Assembly (NCBI GenBank): GCA_003223635.1
Contig: QHVS01000046.1
Location: 1-42,896, forward strand
Source of the DNA: Acidobacteriota bacterium
GTDB taxonomy: Bacteria > Acidobacteriota > Thermoanaerobaculia > Gp7-AA8
Reading direction: 5' to 3'
Length of the DNA stretch: 42,896 nt
How positions within the stretch are numbered: the first letter of the stretch is position 1; each line of letters opens with the position of its first letter. The position numbers were made by a program, and so were the translations under genes. The notes beneath the pieces are model-generated. The model was not told the origin of the DNA and ran no database searches. It was given only the letters and a program-made list of their open reading frames with translations. This document shows positions 1 through 42,896 of the stretch, in pieces.

Positions 1-1776
1 CGCCCGAGCGAGGCGATCGCCTGGCTTCTCGTCGCGTTGCTCGCCGCGGCTGCGGCCGCAGTATTTTTTCGGCAGTGGCGGCAACAGCCAACGACCACGG
101 CACATGTGACGCGGTTCGTGGTCAATCCGCCGCCGACTGCGGCCTTCAACTTCGCCGGACGCGATGCCGGTCCGGTCACGGTGTCGCCGGACGGGACGCG
201 GATCGCGTTCGTGGCCACCACAGCCGATGGTGCGAAAGAACTCTACGTTCGCAGTCTGGATGCCGTCTCCGCGCAACGCCTGGCCGGCACTACGGGAGCG
301 TCGTATCCGTTCTGGTCCGCCGACAGCGAAAACCTCGGCTTCTTCGCCGACGGAAAATTGAAACGCGTTGCCGCGAATGGCGCGGCCGTCACCACGCTGT
401 GCGACGCTCCTTCGGGCCGTGGTGGCACCTGGAATCGCGAAGGAACGATTCTCTTTGCGCCGCAGCAGTACGATTCGCTCTATCAAGTGCCCTCCAGCGG
501 AGGGCAACCGTCAGCGGTCACGATTCTCGACGCCGCTTCGCATCAATTCAGCCATCGTTGGCCGGCGTTCCTTCCCGACGGCCGCCACTTTCTTTACCTG
601 CAGTTCAGCGCTGCGATGGCACGCGGCGGGTCGCAAGCGATCTATCTCGCCTCACTCGATCAGCCGCACGGAACGCTGCTCATGCGCGCCAACTCGCAGG
701 TCATCTATGTCGACCCTGGATATCTACTGACCATCCGTGAATCCAACCTGATGGCTATCCCATTCGACGCGCAGCGCCTGCGCGTCTCGGGCGACCCATT
801 CCCCGTCGCCGATCAGGTCCAGTTGTATCGCAACACAGCCATCGGAATTTTCTCCGCCTCGAATACCGGCTTGCTGGCATACGAGGAAGGCGGCAGTCCC
901 CCCACCTCTCATCTCACCTGGTACGACCGTCATGGCAAAACGCTGGGGGCCATCGGTCCGCCGGACGACTACGAGGATCCTCGCATTGCGCCGGATGGAA
1001 AGCGCATCGCCGTGACCCGGCGAGATCCCGATACCGGCATCTCGAACATCTGGCTCTATGACGTCGCCACGAGCGCGCCCACTCGCTTTACCTACTTTCC
1101 GACGTTCGACCACATTCCGAGCTGGTCTCCCGATGGAAAACAAATCATCTTCGATTCGAACCGATACGGCGCTGCTCACATCTTCGCAAAGTCGTTCGGC
1201 GGAGACGAGGAACTGCTGCATCAGTCGCCTGCGGTCGAGCAGCCGACCGACTGGTCACCCGATGGCACGCGCATCGTTTTCCAGAATATCGATCCGAAGA
1301 CGAAGTGGGACCTGTCGGTGTTGACTCTGCCTGATCGTCGGGTCACGCCTCTGCTGCGTGAACCGGCCAACGAAAAGGAAGGTCAGATCTCGCCGGACGG
1401 AAAATGGCTCGCCTATTCATCCGATGAGGCGGGGCGGCCTGACGTCTACGTCAGTCGCTTTCCTTCGATGACCGGGCGATGGCAGATTTCCTCGGCCGGA
1501 GGAGGTTCGCAGCCGCGCTGGCGCCACGACGGAAGCGAAATCTTTTTCCTCTCGTCCGATCGAAAAATGATGGCCTCCCAGGTGCACACCGATGGCGGCG
1601 ATTTCAACGCCCTCACGCCCCAAGCCCTGTTTCAGACGCGCGCTCGCTACACCGGCGACCGCGCGTACGACGTCTCCGCCGACGGGCAGCGCTTCGTGAT
1701 CAACACCATGGTGCTCGACCAGGTATCGCCGATTGTTGTCATCGTGAACTGGCCGGCGGCAAAGGGCGGACGATGA
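1..1776 (+). CDS. C-terminal portion (5' end outside window) of a membrane-anchored TolB-like beta-propeller protein, probably the sensor half of a Ser/Thr kinase
   Basis: Frame 1 is open from nt 1 to TGA 1774-1776. The first ~100 nt encode a TM helix (AWLLVALLAAAAAAVFF). Repeated PD40/TolB-type blade motifs follow (VSPDGTRIAF, IAPDGKRIAV, SWSPDGKQIIF, DWSPDGTRIVF, ISPDGKWLAY). Collinear with the extracellular half of the downstream kinase. Confidence 0.75.
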   Translation, partial: RPSEAIAWLLVALLAAAAAAVFFRQWRQQPTTTAHVTRFVVNPPPTAAFNFAGRDAGPVTVSPDGTRIAFVATTADGAKELYVRSLDAVSAQRLAGTTGASYPFWSADSENLGFFADGKLKRVAANGAAVTTLCDAPSGRGGTWNREGTILFAPQQYDSLYQVPSSGGQPSAVTILDAASHQFSHRWPAFLPDGRHFLYLQFSAAMARGGSQAIYLASLDQPHGTLLMRANSQVIYVDPGYLLTIRESNLMAIPFDAQRLRVSGDPFPVADQVQLYRNTAIGIFSASNTGLLAYEEGGSPPTSHLTWYDRHGKTLGAIGPPDDYEDPRIAPDGKRIAVTRRDPDTGISNIWLYDVATSAPTRFTYFPTFDHIPSWSPDGKQIIFDSNRYGAAHIFAKSFGGDEELLHQSPAVEQPTDWSPDGTRIVFQNIDPKTKWDLSVLTLPDRRVTPLLREPANEKEGQISPDGKWLAYSSDEAGRPDVYVSRFPSMTGRWQISSAGGGSQPRWRHDGSEIFFLSSDRKMMASQVHTDGGDFNALTPQALFQTRARYTGDRAYDVSADGQRFVINTMVLDQVSPIVVIVNWPAAKGGR

Positions 1777-4391
1777 TCACCGCCGGCACGCGCCTCGGGC
1801 CGTACGAAGTCCTCTCGCCCCTCGGGGCGGGCGGGATGGGGGAGGTGTGGAAGGCGCGCGACACGCGGCTGGATCGATCGGTGGCCATCAAAGTGCTCCC
1901 GGCCGAATTCGCCGAGAGCGCGCAGCTCAAGACGCGATTCGAGCGTGAAGCAAAGACCATCTCGCAGCTCAATCATCCGCACATCTGCACGCTTTACGAC
2001 GTGGGCGACAACTACCTGGTGATGGAGCTGCTGGAAGGAGAAACGCTCGCCGAGAAGCTGGCCAAAGGTCCGCTGCCGCTCGATCAGGTGCTGCGTTACG
2101 GGATCGAGATCGCCGAAGCGCTGGAGAAGGCGCACAAGGCTGGAGTGGTCCATCGCGATCTGAAGCCGGGCAACGTGATGATCACCAAATCGGGGGCGAA
2201 GCTTCTCGACTTCGGATTAGCCAAACCAACTACGGGCGGGGTTCTCTCCGCGCTGACCAACCTGCGCACGGAAAAGAGGAATCTTACTGAGGAGGGGATG
2301 CTGGTCGGGACGTTCCAGTACATGGCGCCCGAGCAGCTCGAAGGAGGAGAAGTCGACGCCCGTACCGACATCTTCGCCCTCGGCGCAGTGCTCTATGAGA
2401 TGGCCACCGGCAAGCGCGCGTTCGAAGGCAAATCGAAAGCGAGTCTCATCGCTTCGATCCTGACGACCGAGCCGCAGCCGATCACCGCATGGCAGCCGTT
2501 GACGCCTCCGTCGTTTGAGCGGCTGGTTCGCGGTTGTCTGGTCAAGGATGCCGACGAGCGGTGGCAATCGGCGCACGACGTGGCCGCCGAACTGCGCTGG
2601 ATCACCGAAGAAGCGCCCGCTGCAGCCAAGCGTTCGCGCCAATGGGCGCCCTGGATCATCGCCGTTCTGTTGCTGGCCACGGCGGCGGCATTCGCCTACA
2701 TGTGGCGTGCGACGATCGCGCCGCGGCGACGAGTGGAAGCCTCCATTCTGCCGCCGATAGGTACGGAATTCGTGTTTGGCCCTTCCACGCCCGCGATCTC
2801 TCCTGACGGAACGCGAATTGTCTTTCCGGCGCGCAGCGCTGATGGGAAAGTCATGCTCTGGATCCGTCGACTGGATAACGGCATGACCCAGTTGTTGCCC
2901 GGCACCGAGGTGCCAACCTTTCCTTTCTGGTCTTCGGATGGCCGCTTTATCGGCTTTGCCAGCAGCGGCAAGTTGCGGAAAGTCGATACGTCAGGTGGTT
3001 CGCCGCAGCCGATCTCCGATGTGACCGTGCTTCGCGGTGCAACCTGGGGACCTGAAGGCGACATTCTTTTCTCGCCGAGCGATCGGGAACCGATTTATCG
3101 CGTATTGCCCTCCGGCGGCCCCCCGACGCCAGTGACAAAGCTCGATCCTGCCCGCGAGTACAGCCACCGCTGGCCCTCGTTTCTCCCTGACGGGAAACAC
3201 TTTCTGTATCTGGCCCAGACGTTTGGTACCGCCCAGGACCGCGGCCGGATTTACGCAGGCACCCTCGGCTCCGATGCAGTCAAACTGATCGTCGTTGCGA
3301 ACTCGGCGGCGATGTATTCGCCGACCGGCCATCTCCTCTACTGTCGCGGTCGCACTCTGATGGCGCAGAAGTTCGACCCAAAAAAGCTGGAGGTCAGTGG
3401 GGAACCGATCGTGATCGCGGACGACGTATACAACGTCGGAATCGGCGCAGTTCACGCGTTTTCTACTTCGCAGCATGGTGTTCTGGCCTACTTCGGTGGA
3501 GCGGGCAGCTCACTCTCACAACTGGTCTGGAAAGATAAAGCCGGAAACGTGGTGGGGACGGCCGGTGGGCCGGGAGATTATCAGCGACCTCAACTCGCTC
3601 ACGACGGCCGTCACTTTTCGTTCGAGATTGCTGATTCCGAAGGAAACTCCGACCTCTGGATTTACGACTTGACTCGACAGAACTCGACGCGGTTCACGTT
3701 CGGGCCGGGTTCTAACACGAATGGCATCTGGAGTCCCGACGATCGCTTCATCGTTTACTCATCCGAGGAGTTAACGCGGGGGACTCGGCAGATTGTCCGC
3801 AAGCCAGCTAGTGGCATCGGAGCGCCGGAGACAATCTTCAGTTCGACGGCTCCTTTCCTCTCGCTCACCGACTGGTCACCCGATGGTCGGACGCTGCTTT
3901 ACCACATCATCGAAACGCGCTCGAAAACGAGTCTCGATATCGACGCATACTCGATTCCCGACCGCAAATCCTTTCACGTTGTCCAAACGCCGTCGGTCGA
4001 TTGCTGCGCGCGGTTGTCTCCGGACGGGCGTTGGCTGGCGTACGCCTCCAGCGTCTCGGGACGAAACGAGGTGTACGTACAACCGTTTCCAGTAGCCACG
4101 GGGAAATGGCTGATCTCTACCGCGGGCGGATCGCAGCCGCGCTGGAGAGGCGATGGAAAGAGAATCTTCTACTTCAGCCCGGACAACAAGATCATGGAAG
4201 TCGAGATCCAGGCCGGGGATACCTTCGAGGCCGGCGTGCCCAAACCGCTTTTCACCATTCGCGCAAAGCCGGGCGGCTGGCCGTACGATGTTTCCCGCGA
4301 CGAGCGCTTTATCGTCAATGAGACGCTTCACAGCGACACGGTTACGCCGCTCACCGTCGTGCTCAACTGGGACGCCGATTTGAAGAAGTAG
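1773..4391 (+). CDS. Hanks-type Ser/Thr protein kinase - TM helix - TolB-like beta-propeller
   Basis: ATG 1773 overlaps the upstream TGA (ATGA). Kinase motifs GAGGMGEVW, AIK, HRDLKPGNVM, DFGLAK, YMAPEQ. TM helix WIIAVLLLATAAAFAYMW, then PD40-like repeats (ISPDGTRIVF, FWSSDGRFIGF, WSPDDRFIVY, DWSPDGRTLLY, LSPDGRWLAY). The ORF-track start 1479 is an extension overlapping the previous CDS. Confidence 0.9.
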   Translation: MITAGTRLGPYEVLSPLGAGGMGEVWKARDTRLDRSVAIKVLPAEFAESAQLKTRFEREAKTISQLNHPHICTLYDVGDNYLVMELLEGETLAEKLAKGPLPLDQVLRYGIEIAEALEKAHKAGVVHRDLKPGNVMITKSGAKLLDFGLAKPTTGGVLSALTNLRTEKRNLTEEGMLVGTFQYMAPEQLEGGEVDARTDIFALGAVLYEMATGKRAFEGKSKASLIASILTTEPQPITAWQPLTPPSFERLVRGCLVKDADERWQSAHDVAAELRWITEEAPAAAKRSRQWAPWIIAVLLLATAAAFAYMWRATIAPRRRVEASILPPIGTEFVFGPSTPAISPDGTRIVFPARSADGKVMLWIRRLDNGMTQLLPGTEVPTFPFWSSDGRFIGFASSGKLRKVDTSGGSPQPISDVTVLRGATWGPEGDILFSPSDREPIYRVLPSGGPPTPVTKLDPAREYSHRWPSFLPDGKHFLYLAQTFGTAQDRGRIYAGTLGSDAVKLIVVANSAAMYSPTGHLLYCRGRTLMAQKFDPKKLEVSGEPIVIADDVYNVGIGAVHAFSTSQHGVLAYFGGAGSSLSQLVWKDKAGNVVGTAGGPGDYQRPQLAHDGRHFSFEIADSEGNSDLWIYDLTRQNSTRFTFGPGSNTNGIWSPDDRFIVYSSEELTRGTRQIVRKPASGIGAPETIFSSTAPFLSLTDWSPDGRTLLYHIIETRSKTSLDIDAYSIPDRKSFHVVQTPSVDCCARLSPDGRWLAYASSVSGRNEVYVQPFPVATGKWLISTAGGSQPRWRGDGKRIFYFSPDNKIMEVEIQAGDTFEAGVPKPLFTIRAKPGGWPYDVSRDERFIVNETLHSDTVTPLTVVLNWDADLKK

Positions 4392-4428
4392 TCGTTCATC
4401 AAGGAGGTTTGACACGGTCACGCTCTCC

Positions 4429-4965
4429 ATGCTCTGGCTCCCGATCCTTCTCTCCGCAATCGCGGTTCTGATCGCCAGCAACATCCTGTGGATGGCATTG
4501 CCCTTCTGGCATAACGCGGACTATGGCCGAGTGCCGGAGGAGAAGGCGATTCTCGACGCACTGTCGACGGCGAAGAGCGGCCAGTACCTCGTGCCGCGGG
4601 TGGATTGGAGAAAACTATCAGCCGATGAGCGCCAGGCAATGCAGAGCCGGCCCGTCGCCTACATTCTGGTTCGCAATCCGGCGAAGTTCTCCTTCGGCCC
4701 AGCCCTGGCCCTCTTTTTTCTGTACGGCCTGGCGATCGCCGTCATCGTGGGCTACCTGACCGGATGCAGCCGCGGCCCGGGTGCGGACCCTCACGAAGTC
4801 TTCCACTTCGCAGCGATAGCGGGTTTCCTTGGCTACGGCTTCCGAAGCGTGAGCGATGCGATCTGGTACGGCAAGCCGTGGAGAGTGGCGTTCAAGGAGA
4901 TGATCGACGGAGTGATCTACGGCGTGGTGATGGGAGCAATCTTCAGCTGGCTCTGGCCACGTTGA
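4429..4965 (+). CDS. Integral membrane protein of unknown function (about 4 TM helices)
   Basis: 178-aa ORF with hydrophobic helices (LWLPILLSAIAVLIASNILWMAL, ALALFFLYGLAIAVIVGYL, FHFAAIAGFLGYGF, GVIYGVVMGAIFSWLW). No family recognised. No in-frame alternative start upstream. Confidence 0.55.
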   Translation: MLWLPILLSAIAVLIASNILWMALPFWHNADYGRVPEEKAILDALSTAKSGQYLVPRVDWRKLSADERQAMQSRPVAYILVRNPAKFSFGPALALFFLYGLAIAVIVGYLTGCSRGPGADPHEVFHFAAIAGFLGYGFRSVSDAIWYGKPWRVAFKEMIDGVIYGVVMGAIFSWLWPR

Positions 4966-5423
4966 GGCGTCCCTTCCGCAGAAGCAGCAGCGAGATCACC
5001 AGGACCGGGATCAGCACCGTCAGGACGGCGAGTTCCAGCACGTAGCGCTGAAGGATGGTTTCTGCCACTGCCGGCACGTGACCAAACTCGGCGGTGATCA
5101 CGAGCACGCGCCGGATGGCTGCGATCACTCCGACCAGGAGGAAGGGTTCCGGCGCGATCGTGTGCTCCCGAAACGAAACCTGAACCGTGTACAGGAGCTC
5201 GACCACCCAGGAAGATCAGCAGGATGGAGTCGAGCAGGACCACGATATTCGCGGTGAGCGTGTTGCGGGCGACGTTCTGGACGAACGCGACGGCTCCGTT
5301 GACGAGGAGAACGAGAGCACTCGCCCCCAGGAGCAGCCCAAGCCCGGCGTAGACGACATCTTCGATTGCGATAAACGCACGGGCAATCCATGCACGAGCT
5401 GGCGGCTTTGATTCGACTGCCAT
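4943..5423 (-). pseudogene. PsiE-like (phosphate-starvation-inducible E family) membrane protein interrupted by a 1-nt frameshift
   Basis: The N-terminal half (ATG 5423: MAVESKPPARAWIARAFIAIEDVVYAGLGLLL...VVLLDSILLIFL) continues in another frame as VVELLYTVQVSFREHTIAPEPFLLVGVIAAIRRVLVITAEF. After the shift the first frame becomes Arg/Gly-rich nonsense. Removing one G from the GGG run (plus-strand CCC 5206-5208) restores a single ORF. Confidence 0.6.
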
Positions 5424-5514
5424 CCTGCGCTTACCGGTCGCCGAGCCTAGCTCACTGACGGGGCAATCCGCAAAGTGCGAGCAGGTCAGAAGCGGCGAAA
5501 CTGCATGAAGAGGT

Positions 5515-6009
5515 TCAGCCTTTTGGCGGCCCATCGGGAAAACGATCGGCCACCAGGTTCAACACGACGTTGTGCTCGAGAAGTGCTTTTAGCCCGGAAA
5601 GGACCAGTGCAAATCCTTCTGTTGAACTGATGGCTTGTCCTACGATTTCATCCGGATCGCCGCTAAAACCGGTATTCGTCACGCTGACGAACGTCGTGTC
5701 ATCTGCTCGAGGAGTAAAGAGCCATTCCACGATTGTGGGTCTCCCATAGGCCGACCATTCAATTCGTATTCGCCGATTTCGCTCAATCGCTTTTACACGA
5801 ACTTGTACCGAAACCTCATACATCTCCCAATCCCACTGGATTTGTTTGCCAGGTTCCAGTGCTCCGCTGCTTTTGGTAAACCAGAACTTGGATGTGATAG
5901 CAGGATCGATAAAGGCCTCAAATACCTCAGCAGCCGGTCTGCGAATCAGCATTTCTGTTTTTGCAACTGGGGCATGTTTTAGTTCGCGATTCTCCACAGT
6001 GATCTCCAT
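5515..6009 (-). CDS. SRPBCC-superfamily protein (Aha1/START-like, AHSA1 domain)
   Basis: 164-aa ORF with the typical layout: IRRPAAEVFEAFIDPAITSKFWF...GKQIQWDWEMY...IRIEWS...VEWLFTPRADDTTFVSVTNTGF. Visibly lower GC than its neighbours. Confidence 0.75.
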   Translation of the reverse strand: MEITVENRELKHAPVAKTEMLIRRPAAEVFEAFIDPAITSKFWFTKSSGALEPGKQIQWDWEMYEVSVQVRVKAIERNRRIRIEWSAYGRPTIVEWLFTPRADDTTFVSVTNTGFSGDPDEIVGQAISSTEGFALVLSGLKALLEHNVVLNLVADRFPDGPPKG

Positions 6010-6051
6010 TTATCAACCATAAGCCTTGTCGCGTGCGGGTATCGAGACAAA

Positions 6052-8502
6052 TCAGTACGCCACCAGCTCCCGCGCGGCGCGCTCGATCTCTTCCTCGCTC
6101 GGCAGGAATTCCTCTTCCAGCGGCGGGGAGTAGGGGACGGGGGTGTCGAGGGAGCCGAGGATGCGGATGGGGGCGTCGAGGTGGTCGAAGGCTTGCTCCT
6201 GGATGATCGCGGCCACTGATTCTCCGATGGAGCCGGTGCGCGTGTCCTCGTGCACGATGAGCACGCGATTGCACTGTCGCGCCAGTGTCAGCACCGCTTC
6301 GCGGTCGAGCGGCATCAGCGAACGGAGGTCGAGCACCGCCGCCTCGATGCCGTCGGCAGCCAGTTTCTCCCCCACGCGCATCGCCACGTGGACGTACGCG
6401 CCGTAGGAAATGATGGCCAGATCCTTCCCAGCGCGGCGCAGCGCGGCCTTTCCGATCGGAATCGGCTGCGGCGGTTCATCGCTGATGGTCTGCTTCACGC
6501 GCGGATCGCGATACAGCGCAATGTGCTCGTAGTAGAGCACCGGATCTTCGTCTGCGACGGCCGAAGCCATCAGCGCACGCGCGTCGTGTGGCGTCGACGG
6601 CGCCACGATCTTCAATCCCGGCGTCCGATAGAACCACGCCTCGGTGTTTTGCGAATGATAAGGACCGGCGTGACGAAGCCCGCCCCATGGCATCCGCACC
6701 ACCATCGGCACCGAACCGCCCCAGCGGTAGCGAATCTTCGCTGCGTTGTTGACGAGCTGATTGAATCCGGTGGCTACGAAGTCATTGAACTGAATCTCGC
6801 CGATCGGGCGCATGCCGGCCAGCGCCGCTCCAACGCACACCCCCAGCGTCGCTCCCTCGGACAGAATCGAATTGATGATGCGATCGCCGAATTCACCGAG
6901 CAGAGGGCGCAAGAGCAGAAACGCGTTGCCATACGTTCCGCCGACGTCCTCGCCGTAGACGAATGTTCTCGGATCGCTGCGCAGAGCGTCGCCTACGCCG
7001 AGCATCACGGCTTCCAGGAAGGTTTTGCCCCGGGGGTCGAAGGGAGGGGCGTCTTCGACTTTAAGGATCGCTGGCGAGGGCGCCGGCGCCCCACTGAGAC
7101 CCATCGCCGAGGGGTCGGGCCATGGCGCTTCGATGACCGCGCGCGCTTCGCGCTCCACCATCTCTTCCGCTTCGCGCTTCCAGTCGTCGACATCATCGGA
7201 GTCGACGACGCCCTGCGCCTCGAGCTTCGCCGCGTAGGTCGCGATCGGATCCTTTTGGCGCCAGTACTCGTAGCATTCGCGATCGGCGTATCCGCCCTCG
7301 GTGAGCGGTGAATACGACCATGACGGCTGAGGATCCTTGCCGAGGTAGAGCATGTCGTCGTGGTGAGCGTGGCCGCACATGCGCATGGACAGGAGCTCGA
7401 TGAGCGCCGGCCCGTCGCCGCTGCGGGCGCGCTCGGCAGCCCACCCGAAAGCAGCAGCGATGGCTTCCGGGTCGGTGCCGTCGATGGTGACCGCAGGAAT
7501 CCCGTAGCCGACGGCCTTGTCGGCGAATACGCGAGCGGCTGAATTCTCAGGAACGGGTGTGGCCAGCGCGGTCTGATTGTTCTGCACACAAAAGATTGCC
7601 GGGAGCTTGCGCACGGCGCAGGCGTTGATCGCTTCATGCCATTCGCCGAGTGACGTGCCACCTTCACCGATGAAAGAGACAGCGACTCGCGGTTGCTTGC
7701 CCACACTCTTCATCGAGAACGCCATGGCGATGCCGGCGATCGTCAGCGACGGCGATCCGAGCGGCGCCATTGCCGGCAGAATTCCCCACTCCCAATCGCC
7801 GACGTGGAGGTCTTTGCCATCCATCGGCGGGCCGGCTTTTCCCATTTGCGCGTTGAGGACCATGCGCACGGTTTCTGGTGCGTTGCGCATGCAGAGGACG
7901 GCGCCGAGGTCGCGAATCAGGGGGGAGATCACATCGCCTTGCGGGCCGCGGCGCAGGCGCATCGGAGCGGCGTAGATCGCCTCCTGGCCCAGCGATCGAA
8001 ATCCTTTTCCCTGAAACGAGGCGTTGCCGTAACGCACCTCGCCGCCGGTGAAGAATTGCTTCAGGCGATTGTCGACGGCGCGGGTGAGGATCATGCCGCG
8101 CAGCATCTCCAGCTTTTCGTCGACGGTAAGCGAAGCGGCGATCGCTTCGCGCCGCACGAAGCCGTCGCAGTCGACGACGACGGCGGCCACCGCTTGTCGA
8201 AGACGCTCCGTCACGCTGACCCGCGGCGTGGTCTCCGGCACTTCTCCCTTCAGCTTCTGCGCGGCGGAGGCATCGGGAGAGAGAGCATCGGCCAGCGTTT
8301 GATTCAGGATGCGACGCAGCGGCTCGCGGAGCGCGTCGATGCCGGCGAAGTCGCGCTCATCCGTGGGCCGCGCCGCGAGCACCATGTCCATGGCGGCGAC
8401 GGCGGATCGCAGAGCGAATGGATGGCGCTCGGCCACAAACGCAGCGAAGCGGCCGAGCAGCGTGGTACTCGAGCGCGTCGCCGCTTCGGTGGTCGCGGTC
8501 AT
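6052..8502 (-). CDS. Fused E1 alpha/beta component of a TPP-dependent 2-oxoacid (BCKDH/PDH-type) dehydrogenase
   Basis: Alpha part carries the TPP motif FIGEGGTSLGEWHEAINACAVRKLPAIFCVQNNQTAL. Beta (transketolase-like) part: TFLEAVMLGVGDAL...VYGEDVG...GAFLLLRPL...FGDRIINSILSEGATLGV...GMRPIGEIQFNDF. ATG 8502 overlaps the upstream TGA (ATGA). The ORF-track start 8583 would overlap the upstream gene by 85 nt. Confidence 0.85.
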   Translation of the reverse strand: MTATTEAATRSSTTLLGRFAAFVAERHPFALRSAVAAMDMVLAARPTDERDFAGIDALREPLRRILNQTLADALSPDASAAQKLKGEVPETTPRVSVTERLRQAVAAVVVDCDGFVRREAIAASLTVDEKLEMLRGMILTRAVDNRLKQFFTGGEVRYGNASFQGKGFRSLGQEAIYAAPMRLRRGPQGDVISPLIRDLGAVLCMRNAPETVRMVLNAQMGKAGPPMDGKDLHVGDWEWGILPAMAPLGSPSLTIAGIAMAFSMKSVGKQPRVAVSFIGEGGTSLGEWHEAINACAVRKLPAIFCVQNNQTALATPVPENSAARVFADKAVGYGIPAVTIDGTDPEAIAAAFGWAAERARSGDGPALIELLSMRMCGHAHHDDMLYLGKDPQPSWSYSPLTEGGYADRECYEYWRQKDPIATYAAKLEAQGVVDSDDVDDWKREAEEMVEREARAVIEAPWPDPSAMGLSGAPAPSPAILKVEDAPPFDPRGKTFLEAVMLGVGDALRSDPRTFVYGEDVGGTYGNAFLLLRPLLGEFGDRIINSILSEGATLGVCVGAALAGMRPIGEIQFNDFVATGFNQLVNNAAKIRYRWGGSVPMVVRMPWGGLRHAGPYHSQNTEAWFYRTPGLKIVAPSTPHDARALMASAVADEDPVLYYEHIALYRDPRVKQTISDEPPQPIPIGKAALRRAGKDLAIISYGAYVHVAMRVGEKLAADGIEAAVLDLRSLMPLDREAVLTLARQCNRVLIVHEDTRTGSIGESVAAIIQEQAFDHLDAPIRILGSLDTPVPYSPPLEEEFLPSEEEIERAARELVAY

Positions 8503-10859
8503 TGCGGGAATTCTACCCTCCGCCAGAAAACAACGTCGCCCTCCTGGAAGTCCGGCGTGAAATGTCGCTGAAGGTATTGCCATACCAGCGGAGCGCGCAC
8601 GGCGTTGGGGACGCCATCGACATCGGGCGAATCGGCAGAGGGAGGGACGAGCGCCGCGCGGATGTTCGGGTTTTGCTCGATTCGGGCGATGACCTCGCGC
8701 TGGCGATTTTCCGACTCGTAGAATGCGACCTCGATCTGGCGAATCGGACAGTCGCGGTCGAACAGAAAATAGAGCAGGCCGCGATTCGTGAAATCGAAGA
8801 ACGTCGCACCGGGCGGCACGTGCAAGGGCACGTAGCGATTCACGCTGGCGATCATGGCGGCGTCGCGCGCCGGGAACAGAGCACCGCGCGCGCGAACGAT
8901 GTCGACGATCTCATGAACGGTCGGATCAATCGGCCCCCGCGAGTGGCGCAGCATCGTTGTGATCGACAGATGAACGGTGGGACGGGCCAGGATCAGTACC
9001 AGCAGCGCGACGGCCCAGCCGCCCAGGCGCACGGCGGGCAGGCGTGCGTGCAGCATCGTCACCACGGTTGCGATCAGCAGCGCCGGAACGACCGTCTTGA
9101 AATAGAGATGATGCCGTTCCGCGTAGGCGATGCCGCAGACGACAACGAACGCGGCGAGGACGACGAGCGTATCCAGACGCGCACGACGGCGCTCGCTGAT
9201 CCGCATTCGCATCGTGAGCGCGACGACCAGGAAAATCAGCGCCGCCACCCAGATGAGATAGAGATACGACGTCTGCTCCACGAAATACGCGAGCAGCTCG
9301 GGTACGACGCGCGAGGCTTCCAGCCCCGCGGGAGGATCGAAGAGGGACAGCGCGTACGCCGGCCCCAGCGTGGCCACCTCAGTGAAGGTCACGCGAACAA
9401 AATCGGACAGGATGCCCGCGACGGCGAATCCAATCGCGAAGATCACGGCCACGATCGCGCCGCCGATGGCCGCATCGCGCAGCGCTCGCCATCGCCGGCC
9501 GGGAAACCTGGTGACGGCGAAGAGCAGCGTCAGACCGGCGTACAAGCCGAAGTCGAGGCTGGTCATGAACGCAAAGACGGCGCACGCTCCGGCCCAGGCC
9601 AGAAGACGCGGCTGACGCCTTCGTACGGCCTGAAGAGCGATGGCCAGCGTGATCAGCGCCGGCAGAAAACGAAACGTGCCTCCGCCTCCGCCCGTGGTAA
9701 CCGCCAGAAAGAAGGAGACCAGTCCCGCTTCGGGCGACCCGGTGGCGGCGACGCCGACCGCGTACGTGGCCATGGAGTTGAGTGCGCTGATCGTGCCGCG
9801 AGACTTCAGAAGCCGGCCGAGCGTGTCGTCGCCGCGCCGCATCAGCAGGTAGTCGAGCAGCGCGTCCTGGACGAAGCCGTGTGGCGGGATGATGTCGCGG
9901 TAGGCGTGCTCGCCTCGCATCATCTCGTGGGCGGGCACAATGTGCTGCGCATCCTCGAAGATCGCCGCCCGCGGTTCTCCCTCTGCGGAGAACAGGCTCC
10001 CCGCGCTGAGATAGGCGTAGCAGAAGATCGGGTAGATCACCCAGGCCAGCGCGACGCGCAGGAAGCGTTCGGCGCGGCGAGGGGCCAGAACCCTCATGGC
10101 GATCGGCATCAGCAGCGCGATCAGCAGCGGCGGCCAACCGAAATGCCGCTGATCGCGCGCGAAGAAGTGCGTCTGCAGAATCACGGCGAGCGGCGAGAGG
10201 GCAAAGCAGAATCCTGGATCGAGTCCCCTCACCCGGCGCTCCGCGCCACCCTCTCCCCGCGCGGCGGGGAGAGGGGCCTCGCGCGAGTGCCCTCTCCCCG
10301 CTTGCGGGGAGAGGGTCAGGGTGAGGGGCGGCGCAATTTCGACTCTGACCGCCATCACCAGGAAGACCGCGATCATGAAAATCTGATCGAACGGCATCGA
10401 CGCAATGTCGAGTAAGGCGAGAAACACCGTCGCGATCGTCGGCAGCAGGATGAGATCGCGGCGAGTGAAGTCGGCATGGATGCGCCGGGCGGCGAACGCG
10501 GCGAGCACGGCGACCGCCGGCGCCAGCGCCGTCCAGTAAACGTTCTTCGTCTGCAGCGCCGTCCAGAGCGCGCTGAGGAGCGCGATCGCCGCGGCGTTTC
10601 GGGCCCAACGCTGTGTCTCGTTGGAGGCCAGACGATCGAGGAGTGGCCCCCACGTCAGCGAGGCGATGAACGGAATGACGATCAGGCTGGCCACGAAGAA
10701 GAGCGATGCGGAGGCGTCGTAGCCGAGCGAGGTCATGAAGCCGGGCGGCTGGCCGGAGGGGGCCGGTCGCACCCAGAGCGGCGTCATGGAGATGGCCACG
10801 CCGAGGCCGTAGATCGCTGCGCAGACGCGGAGTGCTGTGGCTCGCTGCGCCGCCGTCAT
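8499..10859 (-). CDS. Large polytopic inner-membrane protein with a soluble C-terminal domain; function unknown
   Basis: Continuous ORF with more than 12 hydrophobic helices and a C-terminal ~170-aa non-membrane domain. ATG 10859 overlaps the upstream TGA (ATGA). Contains the palindromic element at 10225-10328 in frame. Confidence 0.7.
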   Translation of the reverse strand: MTAAQRATALRVCAAIYGLGVAISMTPLWVRPAPSGQPPGFMTSLGYDASASLFFVASLIVIPFIASLTWGPLLDRLASNETQRWARNAAAIALLSALWTALQTKNVYWTALAPAVAVLAAFAARRIHADFTRRDLILLPTIATVFLALLDIASMPFDQIFMIAVFLVMAVRVEIAPPLTLTLSPQAGRGHSREAPLPAARGEGGAERRVRGLDPGFCFALSPLAVILQTHFFARDQRHFGWPPLLIALLMPIAMRVLAPRRAERFLRVALAWVIYPIFCYAYLSAGSLFSAEGEPRAAIFEDAQHIVPAHEMMRGEHAYRDIIPPHGFVQDALLDYLLMRRGDDTLGRLLKSRGTISALNSMATYAVGVAATGSPEAGLVSFFLAVTTGGGGGTFRFLPALITLAIALQAVRRRQPRLLAWAGACAVFAFMTSLDFGLYAGLTLLFAVTRFPGRRWRALRDAAIGGAIVAVIFAIGFAVAGILSDFVRVTFTEVATLGPAYALSLFDPPAGLEASRVVPELLAYFVEQTSYLYLIWVAALIFLVVALTMRMRISERRRARLDTLVVLAAFVVVCGIAYAERHHLYFKTVVPALLIATVVTMLHARLPAVRLGGWAVALLVLILARPTVHLSITTMLRHSRGPIDPTVHEIVDIVRARGALFPARDAAMIASVNRYVPLHVPPGATFFDFTNRGLLYFLFDRDCPIRQIEVAFYESENRQREVIARIEQNPNIRAALVPPSADSPDVDGVPNAVRAPLVWQYLQRHFTPDFQEGDVVFWRRVEFPQ
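10225..10328. repeat. REP/MITE-like nested palindromic element inside a coding region
   Basis: Outer 10-bp inverted repeat CCCCTCACCC (10225-10234) / GGGTGAGGGG (10319-10328). It encloses two copies of a 12-bp-stem palindrome CCCTCTCCCCGC...GCGGGGAGAGGG: 10249-10260 pairs with 10264-10275, and 10290-10301 pairs with 10304-10315. Confidence 0.8.
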
Positions 10860-11893
10860 CTCCCTGCCTGTTGGGCGACCCAGCGCACCATCAGCTCTTC
10901 GGCCCAATACTCGGCGCGCCACGGCGTGGCGCCGGCGATGAAGCCGGTGTGGCCACCGCGCGGCGTCACGCGGAATTCGACGGAGGGCGAAGCGGCCGCC
11001 CGCGCGCGGATCAGCACGTCGGCCGGCAGGAAGGGATCATCTTCGGCATTGATGCAGAGCGTGGGGATGGAGATGAAGCGAAGAAACGGCAGCGAACTGC
11101 TGCGGGTGTAGTAGTCCTCCGCGTCGCGGAAGCCATGGATCGGCGCGGTCGAAGCGTTGTCGAACTCGTAGAACGTCCGGGCCCGCATGGCCCCGGGCAC
11201 GTCGACTTTCGGTCGCGTTTCGGGGAATCGCTCCACCACGCTGAGCGTCTTGGCCCGCATGGTCTGGAAGAAGTGGGCGACGTAGAGGCGGCCCGCTCCG
11301 CGCTCCAGTTGCCTCGCTCCCGCGTCCAGATCGTACGGAACGGACATCGTCGCCGCGGCGATGACGGATCGCTGCTGCGGATGCTCGCCCAGCCATTTGA
11401 GCAGCGCGTTGCCGCCGAGAGAGACCCCGGCAGCCACCAGCGGCGTGTGCGGATCGCGTTCGGTGAGCGTGCGGATCAGAAAATCGAGATCGCCCGTCTC
11501 GCCGGAGTGATAGAGCCACGGCCGGCGATTCATCAGCATCTGCGACATCCGATTCGGATCACGGGCACAGGAGCGGAAATTCATCGCCGTTGCTGCGAAG
11601 CCGTATCGGGCGATGACGCTCAGCATGCCCTGAATGTAGACGGAGTAGGAGCTTCCTTCCAGGCCGTGCAGCAGAACGAAGCGCGCCGAGCGATTGGTCA
11701 CGCCCTGATCGAGGTGATCGACGACCAGATCGTCGTCGTCCGGCGTTCGCAGCACCTCACGGCGAAGGGCGACAGCGCGTCGCGGACGGGCCAGGCGCCC
11801 CCACACGGTCTGAGAGTGCGGGCCGGGGAGCCACCACGACGGGGAAAAGTTGTCGGTAGTCGGTTGTCTGTTGTCCGGGACGCTACTGCTCAT
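10856..11893 (-). CDS. Alpha/beta-fold hydrolase, YheT/ABHD1-3-like
   Basis: [11 protein letters not shown] (oxyanion region), nucleophile elbow [14 protein letters not shown] (Asp) and GGHTGF (His). ATG 11893 (MSSSVPDN...) overlaps the fabF stop by 11 nt. The ORF-track start 12022 lies inside fabF. Confidence 0.8.
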
Positions 11894-13127
11894 GCGCTGA
11901 GAATAGCAGCGTCGCGTTCGTGCCGCCGAACCCGAACGAGTTGGACAGCACGTGCCGCACCTTTTTCTGCCGCGCCTTGTTGGGGACGTAGTCGAGATCG
12001 CATTCCGGATCAGGAGTCTCATAGTTGATCGTGGGGGGCAGAATCCCCGTGGTGATCACCAGCGCGCAGATGGCGCTCTCCAGCCCTCCGGCGGCGCCCA
12101 GGAGATGTCCGGTCATCGATTTCGTGGAGCTGACGGCGACTTTGTAGGCCTGCTCGCCGAAGACGCCCTTGATGGCCATCGTCTCGGTGCGATCGCCGAC
12201 CGCGGTCGAGGTTCCATGCGCGTTGATGTAATCGATGTCCCTCGGCGCGAGAGAAGCATCCTTGAGCGCGCGCTGCATCACTCGGATCATCCCGCCGCCG
12301 TCTTCGGAGGGTGAGCTGATGTGGTACGCGTCGCTGGACATCCCGTAGCCGGTCACCTCGCAATAGATCTTCGCGCCGCGGGCCAGGGCATGGGCGCGCT
12401 CTTCCAGCAGCATGATGCCGGCTCCTTCTCCGATGACGAAGCCGTCGCGGTTCAGATCCCACGGCCGCGACGCGCGCTGCGGTTCGTCGTTTCGGGTGGA
12501 GAGCGCGCGCATGGCGGCGAAGCCTCCGACGGCCAGCGGAGTGATCACCGCCTCGCTGCCGCCGGCGAACATCACGTCCGCGTCGTCCCGCTGAATGATC
12601 TTGAACGCGTCGCCGATGGCGTGCGCCCCCGTTGCGCATGCCGTGGCCGGCGCGGAGCTGGGACCGCGGCAGCCGAACCGAATCGAGACGTGGCCGGCGG
12701 CCAGATTGACGATCAGTCCGGGGATGAAGAACGGCGAGATGCGGCTCGGCCCGCGCTCCATCAGCTTGGTATGCATCTCCTCGATCAGTGGGAGTCCGCC
12801 GATTCCGGAGCCGATGATCACGCCGAAGCGATCGCTGTCTTCTGACTTGTAGTCGAGCTTCGCGTCATCGACGGCGATCTGCGCCGCGGCGATGGCGTAG
12901 TGGATGAAGGTGTCGGACTTCTTGACCTCTTTTTTCTCGATCCACGCCTCAGGTTCGAAGCCGCGCACTTCCCCGGCGATCTGGCAGGCGTAGTTCGTGG
13001 CGTCGAACTTGGTGATGCGACCGACTCCGGAACGGCCTTCGATCAATCCCTGCCAGGTCGGCTCATTGCCGATGCCCAGCGGCGAGATCATGCCGATGCC
13101 GGTAACGACGACGCGGCGCTTGTTCAA
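11883..13127 (-). CDS. fabF: 3-oxoacyl-[ACP] synthase II
   Basis: [18 protein letters not shown], active-site region [36 protein letters not shown]. Sits directly downstream of acpP. Confidence 0.95.
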
Positions 13128-13166
13128 GAGTGGGCTCCCAATGGAGAGGGGTCAGCGCGGCGGCAC

Positions 13167-13406
13167 TTACGACGCTTTTGCGCGCTTCTCGATGTAGTCG
13201 ACCGCGTCTTTGACCTTCCTGATCTTCTCGGCCTCGTCGTCGGAGATCTCAACGCCGAACTCCTCCTCGAAGGCCATGATCAGCTCGACCTGATCGAGCG
13301 AGTCGGCGCCGAGATCCTCCACGAAGGAGGCGTCCGCAGTGACTTCGTCGGCATCCACTCCGAGTTGTTCGACGATGATTGATTTGACCCGTTCCTCTAC
13401 CGACAT
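13167..13406 (-). CDS. acpP: Acyl carrier protein
   Basis: 79 aa: [51 protein letters not shown], with the phosphopantetheine site DSLD. GGAGGA lies 8 nt upstream of ATG 13406. The ORF-track start 13475 is an upstream extension. Confidence 0.95.
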
Positions 13407-13498
13407 CGGTCTCTTCCTCCATCCTGCTTGGGGCTGCCGAAGTGCAGGTGGGTTTTTAGCACAAATGGGAGGCAACCGCGAACGGTTCGCTGATACCC
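13407..13498. promoter_or_regulatory. Divergent intergenic region; must hold the acpP-operon promoter and RBS (GGAGGA = complement of 13415-13420) and the DUF2203 promoter
   Basis: Only non-coding gap between divergently oriented acpP and the DUF2203 gene. The SD was seen directly. No -35/-10 boxes could be assigned confidently. Confidence 0.4.
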
Positions 13499-13807
13499 TT
13501 GCGCGGGTTGAAAAAGCTTTTCACGTACGAAGAGGCCGCCGCACTGCTGCCGGAAGTGCAGCGCCTCACCGGCGACGCCGTGGCCGAGGTCGAGTCCCTC
13601 GCCGAGAACAGCGACAGCGACTCCTACCAGACCATCATCGGCCGCTGGGCCGATGCCATCACCTCGATGGGCATCGAAGTGAAGGGGCTTTGGCTCATCG
13701 ATTTCGACAATGGAAGCGGCTACTACTGCTGGCGATATCCGGAAGAATCGCTGCAGTATTTTCATACGTATGACGAAGGGTTTCCGGGACGCGTGAAATT
13801 GCAGTGA
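13499..13807 (+). CDS. DUF2203-family protein
   Basis: [20 protein letters not shown]...[41 protein letters not shown] matches the DUF2203 pattern as I remember it. Start is uncertain (TTG 13499 or in-frame TTG 13508). The stop overlaps the next start (GTGA). Confidence 0.65.
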
Positions 13808-14595
13808 CGCTCAAAGCGATCGCCTTCGATCTCTGGGAAACTCTGATCACCAACACGCTCGAGCAGTCGCGTGAGCACAAACGGCTGCGCCTGGAGCGGA
13901 TGGAGCGCATCCTCGCCGAGCGTGGATTCGGCGCCACGGCGCTGCAGATCGAGGCAGCCTACCGGCGAGGGTGGCGTCGCTGTCAGGAGCTCTACTGGGA
14001 CTCCGATCGCGACATCTCGTGCCGGACGCAGATCGATCATTTTCTCGAGGCGCTGGAGCTCAAAATCACCGATGAGGCGGCGCTCGACGCGCTGGAGCAG
14101 GCGTACGCGCGAGCCGCGGTGGAGGTGCTGCCGGCGATGGTCGACGGCGCCCCAGAGGTGCTCGCGGAGATGAAGCGCCGCGGTCTTCGGATCGGCCTGA
14201 TCAGCAACACCGGACGCACGCCCGGCTACGCGCTGCGGGAAATCCTCGAGCAGCTCGGCCTGGCACCCTTCATCGATGCCATGGTCTTTTCGAACGAACA
14301 TGGCGAGTGCAAACCGCAACAGTCGATCTTCGAGGCGCTGCGAGGACTTCTCGGCGTCGACTTCGACCAGATGCTCTTCGTTGGCGACAACCTCTACGTC
14401 GACGTCCTCGGCGCGCAGCGTTGCGGGATGCGTGCGGTTCACTTCATCCCGCCGGTGCGCGGCACCGCCGTCGCCCCGCCGTTCGAACATGGGCACGACA
14501 TCGTTCCCGACGCGACGATCGCCGATCTGCGGGAATTGCCGGCCGTGCTCAATGCATGGACGGACTCCGCAAGCGCACAAACGCGTAGAAGCTGA
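13804..14595 (+). CDS. HAD-superfamily hydrolase (subfamily IA-like)
   Basis: Motif I AFDLWETL, motif II GLISNTG, motif III Lys in ECKPQQ, motif IV FVGDNLYVDVLGA. GTG 13804 overlaps the upstream TGA. Confidence 0.8.
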   Translation: MTLKAIAFDLWETLITNTLEQSREHKRLRLERMERILAERGFGATALQIEAAYRRGWRRCQELYWDSDRDISCRTQIDHFLEALELKITDEAALDALEQAYARAAVEVLPAMVDGAPEVLAEMKRRGLRIGLISNTGRTPGYALREILEQLGLAPFIDAMVFSNEHGECKPQQSIFEALRGLLGVDFDQMLFVGDNLYVDVLGAQRCGMRAVHFIPPVRGTAVAPPFEHGHDIVPDATIADLRELPAVLNAWTDSASAQTRRS

Positions 14596-15811
14596 GCGGC
14601 CGGTCGCCGTACGACGACTTCAGTTCTGCGGGGATCGCGTAGGCGGTCACGTTGCCGCCGACACCGCCGAGAAGGTCGCTCGTGCGGAAAAGATCCTTTG
14701 TGTAGCCGAAGGTGAGCGCCTTGACCTTGAAGACTCCCGGGAGCAGCTCGTCCTTGTCAACGATCTCCAGTCTGCCGGTCACGTAATTGGAGACGTTGAA
14801 ACGCAGATTCGATTCGAGCGTAACGCCGTCGATGCCGTGATCGTGTTTCTGGTTATGGCCCCAGATCAGACTGGACGACCAATCGCCGCTGACGTACGTC
14901 GCGGAGGCGGTGGTCCGCTGGATGTTGCCCGGCTCGGTCGCCTCCGGATCCTTCAAATGTCCGGTGGAGATCTGCGCTGTCCACTGAGGCGATGGATCCC
15001 ATGTGCCGCGGATGGACCATGAATCGATGGGCCCCTGGTCGATGTCCCAGCGATTCTCGTCGGGTTCGCGTCCATGGAATCCGCTGACACCGAGCCCGAA
15101 CTCGCCTCGCTTCGCGCCGATGGTGAGCACGCGCGAGGCGATGTGTGTCGAATCCTGCAGATGATGAGAGAGCGTGGCCTGGGGAATCTCCATCGCCGAG
15201 ATTCGATGCGGAAAAGCGACCGGCCCGAGCGCAGGATCACCGACCGGCGCGGCATAGACGTATCCGATCGTTCCGTTGCCGATATCCACCGCATATTCGG
15301 CGGCAAGCTCCATGAAGAAATCATGCGGATGCTGCCGATCGATCAGAGGCTGCCCATGCGCGGTCTCGCCGGTCTGGAACAGCTCGGGATAGCCGCGCTT
15401 CCCGAGGAAGAGCGGCTCCAGGCTCAGCATCGTGCGAAGCATCAGGTGTCCGGGCCCGAGCTTGCGCTCGGCGATGCCCATGAACCAGTTCGTGGCGAAG
15501 AGCTGGTCGCCGCCGCGGTCGCCGGTCTGCACGATCTGGCCAGCGAACAGCGAGGCGTGGTCCATCAGCATCCAGCCGCGGTAGTGGAGCATCGACATGT
15601 GCATCGGCGCGGCTGCGGGGTTGTTGCTCGTTCCCGACGCCTGCTGCATCAGAAAGTCGGCCACGGCGTCGTGCTGCATCTGCATCTCGTGCTGCATGTG
15701 CTCGTGCTGTGGCTGGGCTTGCGGTTGTGGCATTGGCATGGGCATCTGGTGCTCGTGCTGCGCGAATGCAGGCGCGCCAAGTAGCGCGATGAGAAGAAAA
15801 CACTTTTTCAC
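14549..15811 (-). CDS. Secreted, probably outer-membrane beta-barrel protein with an N-terminal His/Met-rich tract
   Basis: GTG start with GGAGGA 4 nt upstream. Signal peptide MKKCFLLIALLGAPAFA|Q, then QHEHQMPMPMPQPQAQPQHEHMQHEMQMQHD. The remainder has alternating-hydrophobic strand patterns and an aromatic-rich C-terminal region (SFYAFVRL). No family recognised. Confidence 0.6.
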   Translation of the reverse strand: MKKCFLLIALLGAPAFAQHEHQMPMPMPQPQAQPQHEHMQHEMQMQHDAVADFLMQQASGTSNNPAAAPMHMSMLHYRGWMLMDHASLFAGQIVQTGDRGGDQLFATNWFMGIAERKLGPGHLMLRTMLSLEPLFLGKRGYPELFQTGETAHGQPLIDRQHPHDFFMELAAEYAVDIGNGTIGYVYAAPVGDPALGPVAFPHRISAMEIPQATLSHHLQDSTHIASRVLTIGAKRGEFGLGVSGFHGREPDENRWDIDQGPIDSWSIRGTWDPSPQWTAQISTGHLKDPEATEPGNIQRTTASATYVSGDWSSSLIWGHNQKHDHGIDGVTLESNLRFNVSNYVTGRLEIVDKDELLPGVFKVKALTFGYTKDLFRTSDLLGGVGGNVTAYAIPAELKSSYGDRPLSFYAFVRLRSPSMH

Positions 15812-15856
15812 GGAGTCCTCCTGGGTCTGCTTGATTGGGAATGGGCAGACGGAGGA

Positions 15857-16216
15857 TCAGATGAGAAGGATCAGTAGGAGGAGATGCAGGCCGACATCGT
15901 CATCGCAGCGGAGCGCGCCGAGGGCGATGCGGCTCCGCAGAAGCGGGACGGGGCGAGGCGTCAGGGGGGCGATTGTCGTGGCGATCTTGGACACGGTCCT
16001 GGCGAAGACGACCGGCGCGCGCTTCGCAGCCACTGTTGCCGGCGTCGTCGGAATGTGCGACTCATGCGTCTTCATGATTCCGGAACAGACCGGAAGAATC
16101 CGATGAATGACGCGATGGAAGGGGAGAGCGCAGCAGCCGAAGATCAACACCGAGATGGCGACCGTCGGAATGCAGGCGAAAGCGATCCAGGCAACGACGA
16201 TGGAGAAGCGTCGCAT
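15857..16216 (-). CDS. Small hypothetical membrane protein (weak call)
   Basis: 119-aa ORF 45 nt upstream of, and co-oriented with, the His/Met-rich barrel gene. N-terminal TM helices with a CC pair (IVVAWIAFACIPTVAISVLIFGCCALPFH). No homology recognised; could be a spurious high-GC ORF. Confidence 0.3.
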   Translation of the reverse strand: MRRFSIVVAWIAFACIPTVAISVLIFGCCALPFHRVIHRILPVCSGIMKTHESHIPTTPATVAAKRAPVVFARTVSKIATTIAPLTPRPVPLLRSRIALGALRCDDDVGLHLLLLILLI

Positions 16217-16269
16217 GTCCCGCCGATTATCTCCCTGTTCCTGGTTCCTCGTTTACGTATCATGGCCAG

Positions 16270-16617
16270 GTGCAACTCGCCGCCAAGTTCGCCGTTGCTT
16301 TCGTCGCCGTCGAACATTTCGGGTTTTTGATCCTGGAGATGTTTCTCTGGACGAAGCCGATCGGGAGGCGGATCTTCGGCCTCTCTCCCGAGCTGGCTCA
16401 GGCGTCGGCGTCCCTCGCCGCGAATCAGGGGCTGTACAACGGATTTCTCTGCGCGGGGCTGATCTGGGGCCTGATGGCCGGCCGTGCGGTGGAATCGTTC
16501 TTTCTCATCTGTGTCATCGTGGCCGGAGTGTTCGGTGCGGTGACAGCGAAGCGATCCATCCTCTGGGTACAGGCGGCGCCGGCCGCGGTGGCACTCTTCC
16601 TCGTCCTGAGCGCGTAA
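16270..16617 (+). CDS. DUF1304-family membrane protein
   Basis: VAVEHFGFLILEMFLWTKPIGRRIFG...AANQGLYNGFLCAGLIWGL is characteristic of DUF1304. GTG start. Confidence 0.7.
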   Translation: MQLAAKFAVAFVAVEHFGFLILEMFLWTKPIGRRIFGLSPELAQASASLAANQGLYNGFLCAGLIWGLMAGRAVESFFLICVIVAGVFGAVTAKRSILWVQAAPAAVALFLVLSA

Positions 16618-16655
16618 AAACGAACGAACAGAACGGCAACCGTGTTCATGTGGAC

Positions 16656-17477
16656 ATGACGCAGACGACCGGCGAGCGCGACTACGTCCTCGGCACGCAC
16701 GACGAAGAGCTGTTGAGGCTCGGCTTGCAGCATCGGGTGTGGAGGCCGCGGGCACTCGACGCGTGGCGGAGGGCGGGATTCACGGTCGGGCAGACGCTGA
16801 TCGACGTCGGATGCGGGCCAGGCTACGCCGCGGTCGATCTGGCCGAGATCGTCGGCCCGAGCGGTCGAATCATCGCGCTTGACCGCTCGCAGCGTTTCCT
16901 GGCCGCGCTGCAGAGCAGCGCACGGCGCCGCGAGCTGGAGAACATCAGTGTGCATCAGCTCGATCTCGATACCGACGAGCTGCCGCCCATGCGCGCGGAT
17001 GGGGCGTGGGTTCGCTGGGTCTTTGGTTTTCTGACTCGTCCGCGCGATCTGGTGTCGCGCCTGGGCGCCGCATTGCGGCCCGGCGCCGCGCTCGTGGTTC
17101 ACGAGTATTTCGATTACGCGGCGTGGCGCTTCACTCGCCGATCGCCGCTGTTCGAAGAGTTCGTCGCCACGGTGATCCGAAGCTGGCGGGCCACCGGCGG
17201 CGAGCCGAATATCGGGCCCGCGCTTTCCGTCTGGCTGGAGGAGAGCGGTTTCCGAATCAACTCTCTCCGACCGATCGTCGACGTGATCTCGCCGTCAGAT
17301 TTCGCCTGGCAGTGGCCGAAAGCGTTTGTGGAAGTCGGCTTGCGTCGTCTGATCGAGCTGGGCGATATTCCGGAGGAGCGGGCAGCGGCGATTCGCGCCG
17401 AGTTCGCCGCGCTGGAAGCGACGCCGCATACGCGCATGATCACTCCGGCCGTGCTGGAGATCATCGCCACGCGATAA
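16656..17477 (+). CDS. Class I SAM-dependent methyltransferase
   Basis: Motif [17 protein letters not shown], post-I IIALDRS, then [14 protein letters not shown] 16656 (in-frame GTG 16650 is also possible). The ORF-track start 16107 overlaps the DUF1304 gene and is an extension. Confidence 0.8.
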
Positions 17478-17509
17478 CACGCGGCATCAATGGTGCACGC
17501 GCGATTTGT

Positions 17510-18366
<857 letters not shown>

Positions 18367-18370
<4 letters not shown>

Positions 18371-19233
18371 ATGCGAAGTCGACCGCGCTGGTGGTCATCG
18401 ATCTGCAGCGCGGCATCGTACAGCGTCAGACGGCGCCGCACTCGTCGCGCGACGTCGTCGATCGAGCGAAGAAGCTTGCGGACGCATTTCGCAAAGCAGG
18501 CGCGCTGGTCGTGCTGGTTCGAGTGACATACTCGCGCGACGATGCCGATCGTCTCAAGGCACCCACCGACGCGGCGGCGCCGGTCAGCGTTCCCCTGCCG
18601 CCGGACTTTGCCGACATCGTTCCGGAGCTCGGTCCGTTCGACGGCGATCTGGTGATCACCAAGCACCAGTGGGGAGCGTTCTACGGGACGGAGCTCGATC
18701 TGCAACTGCGCATCGTACAGCGTCAGACGGCGCCGCACTCGTCGCGCGACGTCGTCGATCGAGCGAAGAAGCTTGCGGACGCATTTCGCAAAGCAGGCGC
18801 GCTGGTCGTGCTGGTTCGAGTGACATACTCGCGCGACGATGCCGATCGTCTCAAGGCACCCACCGACGCGGCGGCGCCGGTCAGCGTTCCCCTGCCGCCG
18901 GACTTTGCCGACATCGTTCCGGAGCTCGGTCCGTTCGACGGCGATCTGGTGATCACCAAGCACCAGTGGGGAGCGTTCTACGGGACGGAGCTCGATCTGC
19001 AACTGCGGCGGCGTGGGATCCGCACCATCGTGCTCGCCGGAATCGCCACCAACTTCGGCGTGGAATCGACGGCGCGCGACGCCTGGGAGCGCAACTATGA
19101 GCTGGTCTTCGCCGAAGACGCCATGGCCGGGCTGAGCTCAGAGGCGCATCAGTTCGCAATCGGGACGATCTTTCCCAGAATCGGTCTGGTACGCTCGACA
19201 GATGCCATCACCGCCGCTCTCGGCGAATCGTAA
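18367..19233 (+). CDS. Isochorismatase-family (cysteine-hydrolase fold) protein carrying an internal 99-codon tandem duplication
   Basis: ALVVIDLQ (catalytic Asp region), [16 protein letters not shown] (Lys), [22 protein letters not shown] 18367 overlaps the AKR TGA (ATGA). 288 aa as written; 189 aa without the duplication, which is the usual family size. Confidence 0.8.
18414..19007. repeat. Perfect direct tandem duplication, 2 x 297 bp
   Basis: 18414-18710 and 18711-19007 are identical base for base on manual comparison. The antisense ORFs 18426-18662 and 18723-18959 in the track are also identical. Confidence 0.95.
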
Positions 19234-19801
19234 TCGGCTCCGACTGCGCACGCGCAGGCAGTGGCGATCGTGGTTGAAGCGAAATCACGCCAGGGAGTCG
19301 GAGGTGTGGCTCGTCTTCGCCAAACGGCACACCGGCAAAGCGTCGTTTCGGTACAGCGAAGCGGTGGAGGAGGCGCTCTGCTTCGGATGGATCGACACGA
19401 CCGTCAAGCGGCTCGACGACGAGCACTACACGCAACGCTTCACCCCTCGCTCCAACCTCCGGAATTGGTCGAAGATCAACCTGGAGCGATTCCGACGCAT
19501 GGTCGCTGAAGGTCGCATGACCGAAGCCGGACGGTCCAAGCTTCCGGCGGACGTCGCTCCGCCGCCGCGGCGACACGAGAGCGGCGATCCGATTCCCGCG
19601 TTCATCGCGCGCGGTATTGCGAACGATCCGGTTGCGCAGAAGAAATTCTCCGCACTCCCGGCGAGCTATCGTCGCGACTACGTCCGCTGGATCAGCGAAG
19701 CGAAACAACAGGAAACGCGAGAGCGACGGCTGAAAGAGGCCATTCGACGCCTGAAGTCGAACTGGAGGCGGGTCTACGATCCGTCGAGTGCTAAGAGCTA
19801 A
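19202..19801 (+). CDS. YdeI/OmpD-associated family protein
   Basis: QWRSWLKRNHARESEVWLVFAKRHTGKASFRYSEAVEEALCFGWIDTTVKRLDDEHYTQRFTPRSNLRNWSKIN...YRRDYVRWISEAKQQETRERRL. ATG 19202 overlaps the upstream gene by 32 nt, so the start is uncertain. Confidence 0.65.
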   Translation: MPSPPLSANRNRLRLRTRRQWRSWLKRNHARESEVWLVFAKRHTGKASFRYSEAVEEALCFGWIDTTVKRLDDEHYTQRFTPRSNLRNWSKINLERFRRMVAEGRMTEAGRSKLPADVAPPPRRHESGDPIPAFIARGIANDPVAQKKFSALPASYRRDYVRWISEAKQQETRERRLKEAIRRLKSNWRRVYDPSSAKS

Positions 19802-19808
19802 GAGCTGC

Positions 19809-22109
19809 CTAAGGCTGCGCTGAGGCGCGCCGGCGCGGGACGGAAGGCAACAACTTCAGAAAAACTCGATCGACACCGCCATACGCTGATTCGTTGGCCC
19901 GGCGCGTATAGGTGAGCAAGATGCCCTCGTTTGCCGACACAAGCCTGGGTTGTCGCTGACGATCTTGCGCGCGTGAAATGATTCGCCGCGGTTCTCCGAC
20001 CAAACCATCTTCGTTGAGGGTGAGCGCGTACAGGTCGACGTTGCCTGTCTGGCTTGTTTCGTCCCACGCGAGAACAGTTGTCGATCCTCTTGACGTCAGC
20101 GCTACCGATCCGTCGTACATTGTTGCGCTCATTGGCAGCACCTGCGGTTTTGAGATGGCATCTCCCGTGGGGCCGACCACGACCCACGCGAGAGAGTCCG
20201 ATCCTCTCCAGGCAACCACGTAATGCGAGCCTGCCCATGTGGCAGTCGCTTGAATGCAGTAGGTAGGAAGTTCAAACCTGTTCTTAGGAATCCCGTTCTC
20301 AACGAGTACGACATCGAGCGCTGATTCGCTTTTCCTATACAGCCCGACGCCATTTTTTGCCCATGCAACCAAGGCCTGTGAATTGCCCGCAGAGGCGATC
20401 GCTGCCCCGCGATTGCTCGTTCCGGTGGAGATCGTTGTCCCACCAGGATCGAGAAGCAACCCGCTCGCGGTGATCCGACTGGCCTGGATGCGGGCTGCAT
20501 CGATGTAACCTGAGAGATGGCCGGCCGTCCAAGCGACGACGAACTCAGACCCATCCCACGCCACATCCGGCGGGAATTGATAATGAATGTCATCATTCGA
20601 AATGAGCATCGGGTCGCCCAGCGGCAAACCGGTGATCGTCATGAGTCTGGCGCGAATCGAGTCAGGATCTGTTTCGCGCCAGACCAGAAGGACAACATTG
20701 CCGTTGGACGCAACGCGCGGCGTCAGCTGATGAGCATCTGAATCCGCGATTCGAATTCCGCGACCGTCAGGCAATTCGCCCGTCGCCAGCAGACGCGAGC
20801 CGAACACGATGGATTTCTTCTCGGAAGGGACAAACTCTTGCCAGGTAATGAAGAAGTCACTACCGACTGGGGTGATCGACGGAGACTCCTGATGTGTCGC
20901 GGAGCGCGCGAACTCAAATGCGGAAAATAGATCACCAGGGGCAGAAAAGCTGACGATGTTCCCCCAAAGGTCGACTCCCGCTCCCGGAGGCGTTCCTAGT
21001 TTCGGTACGTTGCGCATGTCGCGCCACGCAGCAAAATAGTTCGATCCGCTCGCGGCGACGGCCGCTCCGAAGGCGAATGTTTCTGCGAGGAGCTGAGTCC
21101 GCGCATCCTCGACGCGGACAGCGAACAAATGTCGTGCGCCACCGTCTTGCTGAAGAGGTGCACCGATCAGCGCGACCGCACCGTCGTTCCCAGAGGCGAT
21201 ATCTGCAATGAAACCGTCGCCTTGAAAAATCGTCCACGAAGAAGAAGTTCGGCCGCTATCGATTCGGCGGGCCTTCACCGACGACGTCGATCCACTCCCG
21301 CTCTTCCAGACAGCAACGTAAGATATGCGGTCGTACGTCAGTCGAAGCATGCCGTACACGCTTTCCACATCGACCCTGAATGGGGATTGTGTGCGCGCGT
21401 CGGCGCCGATCGGCACCACCAGAAGCTGGTTTGAAAACAGAGGTCCCACTGTCGTAACAAAGAGAAACCCTGTACCGTCGTTTGAAACGTCAAATTCAAA
21501 ACCGCCTGAATTCGTGATCACCAAGTCGCTTTTCAACACGTATCCATCGGGCGCAACGAGCGCTCCGAGAAACGTGTTTGGATGATTGCTGCTATTACCC
21601 ACGCGCCATGCGACAAGAAACTCGCGTCCGTTCCACGCGACGCGCGGATAAGGCGGCGGTATGCCGCCGGCCGGTCCAACTCCAGTCGCGTAGATCAAAA
21701 ACTCTTCCGACACTACGCCTTCCGGTGACACCCATCTTCCATACACGCCAGTCATGTCGGCGGAGCTGAGAAGATAGCGTCCGCCCCCGTACACGAGAGC
21801 CGTGAACGTCCGGTTGGTGTGCAAAGGAACAAAGAGGCTCGTGATGTCGCGACGTTCGCCAGTTGCTGAAAATCGCGCGACGTGAAGGTCGAAGTATTCG
21901 CGCGTTGGATTTGGCAAGCAGCAGCGCTGTTCCGGCCACACGCCGAGATAATCACGGCCATCGCTAGCCACGAGTGGTGGAGACTGCTCATATGCAGCCG
22001 CGCCGTAAATCGGGGCACTGACGGGAACCTCGTCAGTGGAGATCTGAGCTGCGGTTGAAATGGCCGAGAAGAGAAGCGCGCCAAGGAGAAAAACGGAGGT
22101 CCGGGACAT
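19809..22109 (-). CDS. Secreted repeat protein (about 14 units of ~50 aa; beta-propeller-like), unknown function
   Basis: Signal peptide MSRTSVFLLGALLFSAISTAAQ. Recurring unit ending in G-x-x-[FYV]-[LFV]-[VAL]-[AVT]-[WY]: DYLGVW, FTALVY, EFLVAW, GFLFVT, SYVAVW, AVALIG, NYFAAW, DFFITW, VVLLVW, EFVVAW, QALVAW, HYVVAW, TTVLAW, GILLTY. Lower GC than the flanks. Confidence 0.7.
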   Translation of the reverse strand: MSRTSVFLLGALLFSAISTAAQISTDEVPVSAPIYGAAAYEQSPPLVASDGRDYLGVWPEQRCCLPNPTREYFDLHVARFSATGERRDITSLFVPLHTNRTFTALVYGGGRYLLSSADMTGVYGRWVSPEGVVSEEFLIYATGVGPAGGIPPPYPRVAWNGREFLVAWRVGNSSNHPNTFLGALVAPDGYVLKSDLVITNSGGFEFDVSNDGTGFLFVTTVGPLFSNQLLVVPIGADARTQSPFRVDVESVYGMLRLTYDRISYVAVWKSGSGSTSSVKARRIDSGRTSSSWTIFQGDGFIADIASGNDGAVALIGAPLQQDGGARHLFAVRVEDARTQLLAETFAFGAAVAASGSNYFAAWRDMRNVPKLGTPPGAGVDLWGNIVSFSAPGDLFSAFEFARSATHQESPSITPVGSDFFITWQEFVPSEKKSIVFGSRLLATGELPDGRGIRIADSDAHQLTPRVASNGNVVLLVWRETDPDSIRARLMTITGLPLGDPMLISNDDIHYQFPPDVAWDGSEFVVAWTAGHLSGYIDAARIQASRITASGLLLDPGGTTISTGTSNRGAAIASAGNSQALVAWAKNGVGLYRKSESALDVVLVENGIPKNRFELPTYCIQATATWAGSHYVVAWRGSDSLAWVVVGPTGDAISKPQVLPMSATMYDGSVALTSRGSTTVLAWDETSQTGNVDLYALTLNEDGLVGEPRRIISRAQDRQRQPRLVSANEGILLTYTRRANESAYGGVDRVFLKLLPSVPRRRASAQP

Positions 22110-22230
22110 GGAGAGAGTGATCTTTCTTGATTTGTACGATGCAGAAGAGGCGATCGTCTACGAACGGAATTGATGAACCGGACGACGGAGCATCGCGCAT
22201 CACGAGGAAACGCGAGAGTGGGGCCCTACA

Positions 22231-22258
22231 GCTAACCGCTAACCGCTAACAGCTAAGA
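22231..22258. repeat. Tandem heptamer array GCTAACC GCTAACC GCTAACA GCTAAGA
   Basis: Read directly, in the divergent intergenic region between 22109 and 22300. In the register CGCTAAC the unit differs by 1 nt from the CGTTAAC unit of the hairpin at 23556-23620. Confidence 0.8.
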
Positions 22259-22299
22259 GCTTCTCGCCATCACGACATCGTCAGTCATCCGCGGCTCAA

Positions 22300-23562
22300 A
22301 TGTATCATCGCAGGCGAATGGCGTTCGAAGCCTTTCAAGAACGCGACTACCGCCTCTTCTGGACGTCGCAGTTCTTCTCCAACATCGGCTCATGGATGCA
22401 AGCGGTGGCGCAGGGATGGCTCGTCTATCACCTCACCGATTCACCGTTCCTTCTAGGCTTCGTCGGCTTCGCCAACTCCCTCCCCACGATTTTTCTGATG
22501 CTGCCGGGCGGCGTGGTGGCGGATTCGTTCGATCGGCGCCGTGTGATCAGCGCGTCGCAATGGGCGCAGGCGCTTTGCGCGCTCTTTCTCGCCGCGTCGA
22601 TTCGCACGCATCAGATCAGCACGTGGCAGATCTTCGTCGCGGCGATCGTGGTGGGGATCGCGGTTTCTTTCTCCGCCCCCGCGTACCAGGCCATGGTGGT
22701 CGACCTGCTCGACGACCGCTCGCGCCTCCCGAATGCGGTGGCCATGAACTCTCTGCAGTTCAATCTCTCGCGAGCCATCGGTCCGCTGCTGGCAGGCGTG
22801 ACGCTCTCCGCCTATGGCAGCTTCTGGTGCTTTTTCTTCAACGCCATTTCGTTTCTGCCGCTGATCTGGGTGCTGGGACGCCTGCGGGATCGTCAGCATC
22901 GGTCGGAGCGCGGGCCGATGGTGTCCCAGCTCGCCGAGGGATTCCGCTACGTCCTGCGCGACCGCGTCGTGCTGATCCTCCTGGCCATCGTCGGAGCGGC
23001 GAGCCTGTTCGGCTATCCCTATCTGAGCATCATGCCGATGATCGCCCGCTCACTCTTCACCGACGATGCGCGCGGCCTCGGTGTGCTGATGGGCGGCATC
23101 GGCGGCGGAGCGCTGGCCGGCTCCCTGGCTCTCTCGTTGCGCATGCCGTCGCGCCGCTGGATCGCGTCGATCATTCTCATTTCGCTGGTCATCTTCGGCG
23201 TCAGTCTGGTCGCAGTCGGCTACGTTCGCTCCCAAACGGCCATGACTTCGGTGCTCTTCGTCTGCGGCGCGGCGATGGTGGTCTGCGTGGCGCTGTGCAA
23301 TACATCGATCCAGCGGCGCGTCCCCGATGCCATGCGCGGCCGCGTGCTGAGCATGTATACGTTTGCCTTCTACGCCTTTCTGCCGTTCGGCAACCTGATC
23401 GCAGGGTTGATCGCCGAACACCGCGGATTGCCCATGACGATGTTCACGCTGGGAGGAGGATTGATCGTGTCGGCGGGAATCGCCTGGGTGGCAATTTGGG
23501 TGGAGCGATCGCGCCGGCACGCATCGGGATCATTGGAGGCGCGGGGAGAGGTCAACGGTTAA
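22300..23562 (+). CDS. MFS transporter (MFS_3 / EntS-like)
   Basis: ERDYRLFWTSQFFSNIGSWMQAVAQGWLVYHLTDSPFLLGFVGFANSLPTIFLMLPGGVVADSFDRRRV, with about 12 TM helices. Start is ATG 22300 or ATG 22318. Confidence 0.85.
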   Translation: MYHRRRMAFEAFQERDYRLFWTSQFFSNIGSWMQAVAQGWLVYHLTDSPFLLGFVGFANSLPTIFLMLPGGVVADSFDRRRVISASQWAQALCALFLAASIRTHQISTWQIFVAAIVVGIAVSFSAPAYQAMVVDLLDDRSRLPNAVAMNSLQFNLSRAIGPLLAGVTLSAYGSFWCFFFNAISFLPLIWVLGRLRDRQHRSERGPMVSQLAEGFRYVLRDRVVLILLAIVGAASLFGYPYLSIMPMIARSLFTDDARGLGVLMGGIGGGALAGSLALSLRMPSRRWIASIILISLVIFGVSLVAVGYVRSQTAMTSVLFVCGAAMVVCVALCNTSIQRRVPDAMRGRVLSMYTFAFYAFLPFGNLIAGLIAEHRGLPMTMFTLGGGLIVSAGIAWVAIWVERSRRHASGSLEARGEVNG

Positions 23563-23620
23563 CGGTTAACAGTTAACGGTGGCAGAGCCTCTGGCACCGT
23601 TAACCGTTAACCGTTAACCG
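23556..23620. terminator. Bidirectional hairpin between convergent genes, arms made of tandem AACGGTT / AACCGTT heptamers
   Basis: 23556-23587 pairs with 23589-23620 (32 positions, 2 mismatches at 23571 and 23582). The MFS stop TAA (23560-23562) lies inside the left arm; the HemQ stop (23622-23624) is 2 nt from the right arm. No flanking T-run. Confidence 0.65.
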
Positions 23621-23621
23621 C

Positions 23622-24356
23622 TCACACGAGCGAATCCAGAATTTCCTCGACTGTCGAGCGGCGGCAGGTATACATCGGCGTGTCGCGCACGGTGAACTTT
23701 GACGACTCGGTCTCGCGCAGCTCCTGCACCAGATCGAGAAACTCGGCGGGGGAATCGGCCTCGAAGGCCACCACGAAGTCCTGATCGTCCAGCCCGAATG
23801 AGTAGGTCGTATTGATCTTCACCCGCGGGTACTTGTGCCCGATGGCGATGTGTTCGTTCATGATGCGCTGTCTTTCGGACATCGGCAGCAGATACCAGTC
23901 CCGGGTCTTCACGAACGGGTAGACAAAGAGGAATGGCTTCTTTCCCGGCACGATGCGCGTCCGCCGCCCTTCCTGTCCTTCGTGCACGTGTTCGTCGACA
24001 TACTGCGAATGCTTGGTCATCGAAAGATAGGAGTGCGGGATGTCGAGATATCGGCCCAGGAGCGACTTGTTGATGTCGGAAGCCATCTGCTGGAACGGCT
24101 CGAGGTCATAGCTGATGCGCCACAGCATGAAGTCGACGGTCGATTTCAATCCGAGCGTGGAGTAGGGGAGAAGGATCATCCGTCCTTCGTAACGCTTCAA
24201 CAGTTCAGCGAACTGGCGCTTTGCCTCGCTTTTGAACTCTGCACTCTCGCGCCGCACGGCGCGATCTGCTTTGAAGAACATGAAGTTGACGAACTGGCGC
24301 CGGATCGCTGCGTCCGCCTCGCGCGCGGACTCGGTTTTGACTTCCGTGATGGTCAT
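23622..24356 (-). CDS. Chlorite-dismutase-family protein, HemQ/ChdC-like (coproheme decarboxylase)
   Basis: FVNFMFFKADRAVRR...ILLPYSTLGLKSTVDFMLWRIS...YLSMTKHSQYV...PFLFVYPFVKTRDWYLLPMSERQRIMNEHIAIGHKYPRVKINTTYSFGLDDQDFVVAFEADSPAEFLDLVQELRETESSKFT. Confidence 0.8.
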   Translation of the reverse strand: MTITEVKTESAREADAAIRRQFVNFMFFKADRAVRRESAEFKSEAKRQFAELLKRYEGRMILLPYSTLGLKSTVDFMLWRISYDLEPFQQMASDINKSLLGRYLDIPHSYLSMTKHSQYVDEHVHEGQEGRRTRIVPGKKPFLFVYPFVKTRDWYLLPMSERQRIMNEHIAIGHKYPRVKINTTYSFGLDDQDFVVAFEADSPAEFLDLVQELRETESSKFTVRDTPMYTCRRSTVEEILDSLV

Positions 24357-24653
24357 GGCGCGATTCTACGCCGAGCGCCGCGGGCAGCGCGTGCCGTGCC
24401 GTCCTAAAAAATAATGATGTGTGGGGTCCAAACTACCGCATGAAACCTACGTAAAATCGAAATCGCCGACGCCCCGAAATTCGGGATGGGCATGTGGAAA
24501 GTGAAAAGCGAGGGCCAAAAGTGCACAAGTGGCGATGCAACAGCGCGGTCAAAAACAAGAGAAACTCAACTCCGGCTGTGCTTTAGGTTGTTTCGCCCAC
24601 ACGTTTGTGCATTTCGCTCAGATCGGCTGATTGGTTACGCGCTTCTGCGTTTT

Positions 24654-25244
24654 TCACAGCGATTTCCGCAGCCTTTTCCGCAGTTTCTGTGTAAACATCC
24701 GGTCACCTTCCCGCACGATCTTCGGCTCGGGGCCCGTAAAGTCGACGATCGTTGAAGCTTTTCCATCGCGTTTGCCGGCGTCGACAATACCGTCGAGCAA
24801 CTTTCGAAGCGATTCGGCGAGCTCCGCAGGCGCGCTGATCGGATTTTCGCCGCTTCGATTGGCGCTCGTGGAAAAAAGCGGACCGCTCTCGGAGAGAATT
24901 GAGCGGAGCCAGGGCAGATCAGGGACTCGCGCGCCGACAGGTGATGATCCGCGACGCAGAATTGCGGTGAGTGGAGCGGGCCAGATCTCACGCAGGATTG
25001 GCGGAATGGTCGCGCCGAACGATTCGAGCTGCTCGGCGGACGCGGCGATGACGATGAAGGGCTTCGTCTCGTCGCGCCCCTTGATCGCAGCGAGCCGCTC
25101 GACGGCGTTTGCGTCGTCCGCCCGCGCGTGCAAGCCGTAAATCGTATCGGTCGGCATCAGAACGACGCCGCCGCTGCGCAAAACGGCCACGATCTCAGCG
25201 ATCTGGGCTGCGGTCAACTCGCCGTCGACCTGCCATCGCCTCAC
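24654..25244 (-). CDS. tsaC: L-threonylcarbamoyladenylate synthase (YrdC/Sua5 family)
   Basis: GGVVLMPTDTIYGLHARADDANAVERLAAIKGRDETKPFIVIAAS...WPAPLTAIL...VPDLPWLRSIL...GPLFSTSANRSGE...ASTIVDF. GTG 25244 overlaps the recN TGA (GTGA). Confidence 0.85.
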   Translation of the reverse strand: MRRWQVDGELTAAQIAEIVAVLRSGGVVLMPTDTIYGLHARADDANAVERLAAIKGRDETKPFIVIAASAEQLESFGATIPPILREIWPAPLTAILRRGSSPVGARVPDLPWLRSILSESGPLFSTSANRSGENPISAPAELAESLRKLLDGIVDAGKRDGKASTIVDFTGPEPKIVREGDRMFTQKLRKRLRKSL

Positions 25245-26890
25245 GAGCGCGCTCTCGCCCTGCGAGGACGGGCGCCATCGAGGAGCTCGCGCGCGTGGAG
25301 GACGGCCGAGGCGGGGATTTTTTCGCCGCCGAGCATGCGGGCGATCTCCGCGACCCGCTCCTCGTGTGCATCCAGTCGGCGGATGCACGCGCGTGTGTGG
25401 CCGCCGGAGTCCTCTTTCCAGACGTAGAAATGCGTGGCCGCGAAGCTGGCGATCTGCGGGAGATGGGTGACGCAGATGACCTGATTCCGGACCGCGAGCT
25501 CCTGAAGCTTGCGGCCGACCACTTCGGCCACGCGACCGCCGATGCCGGCGTCGATCTCGTCGAAGACGAGCGTGGCGGCGGCCGAGCGCGGAGAGGCCTT
25601 GAACAACGCGGCGGCGATGGCCAGCTGAATGCGCGACAGCTCGCCGCCGGAGGCGATGCGCTGCATCGGTTTCGGCTCCTCGCCGCGATTGGGCGCCACG
25701 AGGATGTCGAAGCGATCGAAGCCGTCGGCTCCATCGGTTCCCTGCTCCACGGCGACGCGCACGGTGGTCCGCTCCATGGCCAGGTCATTCAACTCGTCCT
25801 GGATCGCTTTTTCGAACGCGCGCGCCGCCTTCTGTCGCGACTTCGACAGTTTCTCCGCCGCCGTTCGATAGGCGGCCGACTGTCGGTGCTCGGCAGCCTG
25901 CAGCTTGCCGAGGTTGCCCTCGTAGTCGCTGAGCCGCGCGTGCTCTTCCCCGATCGTTGCCAGATGCTCCATCACAGCGTCGATGGAACCGCCGTATTTC
26001 TTCTTCAGCCGCTCGATGGTGACGAGGCGCTCCTCTACTTCGTCGAGGCGAGCCGGATCGTGACGCACGGAGTCGCTCAGTCCGGCCAGCTTGCGGGCGA
26101 CGTCCTGCAGTCGATAGATGACTTCCTGCAGCTCGCTCGCTGCTTCGCCGAGCGAGGAGATCTCGCGCGAGAGCGGCTGCAGGAGATGGATGGCCCGGCC
26201 GAGCTGCGCCAGCGCGGAGGCCTCGTCTTCCTCCAGGAGCTGAAACGCTCCGGCTGTCGCCTCGATCAGCTCCCGGGCGTGCGCCAGGATGCTCTTCTCG
26301 TCCCGAAGCGATTGCTCTTCCGGCGGGTCGAGCTTTGCCGCGGAGATTTCCTCGATCTGGTATCGCAGGAGGTCGAGTCGGAGCGCGCGATCGCGCTGGG
26401 CGTGGGTGAGCTCTTCGAGCTGGGCTGCCGTATCGCGCCATGCGCGGTAGGTTGAACGCGTCTCCTCGAGGAGCGCCTCGTGCGCCGCGTATTCATCGAG
26501 TACCTCGCGGTAGCTCTGCCCAGCCACGCGATGATGCGATTCGCTCTGCCCGTGAATGTCGAGGATTGCGTCCATCGACTCGGCCAGCTCGCGGATGGAG
26601 AGCAGAGAGCCGTTCATCAGCGCGCGGCCGCGTCCACTGATGGCGATGTCGCGCTTGACGATGACCTCATCCCCGTTCGAGAGATGGAACAGCGCCTCGG
26701 CCGACATCTTCTCCGCGCCGCTGCGAATCGTTTCCGACGACCCACGCCCGCCGCGCAGGAACTCCAGGGAGTCGATGAGCAGCGTCTTGCCGGCTCCCGT
26801 CTCCCCGGTAAGTACGTTCAGTCCCCCTCCCGGCTCGATCGCAAACTCTTCCACGATGGCCAGGTTCTGCACCTTGAGGTAACTGATCAT
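25241..26890 (-). CDS. recN: DNA repair protein RecN
   Basis: MISYLKVQNLAIVEEFAIEPGGGLNVLTGETGAGKTLLIDSL (Walker A), long coiled-coil middle, C-terminal ASGGELSRIQLAIA...LVFDEIDAGIGG...QVICVTHLPQIA. ATG 26890; the ORF-track start 27016 is an extension. Confidence 0.95.
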   Translation of the reverse strand: MISYLKVQNLAIVEEFAIEPGGGLNVLTGETGAGKTLLIDSLEFLRGGRGSSETIRSGAEKMSAEALFHLSNGDEVIVKRDIAISGRGRALMNGSLLSIRELAESMDAILDIHGQSESHHRVAGQSYREVLDEYAAHEALLEETRSTYRAWRDTAAQLEELTHAQRDRALRLDLLRYQIEEISAAKLDPPEEQSLRDEKSILAHARELIEATAGAFQLLEEDEASALAQLGRAIHLLQPLSREISSLGEAASELQEVIYRLQDVARKLAGLSDSVRHDPARLDEVEERLVTIERLKKKYGGSIDAVMEHLATIGEEHARLSDYEGNLGKLQAAEHRQSAAYRTAAEKLSKSRQKAARAFEKAIQDELNDLAMERTTVRVAVEQGTDGADGFDRFDILVAPNRGEEPKPMQRIASGGELSRIQLAIAAALFKASPRSAAATLVFDEIDAGIGGRVAEVVGRKLQELAVRNQVICVTHLPQIASFAATHFYVWKEDSGGHTRACIRRLDAHEERVAEIARMLGGEKIPASAVLHARELLDGARPRRARARS

Positions 26891-26959
26891 CCGACGGCCG
26901 AAGTGTAGCGCGTTGTGGTGCGGCAGCAACTTTGCTTTGGCAGTGCTCGGGAGCGACCC

Positions 26960-28186
26960 ATGAAGCGTCTGATCATTCTCTGCACTGTCCTTTCTTTGGC
27001 GGCGTGTAAGGAACACGTGATGAAGACGGTCGCCAACGTCGCCGACGACATCAGCGCGCCGCTGGGCAAGCCGGGCAACGCCAAAGAGCGAGAAACACAG
27101 CGTTTCGATTCCCGCTGGCGGCAGCTTCAGAACTTCCGAGTCCAGCAGATCGCCCGTTTCAAGCAGTTAGCGGCACGGACCCAGCCACCGAAGCCGCTCA
27201 TCTTCGTCACGGGCGTCAAGGAAAAGTTCAAGGGACTCGACGCCATCGCCATCAACAACTCGCCCATCAACGTGCCGGTGACTGGAGATATCAGCGGCCC
27301 CTCGGTGTTGAAAGCGCAGGTCTATCTCGACCGCGTGCACTTCTCGGTCGGAGTGATCGACGGACGGTGGGGGAGAAACTCAGCGATCTCGACGTGGTGG
27401 TGGCAGCGCTCACACGGCATGGAAGCGACGGGCGACGTCGATGAGGCGACGTTCCGCTCGCTCGCCGCGGCGGCAGGGTTTCCAGACGCAGTGGTGCCGC
27501 ATCAGCTCACTGCGGATGATGTGAAGGGGCCGTTCGTGCACATTCCCGACGATGTGTACGAGCAGCAGAGGCTGGACTGCCTCTGCTATCAGTCGCTCCG
27601 CGAGAAACTGGCCGAAGAGTTTCATTCCGATGAGGACCTTTTCCCGGTGCTGAATCCCGGTGTGAAGGTCGAAGACCTGCAGGCCGGTCAGACCATCAAT
27701 GTGCCCAACGTTCGGCCGCCGCTCACCACCGATCAACACGACATCGCTCAGGTGGTCATCTCCATCGCGGGCAATTCGCTTAACGGCTTCGATGCGAACG
27801 GGAATCTCGTGTTCCACGCGCCGACGACGGTGGGCTCGCAGTACGACCCTTCGCCTGACGAGACGGTGAAAGTGGTGAAGATCTTCGATCACCCCACCTT
27901 CCACTACGACCCCACGCTCTATCACGAAGTTCCCGATTCCATGCCGGACGCGCATCTGAGCCCGGGTCCGAACTCGCCGGTAGGCGTGGTGTGGATAGCG
28001 CTCAGCAAGCAGCACTACGGGATTCATGGGACCAAGTCGCCGGACGAGATCGGATACGTCTCGTCGCATGGATGCGTGCGTCTGACCAACTGGGATGCCG
28101 CGGAGCTGGAGCGCCGGATCAGCGCGGGCGTGCTGGTCTCGTTCGTCGATACGAAAGGAGCCGAGGCCAAGGTGGCCAGGCGATGA
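26960..28186 (+). CDS. Lipoprotein L,D-transpeptidase (PG-binding domain + YkuD domain)
   Basis: Lipobox MKRLIILCTVLSLAAC. PG_binding-like VLKAQVYLDRVHFSVGVIDGRWGRNSAISTWWWQRSHGMEATGDVD. YkuD catalytic motif YGIHGTKSPDEIGYVSSHGCVRLTNWD. GGGAG lies ~7 nt upstream of ATG 26960. Confidence 0.85.
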   Translation: MKRLIILCTVLSLAACKEHVMKTVANVADDISAPLGKPGNAKERETQRFDSRWRQLQNFRVQQIARFKQLAARTQPPKPLIFVTGVKEKFKGLDAIAINNSPINVPVTGDISGPSVLKAQVYLDRVHFSVGVIDGRWGRNSAISTWWWQRSHGMEATGDVDEATFRSLAAAAGFPDAVVPHQLTADDVKGPFVHIPDDVYEQQRLDCLCYQSLREKLAEEFHSDEDLFPVLNPGVKVEDLQAGQTINVPNVRPPLTTDQHDIAQVVISIAGNSLNGFDANGNLVFHAPTTVGSQYDPSPDETVKVVKIFDHPTFHYDPTLYHEVPDSMPDAHLSPGPNSPVGVVWIALSKQHYGIHGTKSPDEIGYVSSHGCVRLTNWDAAELERRISAGVLVSFVDTKGAEAKVARR

Positions 28187-28192
28187 ACACGG

Positions 28193-28604
28193 TTACGCGG
28201 GCCGGCGGATCAGCCCAATCCCCAGCGTCACCACGGCGAGCGCCAGCACCACAGCGCCGACGTAGGCCAGGTTGATCATCGCGTTCGGCTTCGTGGCGTC
28301 GGGCGTCAGGACGGAAAAGAAGAACGCGACTGGCAGGATGATCGCGGCGGACGGGATGCCGGAGCGCACAAAGCGTTTCGCAGTCCGAGAGCGCCGCTTC
28401 ATCGACATATCGCAGGGGGATAAGGGCGAGGATGAGGAAGACGCCGGCGTGGGCGTGGCCGGCTCGCCAGAGATCCTGGCGAAGCTTGTTGGCCATGTAC
28501 TCAGGCGTTCCGATCAGCAGGGTGAGAATGCTGACCCCGCCTAACATTACCGTGGGAAGAATGACGAGCAGAAGACCTGCGATCAACCTCGATTCGCGGC
28601 TCAT
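28193..28604 (-). pseudogene. Small 4-TM membrane protein, apparently split by a 1-nt frameshift (alternatively two small ORFs)
   Basis: ATG 28604 with AGGAGG 6 nt upstream, overlapping the upstream TGA (ATGA): MSRESRLIAGLLLVILPTVMLGGVSILTLLI...HAHAGVFLILALIPLRYVDEAALSD. That frame then becomes Arg-rich nonsense, while the +1 frame reads ..KRFVRSGIPSAAIILPVAFFFSVL...INLAYVGAVVLALAVVTLGIGLI to a stop at 28193. Confidence 0.5.
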
Positions 28605-29077
28605 GTTGCTCCTCCTTTTGACTGGCGAGCATAGCTCGACTCGATGATCGCCTTCAGGTGCTGCTGTTTGGTGCGGACGAACCAATCCATGTGCCGCTTC
28701 AGGAAAAGCGCGTCGGCGAGCCAGCCGAGAGGAGCTTGCCATTCGAGAGTGTCACGCATCAACGTCCCGCTCTGGTGGGGATGGAACTCGTGAATGTGCG
28801 TGAGCGAGTAAAACGCGCCGTGCACCATCTCATCCACGAAGATGTGAGGTGGCTCGACCTGGATGATCTTCGTGGTGAAGCGATGCCGGGCGCCAAAGTG
28901 GCGGCTCTCGAAGGTCACCAGATCGCCGAGCTCGAGGAGCCCTGACATTCGTCCCGGCTCGACCAGGCGCTCGCCGGAAAACGCAGCGCTCTTCGCATGA
29001 ACGGCAACATCGCGAGCGAGTTCGAAGCAGAGCTCCACCGGCGCTCGAATGACCGTGTCGATGACGATCCGGGTCAC
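28601..29077 (-). CDS. SRPBCC-superfamily protein (polyketide cyclase/dehydrase-like, START fold)
   Basis: MTRIVIDTVIRAPVELCFELARDV...GDLVTFESRHFGARHRFTTKIIQVEPPHIFVDEMVHGAFYSLTHIHEF. GTG 29077 overlaps the upstream TGA (GTGA). Confidence 0.7.
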   Translation of the reverse strand: MTRIVIDTVIRAPVELCFELARDVAVHAKSAAFSGERLVEPGRMSGLLELGDLVTFESRHFGARHRFTTKIIQVEPPHIFVDEMVHGAFYSLTHIHEFHPHQSGTLMRDTLEWQAPLGWLADALFLKRHMDWFVRTKQQHLKAIIESSYARQSKGGAT

Positions 29078-30360
29078 GCGACCGCGGCGCGCAGCATGTC
29101 GGTCGACACGCCGGGACTCTTCAGGTTGCCCAGCAGGGTCAGGGAGAGCGAAGCTGGATCGACGATGATCCGGGCAACCTCCTGGATGTCGTCGAGCGTC
29201 ACCGCCTCGATCTGCCGAATGATCTCGTCCGGAGTGAACTGCCGGCCGAAGTAATACTCCTGTCGGACGATCCCCGACATGCGACTGACGGTCGATTCGA
29301 GCGAGAGGAGGATCGATCCCTTCAGGTGCAGTTTCGCTGCGCCCAGCTCCTCGGGCGTCGCGCCGCGCTGCTTGATGGCCCGCATCTCGTCGAGGGTCAG
29401 ATCGAGGACGCGCTTCAAATTGCGCGGCGCGCAGGCCGCGTACACCGCCTCATATCCGCCGTTGAGATAGCCGTTGTGATACGACATCACCGTGTAGACC
29501 AGGCCCTCTTTCTCCCGGATCCTCTGGAAGAGGCGTGATGACATTCCGCCGCCGAGGATGCCGTTGAAGAGCGCCGCGGCAAAGCGTTCGTTTCCCTGTT
29601 GAGGAAACCCGCGCGATCCGAGACAGAGATGCACCTGCTCCAGCTCGCGCTTCGCCCGGAGCATGACGTGTTGATTCGGCAGCGGAGCCGGCCAGTCGCG
29701 GCGCTGCGGCATGCGGTCGTCCGCGGGGAACGACTTCTCCAGGAAAGGGATCAACTGCTCGGGACGCACGTTCCCTGAGGCGCAGAAGATCATGTTCGCG
29801 GGATGGAACGTCTCGGCGTAGTGGGCCAGGATCTGATCCCGGCCCAGGCGAGTGACTGTGTCCGCTGTTCCGAGAATCGGGCGTCCCAGCGGATGGTCGG
29901 GCCAGAACGCCGTGACGAAAATCTCGTGCACCAGGTCGTCCGGCGTGTCCTCCACCATCTTGATCTCTTCCAGGATGACCGACCGCTCCGATTCGAGATC
30001 TGCCTGCGAGAATCGCGGCGAGACGACGATATCCGTTAGAAGATCGAGCGCCGTGTTCACCTGTTCATCGAGCACATGAGCGTAGAACGAGGTGTACTCC
30101 TTGCCGGTGAAGGCGTCGACATCGCCGCCCAGGATGTCGATGATCCGGGCGATGTCGCTTGTCGATCGCGTCGCCGTTCCCTTGAACACCAGGTGCTCCA
30201 GGAAATGCGACGCCCCTCCGTGCTCCTCCGACTCGACGGCTGATCCGCTGCGGAGGTAATACCCCAGCGCCACCGAGCGGACGTAGGGGAGAGTCTCGAT
30301 GAGGATCGTCAGGCCGGAGGGAAGGACATGACGGCTGACCGTCGCCAGTTTCGAGGCCAC
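29074..30360 (-). CDS. M16-family (pitrilysin/insulinase-like) zinc metallopeptidase
   Basis: Inverted zinc motif HFLEH in GGASHFLEHLVFKGT, downstream Glu region, two-domain length (428 aa). GTG start. Confidence 0.9.
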   Translation of the reverse strand: MASKLATVSRHVLPSGLTILIETLPYVRSVALGYYLRSGSAVESEEHGGASHFLEHLVFKGTATRSTSDIARIIDILGGDVDAFTGKEYTSFYAHVLDEQVNTALDLLTDIVVSPRFSQADLESERSVILEEIKMVEDTPDDLVHEIFVTAFWPDHPLGRPILGTADTVTRLGRDQILAHYAETFHPANMIFCASGNVRPEQLIPFLEKSFPADDRMPQRRDWPAPLPNQHVMLRAKRELEQVHLCLGSRGFPQQGNERFAAALFNGILGGGMSSRLFQRIREKEGLVYTVMSYHNGYLNGGYEAVYAACAPRNLKRVLDLTLDEMRAIKQRGATPEELGAAKLHLKGSILLSLESTVSRMSGIVRQEYYFGRQFTPDEIIRQIEAVTLDDIQEVARIIVDPASLSLTLLGNLKSPGVSTDMLRAAVA

Positions 30361-30384
30361 GAAAGGATTGTAAGCGGGAGCGAC

Positions 30385-30957
30385 CTACTCCCACTTCCTG
30401 GCGGCAGCAGCGACCCGGGCGTCCCGCTCAGTCCGGTAGTCCAAGGCGGTATAGATCCACTGCTCGTAGCTGTCCGATCCGTTGAACGCCAGAAAGCTCT
30501 TTCCGACCTTGCTGGGCCTCACGCCGACGAATGGTCCGCCTGCATAATCCTTCATCGGGACGCCGGGAATGGGGGGTACGACAGCCGGCTGCACCCCCGG
30601 CACCGACCGGGGAGTGCTGACCGCCGACTGAGGGATGATCAGCCAGTCGACTTCTCCTGTCAGGGGATCGATGTAGCCGTCCTTTGGTCCCCGCAGGAAT
30701 CGCGGCTGTCGAGCGTCCGCGAGTTGGTTCATGCTCACCGGCCAGGTCTTGTGCTTGTCCTGAAAGGCGCTGATAGCGATGGCGTACTGCCTCATGATGA
30801 ACAGGGTCTGCTTGTCGCGATCGCGCTGCAGAATGGCGGACCACTGCCGGGGGACGGTGTAGGACACGAAGATCATCACGATCGTCAGCAGGACGATCAT
30901 GCCGGCGAGAGTGAATCCCCTCTGGCTTCGACTACCAGTCCTTGTAGGCGATGCCAT
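30385..30957 (-). CDS. Pilin-like protein with a degenerate prepilin N-terminus lacking Glu+5 (minor pseudopilin candidate)
   Basis: MASPTRTGSRSQRG|FTLAGMIVLLTIVMIFV: the Gly-Phe junction and hydrophobic helix are present, but position +5 is Gly. Start ATG 30957 is assumed (in-frame ATG 30990 and an unverified start at the ORF-track boundary 31053 are also possible). Overlaps the upstream gene by 26 nt. Confidence 0.55.
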   Translation of the reverse strand: MASPTRTGSRSQRGFTLAGMIVLLTIVMIFVSYTVPRQWSAILQRDRDKQTLFIMRQYAIAISAFQDKHKTWPVSMNQLADARQPRFLRGPKDGYIDPLTGEVDWLIIPQSAVSTPRSVPGVQPAVVPPIPGVPMKDYAGGPFVGVRPSKVGKSFLAFNGSDSYEQWIYTALDYRTERDARVAAAARKWE

Positions 30958-31441
30958 CGAGACCGACTCCGGTTGCGGTGCTGCGTACATCGATGATGCC
31001 GGGCGTTGCCGCCGCTTCCGGCGCGTTCGGATCGGTGGCCACCGTTGGATCATTCGGATCGGTGCTGGCCTGCACCTCTTCCCAATTGGCAGCCCCGGTC
31101 ATCGGATCCTTCGGGAGGTTGCGAAGGTAATGGTCCTGCTTGAGCGTGAGCAAGCTGTCCGGATACTTCTGCTTGTCGGCGAAGTAGTCATCGATGGCCT
31201 TGCGCATCTCGAAGAGATCGTGCTTGAGCGCCGCCTCGCGCGCCTTCTGCTGCGCGTATCGAACATTGGAAATGGCCACTCCGGCCAGGATGCCGATGAT
31301 GGTGACGACCACGATCAGCTCGATCAGCGTGAAGCCACGGCTCTTCGAACGATGAACGATGAACGATGAACGATGAACGTTCACCGGCCGTGCTGTGTTG
31401 ATCGTTCCGCGTTCATCGTTCATCGTTTTATTTCTCACCAT
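30932..31441 (-). CDS. GspG-like type II secretion / type IV pseudopilin (prepilin-type N-terminal cleavage/methylation domain)
   Basis: SRG|FTLIELIVVVTIIGILAGVAISNV, then QKAREAALKHDLFEMRKAIDDYF...LRNLPKDPMTG (GspG-like). No Cys. The start is ambiguous (ATG 31441, ATG 31423 or GTG 31384), and all candidates lie within or upstream of the heptamer hairpin. Confidence 0.8.
   Translation of the reverse strand: MVRNKTMNDERGTINTARPVNVHRSSFIVHRSKSRGFTLIELIVVVTIIGILAGVAISNVRYAQQKAREAALKHDLFEMRKAIDDYFADKQKYPDSLLTLKQDHYLRNLPKDPMTGAANWEEVQASTDPNDPTVATDPNAPEAAATPGIIDVRSTATGVGLDGIAYKDW
31346..31428. repeat. Heptamer-repeat hairpin, GAACGAT family, copy 1
   Basis: GAACGAT x4.7 (31347-31379), 18-nt loop, then complementary arm. 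31348-31378 pairs with 31397-31427 with three mismatched positions (31367, 31366 and 31375). 31401-31424 is identical to 37201-37224. Confidence 0.85.
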
Positions 31442-31929
31442 TCGTTGTAATGCGTCCTTCCATCCAGCGCGACGGCGGTTGATTTCGACCGCACTTCGAA
31501 GACGTTGTCGCCGCTGCGGATGGAGCTCGTGGGGTCATCGTTGTCGGACAGCGTGTCCCACTCGCTTTTGTTGGTCATCGGATCGATCAGATCGCGCTGC
31601 CGCAGCAGGCGCACGCTCTTGCCCGTGTTCAACTCGATTGGTTTGGTCAGCTCTTCCAGATTCTTGGGATAGTCGCGCTGGCCGAAGTCGGGTGGCTTCT
31701 TGATGTTGTTCGGGGGGTTGGCCATCCGCAGCTCATGATATCGATCGATCGCGTCGGTGAGTTTACGCAGCCGCTCGTGGAGCTCGAGCTCCTTCTGCCG
31801 GCGGATGCCGAAGCTGACCACCGGCACAGCCACCGACGCCAGAATTCCGATGATCGCCACGACGGTGATCAGCTCCGCGATCGAGAATCCCGACTCGCTG
31901 CTCGCACCCCGCGACCCGCCGTTTCTCAT
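31435..31929 (-). CDS. GspG-like pilin/pseudopilin (first and probably major subunit gene)
   Basis: MRNGGSRGASSESG|FSIAELITVVAIIGILASVAV with Glu+5. No Cys. C-terminus VRSKSTAVALDGRTHYNEW is paralogous to VRSTATGVGLDGIAYKDW of the next gene. ATG 31929 overlaps the secretin TGA (ATGA). Confidence 0.8.
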   Translation of the reverse strand: MRNGGSRGASSESGFSIAELITVVAIIGILASVAVPVVSFGIRRQKELELHERLRKLTDAIDRYHELRMANPPNNIKKPPDFGQRDYPKNLEELTKPIELNTGKSVRLLRQRDLIDPMTNKSEWDTLSDNDDPTSSIRSGDNVFEVRSKSTAVALDGRTHYNEW

Positions 31930-34397
31930 TCCACCTTGGCGCGACCTCCGGAGACGGCGGAGGCGACCACTTCGCCGCGGCCGTTCCTCAGGTCGGGGTT
32001 CTCCATCACCAGGTACGTCTCGCCGCTGATGCCACCCCGGACGCGCAGCGCGGCGATCTCGCCGCCGCTGTTGAACGCCAGGGGCTTGCCGTCGGATGAG
32101 CTGATCCTGATCGTTCCTTTGTCACGATCGATGATCACCGCCGGGGGCGTCTTCGGATCGAGCTTGATGGCCGGTCCGAACATGACCTCGCTGACATCGA
32201 TGGTGCGCGGATCGTAGTGCAGCATCAGTTGCGTCGTGGTCAGACCATCGAGATCCATCCCCACCACGTCCCACAGCTTCTCTTCGCCCGACTTGACCAT
32301 CAGTTTCACTGGCTGCGGCGCGATTCGCGGCGAGAGATTGCTGCTCGTGTCGACCGCCGCCGACTCGGTGCTGGCAGCCAGCGCCACATGCGACGCGCCG
32401 CTTGCCGGCGTCTGCAACTGCGCCTCCGGCTGGACGGGTGGCGGGGGCGGGGGCTGATTGTGGAACGGATCGCTGGGCGCAGTTCCCAGTGGTGGAGGCT
32501 GAGTTGGAACCGGACGCATCACATTGCCCGGTTCGCCGTCCGGCGCCAACGGCAAACCGGTTGCCGGATCGCGGCCGCTGAACTGAGTGGCGCCGCGCGG
32601 TGCGGCGAAGGGATCGGTGCCCGATTGCGATTCGAGCCGAGGAGAGAGACCGCGGAACGAAAGATTGCTCTGCGTTCCCACCCACAACGGTGCCAGATCA
32701 TCCTCGGTGATGTCCGGAATGCGGATGATGTGCGGCGTCATGGTCAGGATCAGATCCGTGCGCAAAGTGCCCTTGTGATTGGCCGTGAACAGCCGGCCGA
32801 TCACCGGAAGATCGCCCAGGAACGGCGTCTTCTGATTGGCATCTGTGTCGTTCTGCTGAATGAGACCGGCCAGGAAGTTCGTCTCGCCGTCTTTCAGACG
32901 GATCGTCGACTCGATCGTGCGCGTGGCAAAGGTCGGCTGCGGAGCCTGGCCGGCCACACCCGGAGCATCAGGCCCCTGGTTCGACACTTCGACGGTGAGC
33001 TTGAGCGTCACCTCGCGGTTGTGGTGGACGCGCGGCTCAATGGAAACCTTGATGCCCACGTCCTGGTACTGATACGACGTCACGGGCGCAAACGTGCCCG
33101 ATGTGGTCGTGCTCACGCTGGTGAAGGTGGACACCGGCACGGGGATGCGATTGCCGATATGGAGCGTCGCCTTCTCCCCCTCGGAGATCCGAAGTTCGGG
33201 GTTGGCCAGCAGTTGACTGTTGCTGATCGATTTCAGCGCAGCGTACGCCGCGTTCGGAATGGAGAAGCTGATCAATCCGCTGTTGATCCTTCGCAGGTCG
33301 TTGATCGTGCCGGCCGCCAGCGGGCTCGTTTTGCCGCTGGCGTCCGCCGTCATCGGCTGGATGATGCCGGGACTGGCCGTGCTGTATCCATTGACGACGA
33401 GGCCGAGGTCGCGGTTCTTGCTCAGATCGATCTGCAGGAGCTCGACGTCGACGACCACTTCCGCCTTGGCTTTGTCGTTGGCCTGAATGATCTTCTCAGC
33501 GATGCGCACTTTGTCCGCTGTGTCGCGGATGGTGATGGCATTGAGCGCTTTGAGGGGAAAGACGTTTCTGGCCTCAATCATGGTCCGGACGACGTTGGTG
33601 ACCTGCTCGGCGTCGCCGTTGGAGAGGTAGAAGGTGCGGATGACGAGGTCTTCGTAGTCGCGGCGAGCCTGCGGGTTGTCCGGGACGATGATGATGGTCC
33701 GCTCGTCGAGAACTTTGTAGAAGTGATTCGCGGCCTGCATCACGCGCTCCAGGGCCTGCTGGGCCGTGACGTCGCGCAGCTCGATGGAGATGCGATCGTC
33801 CTTGACCGCCTGATCGAAGAGAACGTTGATGCCGAACGCGTTGCCCAGCGCGCGATAGATATCCTTCACCGGCGTTTCGCGCGGGAAGGAAAGAGAGATT
33901 GGCTGCTGAGACGCCGGATTGAGTTGTGGCGGCTGGGCCTTGGTGATGCCCCTTGCCGATACCCGCCGCTTGAGCTCATCGATCGTGATGTTCTCCGTCG
34001 CGGCGCGGTTGGCTTCCTGGATCATGTTGACCGCTTTCTCCAGCTCCACGGCGGCGAACTGATTCGTTGAATCGAGCTTCACCGTGACTTCCAACTCCGT
34101 CGCGGCCAGTTGCGCCAGGCGAGTCTGTTCAGCGCCCTTGGCCGCCAGCGCCGCCGCACGAAGCGTTTTGCCCTTCTCGAAGTGGACGCGTGAAGCCTCG
34201 AGCCTGGCCCGGTTGAGGTTCATGCGATAACGCATGTTGTCGGGATCGATCTCCAGCGCCTTCTCGTATTGAATGACGGCCTCGTCCCAGTTTTTCTGCC
34301 GTTCGGCCGTGAGGCCCCTCTGATACGCGTTGAAGCTCACGCAGCCGGCGGTCAGTGTGAGAGCGAGCACCAGGCTCGTTGTTTTCAGTCGATTCAT
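31926..34397 (-). CDS. pilQ: Secretin (PilQ/GspD family) lipoprotein with N-terminal TPR and a C-terminal Pro-rich linker plus cohesin-like domain
   Basis: Lipobox LALTLTAGC, TPR-like WDEAVIQYEKALEIDPDN. Secretin core LLANPELRISEGEKATLHIGNRIPV...YQYQDVGIKVSIEPRV...IRLKDGETNFLAGLIQQ...TPFLGDLPVIGRLF...DLILTMTPHIIR. About 260 extra C-terminal residues follow. Confidence 0.9.
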   Translation of the reverse strand: MNRLKTTSLVLALTLTAGCVSFNAYQRGLTAERQKNWDEAVIQYEKALEIDPDNMRYRMNLNRARLEASRVHFEKGKTLRAAALAAKGAEQTRLAQLAATELEVTVKLDSTNQFAAVELEKAVNMIQEANRAATENITIDELKRRVSARGITKAQPPQLNPASQQPISLSFPRETPVKDIYRALGNAFGINVLFDQAVKDDRISIELRDVTAQQALERVMQAANHFYKVLDERTIIIVPDNPQARRDYEDLVIRTFYLSNGDAEQVTNVVRTMIEARNVFPLKALNAITIRDTADKVRIAEKIIQANDKAKAEVVVDVELLQIDLSKNRDLGLVVNGYSTASPGIIQPMTADASGKTSPLAAGTINDLRRINSGLISFSIPNAAYAALKSISNSQLLANPELRISEGEKATLHIGNRIPVPVSTFTSVSTTTSGTFAPVTSYQYQDVGIKVSIEPRVHHNREVTLKLTVEVSNQGPDAPGVAGQAPQPTFATRTIESTIRLKDGETNFLAGLIQQNDTDANQKTPFLGDLPVIGRLFTANHKGTLRTDLILTMTPHIIRIPDITEDDLAPLWVGTQSNLSFRGLSPRLESQSGTDPFAAPRGATQFSGRDPATGLPLAPDGEPGNVMRPVPTQPPPLGTAPSDPFHNQPPPPPPVQPEAQLQTPASGASHVALAASTESAAVDTSSNLSPRIAPQPVKLMVKSGEEKLWDVVGMDLDGLTTTQLMLHYDPRTIDVSEVMFGPAIKLDPKTPPAVIIDRDKGTIRISSSDGKPLAFNSGGEIAALRVRGGISGETYLVMENPDLRNGRGEVVASAVSGGRAKVE

Positions 34398-34404
34398 TCT
34401 GTAG

Positions 34405-34472
34405 GTCCTGTGTCCTGTGTCCTGTGTCCTGTGTCCTCAGAATTCAGGACGCAGGACTCAGGACGCAGGACT
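34405..34472. repeat. Heptamer-repeat hairpin, GTCCTGT family
   Basis: GTCCTGT x4 plus GTCCTCA (34405-34439), loop containing GAATTC, then CAGGAC-N x4 (34445-34472). Four stem blocks: three 6-bp GTCCTG/CAGGAC helices plus an innermost 5-bp GTCCT/AGGAC helix (34433-34437 with 34446-34450), separated by single T-G or T-T positions. Confidence 0.85.
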
Positions 34473-34503
34473 CTCATCTTTTGACGCTCGTCCAAAATAA
34501 ATG

Positions 34504-35070
34504 TCACTGTCCCAAGGGAATACGCGATTTCACGTCGGGCGGAAAACCAACGTAGCCGATCTCCACCGATTCGATGCCGATGGTGCGAAGAATGAATTTT
34601 CCGTCGATCGTTTCTCCTACCCGGATGTTCACGATCTGGCCGCTGCCCGAAAACGTAGCGATCGGATTCTCCGGCCGCCCGAATGTGCCGATGTACTTAT
34701 AGTTGAACGGCGGCGGTTGCGGCGCCGCAGGCGGGGGCGGAGGTTGCGGAACCACCGGCTGCACCACGACCGCGACGGGTGGCGGGGGCGGGGGCGGCGG
34801 GGGTCGTGGCGGCTCCTTGTAGGCGAACAGGTTCCGCTGGCTCTTGTAGCTGCCGCTCGGCACTTCCAGCCATTCGTCGTGGACGCGCGGCACGCCTGCT
34901 GCCGTGACGCCGATGGTGCGGCCGGAGGTGCCGGTGGGCGGGCGGGTGGTGATCGCCGCATCGTCGCGGGCGTGCGAGCTCTGCGTCGCCGCGAAGGTAT
35001 AGATGGCGAAGAGGGCGACGATGATCAACCCGATCGTGGTCCAGGTTTTCCAGCTCATCCAATCCATCAC
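34504..35070 (-). CDS. PilP-like pilus assembly protein
   Basis: N-terminal TM anchor (WTTIGLIIVALFAIYTF), long poly-Pro linker (PPRPPPPPPPPPVAVV...PQPPPPPAAPQPPP), and a C-terminal small beta domain (YKYIGTFGRPENPIATFSGSGQIVNIRVGETIDGKFILRTIGIESVEI). Sits between pilO and the secretin. Start is GTG 35070 or ATG 35067. Confidence 0.6.
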   Translation of the reverse strand: MMDWMSWKTWTTIGLIIVALFAIYTFAATQSSHARDDAAITTRPPTGTSGRTIGVTAAGVPRVHDEWLEVPSGSYKSQRNLFAYKEPPRPPPPPPPPPVAVVVQPVVPQPPPPPAAPQPPPFNYKYIGTFGRPENPIATFSGSGQIVNIRVGETIDGKFILRTIGIESVEIGYVGFPPDVKSRIPLGQ

Positions 35071-35660
35071 ATCTGCTGATTGACCGCTGCGCCGCGTGGA
35101 GGCTCGCGGAAAAGGGTCTTCAACCGAAGGTTCATCGTGAGCGTTGAATCGGAGCCCCCCGAGCCGGCCAGCGTGATCGCGTCGATGATCACGAACTGGT
35201 TCGACAGCTCCAGTAGATTGACCAATCTGCGGATCTGCTGGTAGTTCCCCTGCACGGTGAAGCTGATGATGACCGTGTCCGTGCCGATCCGTCCCGATTT
35301 CTGAGCCTGCGTATCCTCCTGTTTGTTGAAGGAATAGGTCCGCGGCACGAGCTGACTGGCCACTGCCAGCCGCTTTACTTCATTGATCAGGGCCGTCAGC
35401 CGCTGGGACTCAGTGGCCCAGCGCTGGTTGTAGAGCGTCTGCAAATCCTGTTGTACCTTGAGATAGGCGGCCAGCTGCTGCTCCGCTGAAACGCGCCCGT
35501 TGTGCGCGCGCTGCAGCTGCTCCTCGGCGGAATGCAGCCGCGTGTCGAGATCCTGCAGCCTCTTCTCGTACTGCACGCGATACGTGAAGAAGAAGAGCGT
35601 GTTGGCGATCAGAAGAACGCCGAGCACGGCGAGCACGATGCGTTTTTCTCGCCAGATCAT
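35067..35660 (-). CDS. pilO: PilO/GspM-like pilus assembly protein
   Basis: Short cytoplasmic N-terminus, one TM (IVLAVLGVLLIANTLFFF), a coiled-coil, and a C-terminal ferredoxin-like segment (ISFTVQGNYQQIRRLVNLLELSNQFVIIDAITL). ATG 35660 overlaps the pilN TGA (ATGA). Confidence 0.7.
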   Translation of the reverse strand: MIWREKRIVLAVLGVLLIANTLFFFTYRVQYEKRLQDLDTRLHSAEEQLQRAHNGRVSAEQQLAAYLKVQQDLQTLYNQRWATESQRLTALINEVKRLAVASQLVPRTYSFNKQEDTQAQKSGRIGTDTVIISFTVQGNYQQIRRLVNLLELSNQFVIIDAITLAGSGGSDSTLTMNLRLKTLFREPPRGAAVNQQM

Positions 35661-36250
35661 TGCAGGATCCTCGTAACAGACGGCCGGTAGTCGACGCCGA
35701 TTCCGAACCGATAGCCGCTGTCGCCTCGATCTTCCGATGTGGGAAATGCTTTGTTGAAGCGAAGATCGTGATTCAGGCGGTCGAGCATGTGCACCATGCT
35801 CTCACTGTTTTTGCCGACGGCGGCCAGCACGAGGTGCACATAGCCGTCTTTGCTGAAGTTCGGGGCGATCGACTCCAGACGAACGTCATCGGGCAGGACG
35901 CGCTCCAGCCGATCGAGCAACTCGCTCCAGGAGAATGCTCGCTCCGCCAGCCTGGCATTGGCGAATTGCGTCTGCTCAGACAGGAGCCTCACGTTGAACC
36001 CGCGGAGACGTTGGGTCAGTTCCGCGGTCTGCCGCTGTTCCTGTTGGGTCTGGCTCTCCAGATCCGTGATCTTGTTGCGCGTCGACTTCGTGTCCCGAAT
36101 GTAGCGATAGTACGTATCGATGTTGTTCAACATCATGAAGGCAACGAGCAAAGAGGAGACGACGACCACGGCGTACACCGGCCGGTAGTCGCGATAGGGT
36201 CGGGAGGCGAGATTGAGATGCAACGGTTTCACGCGAACACTCCCGTGCAC
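35657..36250 (-). CDS. pilN: PilN-like pilus assembly protein
   Basis: LHLNLASRPYRDYRP (INLLP-type N-terminus), one TM (VYAVVVVSSLLVAFMML), coiled-coil, then VRLESIAPNF...VHLVLAAVG. Both candidate starts are GTG: 36250, or 36232 which forms a GTGA overlap with the pilM stop. Confidence 0.7.
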   Translation of the reverse strand: MHGSVRVKPLHLNLASRPYRDYRPVYAVVVVSSLLVAFMMLNNIDTYYRYIRDTKSTRNKITDLESQTQQEQRQTAELTQRLRGFNVRLLSEQTQFANARLAERAFSWSELLDRLERVLPDDVRLESIAPNFSKDGYVHLVLAAVGKNSESMVHMLDRLNHDLRFNKAFPTSEDRGDSGYRFGIGVDYRPSVTRILQ

Positions 36251-37122
36251 GCGGTCAACTCCGCCTCATACGCGCCGATGCCTTCCGGGACGCGTTCAGC
36301 GAAATCGCTCAGGGCTACGGTGCGCACCGGCGCACCGAATTCCGTGGCGATCGCCGAGGAGAGGGCGCCGTCGATGCGGTTGCCGGCCAGATAGCAGCTC
36401 TCGATCGATTCCGTCCGCAGCGTGTCGCGCAGATAGCTCGCCGACAGTTTGATTTCCTGGTCCAGCGTCCGCTGGCCATTCAGATTGCGCGACCGGATGA
36501 AAAGAGGCTGGTTGCCGCGGAACGCCCCGGTGGTGAAGTCATGCTCGCGCACGAAGAAGAAGATGCGGTCGCCGGTGGTGGCCGGCTCGCGCACGGTAAT
36601 CGCGTTCCAGATGTTGAGGCCCATCGGTTCGACCAGCACGATCTCGATCCCAGCTTCGGCAAACAGGCGCTCGATGCCGGCCAGCGTCTTTTCCATGGCG
36701 CTGACGGCCAGGACTCTGGCTGGAGCAGGAGTGCGGGACAGCACCTCGAAGGCCAGGCGCAGCATCGCTGGATCGATCGGCATCGTCCGCTTCAGGCTCC
36801 ATCGAACCATCTGATTGGCTTCGTCCTTCGCCTCCGGGAGCGACGGAAGTTCCAGGATGTTCATGCGGAACCACGAGTCCGGGAGGAGCATGGAGGCCTT
36901 GTCCCACCGGCCGCTCTCGACGCGCAGACGGCGCAGGACGTCGGCGATGGCTGCCGGGTTGACCAGATCCGGTGTGACCACGCCGGGCGCGAACGTCGCC
37001 GCCCCGAGGCGGTAGCTCTTGGCCTGCACGATCTGCGGATCCTTGCGCCCGCGACTGAGCCGCGCGTGGATCAGCGAGTCAGAATCGAGAACGATGACGT
37101 CGGGAGGGAAGGATCGGGCCAT
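36229..37122 (-). CDS. pilM: PilM-like (actin-fold) pilus assembly protein
   Basis: Placed immediately upstream of pilN/O/P. VIVLDSDSLIHARL...LLPDSWFRMNILELPSLPEAKDEANQMVRWSLKRTMP...LAVSAMEKTLAGIERLFAEAGIEIVLVEP fits PilM_2-type layout. ATG 37122 preferred over TTG 37128. Confidence 0.7.
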   Translation of the reverse strand: MARSFPPDVIVLDSDSLIHARLSRGRKDPQIVQAKSYRLGAATFAPGVVTPDLVNPAAIADVLRRLRVESGRWDKASMLLPDSWFRMNILELPSLPEAKDEANQMVRWSLKRTMPIDPAMLRLAFEVLSRTPAPARVLAVSAMEKTLAGIERLFAEAGIEIVLVEPMGLNIWNAITVREPATTGDRIFFFVREHDFTTGAFRGNQPLFIRSRNLNGQRTLDQEIKLSASYLRDTLRTESIESCYLAGNRIDGALSSAIATEFGAPVRTVALSDFAERVPEGIGAYEAELTACTGVFA

Positions 37123-37126
37123 GGTC

Positions 37127-37224
37127 AAACGATGAACGATGAACGATGAACGATGAACAGAGCTCGACGGCTGAGAGTTCGTTGTCTCAGTTCATCGTTC
37201 ATCGTTCCGCGTTCATCGTTCATC
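37127..37224. repeat. Heptamer-repeat hairpin, GAACGAT family, copy 2
   Basis: (A/G)AACGAT x4.7 (37127-37158), ~31-nt spacer, then complementary GTTCATC units (37190-37224). 37128-37158 pairs with 37190-37220 with one 2-nt mismatch. Fills the pilB-pilM gap. Confidence 0.9.
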
Positions 37225-37225
37225 T

Positions 37226-38848
37226 TTACTCCACGAACGTAACCTTGTTGATTTCGCGCAGCGTGGTGCGTCCTTCCATCACCTTCTTCAGCGCCGATTC
37301 GCGCAGAAAGGTCATCCCTTCTTCTTTCGCCGCTTTCTTGATTTCTGACGCCGGACGCCGATCGAGAATCATTCCGCGAATACGATCCGAGAGGTCGAGA
37401 AGTTCCGCGATGGCCGAGCGGCCGTGGAATCCTGTTCCGTTGCACTCCAGGCAGCCCGCGCCCTCGGAGAAAAGCTGGTCACGGTATTCCGCCGGATTCA
37501 GGCCCGACTCGATCAGGAACGCGTCGGGATATCGCACCTCGCGCTTGCACTCCTGACAGATCTTCCGCACGAGGCGCTGGGCCAGCACGCAGTTGAGCGC
37601 CGACACGAAGTTATAGAGATCGACTTTCATGTTGAGAAATCGGCCGAGGACGTCGACCACGTTGTTGGCATGCACGGTGGTGAACACCAGGTGACCGGTG
37701 AGCGCCGACTGCACCGCGATCTGCGCGGTCTCTTCGTCGCGGATCTCGCCGACCATGATCTTGTCCGGATCGTGCCGGAGGATCGAGCGCAGTCCGCGGG
37801 CGAACGTCAGCCCCTTCTTCTCGTTCACCGGAATCTGGGTGATGCCCCGGAGCTGGTACTCCACCGGATCCTCGATGGTGATGATCTTGTCCTCCGGGCT
37901 CTGGATCTCGGAAAGCGCGGCATAGAGTGTGGTCGTTTTGCCCGAGCCGGTGGGGCCGGTGACCAGCACCATGCCGTATGGCTCTTTGATGAATTTGCGG
38001 AACTTCACCAGCATGTCGTCATCGAAGCCGAGGACGTCGAGGCGGAGGTTTTTGAACTCCTTGTTCATCGACTCCTTGTCCAGGATGCGGATGACGGCAT
38101 CTTCGCCATGGGCGCTGGGGATGATGGAGACGCGGAAGTCGATGGTGCGGCCGGTGACGCGCAGCTTGAAGCGGCCGTCTTGCGGCACGCGCTTCTCGGC
38201 AATGTCGAGCTCCGACATGACCTTGATGCGGCTGATGATCGTGGAGTGATGGCGCTTGTCGATCGGGTCGAGCGCTTCGTACAGCACGCCGTCGATGCGG
38301 TACTTCACCACCACTTCGTTATCGCGCGTCTCGATGTGAATGTCCGACGCTCGCCGCTGGATGGCGTTGAAGACGATCGAGTCGACCAGTTTGATGATGG
38401 GCGACGACTCCTGCTGCGTGATGGAGTCGATCGTCAGGGTCTCTTCGCCCTCGTCATCCTCGCCGACAAGCTGCAGTCGGAAGCCTTCCGTTGCCTCATC
38501 GAGGACGCGCTGTGTCGATTCCGATTTCTCCAGCTTGTCGCGAATGGCCGCCGGTGAGGCCACCTTCACTTTCAGCGGCGCGCCGAGGAGGAGCTCCAGC
38601 TCGTCGAGCTTGAGGACGTCGGTGGGATCGCCCACCACCACTGAGATGTAGCCGTTCTCTCGCCTCTCGGGCAAGAACTGGTAGCGGATCATCAGCTCCA
38701 GCGGCACGTCGCGAAAAAGCTGGTGGTCGACTTGAAAATGCTCCAGATCGACGTAAGGGAAGCCGTACTGCTCCGCCAGGCGTTGCGCGCGTGCAGCCTC
38801 GCCGGTCGGATCGGCAGCCTTGTACAGCGAGCGGGGATCAGTAGCCAT
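37226..38848 (-). CDS. pilB: Type IV pilus assembly / type II secretion ATPase (GspE/PilB family)
   Basis: N-terminal T2SSE_N-like domain, Walker A VLVTGPTGSGKTTTLYAAL, Asp box ITIEDPVEY, Walker B DKIMVGEIRDEETA, His box TGHLVFTTVHANN, and the tetracysteine CQECK...CLECNGTG. Confidence 0.95.
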   Translation of the reverse strand: MATDPRSLYKAADPTGEAARAQRLAEQYGFPYVDLEHFQVDHQLFRDVPLELMIRYQFLPERRENGYISVVVGDPTDVLKLDELELLLGAPLKVKVASPAAIRDKLEKSESTQRVLDEATEGFRLQLVGEDDEGEETLTIDSITQQESSPIIKLVDSIVFNAIQRRASDIHIETRDNEVVVKYRIDGVLYEALDPIDKRHHSTIISRIKVMSELDIAEKRVPQDGRFKLRVTGRTIDFRVSIIPSAHGEDAVIRILDKESMNKEFKNLRLDVLGFDDDMLVKFRKFIKEPYGMVLVTGPTGSGKTTTLYAALSEIQSPEDKIITIEDPVEYQLRGITQIPVNEKKGLTFARGLRSILRHDPDKIMVGEIRDEETAQIAVQSALTGHLVFTTVHANNVVDVLGRFLNMKVDLYNFVSALNCVLAQRLVRKICQECKREVRYPDAFLIESGLNPAEYRDQLFSEGAGCLECNGTGFHGRSAIAELLDLSDRIRGMILDRRPASEIKKAAKEEGMTFLRESALKKVMEGRTTLREINKVTFVE

Positions 38849-38851
38849 GAC

Positions 38852-40060
38852 TTATTGTTGCCCCACCGAGGTGAGCTGGAACAGCGGGAGATAGAACGCG
38901 TAAAGCAGCGTGGCGATCACCAGACCCATGAATACCAGAATCACCGGCTCGATGGCCGCCACCAGGCGCGACAGCCTGGACTCGATTTCCTCATCGTAGA
39001 ACTCGCTCACATTGCCGAGCATTTCCGTGAGTGCGCCGGTCGATTCACCCACTTTGATCATTTCCACGGCCAGGTCGCTGATCACCCCCGTCGATTCGAG
39101 AGAGCGCCACAGCGGCTCGCCTTCCCGCACATTTTGAACGATGCCGGCAACCTTCGACGAGATCATTTGATTGGTGACCGATTGCGAGGCGATCTCGATG
39201 GCCGGGACCATCGGCGTGCCGCCGCTCAAGAGCGTTCCCAGAGACTGGGTGAACTGCATGATGGCGAAGCGATGCAGGATTCCGCCAACCATGGGAAGCT
39301 GCAGCTTGAGGCTGTCCCAGGTGACCCGGCCGGTGGTGGCGATCCAGCGCCGCACGACGAGGACAATGATGATCGCCGCGACCACGGTAATGATCAGATG
39401 GTCGTTGAGCGCCGTGGCCACGGTGATCAGCAGCTTCGTGAACGCCGGGAGGTCCGCATTGAAGCCGGCATAGAACTCAGCGAAGCGCGGGATCACCTTG
39501 GTCAGCATGATGAAGACCATCGCCGCCGACAGCGTCACCAATACCGTCGGATAGATCAGGGCGCTGACGACGCGTTTGCGCAGCGTCACGATCATCTTCT
39601 GATAACGGAGGAAGCGCCGCAACACGCCTTCCAGATCGCCCGACCGCTCGCCCGCCCGCAATGAAGTGGAGTAAATCGGAGGAAAGACGTCGCCGTACGA
39701 GCCGAAGGCATCGGACAGCGAGACGCCTGATTTCAATTTTTCCCGGATATCGGCCAGCACCTCGCGAAAGCGAGGGTTCTTCTGGCGCTCCAGCATGATG
39801 TCGAAGGACTGCAGGATCGGAAGACCGGCGCGCACGAGCGCCAGCAGCTCCTGATTAAAGAGGAGGAACCGCTCCACGGAGACGACTTTGCGCGAGCGGG
39901 GAAGGAAATCCCGAAGGGCTGGCATTCCGCGCTTGGCCGCGAAAACGTGCATCCCCTGGCGGCGCAGCTCCTTTTCGGCCGCAGTGGCCGTCGAGGCCTG
40001 GACATGGCGCTCGAGGATCTGGCCGTCGGGGGTACCGACCCTGACGATAAATTCAGGCAT
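38852..40060 (-). CDS. pilC: Type IV pilus / T2SS platform protein (GspF/PilC family)
   Basis: 402 aa with two T2SSF repeats (FNQELLALVRAGLPILQSFDIM...; FTQSLGTLLSGGTPMVPAIEIA...) and three TM segments. Confidence 0.95.
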   Translation of the reverse strand: MPEFIVRVGTPDGQILERHVQASTATAAEKELRRQGMHVFAAKRGMPALRDFLPRSRKVVSVERFLLFNQELLALVRAGLPILQSFDIMLERQKNPRFREVLADIREKLKSGVSLSDAFGSYGDVFPPIYSTSLRAGERSGDLEGVLRRFLRYQKMIVTLRKRVVSALIYPTVLVTLSAAMVFIMLTKVIPRFAEFYAGFNADLPAFTKLLITVATALNDHLIITVVAAIIIVLVVRRWIATTGRVTWDSLKLQLPMVGGILHRFAIMQFTQSLGTLLSGGTPMVPAIEIASQSVTNQMISSKVAGIVQNVREGEPLWRSLESTGVISDLAVEMIKVGESTGALTEMLGNVSEFYDEEIESRLSRLVAAIEPVILVFMGLVIATLLYAFYLPLFQLTSVGQQ

Positions 40061-40170
40061 TCTCTGGTGTTATCCGTCTTTTTCGACGGGCGACGAGAGG
40101 TAAACGTTTCAGATTATTGAATCTTCCCGGAGCTTGGCGAGGTGCCGTTCCGCACCATACACTCACATCG
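40061..40170. promoter_or_regulatory. Divergent promoter region for the pilC-led operon and the HEAT-PilT gene
   Basis: Only non-coding gap between divergent genes, and relatively AT-rich (ttattgaatctt). A possible TTGGCG-N18-TACACT on the + strand ends ~7 nt before ATG 40171; this is not a confident assignment. Confidence 0.35.
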
Positions 40171-42675
40171 ATGGCCCTCTTCCAATCGGATGTGAAGGAG
40201 ACGGTGCGCCGTCTCTCGGCGAAAGACTTTGCCTCCCCCGAAGAACGCGATGAGCTGTTGGAACGGCTGGCGTCTTCCGAGGGTGTGCGCGCCCGCGACG
40301 TTCTCTGGATGCTGTTTCGGCCTGACCGCGCCTTGCGGGACGCTGCGGTGAACCTGCTCACGCGGCTCGGGGATCCCGAAACCCTCGACGGATTCGTCGC
40401 CGAGGCACGGGGCAAACCGGAGCCGGCAATCCGAGCGGCGGCGGCGAGCTTATCGGCGCTGGGAATTGCGGGCCTCGAGCAACGCCTGACCCAAATGCTC
40501 GCCCCTCCGGCAAGAGAAACGAAGGAATCGCGCGAGAACCAAGCGATCGCCCGCCGCATTCTTCTCGAAGGACCGGTGACGAAATCGACCGAGCCACTTT
40601 TGTGGCAGCTCGCATCCGCCGGAGCGACTGAAGAGCGATTGCAATTCGTCACCAAGCTGGCGTCAGGAGACCTGGACAACCGCTCGATTGCGCGATGGCA
40701 GCGGATGGCCGCGGATCCCGATCAGCAGGTTCGCGAGAAGGCGCTGGAGATCCTCGCCGCGCGCGCGCCAGGCACCTCGATCGATCTGTTCGTTCAGGAG
40801 CTTCCTCGCGTCAGCGATCCGATCCGACAGCGCCTCGTGCAGGCGCTAACCCGTGCCACTGCCAGCCAGGGGACTGAACTCGCGGACAAGCTTCTTCCTC
40901 TGATCGCCTCCGGCGACGCAACGATCCGCAAATCGGTCCTCGAGATTCTGGTCGCCAATGGCGACACCACGGCGATCCTCAAGCGCTACGTTCAATTCGC
41001 AAAAACGCTGGCCGGATTCGTTCGCGACCGCGCTCTTGATTCGATCAGCGGCTTCGGACCGCAGTTCCTGAACGCGACCATCGATCTCTTTCGCGATCCC
41101 GACGCCGATATTCGAGCCGGCGCCATCGCGGTTGCCGACGCAATCGAAGACCCCCGCATCGCCTTGCCCATGATCGAACTGCTGAAGGATCCCGATTGGT
41201 GGATTCGGATCTCCGCGGCCGATTCGTTGGGAAGGCTGAAAGCGGTACAGGCCGTGGAGCCGTTGATTTCCTCCCTTTCCGATGCCGAGGTGAAATGGTC
41301 CGCGGTCCAGGCCCTGGGTCGGATCGCCGATCCGCGGGCCCTCCCGGCGCTGGGCCGGATGCTCGGTGACCCGGCGTCGGACGTCCGAATCGAAGTCATG
41401 CAAGCCCTGCGAAATTTTGTCCATCCCCAGGTGAAGTCAGCCTTGCTGGAGGTCGCCCAGAAAGATCCGGATCGCATGGTGCGCACGCGGGCCATCGATA
41501 TTCTGGACGAGCTCTCTCCGCCGGGGGATCCCTCACGCGCTCAGGTCGATGCGGTTCGCTCCCAGGCTCTGGCGGCTACGGCGTCGAAGAGCGACGGCCG
41601 GCTCAGCGCCTTGCTCATCGCTACGCGAAATCAGGGAGGATCGGATTTTCACCTCAGCGTCGGGCAGCCTCCGATGGTTCGTCTGGCCGCGGGCTTGTTG
41701 CGCGCGCAGGGCGAACCATTTACTGCTGAGGTTACCGCGGCGCTTTTGAAAGAGATCATGACCGAAGGGCAGTGGAACACGCTGGAAAGCGCTTACCAGG
41801 TGGACTTCTGCTACTACATTCCGCAGGCGGGGCGCTATCGCGCCAACGTGTTTTACGACCATCGAGGCTACAACGCCGTATTCCGGGGCATTCCTGAGAA
41901 GCCACCGACAGTCGCGGACATCGGATTGCCTTCCCACCTCGCGGAGATCGCCGACTATCACCAGGGCCTCGTGCTGATCTGCGGCCCTTCCGGATCGGGG
42001 AAGTCGACCACCCTCGCCGCGCTGGTGAATCTATTTAACGAGACGCGGAACGATCACGTGATGATGATGGAGGATCCCGTCGAGTTCGTGCACCCCTTCA
42101 AGAGCTGTCTGGTCAATCAACGCGAAGTGGGGACGCACACCGGATCGTACGCACGCGCTCTTCGCGCTGCCCTGCGCGAAGATCCCGACGTCATCGTCAT
42201 CGGTGAGCTCCGCGACAACCAGTCGGTCTCCCTGGCTCTCACCGCGGCGGAAACCGGTCATATCGTGCTGGGCACATTGAATTCGACGAGTGCGCCAAAG
42301 GCAATCGACCGAATCCTGTCTAGTTTTCCCGTCGACGAGCAGCCGCAGGTGCGGGCCTCGCTCTCCGAGTCGCTGAAATACGTGATCGCCCAGCGTCTGC
42401 TGCCGGCCAGAGAAGGACGAAAGCAGGTTGCGGCCTTCGAGATCCTCAAAGGAACCGGCACCGTGGCCAGCATGATCCGCGATGAAAAGACCTTTCAGAT
42501 TTACTCGGCCATGCAGATCGGCAGGTCGCAAGGCATGCAGACCTTCGATGAGGCGCTCCGCGGTCTGGTGGAGCGGAATCAGATCACGGCCGAGACCGCG
42601 TACATGGCGGCCACCAAGAAAGAGGATTTCGAGTCGCTGCTGCCGCCGGATTTCTTGAAGAAGACGCGGGGATGA
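40171..42675 (+). CDS. Fusion protein: N-terminal HEAT/ARM-like repeat region (~470 aa) plus C-terminal PilT-type hexameric ATPase
   Basis: HEAT-like repeats (DPDADIRAGAIAVADAI, DPDWWIRISAADSLGRL, EVKWSAVQALGRIADPRALPAL, DPASDVRIEVMQALRNF, DPDRMVRTRAIDILDEL). PilT part: GGSDFHLSVGQPPMVR, Walker A ICGPSGSGKSTT, MMMEDPVEF, Walker B DPDVIVIGELRD, TGHIVLGTLNSTS. ATG 40171 preferred over TTG 40117. Confidence 0.85.
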   Translation: MALFQSDVKETVRRLSAKDFASPEERDELLERLASSEGVRARDVLWMLFRPDRALRDAAVNLLTRLGDPETLDGFVAEARGKPEPAIRAAAASLSALGIAGLEQRLTQMLAPPARETKESRENQAIARRILLEGPVTKSTEPLLWQLASAGATEERLQFVTKLASGDLDNRSIARWQRMAADPDQQVREKALEILAARAPGTSIDLFVQELPRVSDPIRQRLVQALTRATASQGTELADKLLPLIASGDATIRKSVLEILVANGDTTAILKRYVQFAKTLAGFVRDRALDSISGFGPQFLNATIDLFRDPDADIRAGAIAVADAIEDPRIALPMIELLKDPDWWIRISAADSLGRLKAVQAVEPLISSLSDAEVKWSAVQALGRIADPRALPALGRMLGDPASDVRIEVMQALRNFVHPQVKSALLEVAQKDPDRMVRTRAIDILDELSPPGDPSRAQVDAVRSQALAATASKSDGRLSALLIATRNQGGSDFHLSVGQPPMVRLAAGLLRAQGEPFTAEVTAALLKEIMTEGQWNTLESAYQVDFCYYIPQAGRYRANVFYDHRGYNAVFRGIPEKPPTVADIGLPSHLAEIADYHQGLVLICGPSGSGKSTTLAALVNLFNETRNDHVMMMEDPVEFVHPFKSCLVNQREVGTHTGSYARALRAALREDPDVIVIGELRDNQSVSLALTAAETGHIVLGTLNSTSAPKAIDRILSSFPVDEQPQVRASLSESLKYVIAQRLLPAREGRKQVAAFEILKGTGTVASMIRDEKTFQIYSAMQIGRSQGMQTFDEALRGLVERNQITAETAYMAATKKEDFESLLPPDFLKKTRG

Positions 42676-42682
42676 GTTGGAG

Positions 42683-42896
42683 ATGCAGAAGATCGATCGA
42701 TTTCTCAAACTGATGAATGACCGGGCCGCCTCGGACTTTCATCTGACCGTTGGACGCCCGCCGATGTTCCGGGCTTCCGGCTCGATGGAACCGATTCGCT
42801 ACCGCATCCTCTCCGAGAATGATTTCGTGGAGATGCTCCGCCCGGTGACTCCGTCGCGGCTGTGGGACGAATTCGTGCGGAGCGGTGACGTCGACT
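42683..42896 (+). CDS. pilT: PilT/PilU-type twitching-motility ATPase, N-terminal fragment (3' end outside window)
   Basis: Not in the ORF track because it runs off the window. My translation from ATG 42683: MQKIDRFLKLMNDRAASDFHLTVGRPPMFRASGSMEPIRYRILSENDFVEMLRPVTP..., the canonical PilT N-terminal domain. Confidence 0.8.
   Translation, partial: MQKIDRFLKLMNDRAASDFHLTVGRPPMFRASGSMEPIRYRILSENDFVEMLRPVTPSRLWDEFVRSGDVD

Follow-up and report, generated by a model that had tools for sequence, protein, structure and literature searches.

The heptamer hairpin at the 5' end of the pseudopilin 2 gene is confirmed as real, and it belongs, as a fixed copy, to the heptad hairpins, a family of inverted heptamer arrays with some 4.5 units in each arm that is found lineage-wide. 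In this clade (Acidobacteriota, labelled Thermoanaerobaculia) they occupy short spacers between co-directional, translationally coupled genes. Since the unit number is constant and ribosomes probably read through the element, it does not have the appearance of an on/off switch. We lean, from comparative sequence data, towards a reading in which the fixed and translated hairpin would supply the start codon of pseudopilin 2 and make its translation depend on that of pseudopilin 1. All coordinates refer to the window (the whole stretch of DNA that was analysed, 42,896 nt), and the features of the junction are:

31435 to 31929, minus strand: pseudopilin 1, the upstream gene, with its stop codon TGA (31437-31435) 7 nt ahead of the stem
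31428 to 31441, minus strand: junction, an ATGGTGA overlap followed by the A-rich spacer GAAAUAA, which pairs weakly with the last unit of the 3' arm
31397 to 31427, minus strand: 5' arm on the mRNA (AACGAUG AACGAUG AACGCGG AACGAUC AAC), containing ATG 31423-31421 and the variant unit GAACGCG
31379 to 31396, minus strand: loop of about 18 nt with GTG 31384-31382, varying freely between relatives
31347 to 31379, minus strand: 3' arm, 4.7 perfect GUUCAUC units, encoding VHRSSFIVHRS
31334 to 31336, minus strand: Gly(-1) codon of the prepilin cleavage site G|FTLIEL (N_methyl match)
30932 to 31333, minus strand: mature pseudopilin 2, 133 aa plus stop codon

The arms and their pairing were found where the initial annotation had placed them, in coordinates as well as in fold: 31348-31378 pairs with 31397-31427 (31 nt each, 90% complementarity, 18 nt apart), and TRF recovered 4.7 perfect GAACGAT copies at 31347-31379 and 4.4 copies (at 79%) at 31397-31427. 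Direct comparison of the arms gave three mismatches (31366-31367 and 31375), as annotated, but the supposed 2-nt bulge is an internal 2x2 mismatch (AU opposite CG) that stems from the substitution of one unit to GAACGCG and leaves the period unbroken. As this substitution interrupts the array, the 5' arm holds at most two perfect units. The element had also been described as beginning within about 10 nt of the pseudopilin 1 stop, which agrees with the gap of 7 nt to the upper stem. The 141-nt RNA folds at -54.6 kcal/mol (shuffles -37.6 +/- 3.4; z = -5.0; 0/200 as good), the 14-mer GAACGATGAACGAT occurs nine times in the window with at most one mismatch (0.01 expected), and Rfam returned zero matches at gathering score over the whole window. 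The recovery of the heptamer element in 11 further, independent assemblies shows that the hairpin is not an assembly artefact.

The downstream protein has the features of a class III prepilin (...SKSRG|FTLIELIVVVTIIGIL): Gly(-1), Phe(+1) and Glu(+5) are all in place, and the N-terminal helix is hydrophobic. The Pfam model N_methyl covers residues 31-57 of its 169-aa ORF (E = 1.4e-9), and the G|F cleavage site is invariant in 119 of 120 homologues; no prepilin peptidase gene was identified within the window. The codon reading given previously, with the Gly codon at 31336-31334 and in-frame starts at ATG 31441, ATG 31423 and GTG 31384, proved correct, although the list of starts was incomplete, as GTG 31438 (the second codon of ATGGTGA) had been overlooked. 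All in-frame starts lie within the hairpin or ahead of it, and from the 3' arm down to the Gly codon there is no ATG, GTG or TTG. Gene callers disagree on the start of this gene (163 vs 169 aa). GTG 31384 was rejected as a general start, being found only in the W/L001 lineage (W stands for the window); ATG 31423 is the sole start conserved across all GAACGAT lineages, and the ATGGTGA overlap is found also in the hairpin-free L009 and in L224. The geometry is that of a masked start: the upstream stop lies at 31437-31435, the stem begins at 31427 and ATG 31423 follows, so that the stem base falls inside the ribosome footprint. The opening energy (-20..+12) of ATG 31423 was the highest among 13 starts tested (25.1 kcal/mol, a value that is high, not extreme, in a GC-rich operon in which 16-22 kcal/mol is common), followed by that of pilM (23.2 kcal/mol), which is likewise adjacent to a hairpin; GTG 31384 required 15.9 kcal/mol and ATG 31441 10.2 kcal/mol. 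Hence, the assertion that the hairpin covers every candidate start holds geometrically but not energetically (ATG 31441 opens at 10.2 kcal/mol).

The suggestion that the repeat is translated into an unusually long leader is supported by a frame that stays open in all lineages and by a variant unit that removes a stop codon. While the (GTTCATC)n codon set has no stop in any frame, (GAACGAT)n includes TGA, and the conserved GAACGCG unit deletes exactly the one that would be in the frame of ATG 31423 (CGA UGA to CGC GGA). Stop-removing variants recur in other units (GGAATTA to GGAATGA in L144 and L148, GTTGACC to GTTGGCA in L003 and L005, GTCCTGA to GTCCTGC). Given that GAACGCG is found also in the GAACGAT copies of other phyla, and in either arm, it is possibly a family trait that was co-opted rather than a local adaptation. 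Seven unrelated heptamer arrays occupy the pseudopilin 2 junction among relatives, all of them open and in frame; untranslatable octamer hairpins, with a TAG in each frame, have a separate SD and ATG/GTG behind them. Leaders of the type MNDERGTMN...VHRSSFIVHRS are present in 42 of 120 homologue clusters (22 of these 42 GAACGAT-type clusters have exactly 11 periodic residues), the leaders of pseudopilin 2 orthologues measuring otherwise 7-20 aa. Counted from the arm ATG, the leaders of five lineages are 90, 96, 93, 165 and 90 nt long, always a multiple of three.

We reason that a heptad hairpin in the 5' end of the pseudopilin 2 gene may have displaced the ancestral SD and start, and may now provide the start codon itself. 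Initiation would take place at ATG 31423 or at the overlapping ATG 31441, the ribosome would pass both arms and the loop in frame, and the product would carry a leader of 30-36 aa (MNDERGTINTARPVNVHRSSFIVHRSKSRG) that is cut by prepilin peptidase at G|F; as the leader is thus removed, mature pseudopilin 2 would be unaffected. With ATG 31423 locked in a stem of about 31 bp whose base lies 7 nt past the pseudopilin 1 stop, pseudopilin 2 would come mainly from ribosomes that finish pseudopilin 1 and melt the stem base, and this strict translational coupling would damp its output relative to that of pseudopilin 1. Selection on the reading frame would keep the repeat number constant. Were ATG 31441 the real start, the hairpin would obstruct elongation instead of masking initiation.

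The element is one of four heptamer-array hairpins in the window, which together use three different units and are accompanied by one-armed arrays; three of the four lie inside the T2SS/T4P-like operon. The other three are:

37125 to 37224, minus strand: sister hairpin in the pilB/pilM spacer, with the same GAACGAT unit and the same GAACGCG variant
34394 to 34507, minus strand: spacer ahead of the secretin gene, with a hairpin at 34405-34471, (GUCCUGM)n / (AGGACAC)n
23551 to 23625, no strand assigned: (GGTTAAC)n hairpin between convergent MFS and chlorite-dismutase-like genes, in an untranslated context (this unit has TAA in every frame)

The sister hairpin holds an ORF of 32 codons (ATG 37223 to TGA 37127-37125), which starts 3 nt past the pilB stop and ends 2 nt short of the pilM ATG at 37122, and the length of the hairpin is invariant in L212 and L213. 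Similarly, an ORF in the secretin spacer runs from a GTGA overlap with the upstream stop to an ATGA overlap with the secretin ATG (34397), and the hairpin there is invariant in L212, L213, L215 and L222. Arrays of at least three units in the window comprise five of period 7 and none of periods 5, 6 or 8-12 (none in shuffles), and all of them are situated in the leader or between genes; in related loci 17 arrays have period 7, against 7, 1, 4 and 3 for periods 4, 5, 6 and 8, and none for periods 9-12. As in the heptanucleotide long SSRs (STRR / LSSR), 7-nt units are hence over-represented relative to other periods. A metagenome scan yielded at least six close relatives. In related operons, the same junctions have hairpins built from still other units, and the stop-to-start distance in hairpin-free relatives is 0-10 nt. 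Of 51 loci in Acidobacteriota, 36 have the inverted-pair hairpin, which is therefore the usual form.

At the pseudopilin 2 junction, comparison of five lineages (L001, L003, L004, L005, L136; 76-91% mature-protein identity) showed that 22/22 nt of the 5' arm and 31/32 nt of the 3' arm are conserved, so that 53/54 arm positions are identical across lineages, whereas the adjacent 4-fold sites are merely 45-61% identical. The loop carries SNPs among strains and is without similarity between lineages (17 to about 90 nt). At pilB|pilM, the orthologous hairpins show compensatory changes in 24 of 40 pairs and 89.8% of cells paired (0/500 shuffles match; slid controls 35-52%), and pairing is kept through complete turnover of the unit, which calls for structural selection or a dedicated homogenising mechanism. 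In part, the conservation of the arms could come from slippage homogenisation or gene conversion rather than from selection. ORFs that bridge stop and start ("relay" ORFs) are found at pilB|pilM in W, L001, L003 and L224, and the segment-wise shuffle null reaches 0.03-0.04 only for this junction in W, L001 and L224. The test is weak at 6 of the 10 junctions (null 0.3-0.8), because the flanks provide start and stop and GC-rich spacers seldom hold stops, long open frames being common at 62% GC.

These observations can also be read as the traces of a selfish or neutral repeat, without a regulatory role, that arises by slippage, template switching or small palindromic spread and survives where it is harmless (the cleaved leader and the stop-start spacers), the frame and the bridging ORF being kept. 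Presence, absence and unit identity vary among orthologous junctions, at least 10 phyla harbour the GAACGAT-type unit, there are nested copies and module duplications, the leader arrays of L224, L133 and L148 are one-armed (no complementary partner), and the peptide encoded by the loop is unconstrained; furthermore, a filter for frame-preserving insertions would be enough to account for the frames being open and for the stop-removing variants. Such a reading fits poorly with arms that are frozen in sequence and length next to 4-fold sites near saturation, with a sister hairpin whose pairing survives complete unit turnover and with the narrow distribution of array lengths (median 4.0 units, interquartile range 3.3-4.6), and we regard it as unlikely, albeit the strongest of the alternatives. 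MITE-like transposition was considered and rejected, as no target-site duplications or termini were found outside the arrays and the two GAACGAT copies have unrelated loops.

An alternative that we hold to be distinctly improbable, and that is compatible with translational coupling, is that the duplex of about 31 bp acts in RNA processing or stability, as an RNase III site or a protective 3'-end hairpin that splits the transcript and lets the pseudopilin 1 segment outlive the minor-pilin segment. REP elements reportedly stabilise upstream mRNA (work ascribed to Newbury et al., 1987), which is a precedent for the stability variant. The perfect duplex exceeds 20 bp, in one operon three junctions have a hairpin directly behind the stop codon, pairing is conserved through covariation, and RNase III cuts the heptamer-SSR hairpin of H. 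influenzae hmw (PMC12721329). Yet, cleavage within the hairpin would sever the pseudopilin 2 start from its body, and this fits badly with a reading frame that is strictly kept.

That pseudopilin 2 is toggled ON and OFF when slipped strands add or drop a single 7-nt unit (a contingency locus), as originally proposed, now seems very improbable. The placement is that of a phase-variable locus, inasmuch as 4.7 perfect units separate every in-frame start from the Gly codon, so that one unit more or less would shift the frame; moreover, unit number does change on evolutionary timescales, as seen in variants of +/-21 nt and in the sister hairpin with its unit turnover. Contig breaks inside the arrays would be in line with such a switch, and certain contigs do end there. 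Against it stand 12 independently assembled strain-level contigs, picked by their exact pseudopilin 1 protein (a selection that introduces no bias for the pseudopilin 2 frame), in all of which (12/12) the junction measures 101 nt, despite SNPs in the loop and one in an arm. The +/-7 nt heterogeneity that had been anticipated among related strains was thus absent from these contigs, though metagenome consensus hides minor variants and a low-frequency +/-7 nt subpopulation is possible. Beyond the strain level, the 3' arm is constant at 4.6-4.7 units in the five diverged lineages, and the length variants of other lineages (+/-21 nt, found inside 90% clusters; module duplications of 48 and 50 nt, the latter in the 5' arm and upstream of the start; a loop insertion) all keep the frame. 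No out-of-frame or leaderless pseudopilin 2 was encountered among the 120 homologue clusters, and the fetched loci were all in frame, the variants differing by 21, 48 or about 75 nt. The interrupted 5' arm, with two perfect units at most, and a tract that is short beside the at least 11 units given for natural hmw loci (PMC12721329) point in the same direction.

A role as intrinsic terminator or attenuator behind the gene of the major subunit, as the initial annotation had also entertained, or one at the DNA level (cruciform, protein-binding heptad array) is scarcely credible: the stem is very stable, the antisense strand has TTTTATTTCT after it and the invariant GAA/UUC heptad skeleton could serve as a protein-binding register, but on the mRNA strand the stem is followed by CGAAGAGCCG with no U-run, the terminator scan left 31347-31427 and the other three hairpins without a call, termination inside an ORF that is open in all lineages is implausible, and a role in DNA would leave the preservation of frame unexplained.

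Beyond the favoured coupling by a translated hairpin, we tentatively suggest that heptad hairpins of Acidobacteriota, and possibly of further phyla, may form a class of intercistronic palindromes that is translated and has so far gone undescribed. It would be typified by paired inverted 7-nt arrays on a GAAnnnn/nnnnUUC skeleton, location at stop-start junctions of coupled operons, translatability (as relay ORF or as in-frame leader) preserved by stop-removing variants, and concerted replacement of units in both arms; the pseudopilin 2 copy might be an exaptation within it, giving the start codon together with the greater part of a cleavable leader. Searches of the literature on the repeat sequence, on heptamer hairpins in Acidobacteria/Thermoanaerobaculia and on heptamer repeats with translational coupling returned nothing specific. 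The analysis removes, as unsupported, a tempting phase-variation call for an uncultured acidobacterium from soil, and cautions annotators that a repeat hairpin can reside in a coding region by making use of a disposable prepilin leader. As a family in which the architecture is conserved and the sequence turns over, heptamer hairpins offer a testable handle on the over-representation of 7-nt repeats in bacteria, and suggest how insertions between translationally coupled genes become tolerated.

Translational coupling through a hairpin that masks the start is established for the MS2 coat to replicase/lysis, E. coli rpmI-rplT and atp operon systems. The pseudopilin 2 junction resembles them in that a stem encloses the downstream start and would be melted at its base by the ribosome of the upstream cistron; it differs in that those stems are of unique sequence and form with upstream coding RNA, whereas here the stem is a self-contained, translated repeat. 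Type IVb pilins have long class III signal peptides (leaders of 15-30 aa), and share with pseudopilin 2 a long, basic, hydrophilic leader ending in Gly(-1), then F/M and Glu(+5); in our case it is an inserted repeat hairpin that makes the leader long, and the protein is otherwise T2SS-pseudopilin-like.

REPs are palindromes of 20-40 nt that have one conserved sequence per genome, a GTAG/CGTC tag, a cognate RAYT transposase and no internal periodicity, and are extragenic. Their proposed roles (Liang, Rudd and Deutscher are said to have put them forward in 2015) are mRNA stabilisation and the modulation of translation near stop codons. The heptad hairpins differ in having arms built of heptamer arrays, many coexisting unit sequences and one copy that is coding; no GTAG/CGTC end tag was found at the arm ends (AACGATG.../...CATCGTT), and the four hairpins in 43 kb include two with a common unit, the pseudopilin 2 copy lying inside an ORF. 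What they may share with the REP/BIME elements of enterobacteria and pseudomonads (PMC3733652) is being short, multi-copy, imperfect palindromes of intercistronic and convergent spacers.

In H. influenzae hmw1A/hmw2A, a (ATCTTTC)n heptamer SSR forms a 5'-UTR hairpin that is processed by RNase III (PMC12721329). Common to both systems are a transcribed 7-nt repeat upstream of a gene for a surface structure and a long RNA hairpin, on whose structure expression depends in hmw. The hmw repeat number varies widely (at least 11 units) and drives phase variation, the partner arm is a non-repeat, G-rich sequence, and the element as a whole is untranslated, whereas here about 4.5 units per arm are fixed and both arms are repeat arrays inside an ORF.

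Parallels are offered also by the 7-nt long SSRs, i.e. the cyanobacterial STRR, TAACTGA of Beggiatoaceae and GGGAATC of Xanthomonas (PMC4679880, PMC4692102; Mrazek 2007 as cited there). They are over-represented intergenic arrays, typically of about 4 units and often ending just upstream of starts, which are found in distant phyla, occasionally as inverted pairs. They are mostly direct arrays with one or a few units per genome, whereas in the Acidobacteriota inverted pairs prevail (36 of 51 loci), orthologous sites show compensated turnover of units, and the arrays are kept translatable.

The junction between pseudopilins 1 and 2 is occupied, on the minus (mRNA) strand, by a GAACGAT-heptamer hairpin, in which the codons ...AAC GAA TGG TGA GAAATAAAACG ATG AAC GAT GAA CGC GGA ACG ATC AAC lead into the loop and GTT CAT CGT TCA TCG TTC ATC GTT CAT CGT TCG AAG AGC CGT GGC / TTC ACG CTG ATC GAG follow it (the slash marks the prepilin cleavage site of pseudopilin 2, whose N-methylation motif was matched by Pfam). 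This observation of the initial annotation is confirmed: its arms and three mismatch positions (31366-31367 and 31375) were borne out by the repeat search (31348-31378 and 31397-31427; 31 nt, 90% complementarity, 18 nt separation) and by TRF (4.7 perfect units at 31347-31379; 4.4 units, 79%, at 31397-31427), although what had been taken for a 2-nt bulge at 31366-31367 is a 2x2 internal mismatch that arises from a substituted unit, GAACGCG. The predicted RNA fold reaches -54.6 kcal/mol (z = -5.0 versus 200 dinucleotide shuffles), and the window has 9 occurrences of GAACGAT-type 14-mers where 0.01 would be expected. The C-terminus of pseudopilin 1 (...NEW and stop; AACGAATGGTGA) is similar to the repeat unit and, in the predicted fold, forms pairs with the final unit of the 3' arm. 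Four in-frame starts are available to pseudopilin 2, namely ATG 31441, ATG 31423 and GTG 31384, as had been listed, plus the overlooked GTG 31438; codon reading of the minus strand revealed no start past the 3' arm and ahead of the Gly(-1) codon 31336-31334. In otherwise identical loci gene callers place the start differently, yielding 169 aa (ATG 31441) or 163 aa (ATG 31423).

The pseudopilin 2 hairpin is one member of a heptad-hairpin family. Inverted heptamer arrays form four hairpins in the window, and one-armed arrays are found as well:

11849-11875, one-armed (GTTGTCG)n array, intergenic, 3' of a ketoacyl-synthase gene
19790-19830, one-armed (GCTAAGA)n array, intergenic, at convergent gene ends
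22228-22261, one-armed (ACMGCTA)n array, intergenic, in a divergent region
23551-23625, (GGTTAAC)n hairpin, between convergent MFS and chlorite-dismutase-like genes
31347-31427, (GAACGAT)n hairpin, pseudopilin 1/pseudopilin 2 junction
34405-34471, (GTCCTGY)n hairpin, stopping 8 nt short of the secretin ATG
37128-37224, (GAACGAT)n hairpin, between pilB and pilM, also with the GAACGCG variant

Arrays of at least 3 units numbered five at period 7 and zero at periods 5, 6 and 8-12, with zero in shuffles. The T2SS/T4P-like operon (minus strand, Pfam) runs in the order pilC-like gene, pilB-like ATPase gene, four small genes, a TPR-secretin, three pseudopilins and an M16 peptidase. Elsewhere in the window, an isochorismatase-domain ORF (18367-19233) whose Pfam match falls in two stretches contains a 297-bp tandem duplication (18398-19007; 2.1 copies, 99% identity), which reflects either an assembly artefact or a duplication of 99 aa in frame. 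Palindromes of the types GCGGGGAGAGGG / CCCTCTCCCCGC cluster at 10181-10331; they look like REP elements and are unrelated to the heptamer family.

Since 7 and 3 are coprime, all frames of a heptamer array contain one common set of seven codons. The GGTTAAC unit, with TAA in every frame, fits the untranslated context of its hairpin; (GTTCATC)n is stop-free in all frames. ATG and TGA both occur in (GAACGAT)n, and without the variant unit the 5' arm would read ATG AAC GAT GAA CGA TGA; with the conserved GAACGCG unit (CGC GGA) the only in-frame stop is lost and out-of-frame TGAs persist, though GAACGCG is also present in copies from other phyla. Such stop-removing variants recur independently: GGAATTA to GGAATGA (TAG to GAG) in loci L144 and L148, GTTGACC to GTTGGCA (TGA to TGG) in the pilC-pilB hairpins of L003 and L005, and GTCCTGA to GTCCTGC in the window's secretin hairpin. 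At the pseudopilin junction, seven unrelated heptamer arrays (5 of them retrieved by tblastn using just the mature protein as query) each stay open and in frame from immediately past the pseudopilin 1 stop, though open frames are frequent anyway in DNA of 62% GC. L132, L134 and L135 have octamer hairpins, which carry TAG in every frame; on the 3' side of these lie a distinct SD of AGGAG type and, ten codons ahead of the cleavage site, an ATG or GTG. The option, raised initially, that the repeat is translated into a long leader is therefore apparently favoured.

Pseudopilin 2 homologues (about 1,570 at E <= 1e-5) were classed by leader in the best 120 clusters: 63 have classical 7-21-aa leaders (e.g., MVKRNSQRG/F), 42 have leaders encoded through the GAACGAT hairpin (MNDERGTMN...VHRSSFIVHRS...G/F) and 15 have other long leaders, several with different 7-residue periodicities. 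The hairpin was found in the syntenic DNA of L001, L003, L004, L005, L011 and L136. Across these loci the 5' arm is invariant over its first 22 nt, the 3' arm (4.6-4.7 units) is identical at 31/32 positions and the loops are unrelated (17 to ~90 nt); 4-fold degenerate sites in the adjoining mature coding region show only 45-61% identity in the four more distant lineages. L009 lacks the hairpin and has instead the junction TGGTGA-ACCGGGAGTCCCCA-GTG AAA CGA..., an SD and start with a 10-aa leader. In L224:8489-8545 (pseudopilin 1 82% identical), a one-armed (CGCGACC)n array of ~4.5 units, for which a hairpin partner is absent, encodes the whole leader MVKNRDPRPAPRDPRQRG in frame.

The hairpin had been proposed to act as a slip-strand ON/OFF switch. 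Strain-level contigs were chosen by exact pseudopilin 1 sequence, because selection for an intact pseudopilin 2 is thereby avoided; the set (n = 12) held ten exact-match contigs from different samples and assemblers, one with a 96%-identical pseudopilin 1, and the window. The distance from the pseudopilin 1 stop to the Phe codon was exactly 101 nt in 12/12, the only differences being SNPs (three variants in the loop, one in an arm), and the pilB-pilM and secretin hairpins were likewise invariant in the strain-level contigs covering them. Every length variant found in other lineages preserves the frame. Within 90% clusters, lengths differ by three units (+/-21 nt); P0006 has three copies of a 48-nt block, and the L005 loop has a 75-nt insertion. 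In a close relative, a 50-nt module made of the 5' arm and half of the loop lies upstream of the proximal ATG, in 3 tandem copies in L225:1378-1640 and 2 in L226 and L227. This last difference in count is one between samples, or possibly an assembly ambiguity; each upstream module copy is a 13-codon ORF ending 8 nt before the next ATG. No out-of-frame or leaderless pseudopilin 2 was seen among the strains, syntenic loci and homologue clusters examined. For assembled strains and relatives, the check on unit number proposed for that switch therefore goes against it, and the switch is not supported. For the classical attenuator, also suggested, the terminator scan gave no fitting site at the hairpin, and the Rfam search returned no fitting family.

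We propose that ribosomes coming off pseudopilin 1 would initiate pseudopilin 2 at ATG 31423 or 31441 and then translate across the stem, the repeat-encoded peptide being lost with the cleaved leader. The stem begins 7 nt after the pseudopilin 1 stop, and with a ribosome placed on that stop a register-shifted hairpin is still predicted to form. Predicted opening energy (-20 to +12) among 13 starts is highest at ATG 31423 (25.1 kcal/mol), followed by the pilM start (23.2 kcal/mol), and lowest at ATG 31441 (10.2 kcal/mol). The pseudopilin 2 copy retains its unit in lineages whose pilB-pilM copy turned over, which would fit the extra constraint that the peptide must stay a basic, non-hydrophobic leader.

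The pilB-pilM spacers measure 101-109 nt in five loci, each with a hairpin built of a different unit (window, GAACGAT; L001, GAAYGCA; L003, GAAAGCA; L224, GAAGTTC; L005, AAATTTC); pilB stop and pilM start are 0-1 nt apart in L004, L009 and L011. Alignment of the five (window 37117-37228, L001:4238-4355, L003:4091-4200, L224:2708-2821, L005:4236-4346) revealed an invariant GAA/UUC skeleton every 7 nt, the other four unit positions being replaced concertedly in all units and both arms. With 24/40 pairs changed on both sides and 89.8% of cells paired (0/500 shuffles as high; slid controls 35-52%), pairing has therefore been kept through complete, concerted unit replacement. In the window, L001, L003 and L224, a 32-34-codon ORF opens -3 to +5 nt from the pilB stop and closes 1-3 nt short of the pilM ATG; at the window's secretin hairpin, the stop of the ORF overlaps the secretin start as ATGA. 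Such relay ORFs, bridging stop to start, are only suggestive, because their chance by segment-wise shuffles, 0.03-0.04 for three pilB-pilM ORFs, is 0.3-0.8 at the other junctions.

The 18-mer AACGATGAACGATGAACG matches more than 120 stretches of species-representative genomes; the 120 listed matches include 51 from Acidobacteriota, 29 from Bacteroidota, 13 from Planctomycetota and others from several further phyla, with a median array of 4.0 units and an inverted partner array in 36/51 listed acidobacterial loci. GAACGAT arrays break short-read assemblies and expand far past the usual 4 units in some genomes: contigs begin or end inside them at L082:1-123 (at least 17 units), the ends of L223 and L029 and the start of L053. 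In a Thermoanaerobaculia MAG (L016, ~2780-2990), a GATGAAC hairpin sits within another heptamer hairpin, made of (GGATTTT)n/(AATCCAA)n.

Heptamer SSRs have been described as over-represented, intergenic, typically of ~4 units, in some cases inverted, and without a known function (PMC4692102, PMC4679880). Within incomplete literature coverage, no paper with the GAACGAT repeat or such hairpins in Acidobacteria was found, and the heptad-hairpin family, interesting in its own right, is apparently undescribed in this form. In mechanism, the nearest precedent is the heptamer hairpin of H. influenzae hmw, on which RNase III acts (PMC12721329); that element is untranslated and highly variable in length, whereas the pseudopilin 2 hairpin is fixed and apparently translated.

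What the first reader, a model, noticed from the sequence alone, without database searches (positions are those of the whole stretch)
37127..37224. A ~31-bp-stem hairpin built from tandem heptamers exactly fills the pilB-pilM gap inside an operon
The gap between the pilB stop (37226) and the pilM ATG (37122) consists of three parts: 4.7 tandem GAACGAT units, a ~31-nt spacer, and the complementary tandem array. 37128-37158 pairs with 37190-37220 with a single 2-nt mismatch (37139-40 vs 37208-09).

Both arms are 7-nt arrays, so the stem can also form in registers slipped by 7 nt. The 24 nt atcgttccgcgttcatcgttcatc are shared with the copy at 31401-31424, so this is a dispersed element family.

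Its position inside a co-directional, otherwise overlapping gene string argues for an intra-operon attenuator, an RNase-processing or stability element, or a stoichiometry control between ATPase/platform and alignment-complex genes. It does not look like an end-of-operon terminator.

Four hairpins of the same architecture but three different unit sequences occur in this 43-kb window. I do not recognise this as a described repeat class.
Basis: partly seen in the sequence, partly recalled or inferred. Interest (0 to 1): 0.62.

Follow-up and report, generated by a model that had tools for sequence, protein, structure and literature searches.

The report
Translated heptamer-repeat hairpin between secretion genes
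The hairpin between the secretion ATPase gene and the pilM-like gene is real: it is one copy of a fast-changing family of hairpin repeats built from 7-base units, and at this junction a small throw-away reading frame runs through it from stop codon to start codon, probably handing ribosomes from one gene to the next.

Summary
Window 37128-37158 and 37190-37224 are inverted arrays of a 7-nt unit. They fold at -58 to -62 kcal/mol and fill the 103-nt gap between a GspE/PilB-type ATPase gene and a PilM-like gene.

It is not a device specific to this operon. Many relatives have no gap at all (TGAtATG). Others carry a hairpin at the same spot built from other heptamers, nearly all of the form GAANNNN.

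Three hairpin types (GAACGAT, GAAGTTC, GAATGCA) recur in two PilM clades that are only about 75-79% identical in pilM DNA, so the types do not follow the gene tree. The GAAGTTC type is a dispersed family: about 30 copies in one genome, with conserved arms, unique loops and unrelated flanks.

No signal of selection on the mRNA fold was found. Sense and antisense folds are equally stable over 69 hairpins.

What this junction does keep is an open frame. In 13 of 19 junction sequences, an ATG 2-4 nt after the ATPase stop opens a 30-39-codon ORF. That ORF ends 1-3 nt before the pilM ATG, or overlaps it. The figure is 0 of 19 on the antisense strand and 1 of 78 for family copies elsewhere.

Best reading: a REP-like heptamer repeat tolerated through a MIRU-like ribosome-relay ORF. 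Translation is untested.

The parts
37226..38848 (-). GspE/PilB-family secretion ATPase gene (540 aa); stop TAA at 37226-37228
   Evidence: Pfam T2SSE E=7e-130 plus MshEN. NCBIfam GspE 541 bits and PilB 538 bits, both below the curated cut-offs.
37190..37224 (-). 5' arm of the hairpin in the transcript: GATGAAC units with one variant unit (CGCGG, window 37206-37210 on the + strand). The variant removes the in-frame TGA.
   Evidence: Frame analysis.
37159..37189 (-). 31-nt spacer, forming the loop and a short inner helix. It differs completely from the spacer of the sister copy at 31380-31396.
37128..37158 (-). 3' arm in the transcript: 4.4 perfect GTTCATC units, free of stop codons in every frame. 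It ends 5 nt before the pilM-like ATG.
37125..37223 (-). Relay sORF of 32 codons plus TGA: MNDERGTMNDELRQRTLSRRALFIVHRSSFIV*. Its ATG lies 2 nt after the ATPase stop. GGAG in the last ATPase codons lies 5 nt upstream of that ATG. Its stop lies 2 nt before the pilM-like ATG.
   Evidence: Translation. Equivalent ORFs in 13 of 19 orthologous junction sequences. Translation itself is inferred, not shown.
36229..37122 (-). PilM-like gene (297 aa). Start ATG at 37120-37122. Overlaps the next gene by 22 nt.
   Evidence: Homologues are named PilM by JGI. No Pfam or NCBIfam hit.
31347..31427 (-). Sister copy of the same GAACGAT family, with the same CGCGG variant unit. It lies in the long open frame upstream of a GspG-like prepilin (...TMNDERGT...VHRSSFIVHRSKSRG|FTLIEL).
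34405..34471 (-). Hairpin of another heptamer type (GTCCTGN / GGACACA) in the gap before the secretin gene. Its start-proximal arm repeats an AGGA-containing heptamer that relatives carry as a single TCAGGAC.
23550..23620 (.). Hairpin of a third type (GGTTAAC / ACCGTTA) between convergent genes

Best explanation
The hairpin is one copy of a dispersed family of palindromic repeats whose arms are tandem 7-nt units; this copy is of the GAACGAT type. Such families behave like REP/REPIN-type intergenic repeats. They have many copies per genome, conserved arms and variable loops, they sit in short gaps at gene ends, and they are almost absent from coding sequence.

The copy in the ATPase|pilM gap is not needed for the operon to work. 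A large sister clade has the two genes abutting as TGAtATG.

The occupant of the site turns over. Different heptamer types replace each other, even among strains whose pilM genes are 93-97% identical. Inferred causes are recombination or ectopic conversion between family members, together with 7-nt slippage and copying between the two arms (intrastrand template switching).

The feature selection keeps at this junction is translatability. A 30-39-codon ORF starts 2-4 nt after the ATPase stop and reads through the whole hairpin. It stops 1-3 nt before the pilM ATG.

Inferred mechanism, step by step:
1. A ribosome terminating on the ATPase gene has already opened the foot of the stem.
2. It re-initiates at the exposed AUG.
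3. It unwinds the hairpin while translating the throw-away peptide.
4. It terminates next to the pilM AUG and re-initiates there.

This restores the short stop-to-start distances that translational coupling needs. Meanwhile the stem keeps the region just upstream of the pilM start closed to free ribosomes.

Shown: the anatomy, the family, the turnover and the conserved frame. Inferred: translation, the relay, and how copies spread.
For: Anatomy and fold.

Family:
- (GAACGAT)3 occurs in more than 120 loci of many phyla.
- When paired, the polarity is always 5'-(GAACGAT)n...(ATCGTTC)n-3': 31 to 0 under the strict criterion.
- In soil metagenome contigs the summed depth over the array is 130-270 times that of the flanks, and the flanks of those contigs differ.
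- The GAAGTTC type (26-mer GAAGTTCGAAGTTCGAATGAAGAATT) occurs at 36 loci. About 30 are contigs of one genome, with conserved arms, unique loops and unrelated flanks.
- Contexts of that family: 19 co-directional, 9 convergent, 2 divergent, 2 inside genes.

Dispensable: no gap in L124-130, L137, L139 and many metagenome loci.

Turnover:
- All 15 contigs of relatives with 74-96% identical PilM carry a hairpin here. Four unit types are seen.
- GAACGAT, GAAGTTC and GAATGCA each occur in both PilM clades.
- Arms of one type are near-identical across clades whose pilM is 75-79% identical.
- ATPase-tail haplotypes do not follow pilM clades.

No RNA-fold selection signal: the sense fold is more stable in 33 of 68 hairpins and the antisense fold in 35.

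Relay ORF:
- 13 of 19 junction sequences have the edge-to-edge ATG ORF. None of 19 does on the antisense strand.
- The frame ending at the terminal stop is open across the whole gap in 13 of 19 sequences, and across all but the first 11-20 nt in two more.
- That stop varies among relatives: TGA, TAG or TAA.
- ORF lengths are 30, 32, 33, 34, 36 and 39 codons, so several length changes all kept the frame.
- Base rate in family copies elsewhere is 1 of 78. Fisher p = 8e-11, ignoring relatedness.
- The CGCGG variant unit is what opens the frame in the otherwise six-frame-closed GAACGAT type.

Literature: coupling needs short stop-start distances, and MIRU repeats carry a coupled ORF (PMC12548453).
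Against: - There are no transcript or ribosome data for this organism.
- Six of 19 junction sequences lack the ATG-initiated edge-to-edge ORF: L152, L154, L121, L123, L159 and L151. In L151 and L152 the frame is still open across the gap.
- The 19 sequences are related, so the p-values overstate independence. A conservative count gives 9 of 12 distinct alleles (p = 4e-4) or (1/3)^5 = 0.004 for frame-keeping.
- Part of the pattern follows from conserved stem-foot letters (GATGAA...TTCATC) that contain the ATG.
- A ribosome would have to initiate at an AUG at the foot of a -55 kcal/mol stem and unwind it.
- Heptamer hairpins in general are not kept open. Of 69, 42 are closed in all six frames, and there is no sense bias.
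- Some allele calls rest on short metagenome contigs that end inside the repeat (L144, L146) and could be mis-joined.
- No transposase or other spreading mechanism was identified.
Confidence: 0.55

Rival explanations
1. The RNA hairpin itself is the selected feature. It would set the ratio of ATPase/platform proteins to alignment-complex proteins within the operon. It could do this by protecting the upstream mRNA 3' end or the downstream 5' end after processing. Or it could act as a stable structure right after the stop codon that lowers re-initiation (an insulator).
For: - A very stable stem starts 1 nt after the stop codon.
- A hairpin of similar size is present in every member of a large clade despite complete sequence turnover. 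Gaps are 81-120 nt.
- Stable structures just downstream of stop codons are reported to govern re-initiation (PMC7518266).
- REP hairpins in E. coli operons stabilise upstream mRNA (own knowledge).
Against: - Sense folds are not favoured over antisense folds (33 vs 35, mean difference -0.03 kcal/mol).
- The same kind of hairpin also lies between convergent and divergent genes.
- A whole sister clade has no gap at all.
- An insulator reading does not explain a frame kept open from stop to start.
- There are no RNA data.
Confidence: 0.2
2. The hairpin is a neutral by-product of mutation. Seven-nt slippage plus copying between the arms makes and homogenises such hairpins wherever a gap allows. On this view the spanning ORF is coincidence or inherited by descent.
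For: - Heptamer simple repeats are over-represented in many bacteria, and polymerase slippage has been proposed as the cause (Mrazek 2007 via PMC4679880).
- At the pilP|secretin junction, the array looks amplified from a local TCAGGAC that relatives carry once.
- One-unit copy-number differences occur between close relatives (L159 vs L160).
- No strand bias was seen in stability or arm purity.
- Most units contain no stop codon, which makes open frames easier to get by chance.
Against: - The edge-to-edge ORF occurs in 13 of 19 junction sequences. It occurs in 0 of 19 on the antisense strand and 1 of 78 in family copies elsewhere.
- The frame is kept through at least five length changes.
- The terminal stop switches among TGA, TAG and TAA.
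- The variant unit that opens the GAACGAT frame is kept in both translated copies in the window.
- Arms of one type are near-identical across clades whose genes are 75-79% identical. Plain drift does not give that.
Confidence: 0.15
3. The heptamer arrays are binding sites for a protein on DNA or RNA. Candidates are a cold-shock-domain, S1 or nucleoid protein that reads 7-nt units, or hairpin-cleaving repair nucleases (SbcCD-type) that make the site a recombination hot spot.
For: - GAA recurs at 7-nt spacing in nearly every allele at this junction.
- Paired GAACGAT arrays have a fixed polarity, 31 to 0.
- The same units recur across phyla.
- Binding proteins have been proposed for TAACTGA repeats and Nostoc heptamers (PMC4679880; bioRxiv 10.1101/2022.06.06.494920).
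- Flanking haplotypes are mosaic around the hairpin.
Against: - Other junctions in the same operon use unrelated units without GAA.
- The GAA/TTC anchor is also explained by descent from the conserved stem foot (GATGAA...TTCATC).
Confidence: 0.07
4. It is a slipped-strand phase-variation switch. Gain or loss of a 7-nt unit would shift the sORF frame or change stem strength, turning pilM and the downstream genes on or off.
For: - Seven is not a multiple of three.
- Heptamer repeats control hmw1A expression in Haemophilus influenzae (PMC8262952 and PMC12721329, listed).
- One-unit differences exist between L159 and L160.
Against: - No insertion or deletion at the site was seen in contigs of four soil metagenome runs.
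- Unit numbers are identical in the window and four contigs of relatives with 92-94% identical PilM.
- Arrays are short, at 4-5 units.
Confidence: 0.03

Closest known systems
MIRU, mycobacterial interspersed repetitive units (Supply et al. 1997, as summarised in PMC12548453)
   Same: A short mobile-looking repeat sits between genes of an operon. It carries a small ORF coupled to the gene at its insertion site, which is thought to let the insertion sit there with little effect on expression.
   Different: As far as I know, MIRUs are 46-101-bp direct repeat units of mycobacteria, not hairpins and not built from heptamers (own knowledge). Their ORF overlaps the neighbouring gene by 4 nt. Here the spacings are 1-4 nt, the element is a roughly 31-bp stem, and the organism is an acidobacterium.
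Paired inverted heptamer arrays of Xanthomonas, (GGGAATC)n, and GGGGA(T/C)T repeats of Nostoc (PMC4692102); cyanobacterial STRR heptamers (Mazel 1990, cited there)
   Same: Tandem 7-nt units, mostly intergenic. There are 70-75 convergent pairs per Xanthomonas genome that can form stem-loops. They lie at the same gene junctions in two species, with differences in length and sequence. They are transcribed and their function is unknown.
   Different: There it is one G-rich unit with G-quadruplex potential. Here many unrelated units occur in one genome, types turn over at one site, and a spanning ORF is present.
REP / REPIN elements (GTAG- and CGTC-tagged palindromic repeats, PMC3733652)
   Same: Dispersed intergenic palindromes with conserved arms, located inside operons and between convergent genes and rare in promoter gaps. 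They form stable mRNA hairpins.
   Different: REPs have a fixed sequence of about 20-40 bp with a GTAG or CGTC head and a partner transposase (RAYT). Here the arms are tandem heptamers, no such head is present, and no transposase is known.
TAACTGA direct repeats of marine Beggiatoaceae, Cyanobacteria and Bacteroidetes (PMC4679880)
   Same: A heptamer unit in short tandem arrays a few nucleotides upstream of start codons. The same unit occurs in distant phyla, and a role in translation has been proposed.
   Different: Those are almost all direct arrays: 169 direct sets against one indirect repeat. They are not hairpins and have no spanning ORF.
Translational coupling by RNA unfolding or termination-reinitiation (phage f1 genes VII/IX, MS2 coat-lysis; PMC12548453, PMC6728339) and the ribosome termination structure (PMC7518266)
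   Same: A stem closes the downstream start region unless a ribosome arrives from upstream. Stop-to-start distances of a few nucleotides.
   Different: In those cases the upstream gene itself reaches the stem. Here a separate 32-codon relay frame would carry the ribosome across a 103-nt insertion.

Membership tests
Heptameric long simple-sequence repeats (Mrazek 2007) and paired inverted heptamer arrays (PMC4692102) | Tandem array of a 7-nt unit, longer than chance | tested here: met
   4.4 and 5.0 copies. Period 7 gives 5 arrays in the window against 0 for other periods, and 35 against 1-4 in 283 kb of related loci.
Heptameric long simple-sequence repeats (Mrazek 2007) and paired inverted heptamer arrays (PMC4692102) | Two arrays of complementary units in convergent orientation close together, in an intergenic region | tested here: met
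   Arms 31 nt apart, 29 of 31 positions complementary. They lie in a 103-nt intergenic gap.
REP / REPIN | Many near-identical palindromic copies dispersed in one genome | tested here: inconclusive
   Two copies in the window. The related GAAGTTC type has about 30 copies in one relative's genome.
REP / REPIN | GTAG or CGTC tetranucleotide at one end (PMC3733652) | tested here: not met
   The ends read AAACGATG... and ...CATCGTTCATCTTT. Neither end carries GTAG or CGTC.
REP / REPIN | Partner RAYT (IS200/IS605-like) transposase in the genome | not testable with these tools
MIRU | Intercistronic repeat carrying an ORF coupled to the flanking gene | tested here: met
   32-codon ORF at 37125-37223, starting 2 nt after the ATPase stop and ending 2 nt before the pilM ATG. 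The like is seen in 13 of 19 orthologous junctions. Translation was not tested.
MIRU | Mycobacterial direct-repeat unit of 46-101 bp with -4 nt overlaps (unit size from own knowledge; -4 nt spacing from PMC12548453) | tested here: not met
   It is a hairpin of heptamers in an acidobacterium, with spacings of +1 to +4 nt.
MITE | Terminal inverted repeats flanked by a target-site duplication | tested here: not met
   The flanks GGTCA|AACGATG and GTTCATC|TTTAC share no direct repeat. Loops differ between copies.
Intrinsic (Rho-independent) terminator | G+C-rich stem with a loop of 3-8 nt, followed by a U tract | tested here: not met
   No terminator-like site at the hairpin. The stem is followed by UUUGACC on the transcript, and the spacer is 31 nt.
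Phase-variable simple-sequence contingency locus | Unit number varies within populations or among close strains | tested here: not met
   No indel in four metagenome runs. The same unit numbers are seen in L141, L142, L150 and L143. One-unit differences are seen only between L159 and L160.
Curated RNA families (Rfam 15) | Match at the gathering score | tested here: not met
   No match anywhere in the window.

The most novel reading that the evidence does not exclude
Heptamer-armed palindromes are a cross-phylum class of spreading or converting repeats. They behave like REPINs but have no known transposase. They compete for the same stop/start junctions as interchangeable cassettes.

Where the junction needs translational coupling, the host keeps only those copies that carry a stop-to-start relay ORF. 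Hairpin plus relay ORF then form an obligate coupling gate: pilM is translated only by ribosomes handed over from the ATPase gene.

The shared units (GAACGAT, GAATGCA) in Acidobacteriota, Planctomycetota, Verrucomicrobiota, Chloroflexota and others would then reflect a common generating mechanism or horizontal spread.
Probability: 0.3. Interest if true: 0.75.

Novelty: new variant of a known kind. Interest (0 to 1): 0.6.

Why it matters
Heptameric repeats have been known to be oddly abundant in bacteria since 1990-2007, yet no origin or role has been established. This junction offers a natural experiment.

- The same gap is either empty (TGAtATG) or filled by at least five different heptamer hairpins.
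- Hairpin types do not follow the gene tree.
- One feature is held constant: an open frame from stop codon to start codon.

That turns a vague question ('what do heptamer repeats do?') into specific reporter tests of a ribosome relay through a very stable stem. It also shows how a genome can tolerate repeat insertions inside tightly coupled operons.

For annotation, it warns that such gaps in Thermoanaerobaculia and other soil phyla may hold translated mini-ORFs. These repeats also break short-read contigs, which may scramble alleles in metagenome assemblies.

Tried and rejected
- **Whole-genome census.** I used about 1 Mb of fetched loci instead.
- **Transcript evidence.** The four RNA runs found hold only conserved ATPase pieces and heptamer arrays from other organisms. 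They say nothing about this locus.
- **Rfam.** No match.
- **Terminator and promoter scan.** Nothing at the hairpin.
- **G-U wobble / sense-versus-antisense stability.** Used as a test for RNA-level selection; null result.
- **Arm purity, 5' versus 3' arm, relative to transcription.** Null result, 30 vs 36.
- **General test of whether heptamer hairpins are kept open on the sense strand.** The first version was confounded by truncated hairpin bounds. Redone with full bounds, it was null: 6 sense-only against 9 antisense-only. The relay ORF is therefore a property of this junction, not of the class.
- **First flank-gene heuristic.** It miscalled the window's own genes, because hairpins close spurious antisense ORFs. 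I replaced it with a greedy caller based on third-position G+C. That caller is still crude for start codons.
- **Purine-rich arm first as a general rule.** Rejected, because other units are pyrimidine-first.
- **The sORF as a read-through extension of the ATPase.** Rejected, because the frame relation between the two varies, with offsets of 2, 3 or 4 nt.
- **A functional peptide.** Unlikely. The peptide sequences differ completely between alleles. They share only a polar first half and a hydrophobic second half, which follows from GAA pairing with TTC.
Full report
**1. What is there**

On the - strand the window encodes, in order:
- a GspF/PilC-type platform protein (38852-40060);
- a GspE/PilB-type ATPase (37226-38848);
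- a 297-aa PilM-like protein (36229-37122);
- three small proteins that overlap one another by 4-22 nt;
- a secretin (31926-34397);
- pseudopilins.

The ATPase stop (TAA, 37226-37228) and the next ATG (37120-37122) are 103 nt apart.

That gap holds AACGATG x4.4 (37128-37158), a 31-nt spacer, and GTTCATC x5 (37190-37224) with one variant unit. The arms pair over 31 positions with a single 2-nt mismatch. Either strand folds at about -58 to -62 kcal/mol, z = -5.4 and -6.4.

**2. More than chance, and one of a class**

The window has five exact period-7 arrays and none of any other period from 2 to 15. In 283 kb of related loci not chosen for any repeat, there are 35 period-7 arrays against 1-4 for periods 6, 8, 9 and 12.

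I examined about 1 Mb of fetched loci, a sample biased towards GAACGAT. It holds 110 inverted heptamer pairs and 98 single arrays.
- Only 6 hairpins lie inside called genes, although 87% of the sequence is called coding.
- 69 lie between co-directional genes, 17 between convergent genes and 8 between divergent genes. That is close to the background of gene pairs.

The gene calls come from a crude caller of my own.

**3. Organism and relatives**

The PilM-like protein finds 19 orthologous loci in Thermoanaerobaculia (Acidobacteriota) genomes at 59-71% identity. It also finds 15 contigs of closer relatives at 74-96% and 42 metagenome loci.

**4. The junction compared**

Across the operon, the junctions M|N, N|O and O|P overlap by 4-25 nt in almost every locus and never hold a heptamer hairpin. 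Hairpins appear only at the non-overlapping junctions (F|B, B|M, P|Q, Q|X, X|pilin), and each lineage has its own units.

At B|M the states are:
- no gap, TGAtATG, in a whole clade (L124-130, L137, L139 and more than 20 metagenome loci), and TAAATG in L157/L158;
- short plain gaps (L134, L181, L183, L185, L190);
- an unrelated palindromic repeat (L133, L180);
- heptamer hairpins elsewhere.

Hairpin units at B|M include GAACGAT (window), GAAGTTC, GAATGCA, GAAGGAT, GAATTTC, AAATTTC, GAACGCA, GAAGGCA and GAACACG. Nearly all fit GAANNNN.

The stem foot is shared: GATGAA at the 5' edge pairs with TTCATC at the 3' edge. The hairpin is therefore dispensable for the operon, but once present it persists.

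**5. Turnover that ignores the gene tree**

In a pilM tree, the window groups with L140, L141/142/150 and L149 (support 96). Their pilM DNA is 93-97% identical. Yet this group holds GAACGAT (window, L141, L142, L150), GAAGTTC (L140) and GAATGCA (L149; also L155).

The sister clade, 75-79% identical, again holds all three: L152; L145, L151 and L153; L147 and L148.

Hairpins of one type are near-identical across the two clades. For example, the 5' arm of L140, L145 and L153 is identical, while the loops differ.

The last 120 nt of the ATPase gene fall into haplotypes that do not follow the pilM clades. So the region is mosaic.

L145 and L146 are 99.6% identical downstream but show different 3' arms. 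L146 starts inside the repeat, however, so an assembly artefact is possible there.

**6. The types are dispersed families**

- (GAACGAT)3 occurs in more than 120 loci of Acidobacteriota, Planctomycetota, Chloroflexota, Bacteroidota and others.
- Paired copies always have the polarity 5'-(GAACGAT)n...(ATCGTTC)n-3'. The count is 31 to 0 under the strict criterion. Two loose exceptions, L066 and L100, appear.
- In four soil metagenome runs, the summed depth over this array is 130-270 times that of the flanks, and the flanks of those contigs differ. The GTCCTGT array reaches only about 6 times.
- The 26-mer GAAGTTCGAAGTTCGAATGAAGAATT, which includes the inner part of the L140 allele, occurs at 36 loci. 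About 30 of them are contigs of a single genome. Arms are conserved, every loop is different and the flanks are unrelated. That genome's own ATPase|pilM junction carries a copy (L221).
- Contexts of that family: 19 co-directional, 9 convergent, 2 divergent, 2 inside genes.
- GAATGCA arrays occur in more than 115 loci of many phyla.

This is REP/REPIN-like behaviour.

At the pilP|secretin junction, relatives without a hairpin carry a single TCAGGAC before the start codon. The window and L121 carry four or five copies of that unit plus the inverted arm. So arrays can also grow from local sequence.

**7. No sign of selection on the mRNA fold**

I compared sense and antisense folds over 69 co-directional hairpins. 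The sense fold is more stable in 33 and the antisense fold in 35, with a mean difference of -0.03 kcal/mol. The two arms are equally periodic.

The hairpin is not followed by a U tract, and no terminator-like site is scored there. Rfam has no match. The RNA runs found do not cover this organism.

The attenuator, processing and stability readings therefore remain untested. None of these tests supports them.

**8. What is conserved: a frame through the hairpin**

In the window, an ATG lies 2 nt after the ATPase stop. GGAG in the last ATPase codons lies 5 nt upstream of it. This ATG opens a 32-codon ORF, MNDERGTMNDELRQRTLSRRALFIVHRSSFIV*, at 37125-37223. Its TGA lies 2 nt before the pilM ATG.

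A perfect (GAACGAT)n array has TGA in all three frames. The variant unit (CGCGG) removes exactly the in-frame one. The same variant is present in the sister copy at 31347-31427, which lies in the open frame leading into a prepilin.

Among 19 non-identical junction sequences with a heptamer hairpin:
- 13 have an ATG 2-4 nt after the stop (20 nt in L135) whose ORF of 23-39 codons runs through the hairpin. It ends 1-3 nt before the pilM ATG, or overlaps it: ATGA in L136, an 8-nt overlap in L135.
- The frame that ends at the terminal stop is open across the whole gap in 13 of the 19. These include L151 and L152, which lack the edge ATG. It is open across all but the first 11-20 nt in L121 and L154.
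- On the antisense strand, which has the same composition, the same stem and an equivalent ATG at its foot, the count is 0 of 19.

Among close relatives the terminal stop is TGA (window), TAA (L143) or TAG (L141, L142, L150, L144, L152). ORF lengths of 30, 32, 33, 34, 36 and 39 codons show several length changes that all kept the frame. The spacers outside the ORF vary by single nucleotides.

In copies of the GAAGTTC family elsewhere, an edge-to-edge ATG ORF occurs in 1 of 78 copy-orientations. Among heptamer hairpins in general there is no sense bias in openness, and 42 of 69 are closed in all six frames.

Statistics:
- Fisher's test, 13/19 against 1/78: p = 8e-11.
- More conservative counts that allow for relatedness: 9 of 12 distinct alleles, p = 4e-4.
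- Frame-keeping over at least five length changes: (1/3)^5 = 0.004.

The peptides share no sequence. They share only a polar first half and a hydrophobic second half, which follows from GAA pairing with TTC. So translation, not the product, would be what matters.

**9. Mechanism proposed**

Shown: the anatomy, the family, the turnover and the conserved frame. The rest is inferred.

The ancestral junction was a tightly coupled TGAtATG, with the GGAG in the ATPase tail serving pilM. A palindromic repeat in this gap pushes stop and start about 100 nt apart. Coupling falls off with distance (PMC12548453).

Copies that carry a stop-to-start frame restore two short hand-overs: 2-4 nt at one end and 1-3 nt at the other.
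1. The ribosome ending on the ATPase gene has already melted the stem foot that holds the AUG.
2. It re-initiates there and unwinds the stem while translating.
3. It ends next to the pilM AUG and re-initiates.
4. The stem keeps the 15 or so nucleotides upstream of the pilM AUG closed to free ribosomes. pilM output would then follow ATPase translation.

This is how MIRU repeats are thought to sit inside mycobacterial operons (Supply 1997, as summarised in PMC12548453).

How copies spread and are swapped is not known. Candidates are ectopic conversion between arms, recombination at a break-prone palindrome, or an unidentified enzyme.

**10. Compared with what is known**

- Over-representation of heptamer simple repeats is published (Mrazek 2007 via PMC4679880).
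- So are 70-75 convergent (GGGAATC)n pairs per Xanthomonas genome, kept at the same junctions with differences in length and sequence (PMC4692102).
- So are TAACTGA arrays just upstream of start codons (PMC4679880).
- So are Nostoc heptamers near start codons with effects on expression (bioRxiv 10.1101/2022.06.06.494920).

Five full-text searches found no description of such hairpin families in Acidobacteria, of type turnover at one junction, or of a relay ORF through a heptamer hairpin. I therefore rate it a new variant of known kinds: heptamer inverted pairs, REP-like repeats and the MIRU-like relay.

Earlier notes of this scan describe the same class in this genome and relay-ORF ideas in other genomes. 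I treated them as leads. The junction comparison, the allele-versus-tree analysis, the family search and the frame statistics above were done here.

**11. Limits**

- There are no expression data.
- The sequences are related, so the tests are not independent.
- Many relatives are short metagenome contigs that break at the repeat.
- The gene calls are crude.
- The window's own genome could not be searched.

Noticed in passing
window 18398-19007: A 297-bp unit repeated 2.1 times at 99% identity, a recent tandem duplication inside a coding region (Tandem Repeats Finder).
   Followed up: no
window 10181-10331: A cluster of inverted repeats built on GCGGGGAGAGGG / CCCTCTCCCCGC (I10, I14, I20). Similar sequences fill the N|O gap of L131 and the 273-nt B|M gap of L122. 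This is a second repeat family, not built from heptamers.
   Followed up: no
L133 4556-4668 and L180, same junction: The ATPase|pilM gap holds a different palindromic repeat (GTCATCCTGAGCGCAGCGAAGGACC...). So the site accepts unrelated hairpin elements as well.
   Followed up: partly
window 34472-34503 and the orthologous P|Q gaps: A short conserved motif or hairpin (GACG...CGTCA) directly after the pilP-like stop is kept in nearly all relatives, upstream of the variable heptamer hairpin.
   Followed up: no
window 34405-34471; L122, L133-L135, L138 P|Q gaps: The start-proximal arm repeats an AGGA-containing heptamer (GGACACA x4). Relatives carry one or two copies of TCAGGAC at that place. The series looks like stepwise amplification of the ribosome-binding region.
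   Followed up: partly
window 37112-37163 in soil metagenome runs X1-X4: Summed contig depth over the (GAACGAT)n array is 130-270 times that of the flanks, with many different flanking sequences. The GTCCTGT array reaches only about 6 times. GAACGAT is an unusually common unit in soil communities.
   Followed up: partly
L001-L120: Paired GAACGAT arrays always have the purine-rich array on the 5' side of the hairpin, 31 to 0 under the strict criterion. This is unexplained: the stem itself would be equally stable in either polarity.
   Followed up: partly
L140-L155, last 120 nt of the ATPase gene: ATPase-tail haplotypes differ by 15-23% among strains whose pilM is 94-96% identical. That suggests recombination breakpoints at or near the hairpin.
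   Followed up: partly
L159 versus L160 / L123: Near-identical AAATTTC hairpins differ by exactly one 7-nt unit in the 5' arm. This is a direct example of unit slippage.
   Followed up: no
window 22228-22261 and 11849-11875: Single, unpaired heptamer arrays (ACAGCTA/ACCGCTA and GTTGTCG) next to gene starts or ends.
   Followed up: no
window 40053-40679 and upstream: Earlier notes of this scan describe an ECF sigma / anti-sigma pair heading this conserved T2SS/T4P-hybrid operon in relatives. The 208-aa ORF upstream of the GspF-like gene has no Pfam match.
   Followed up: no
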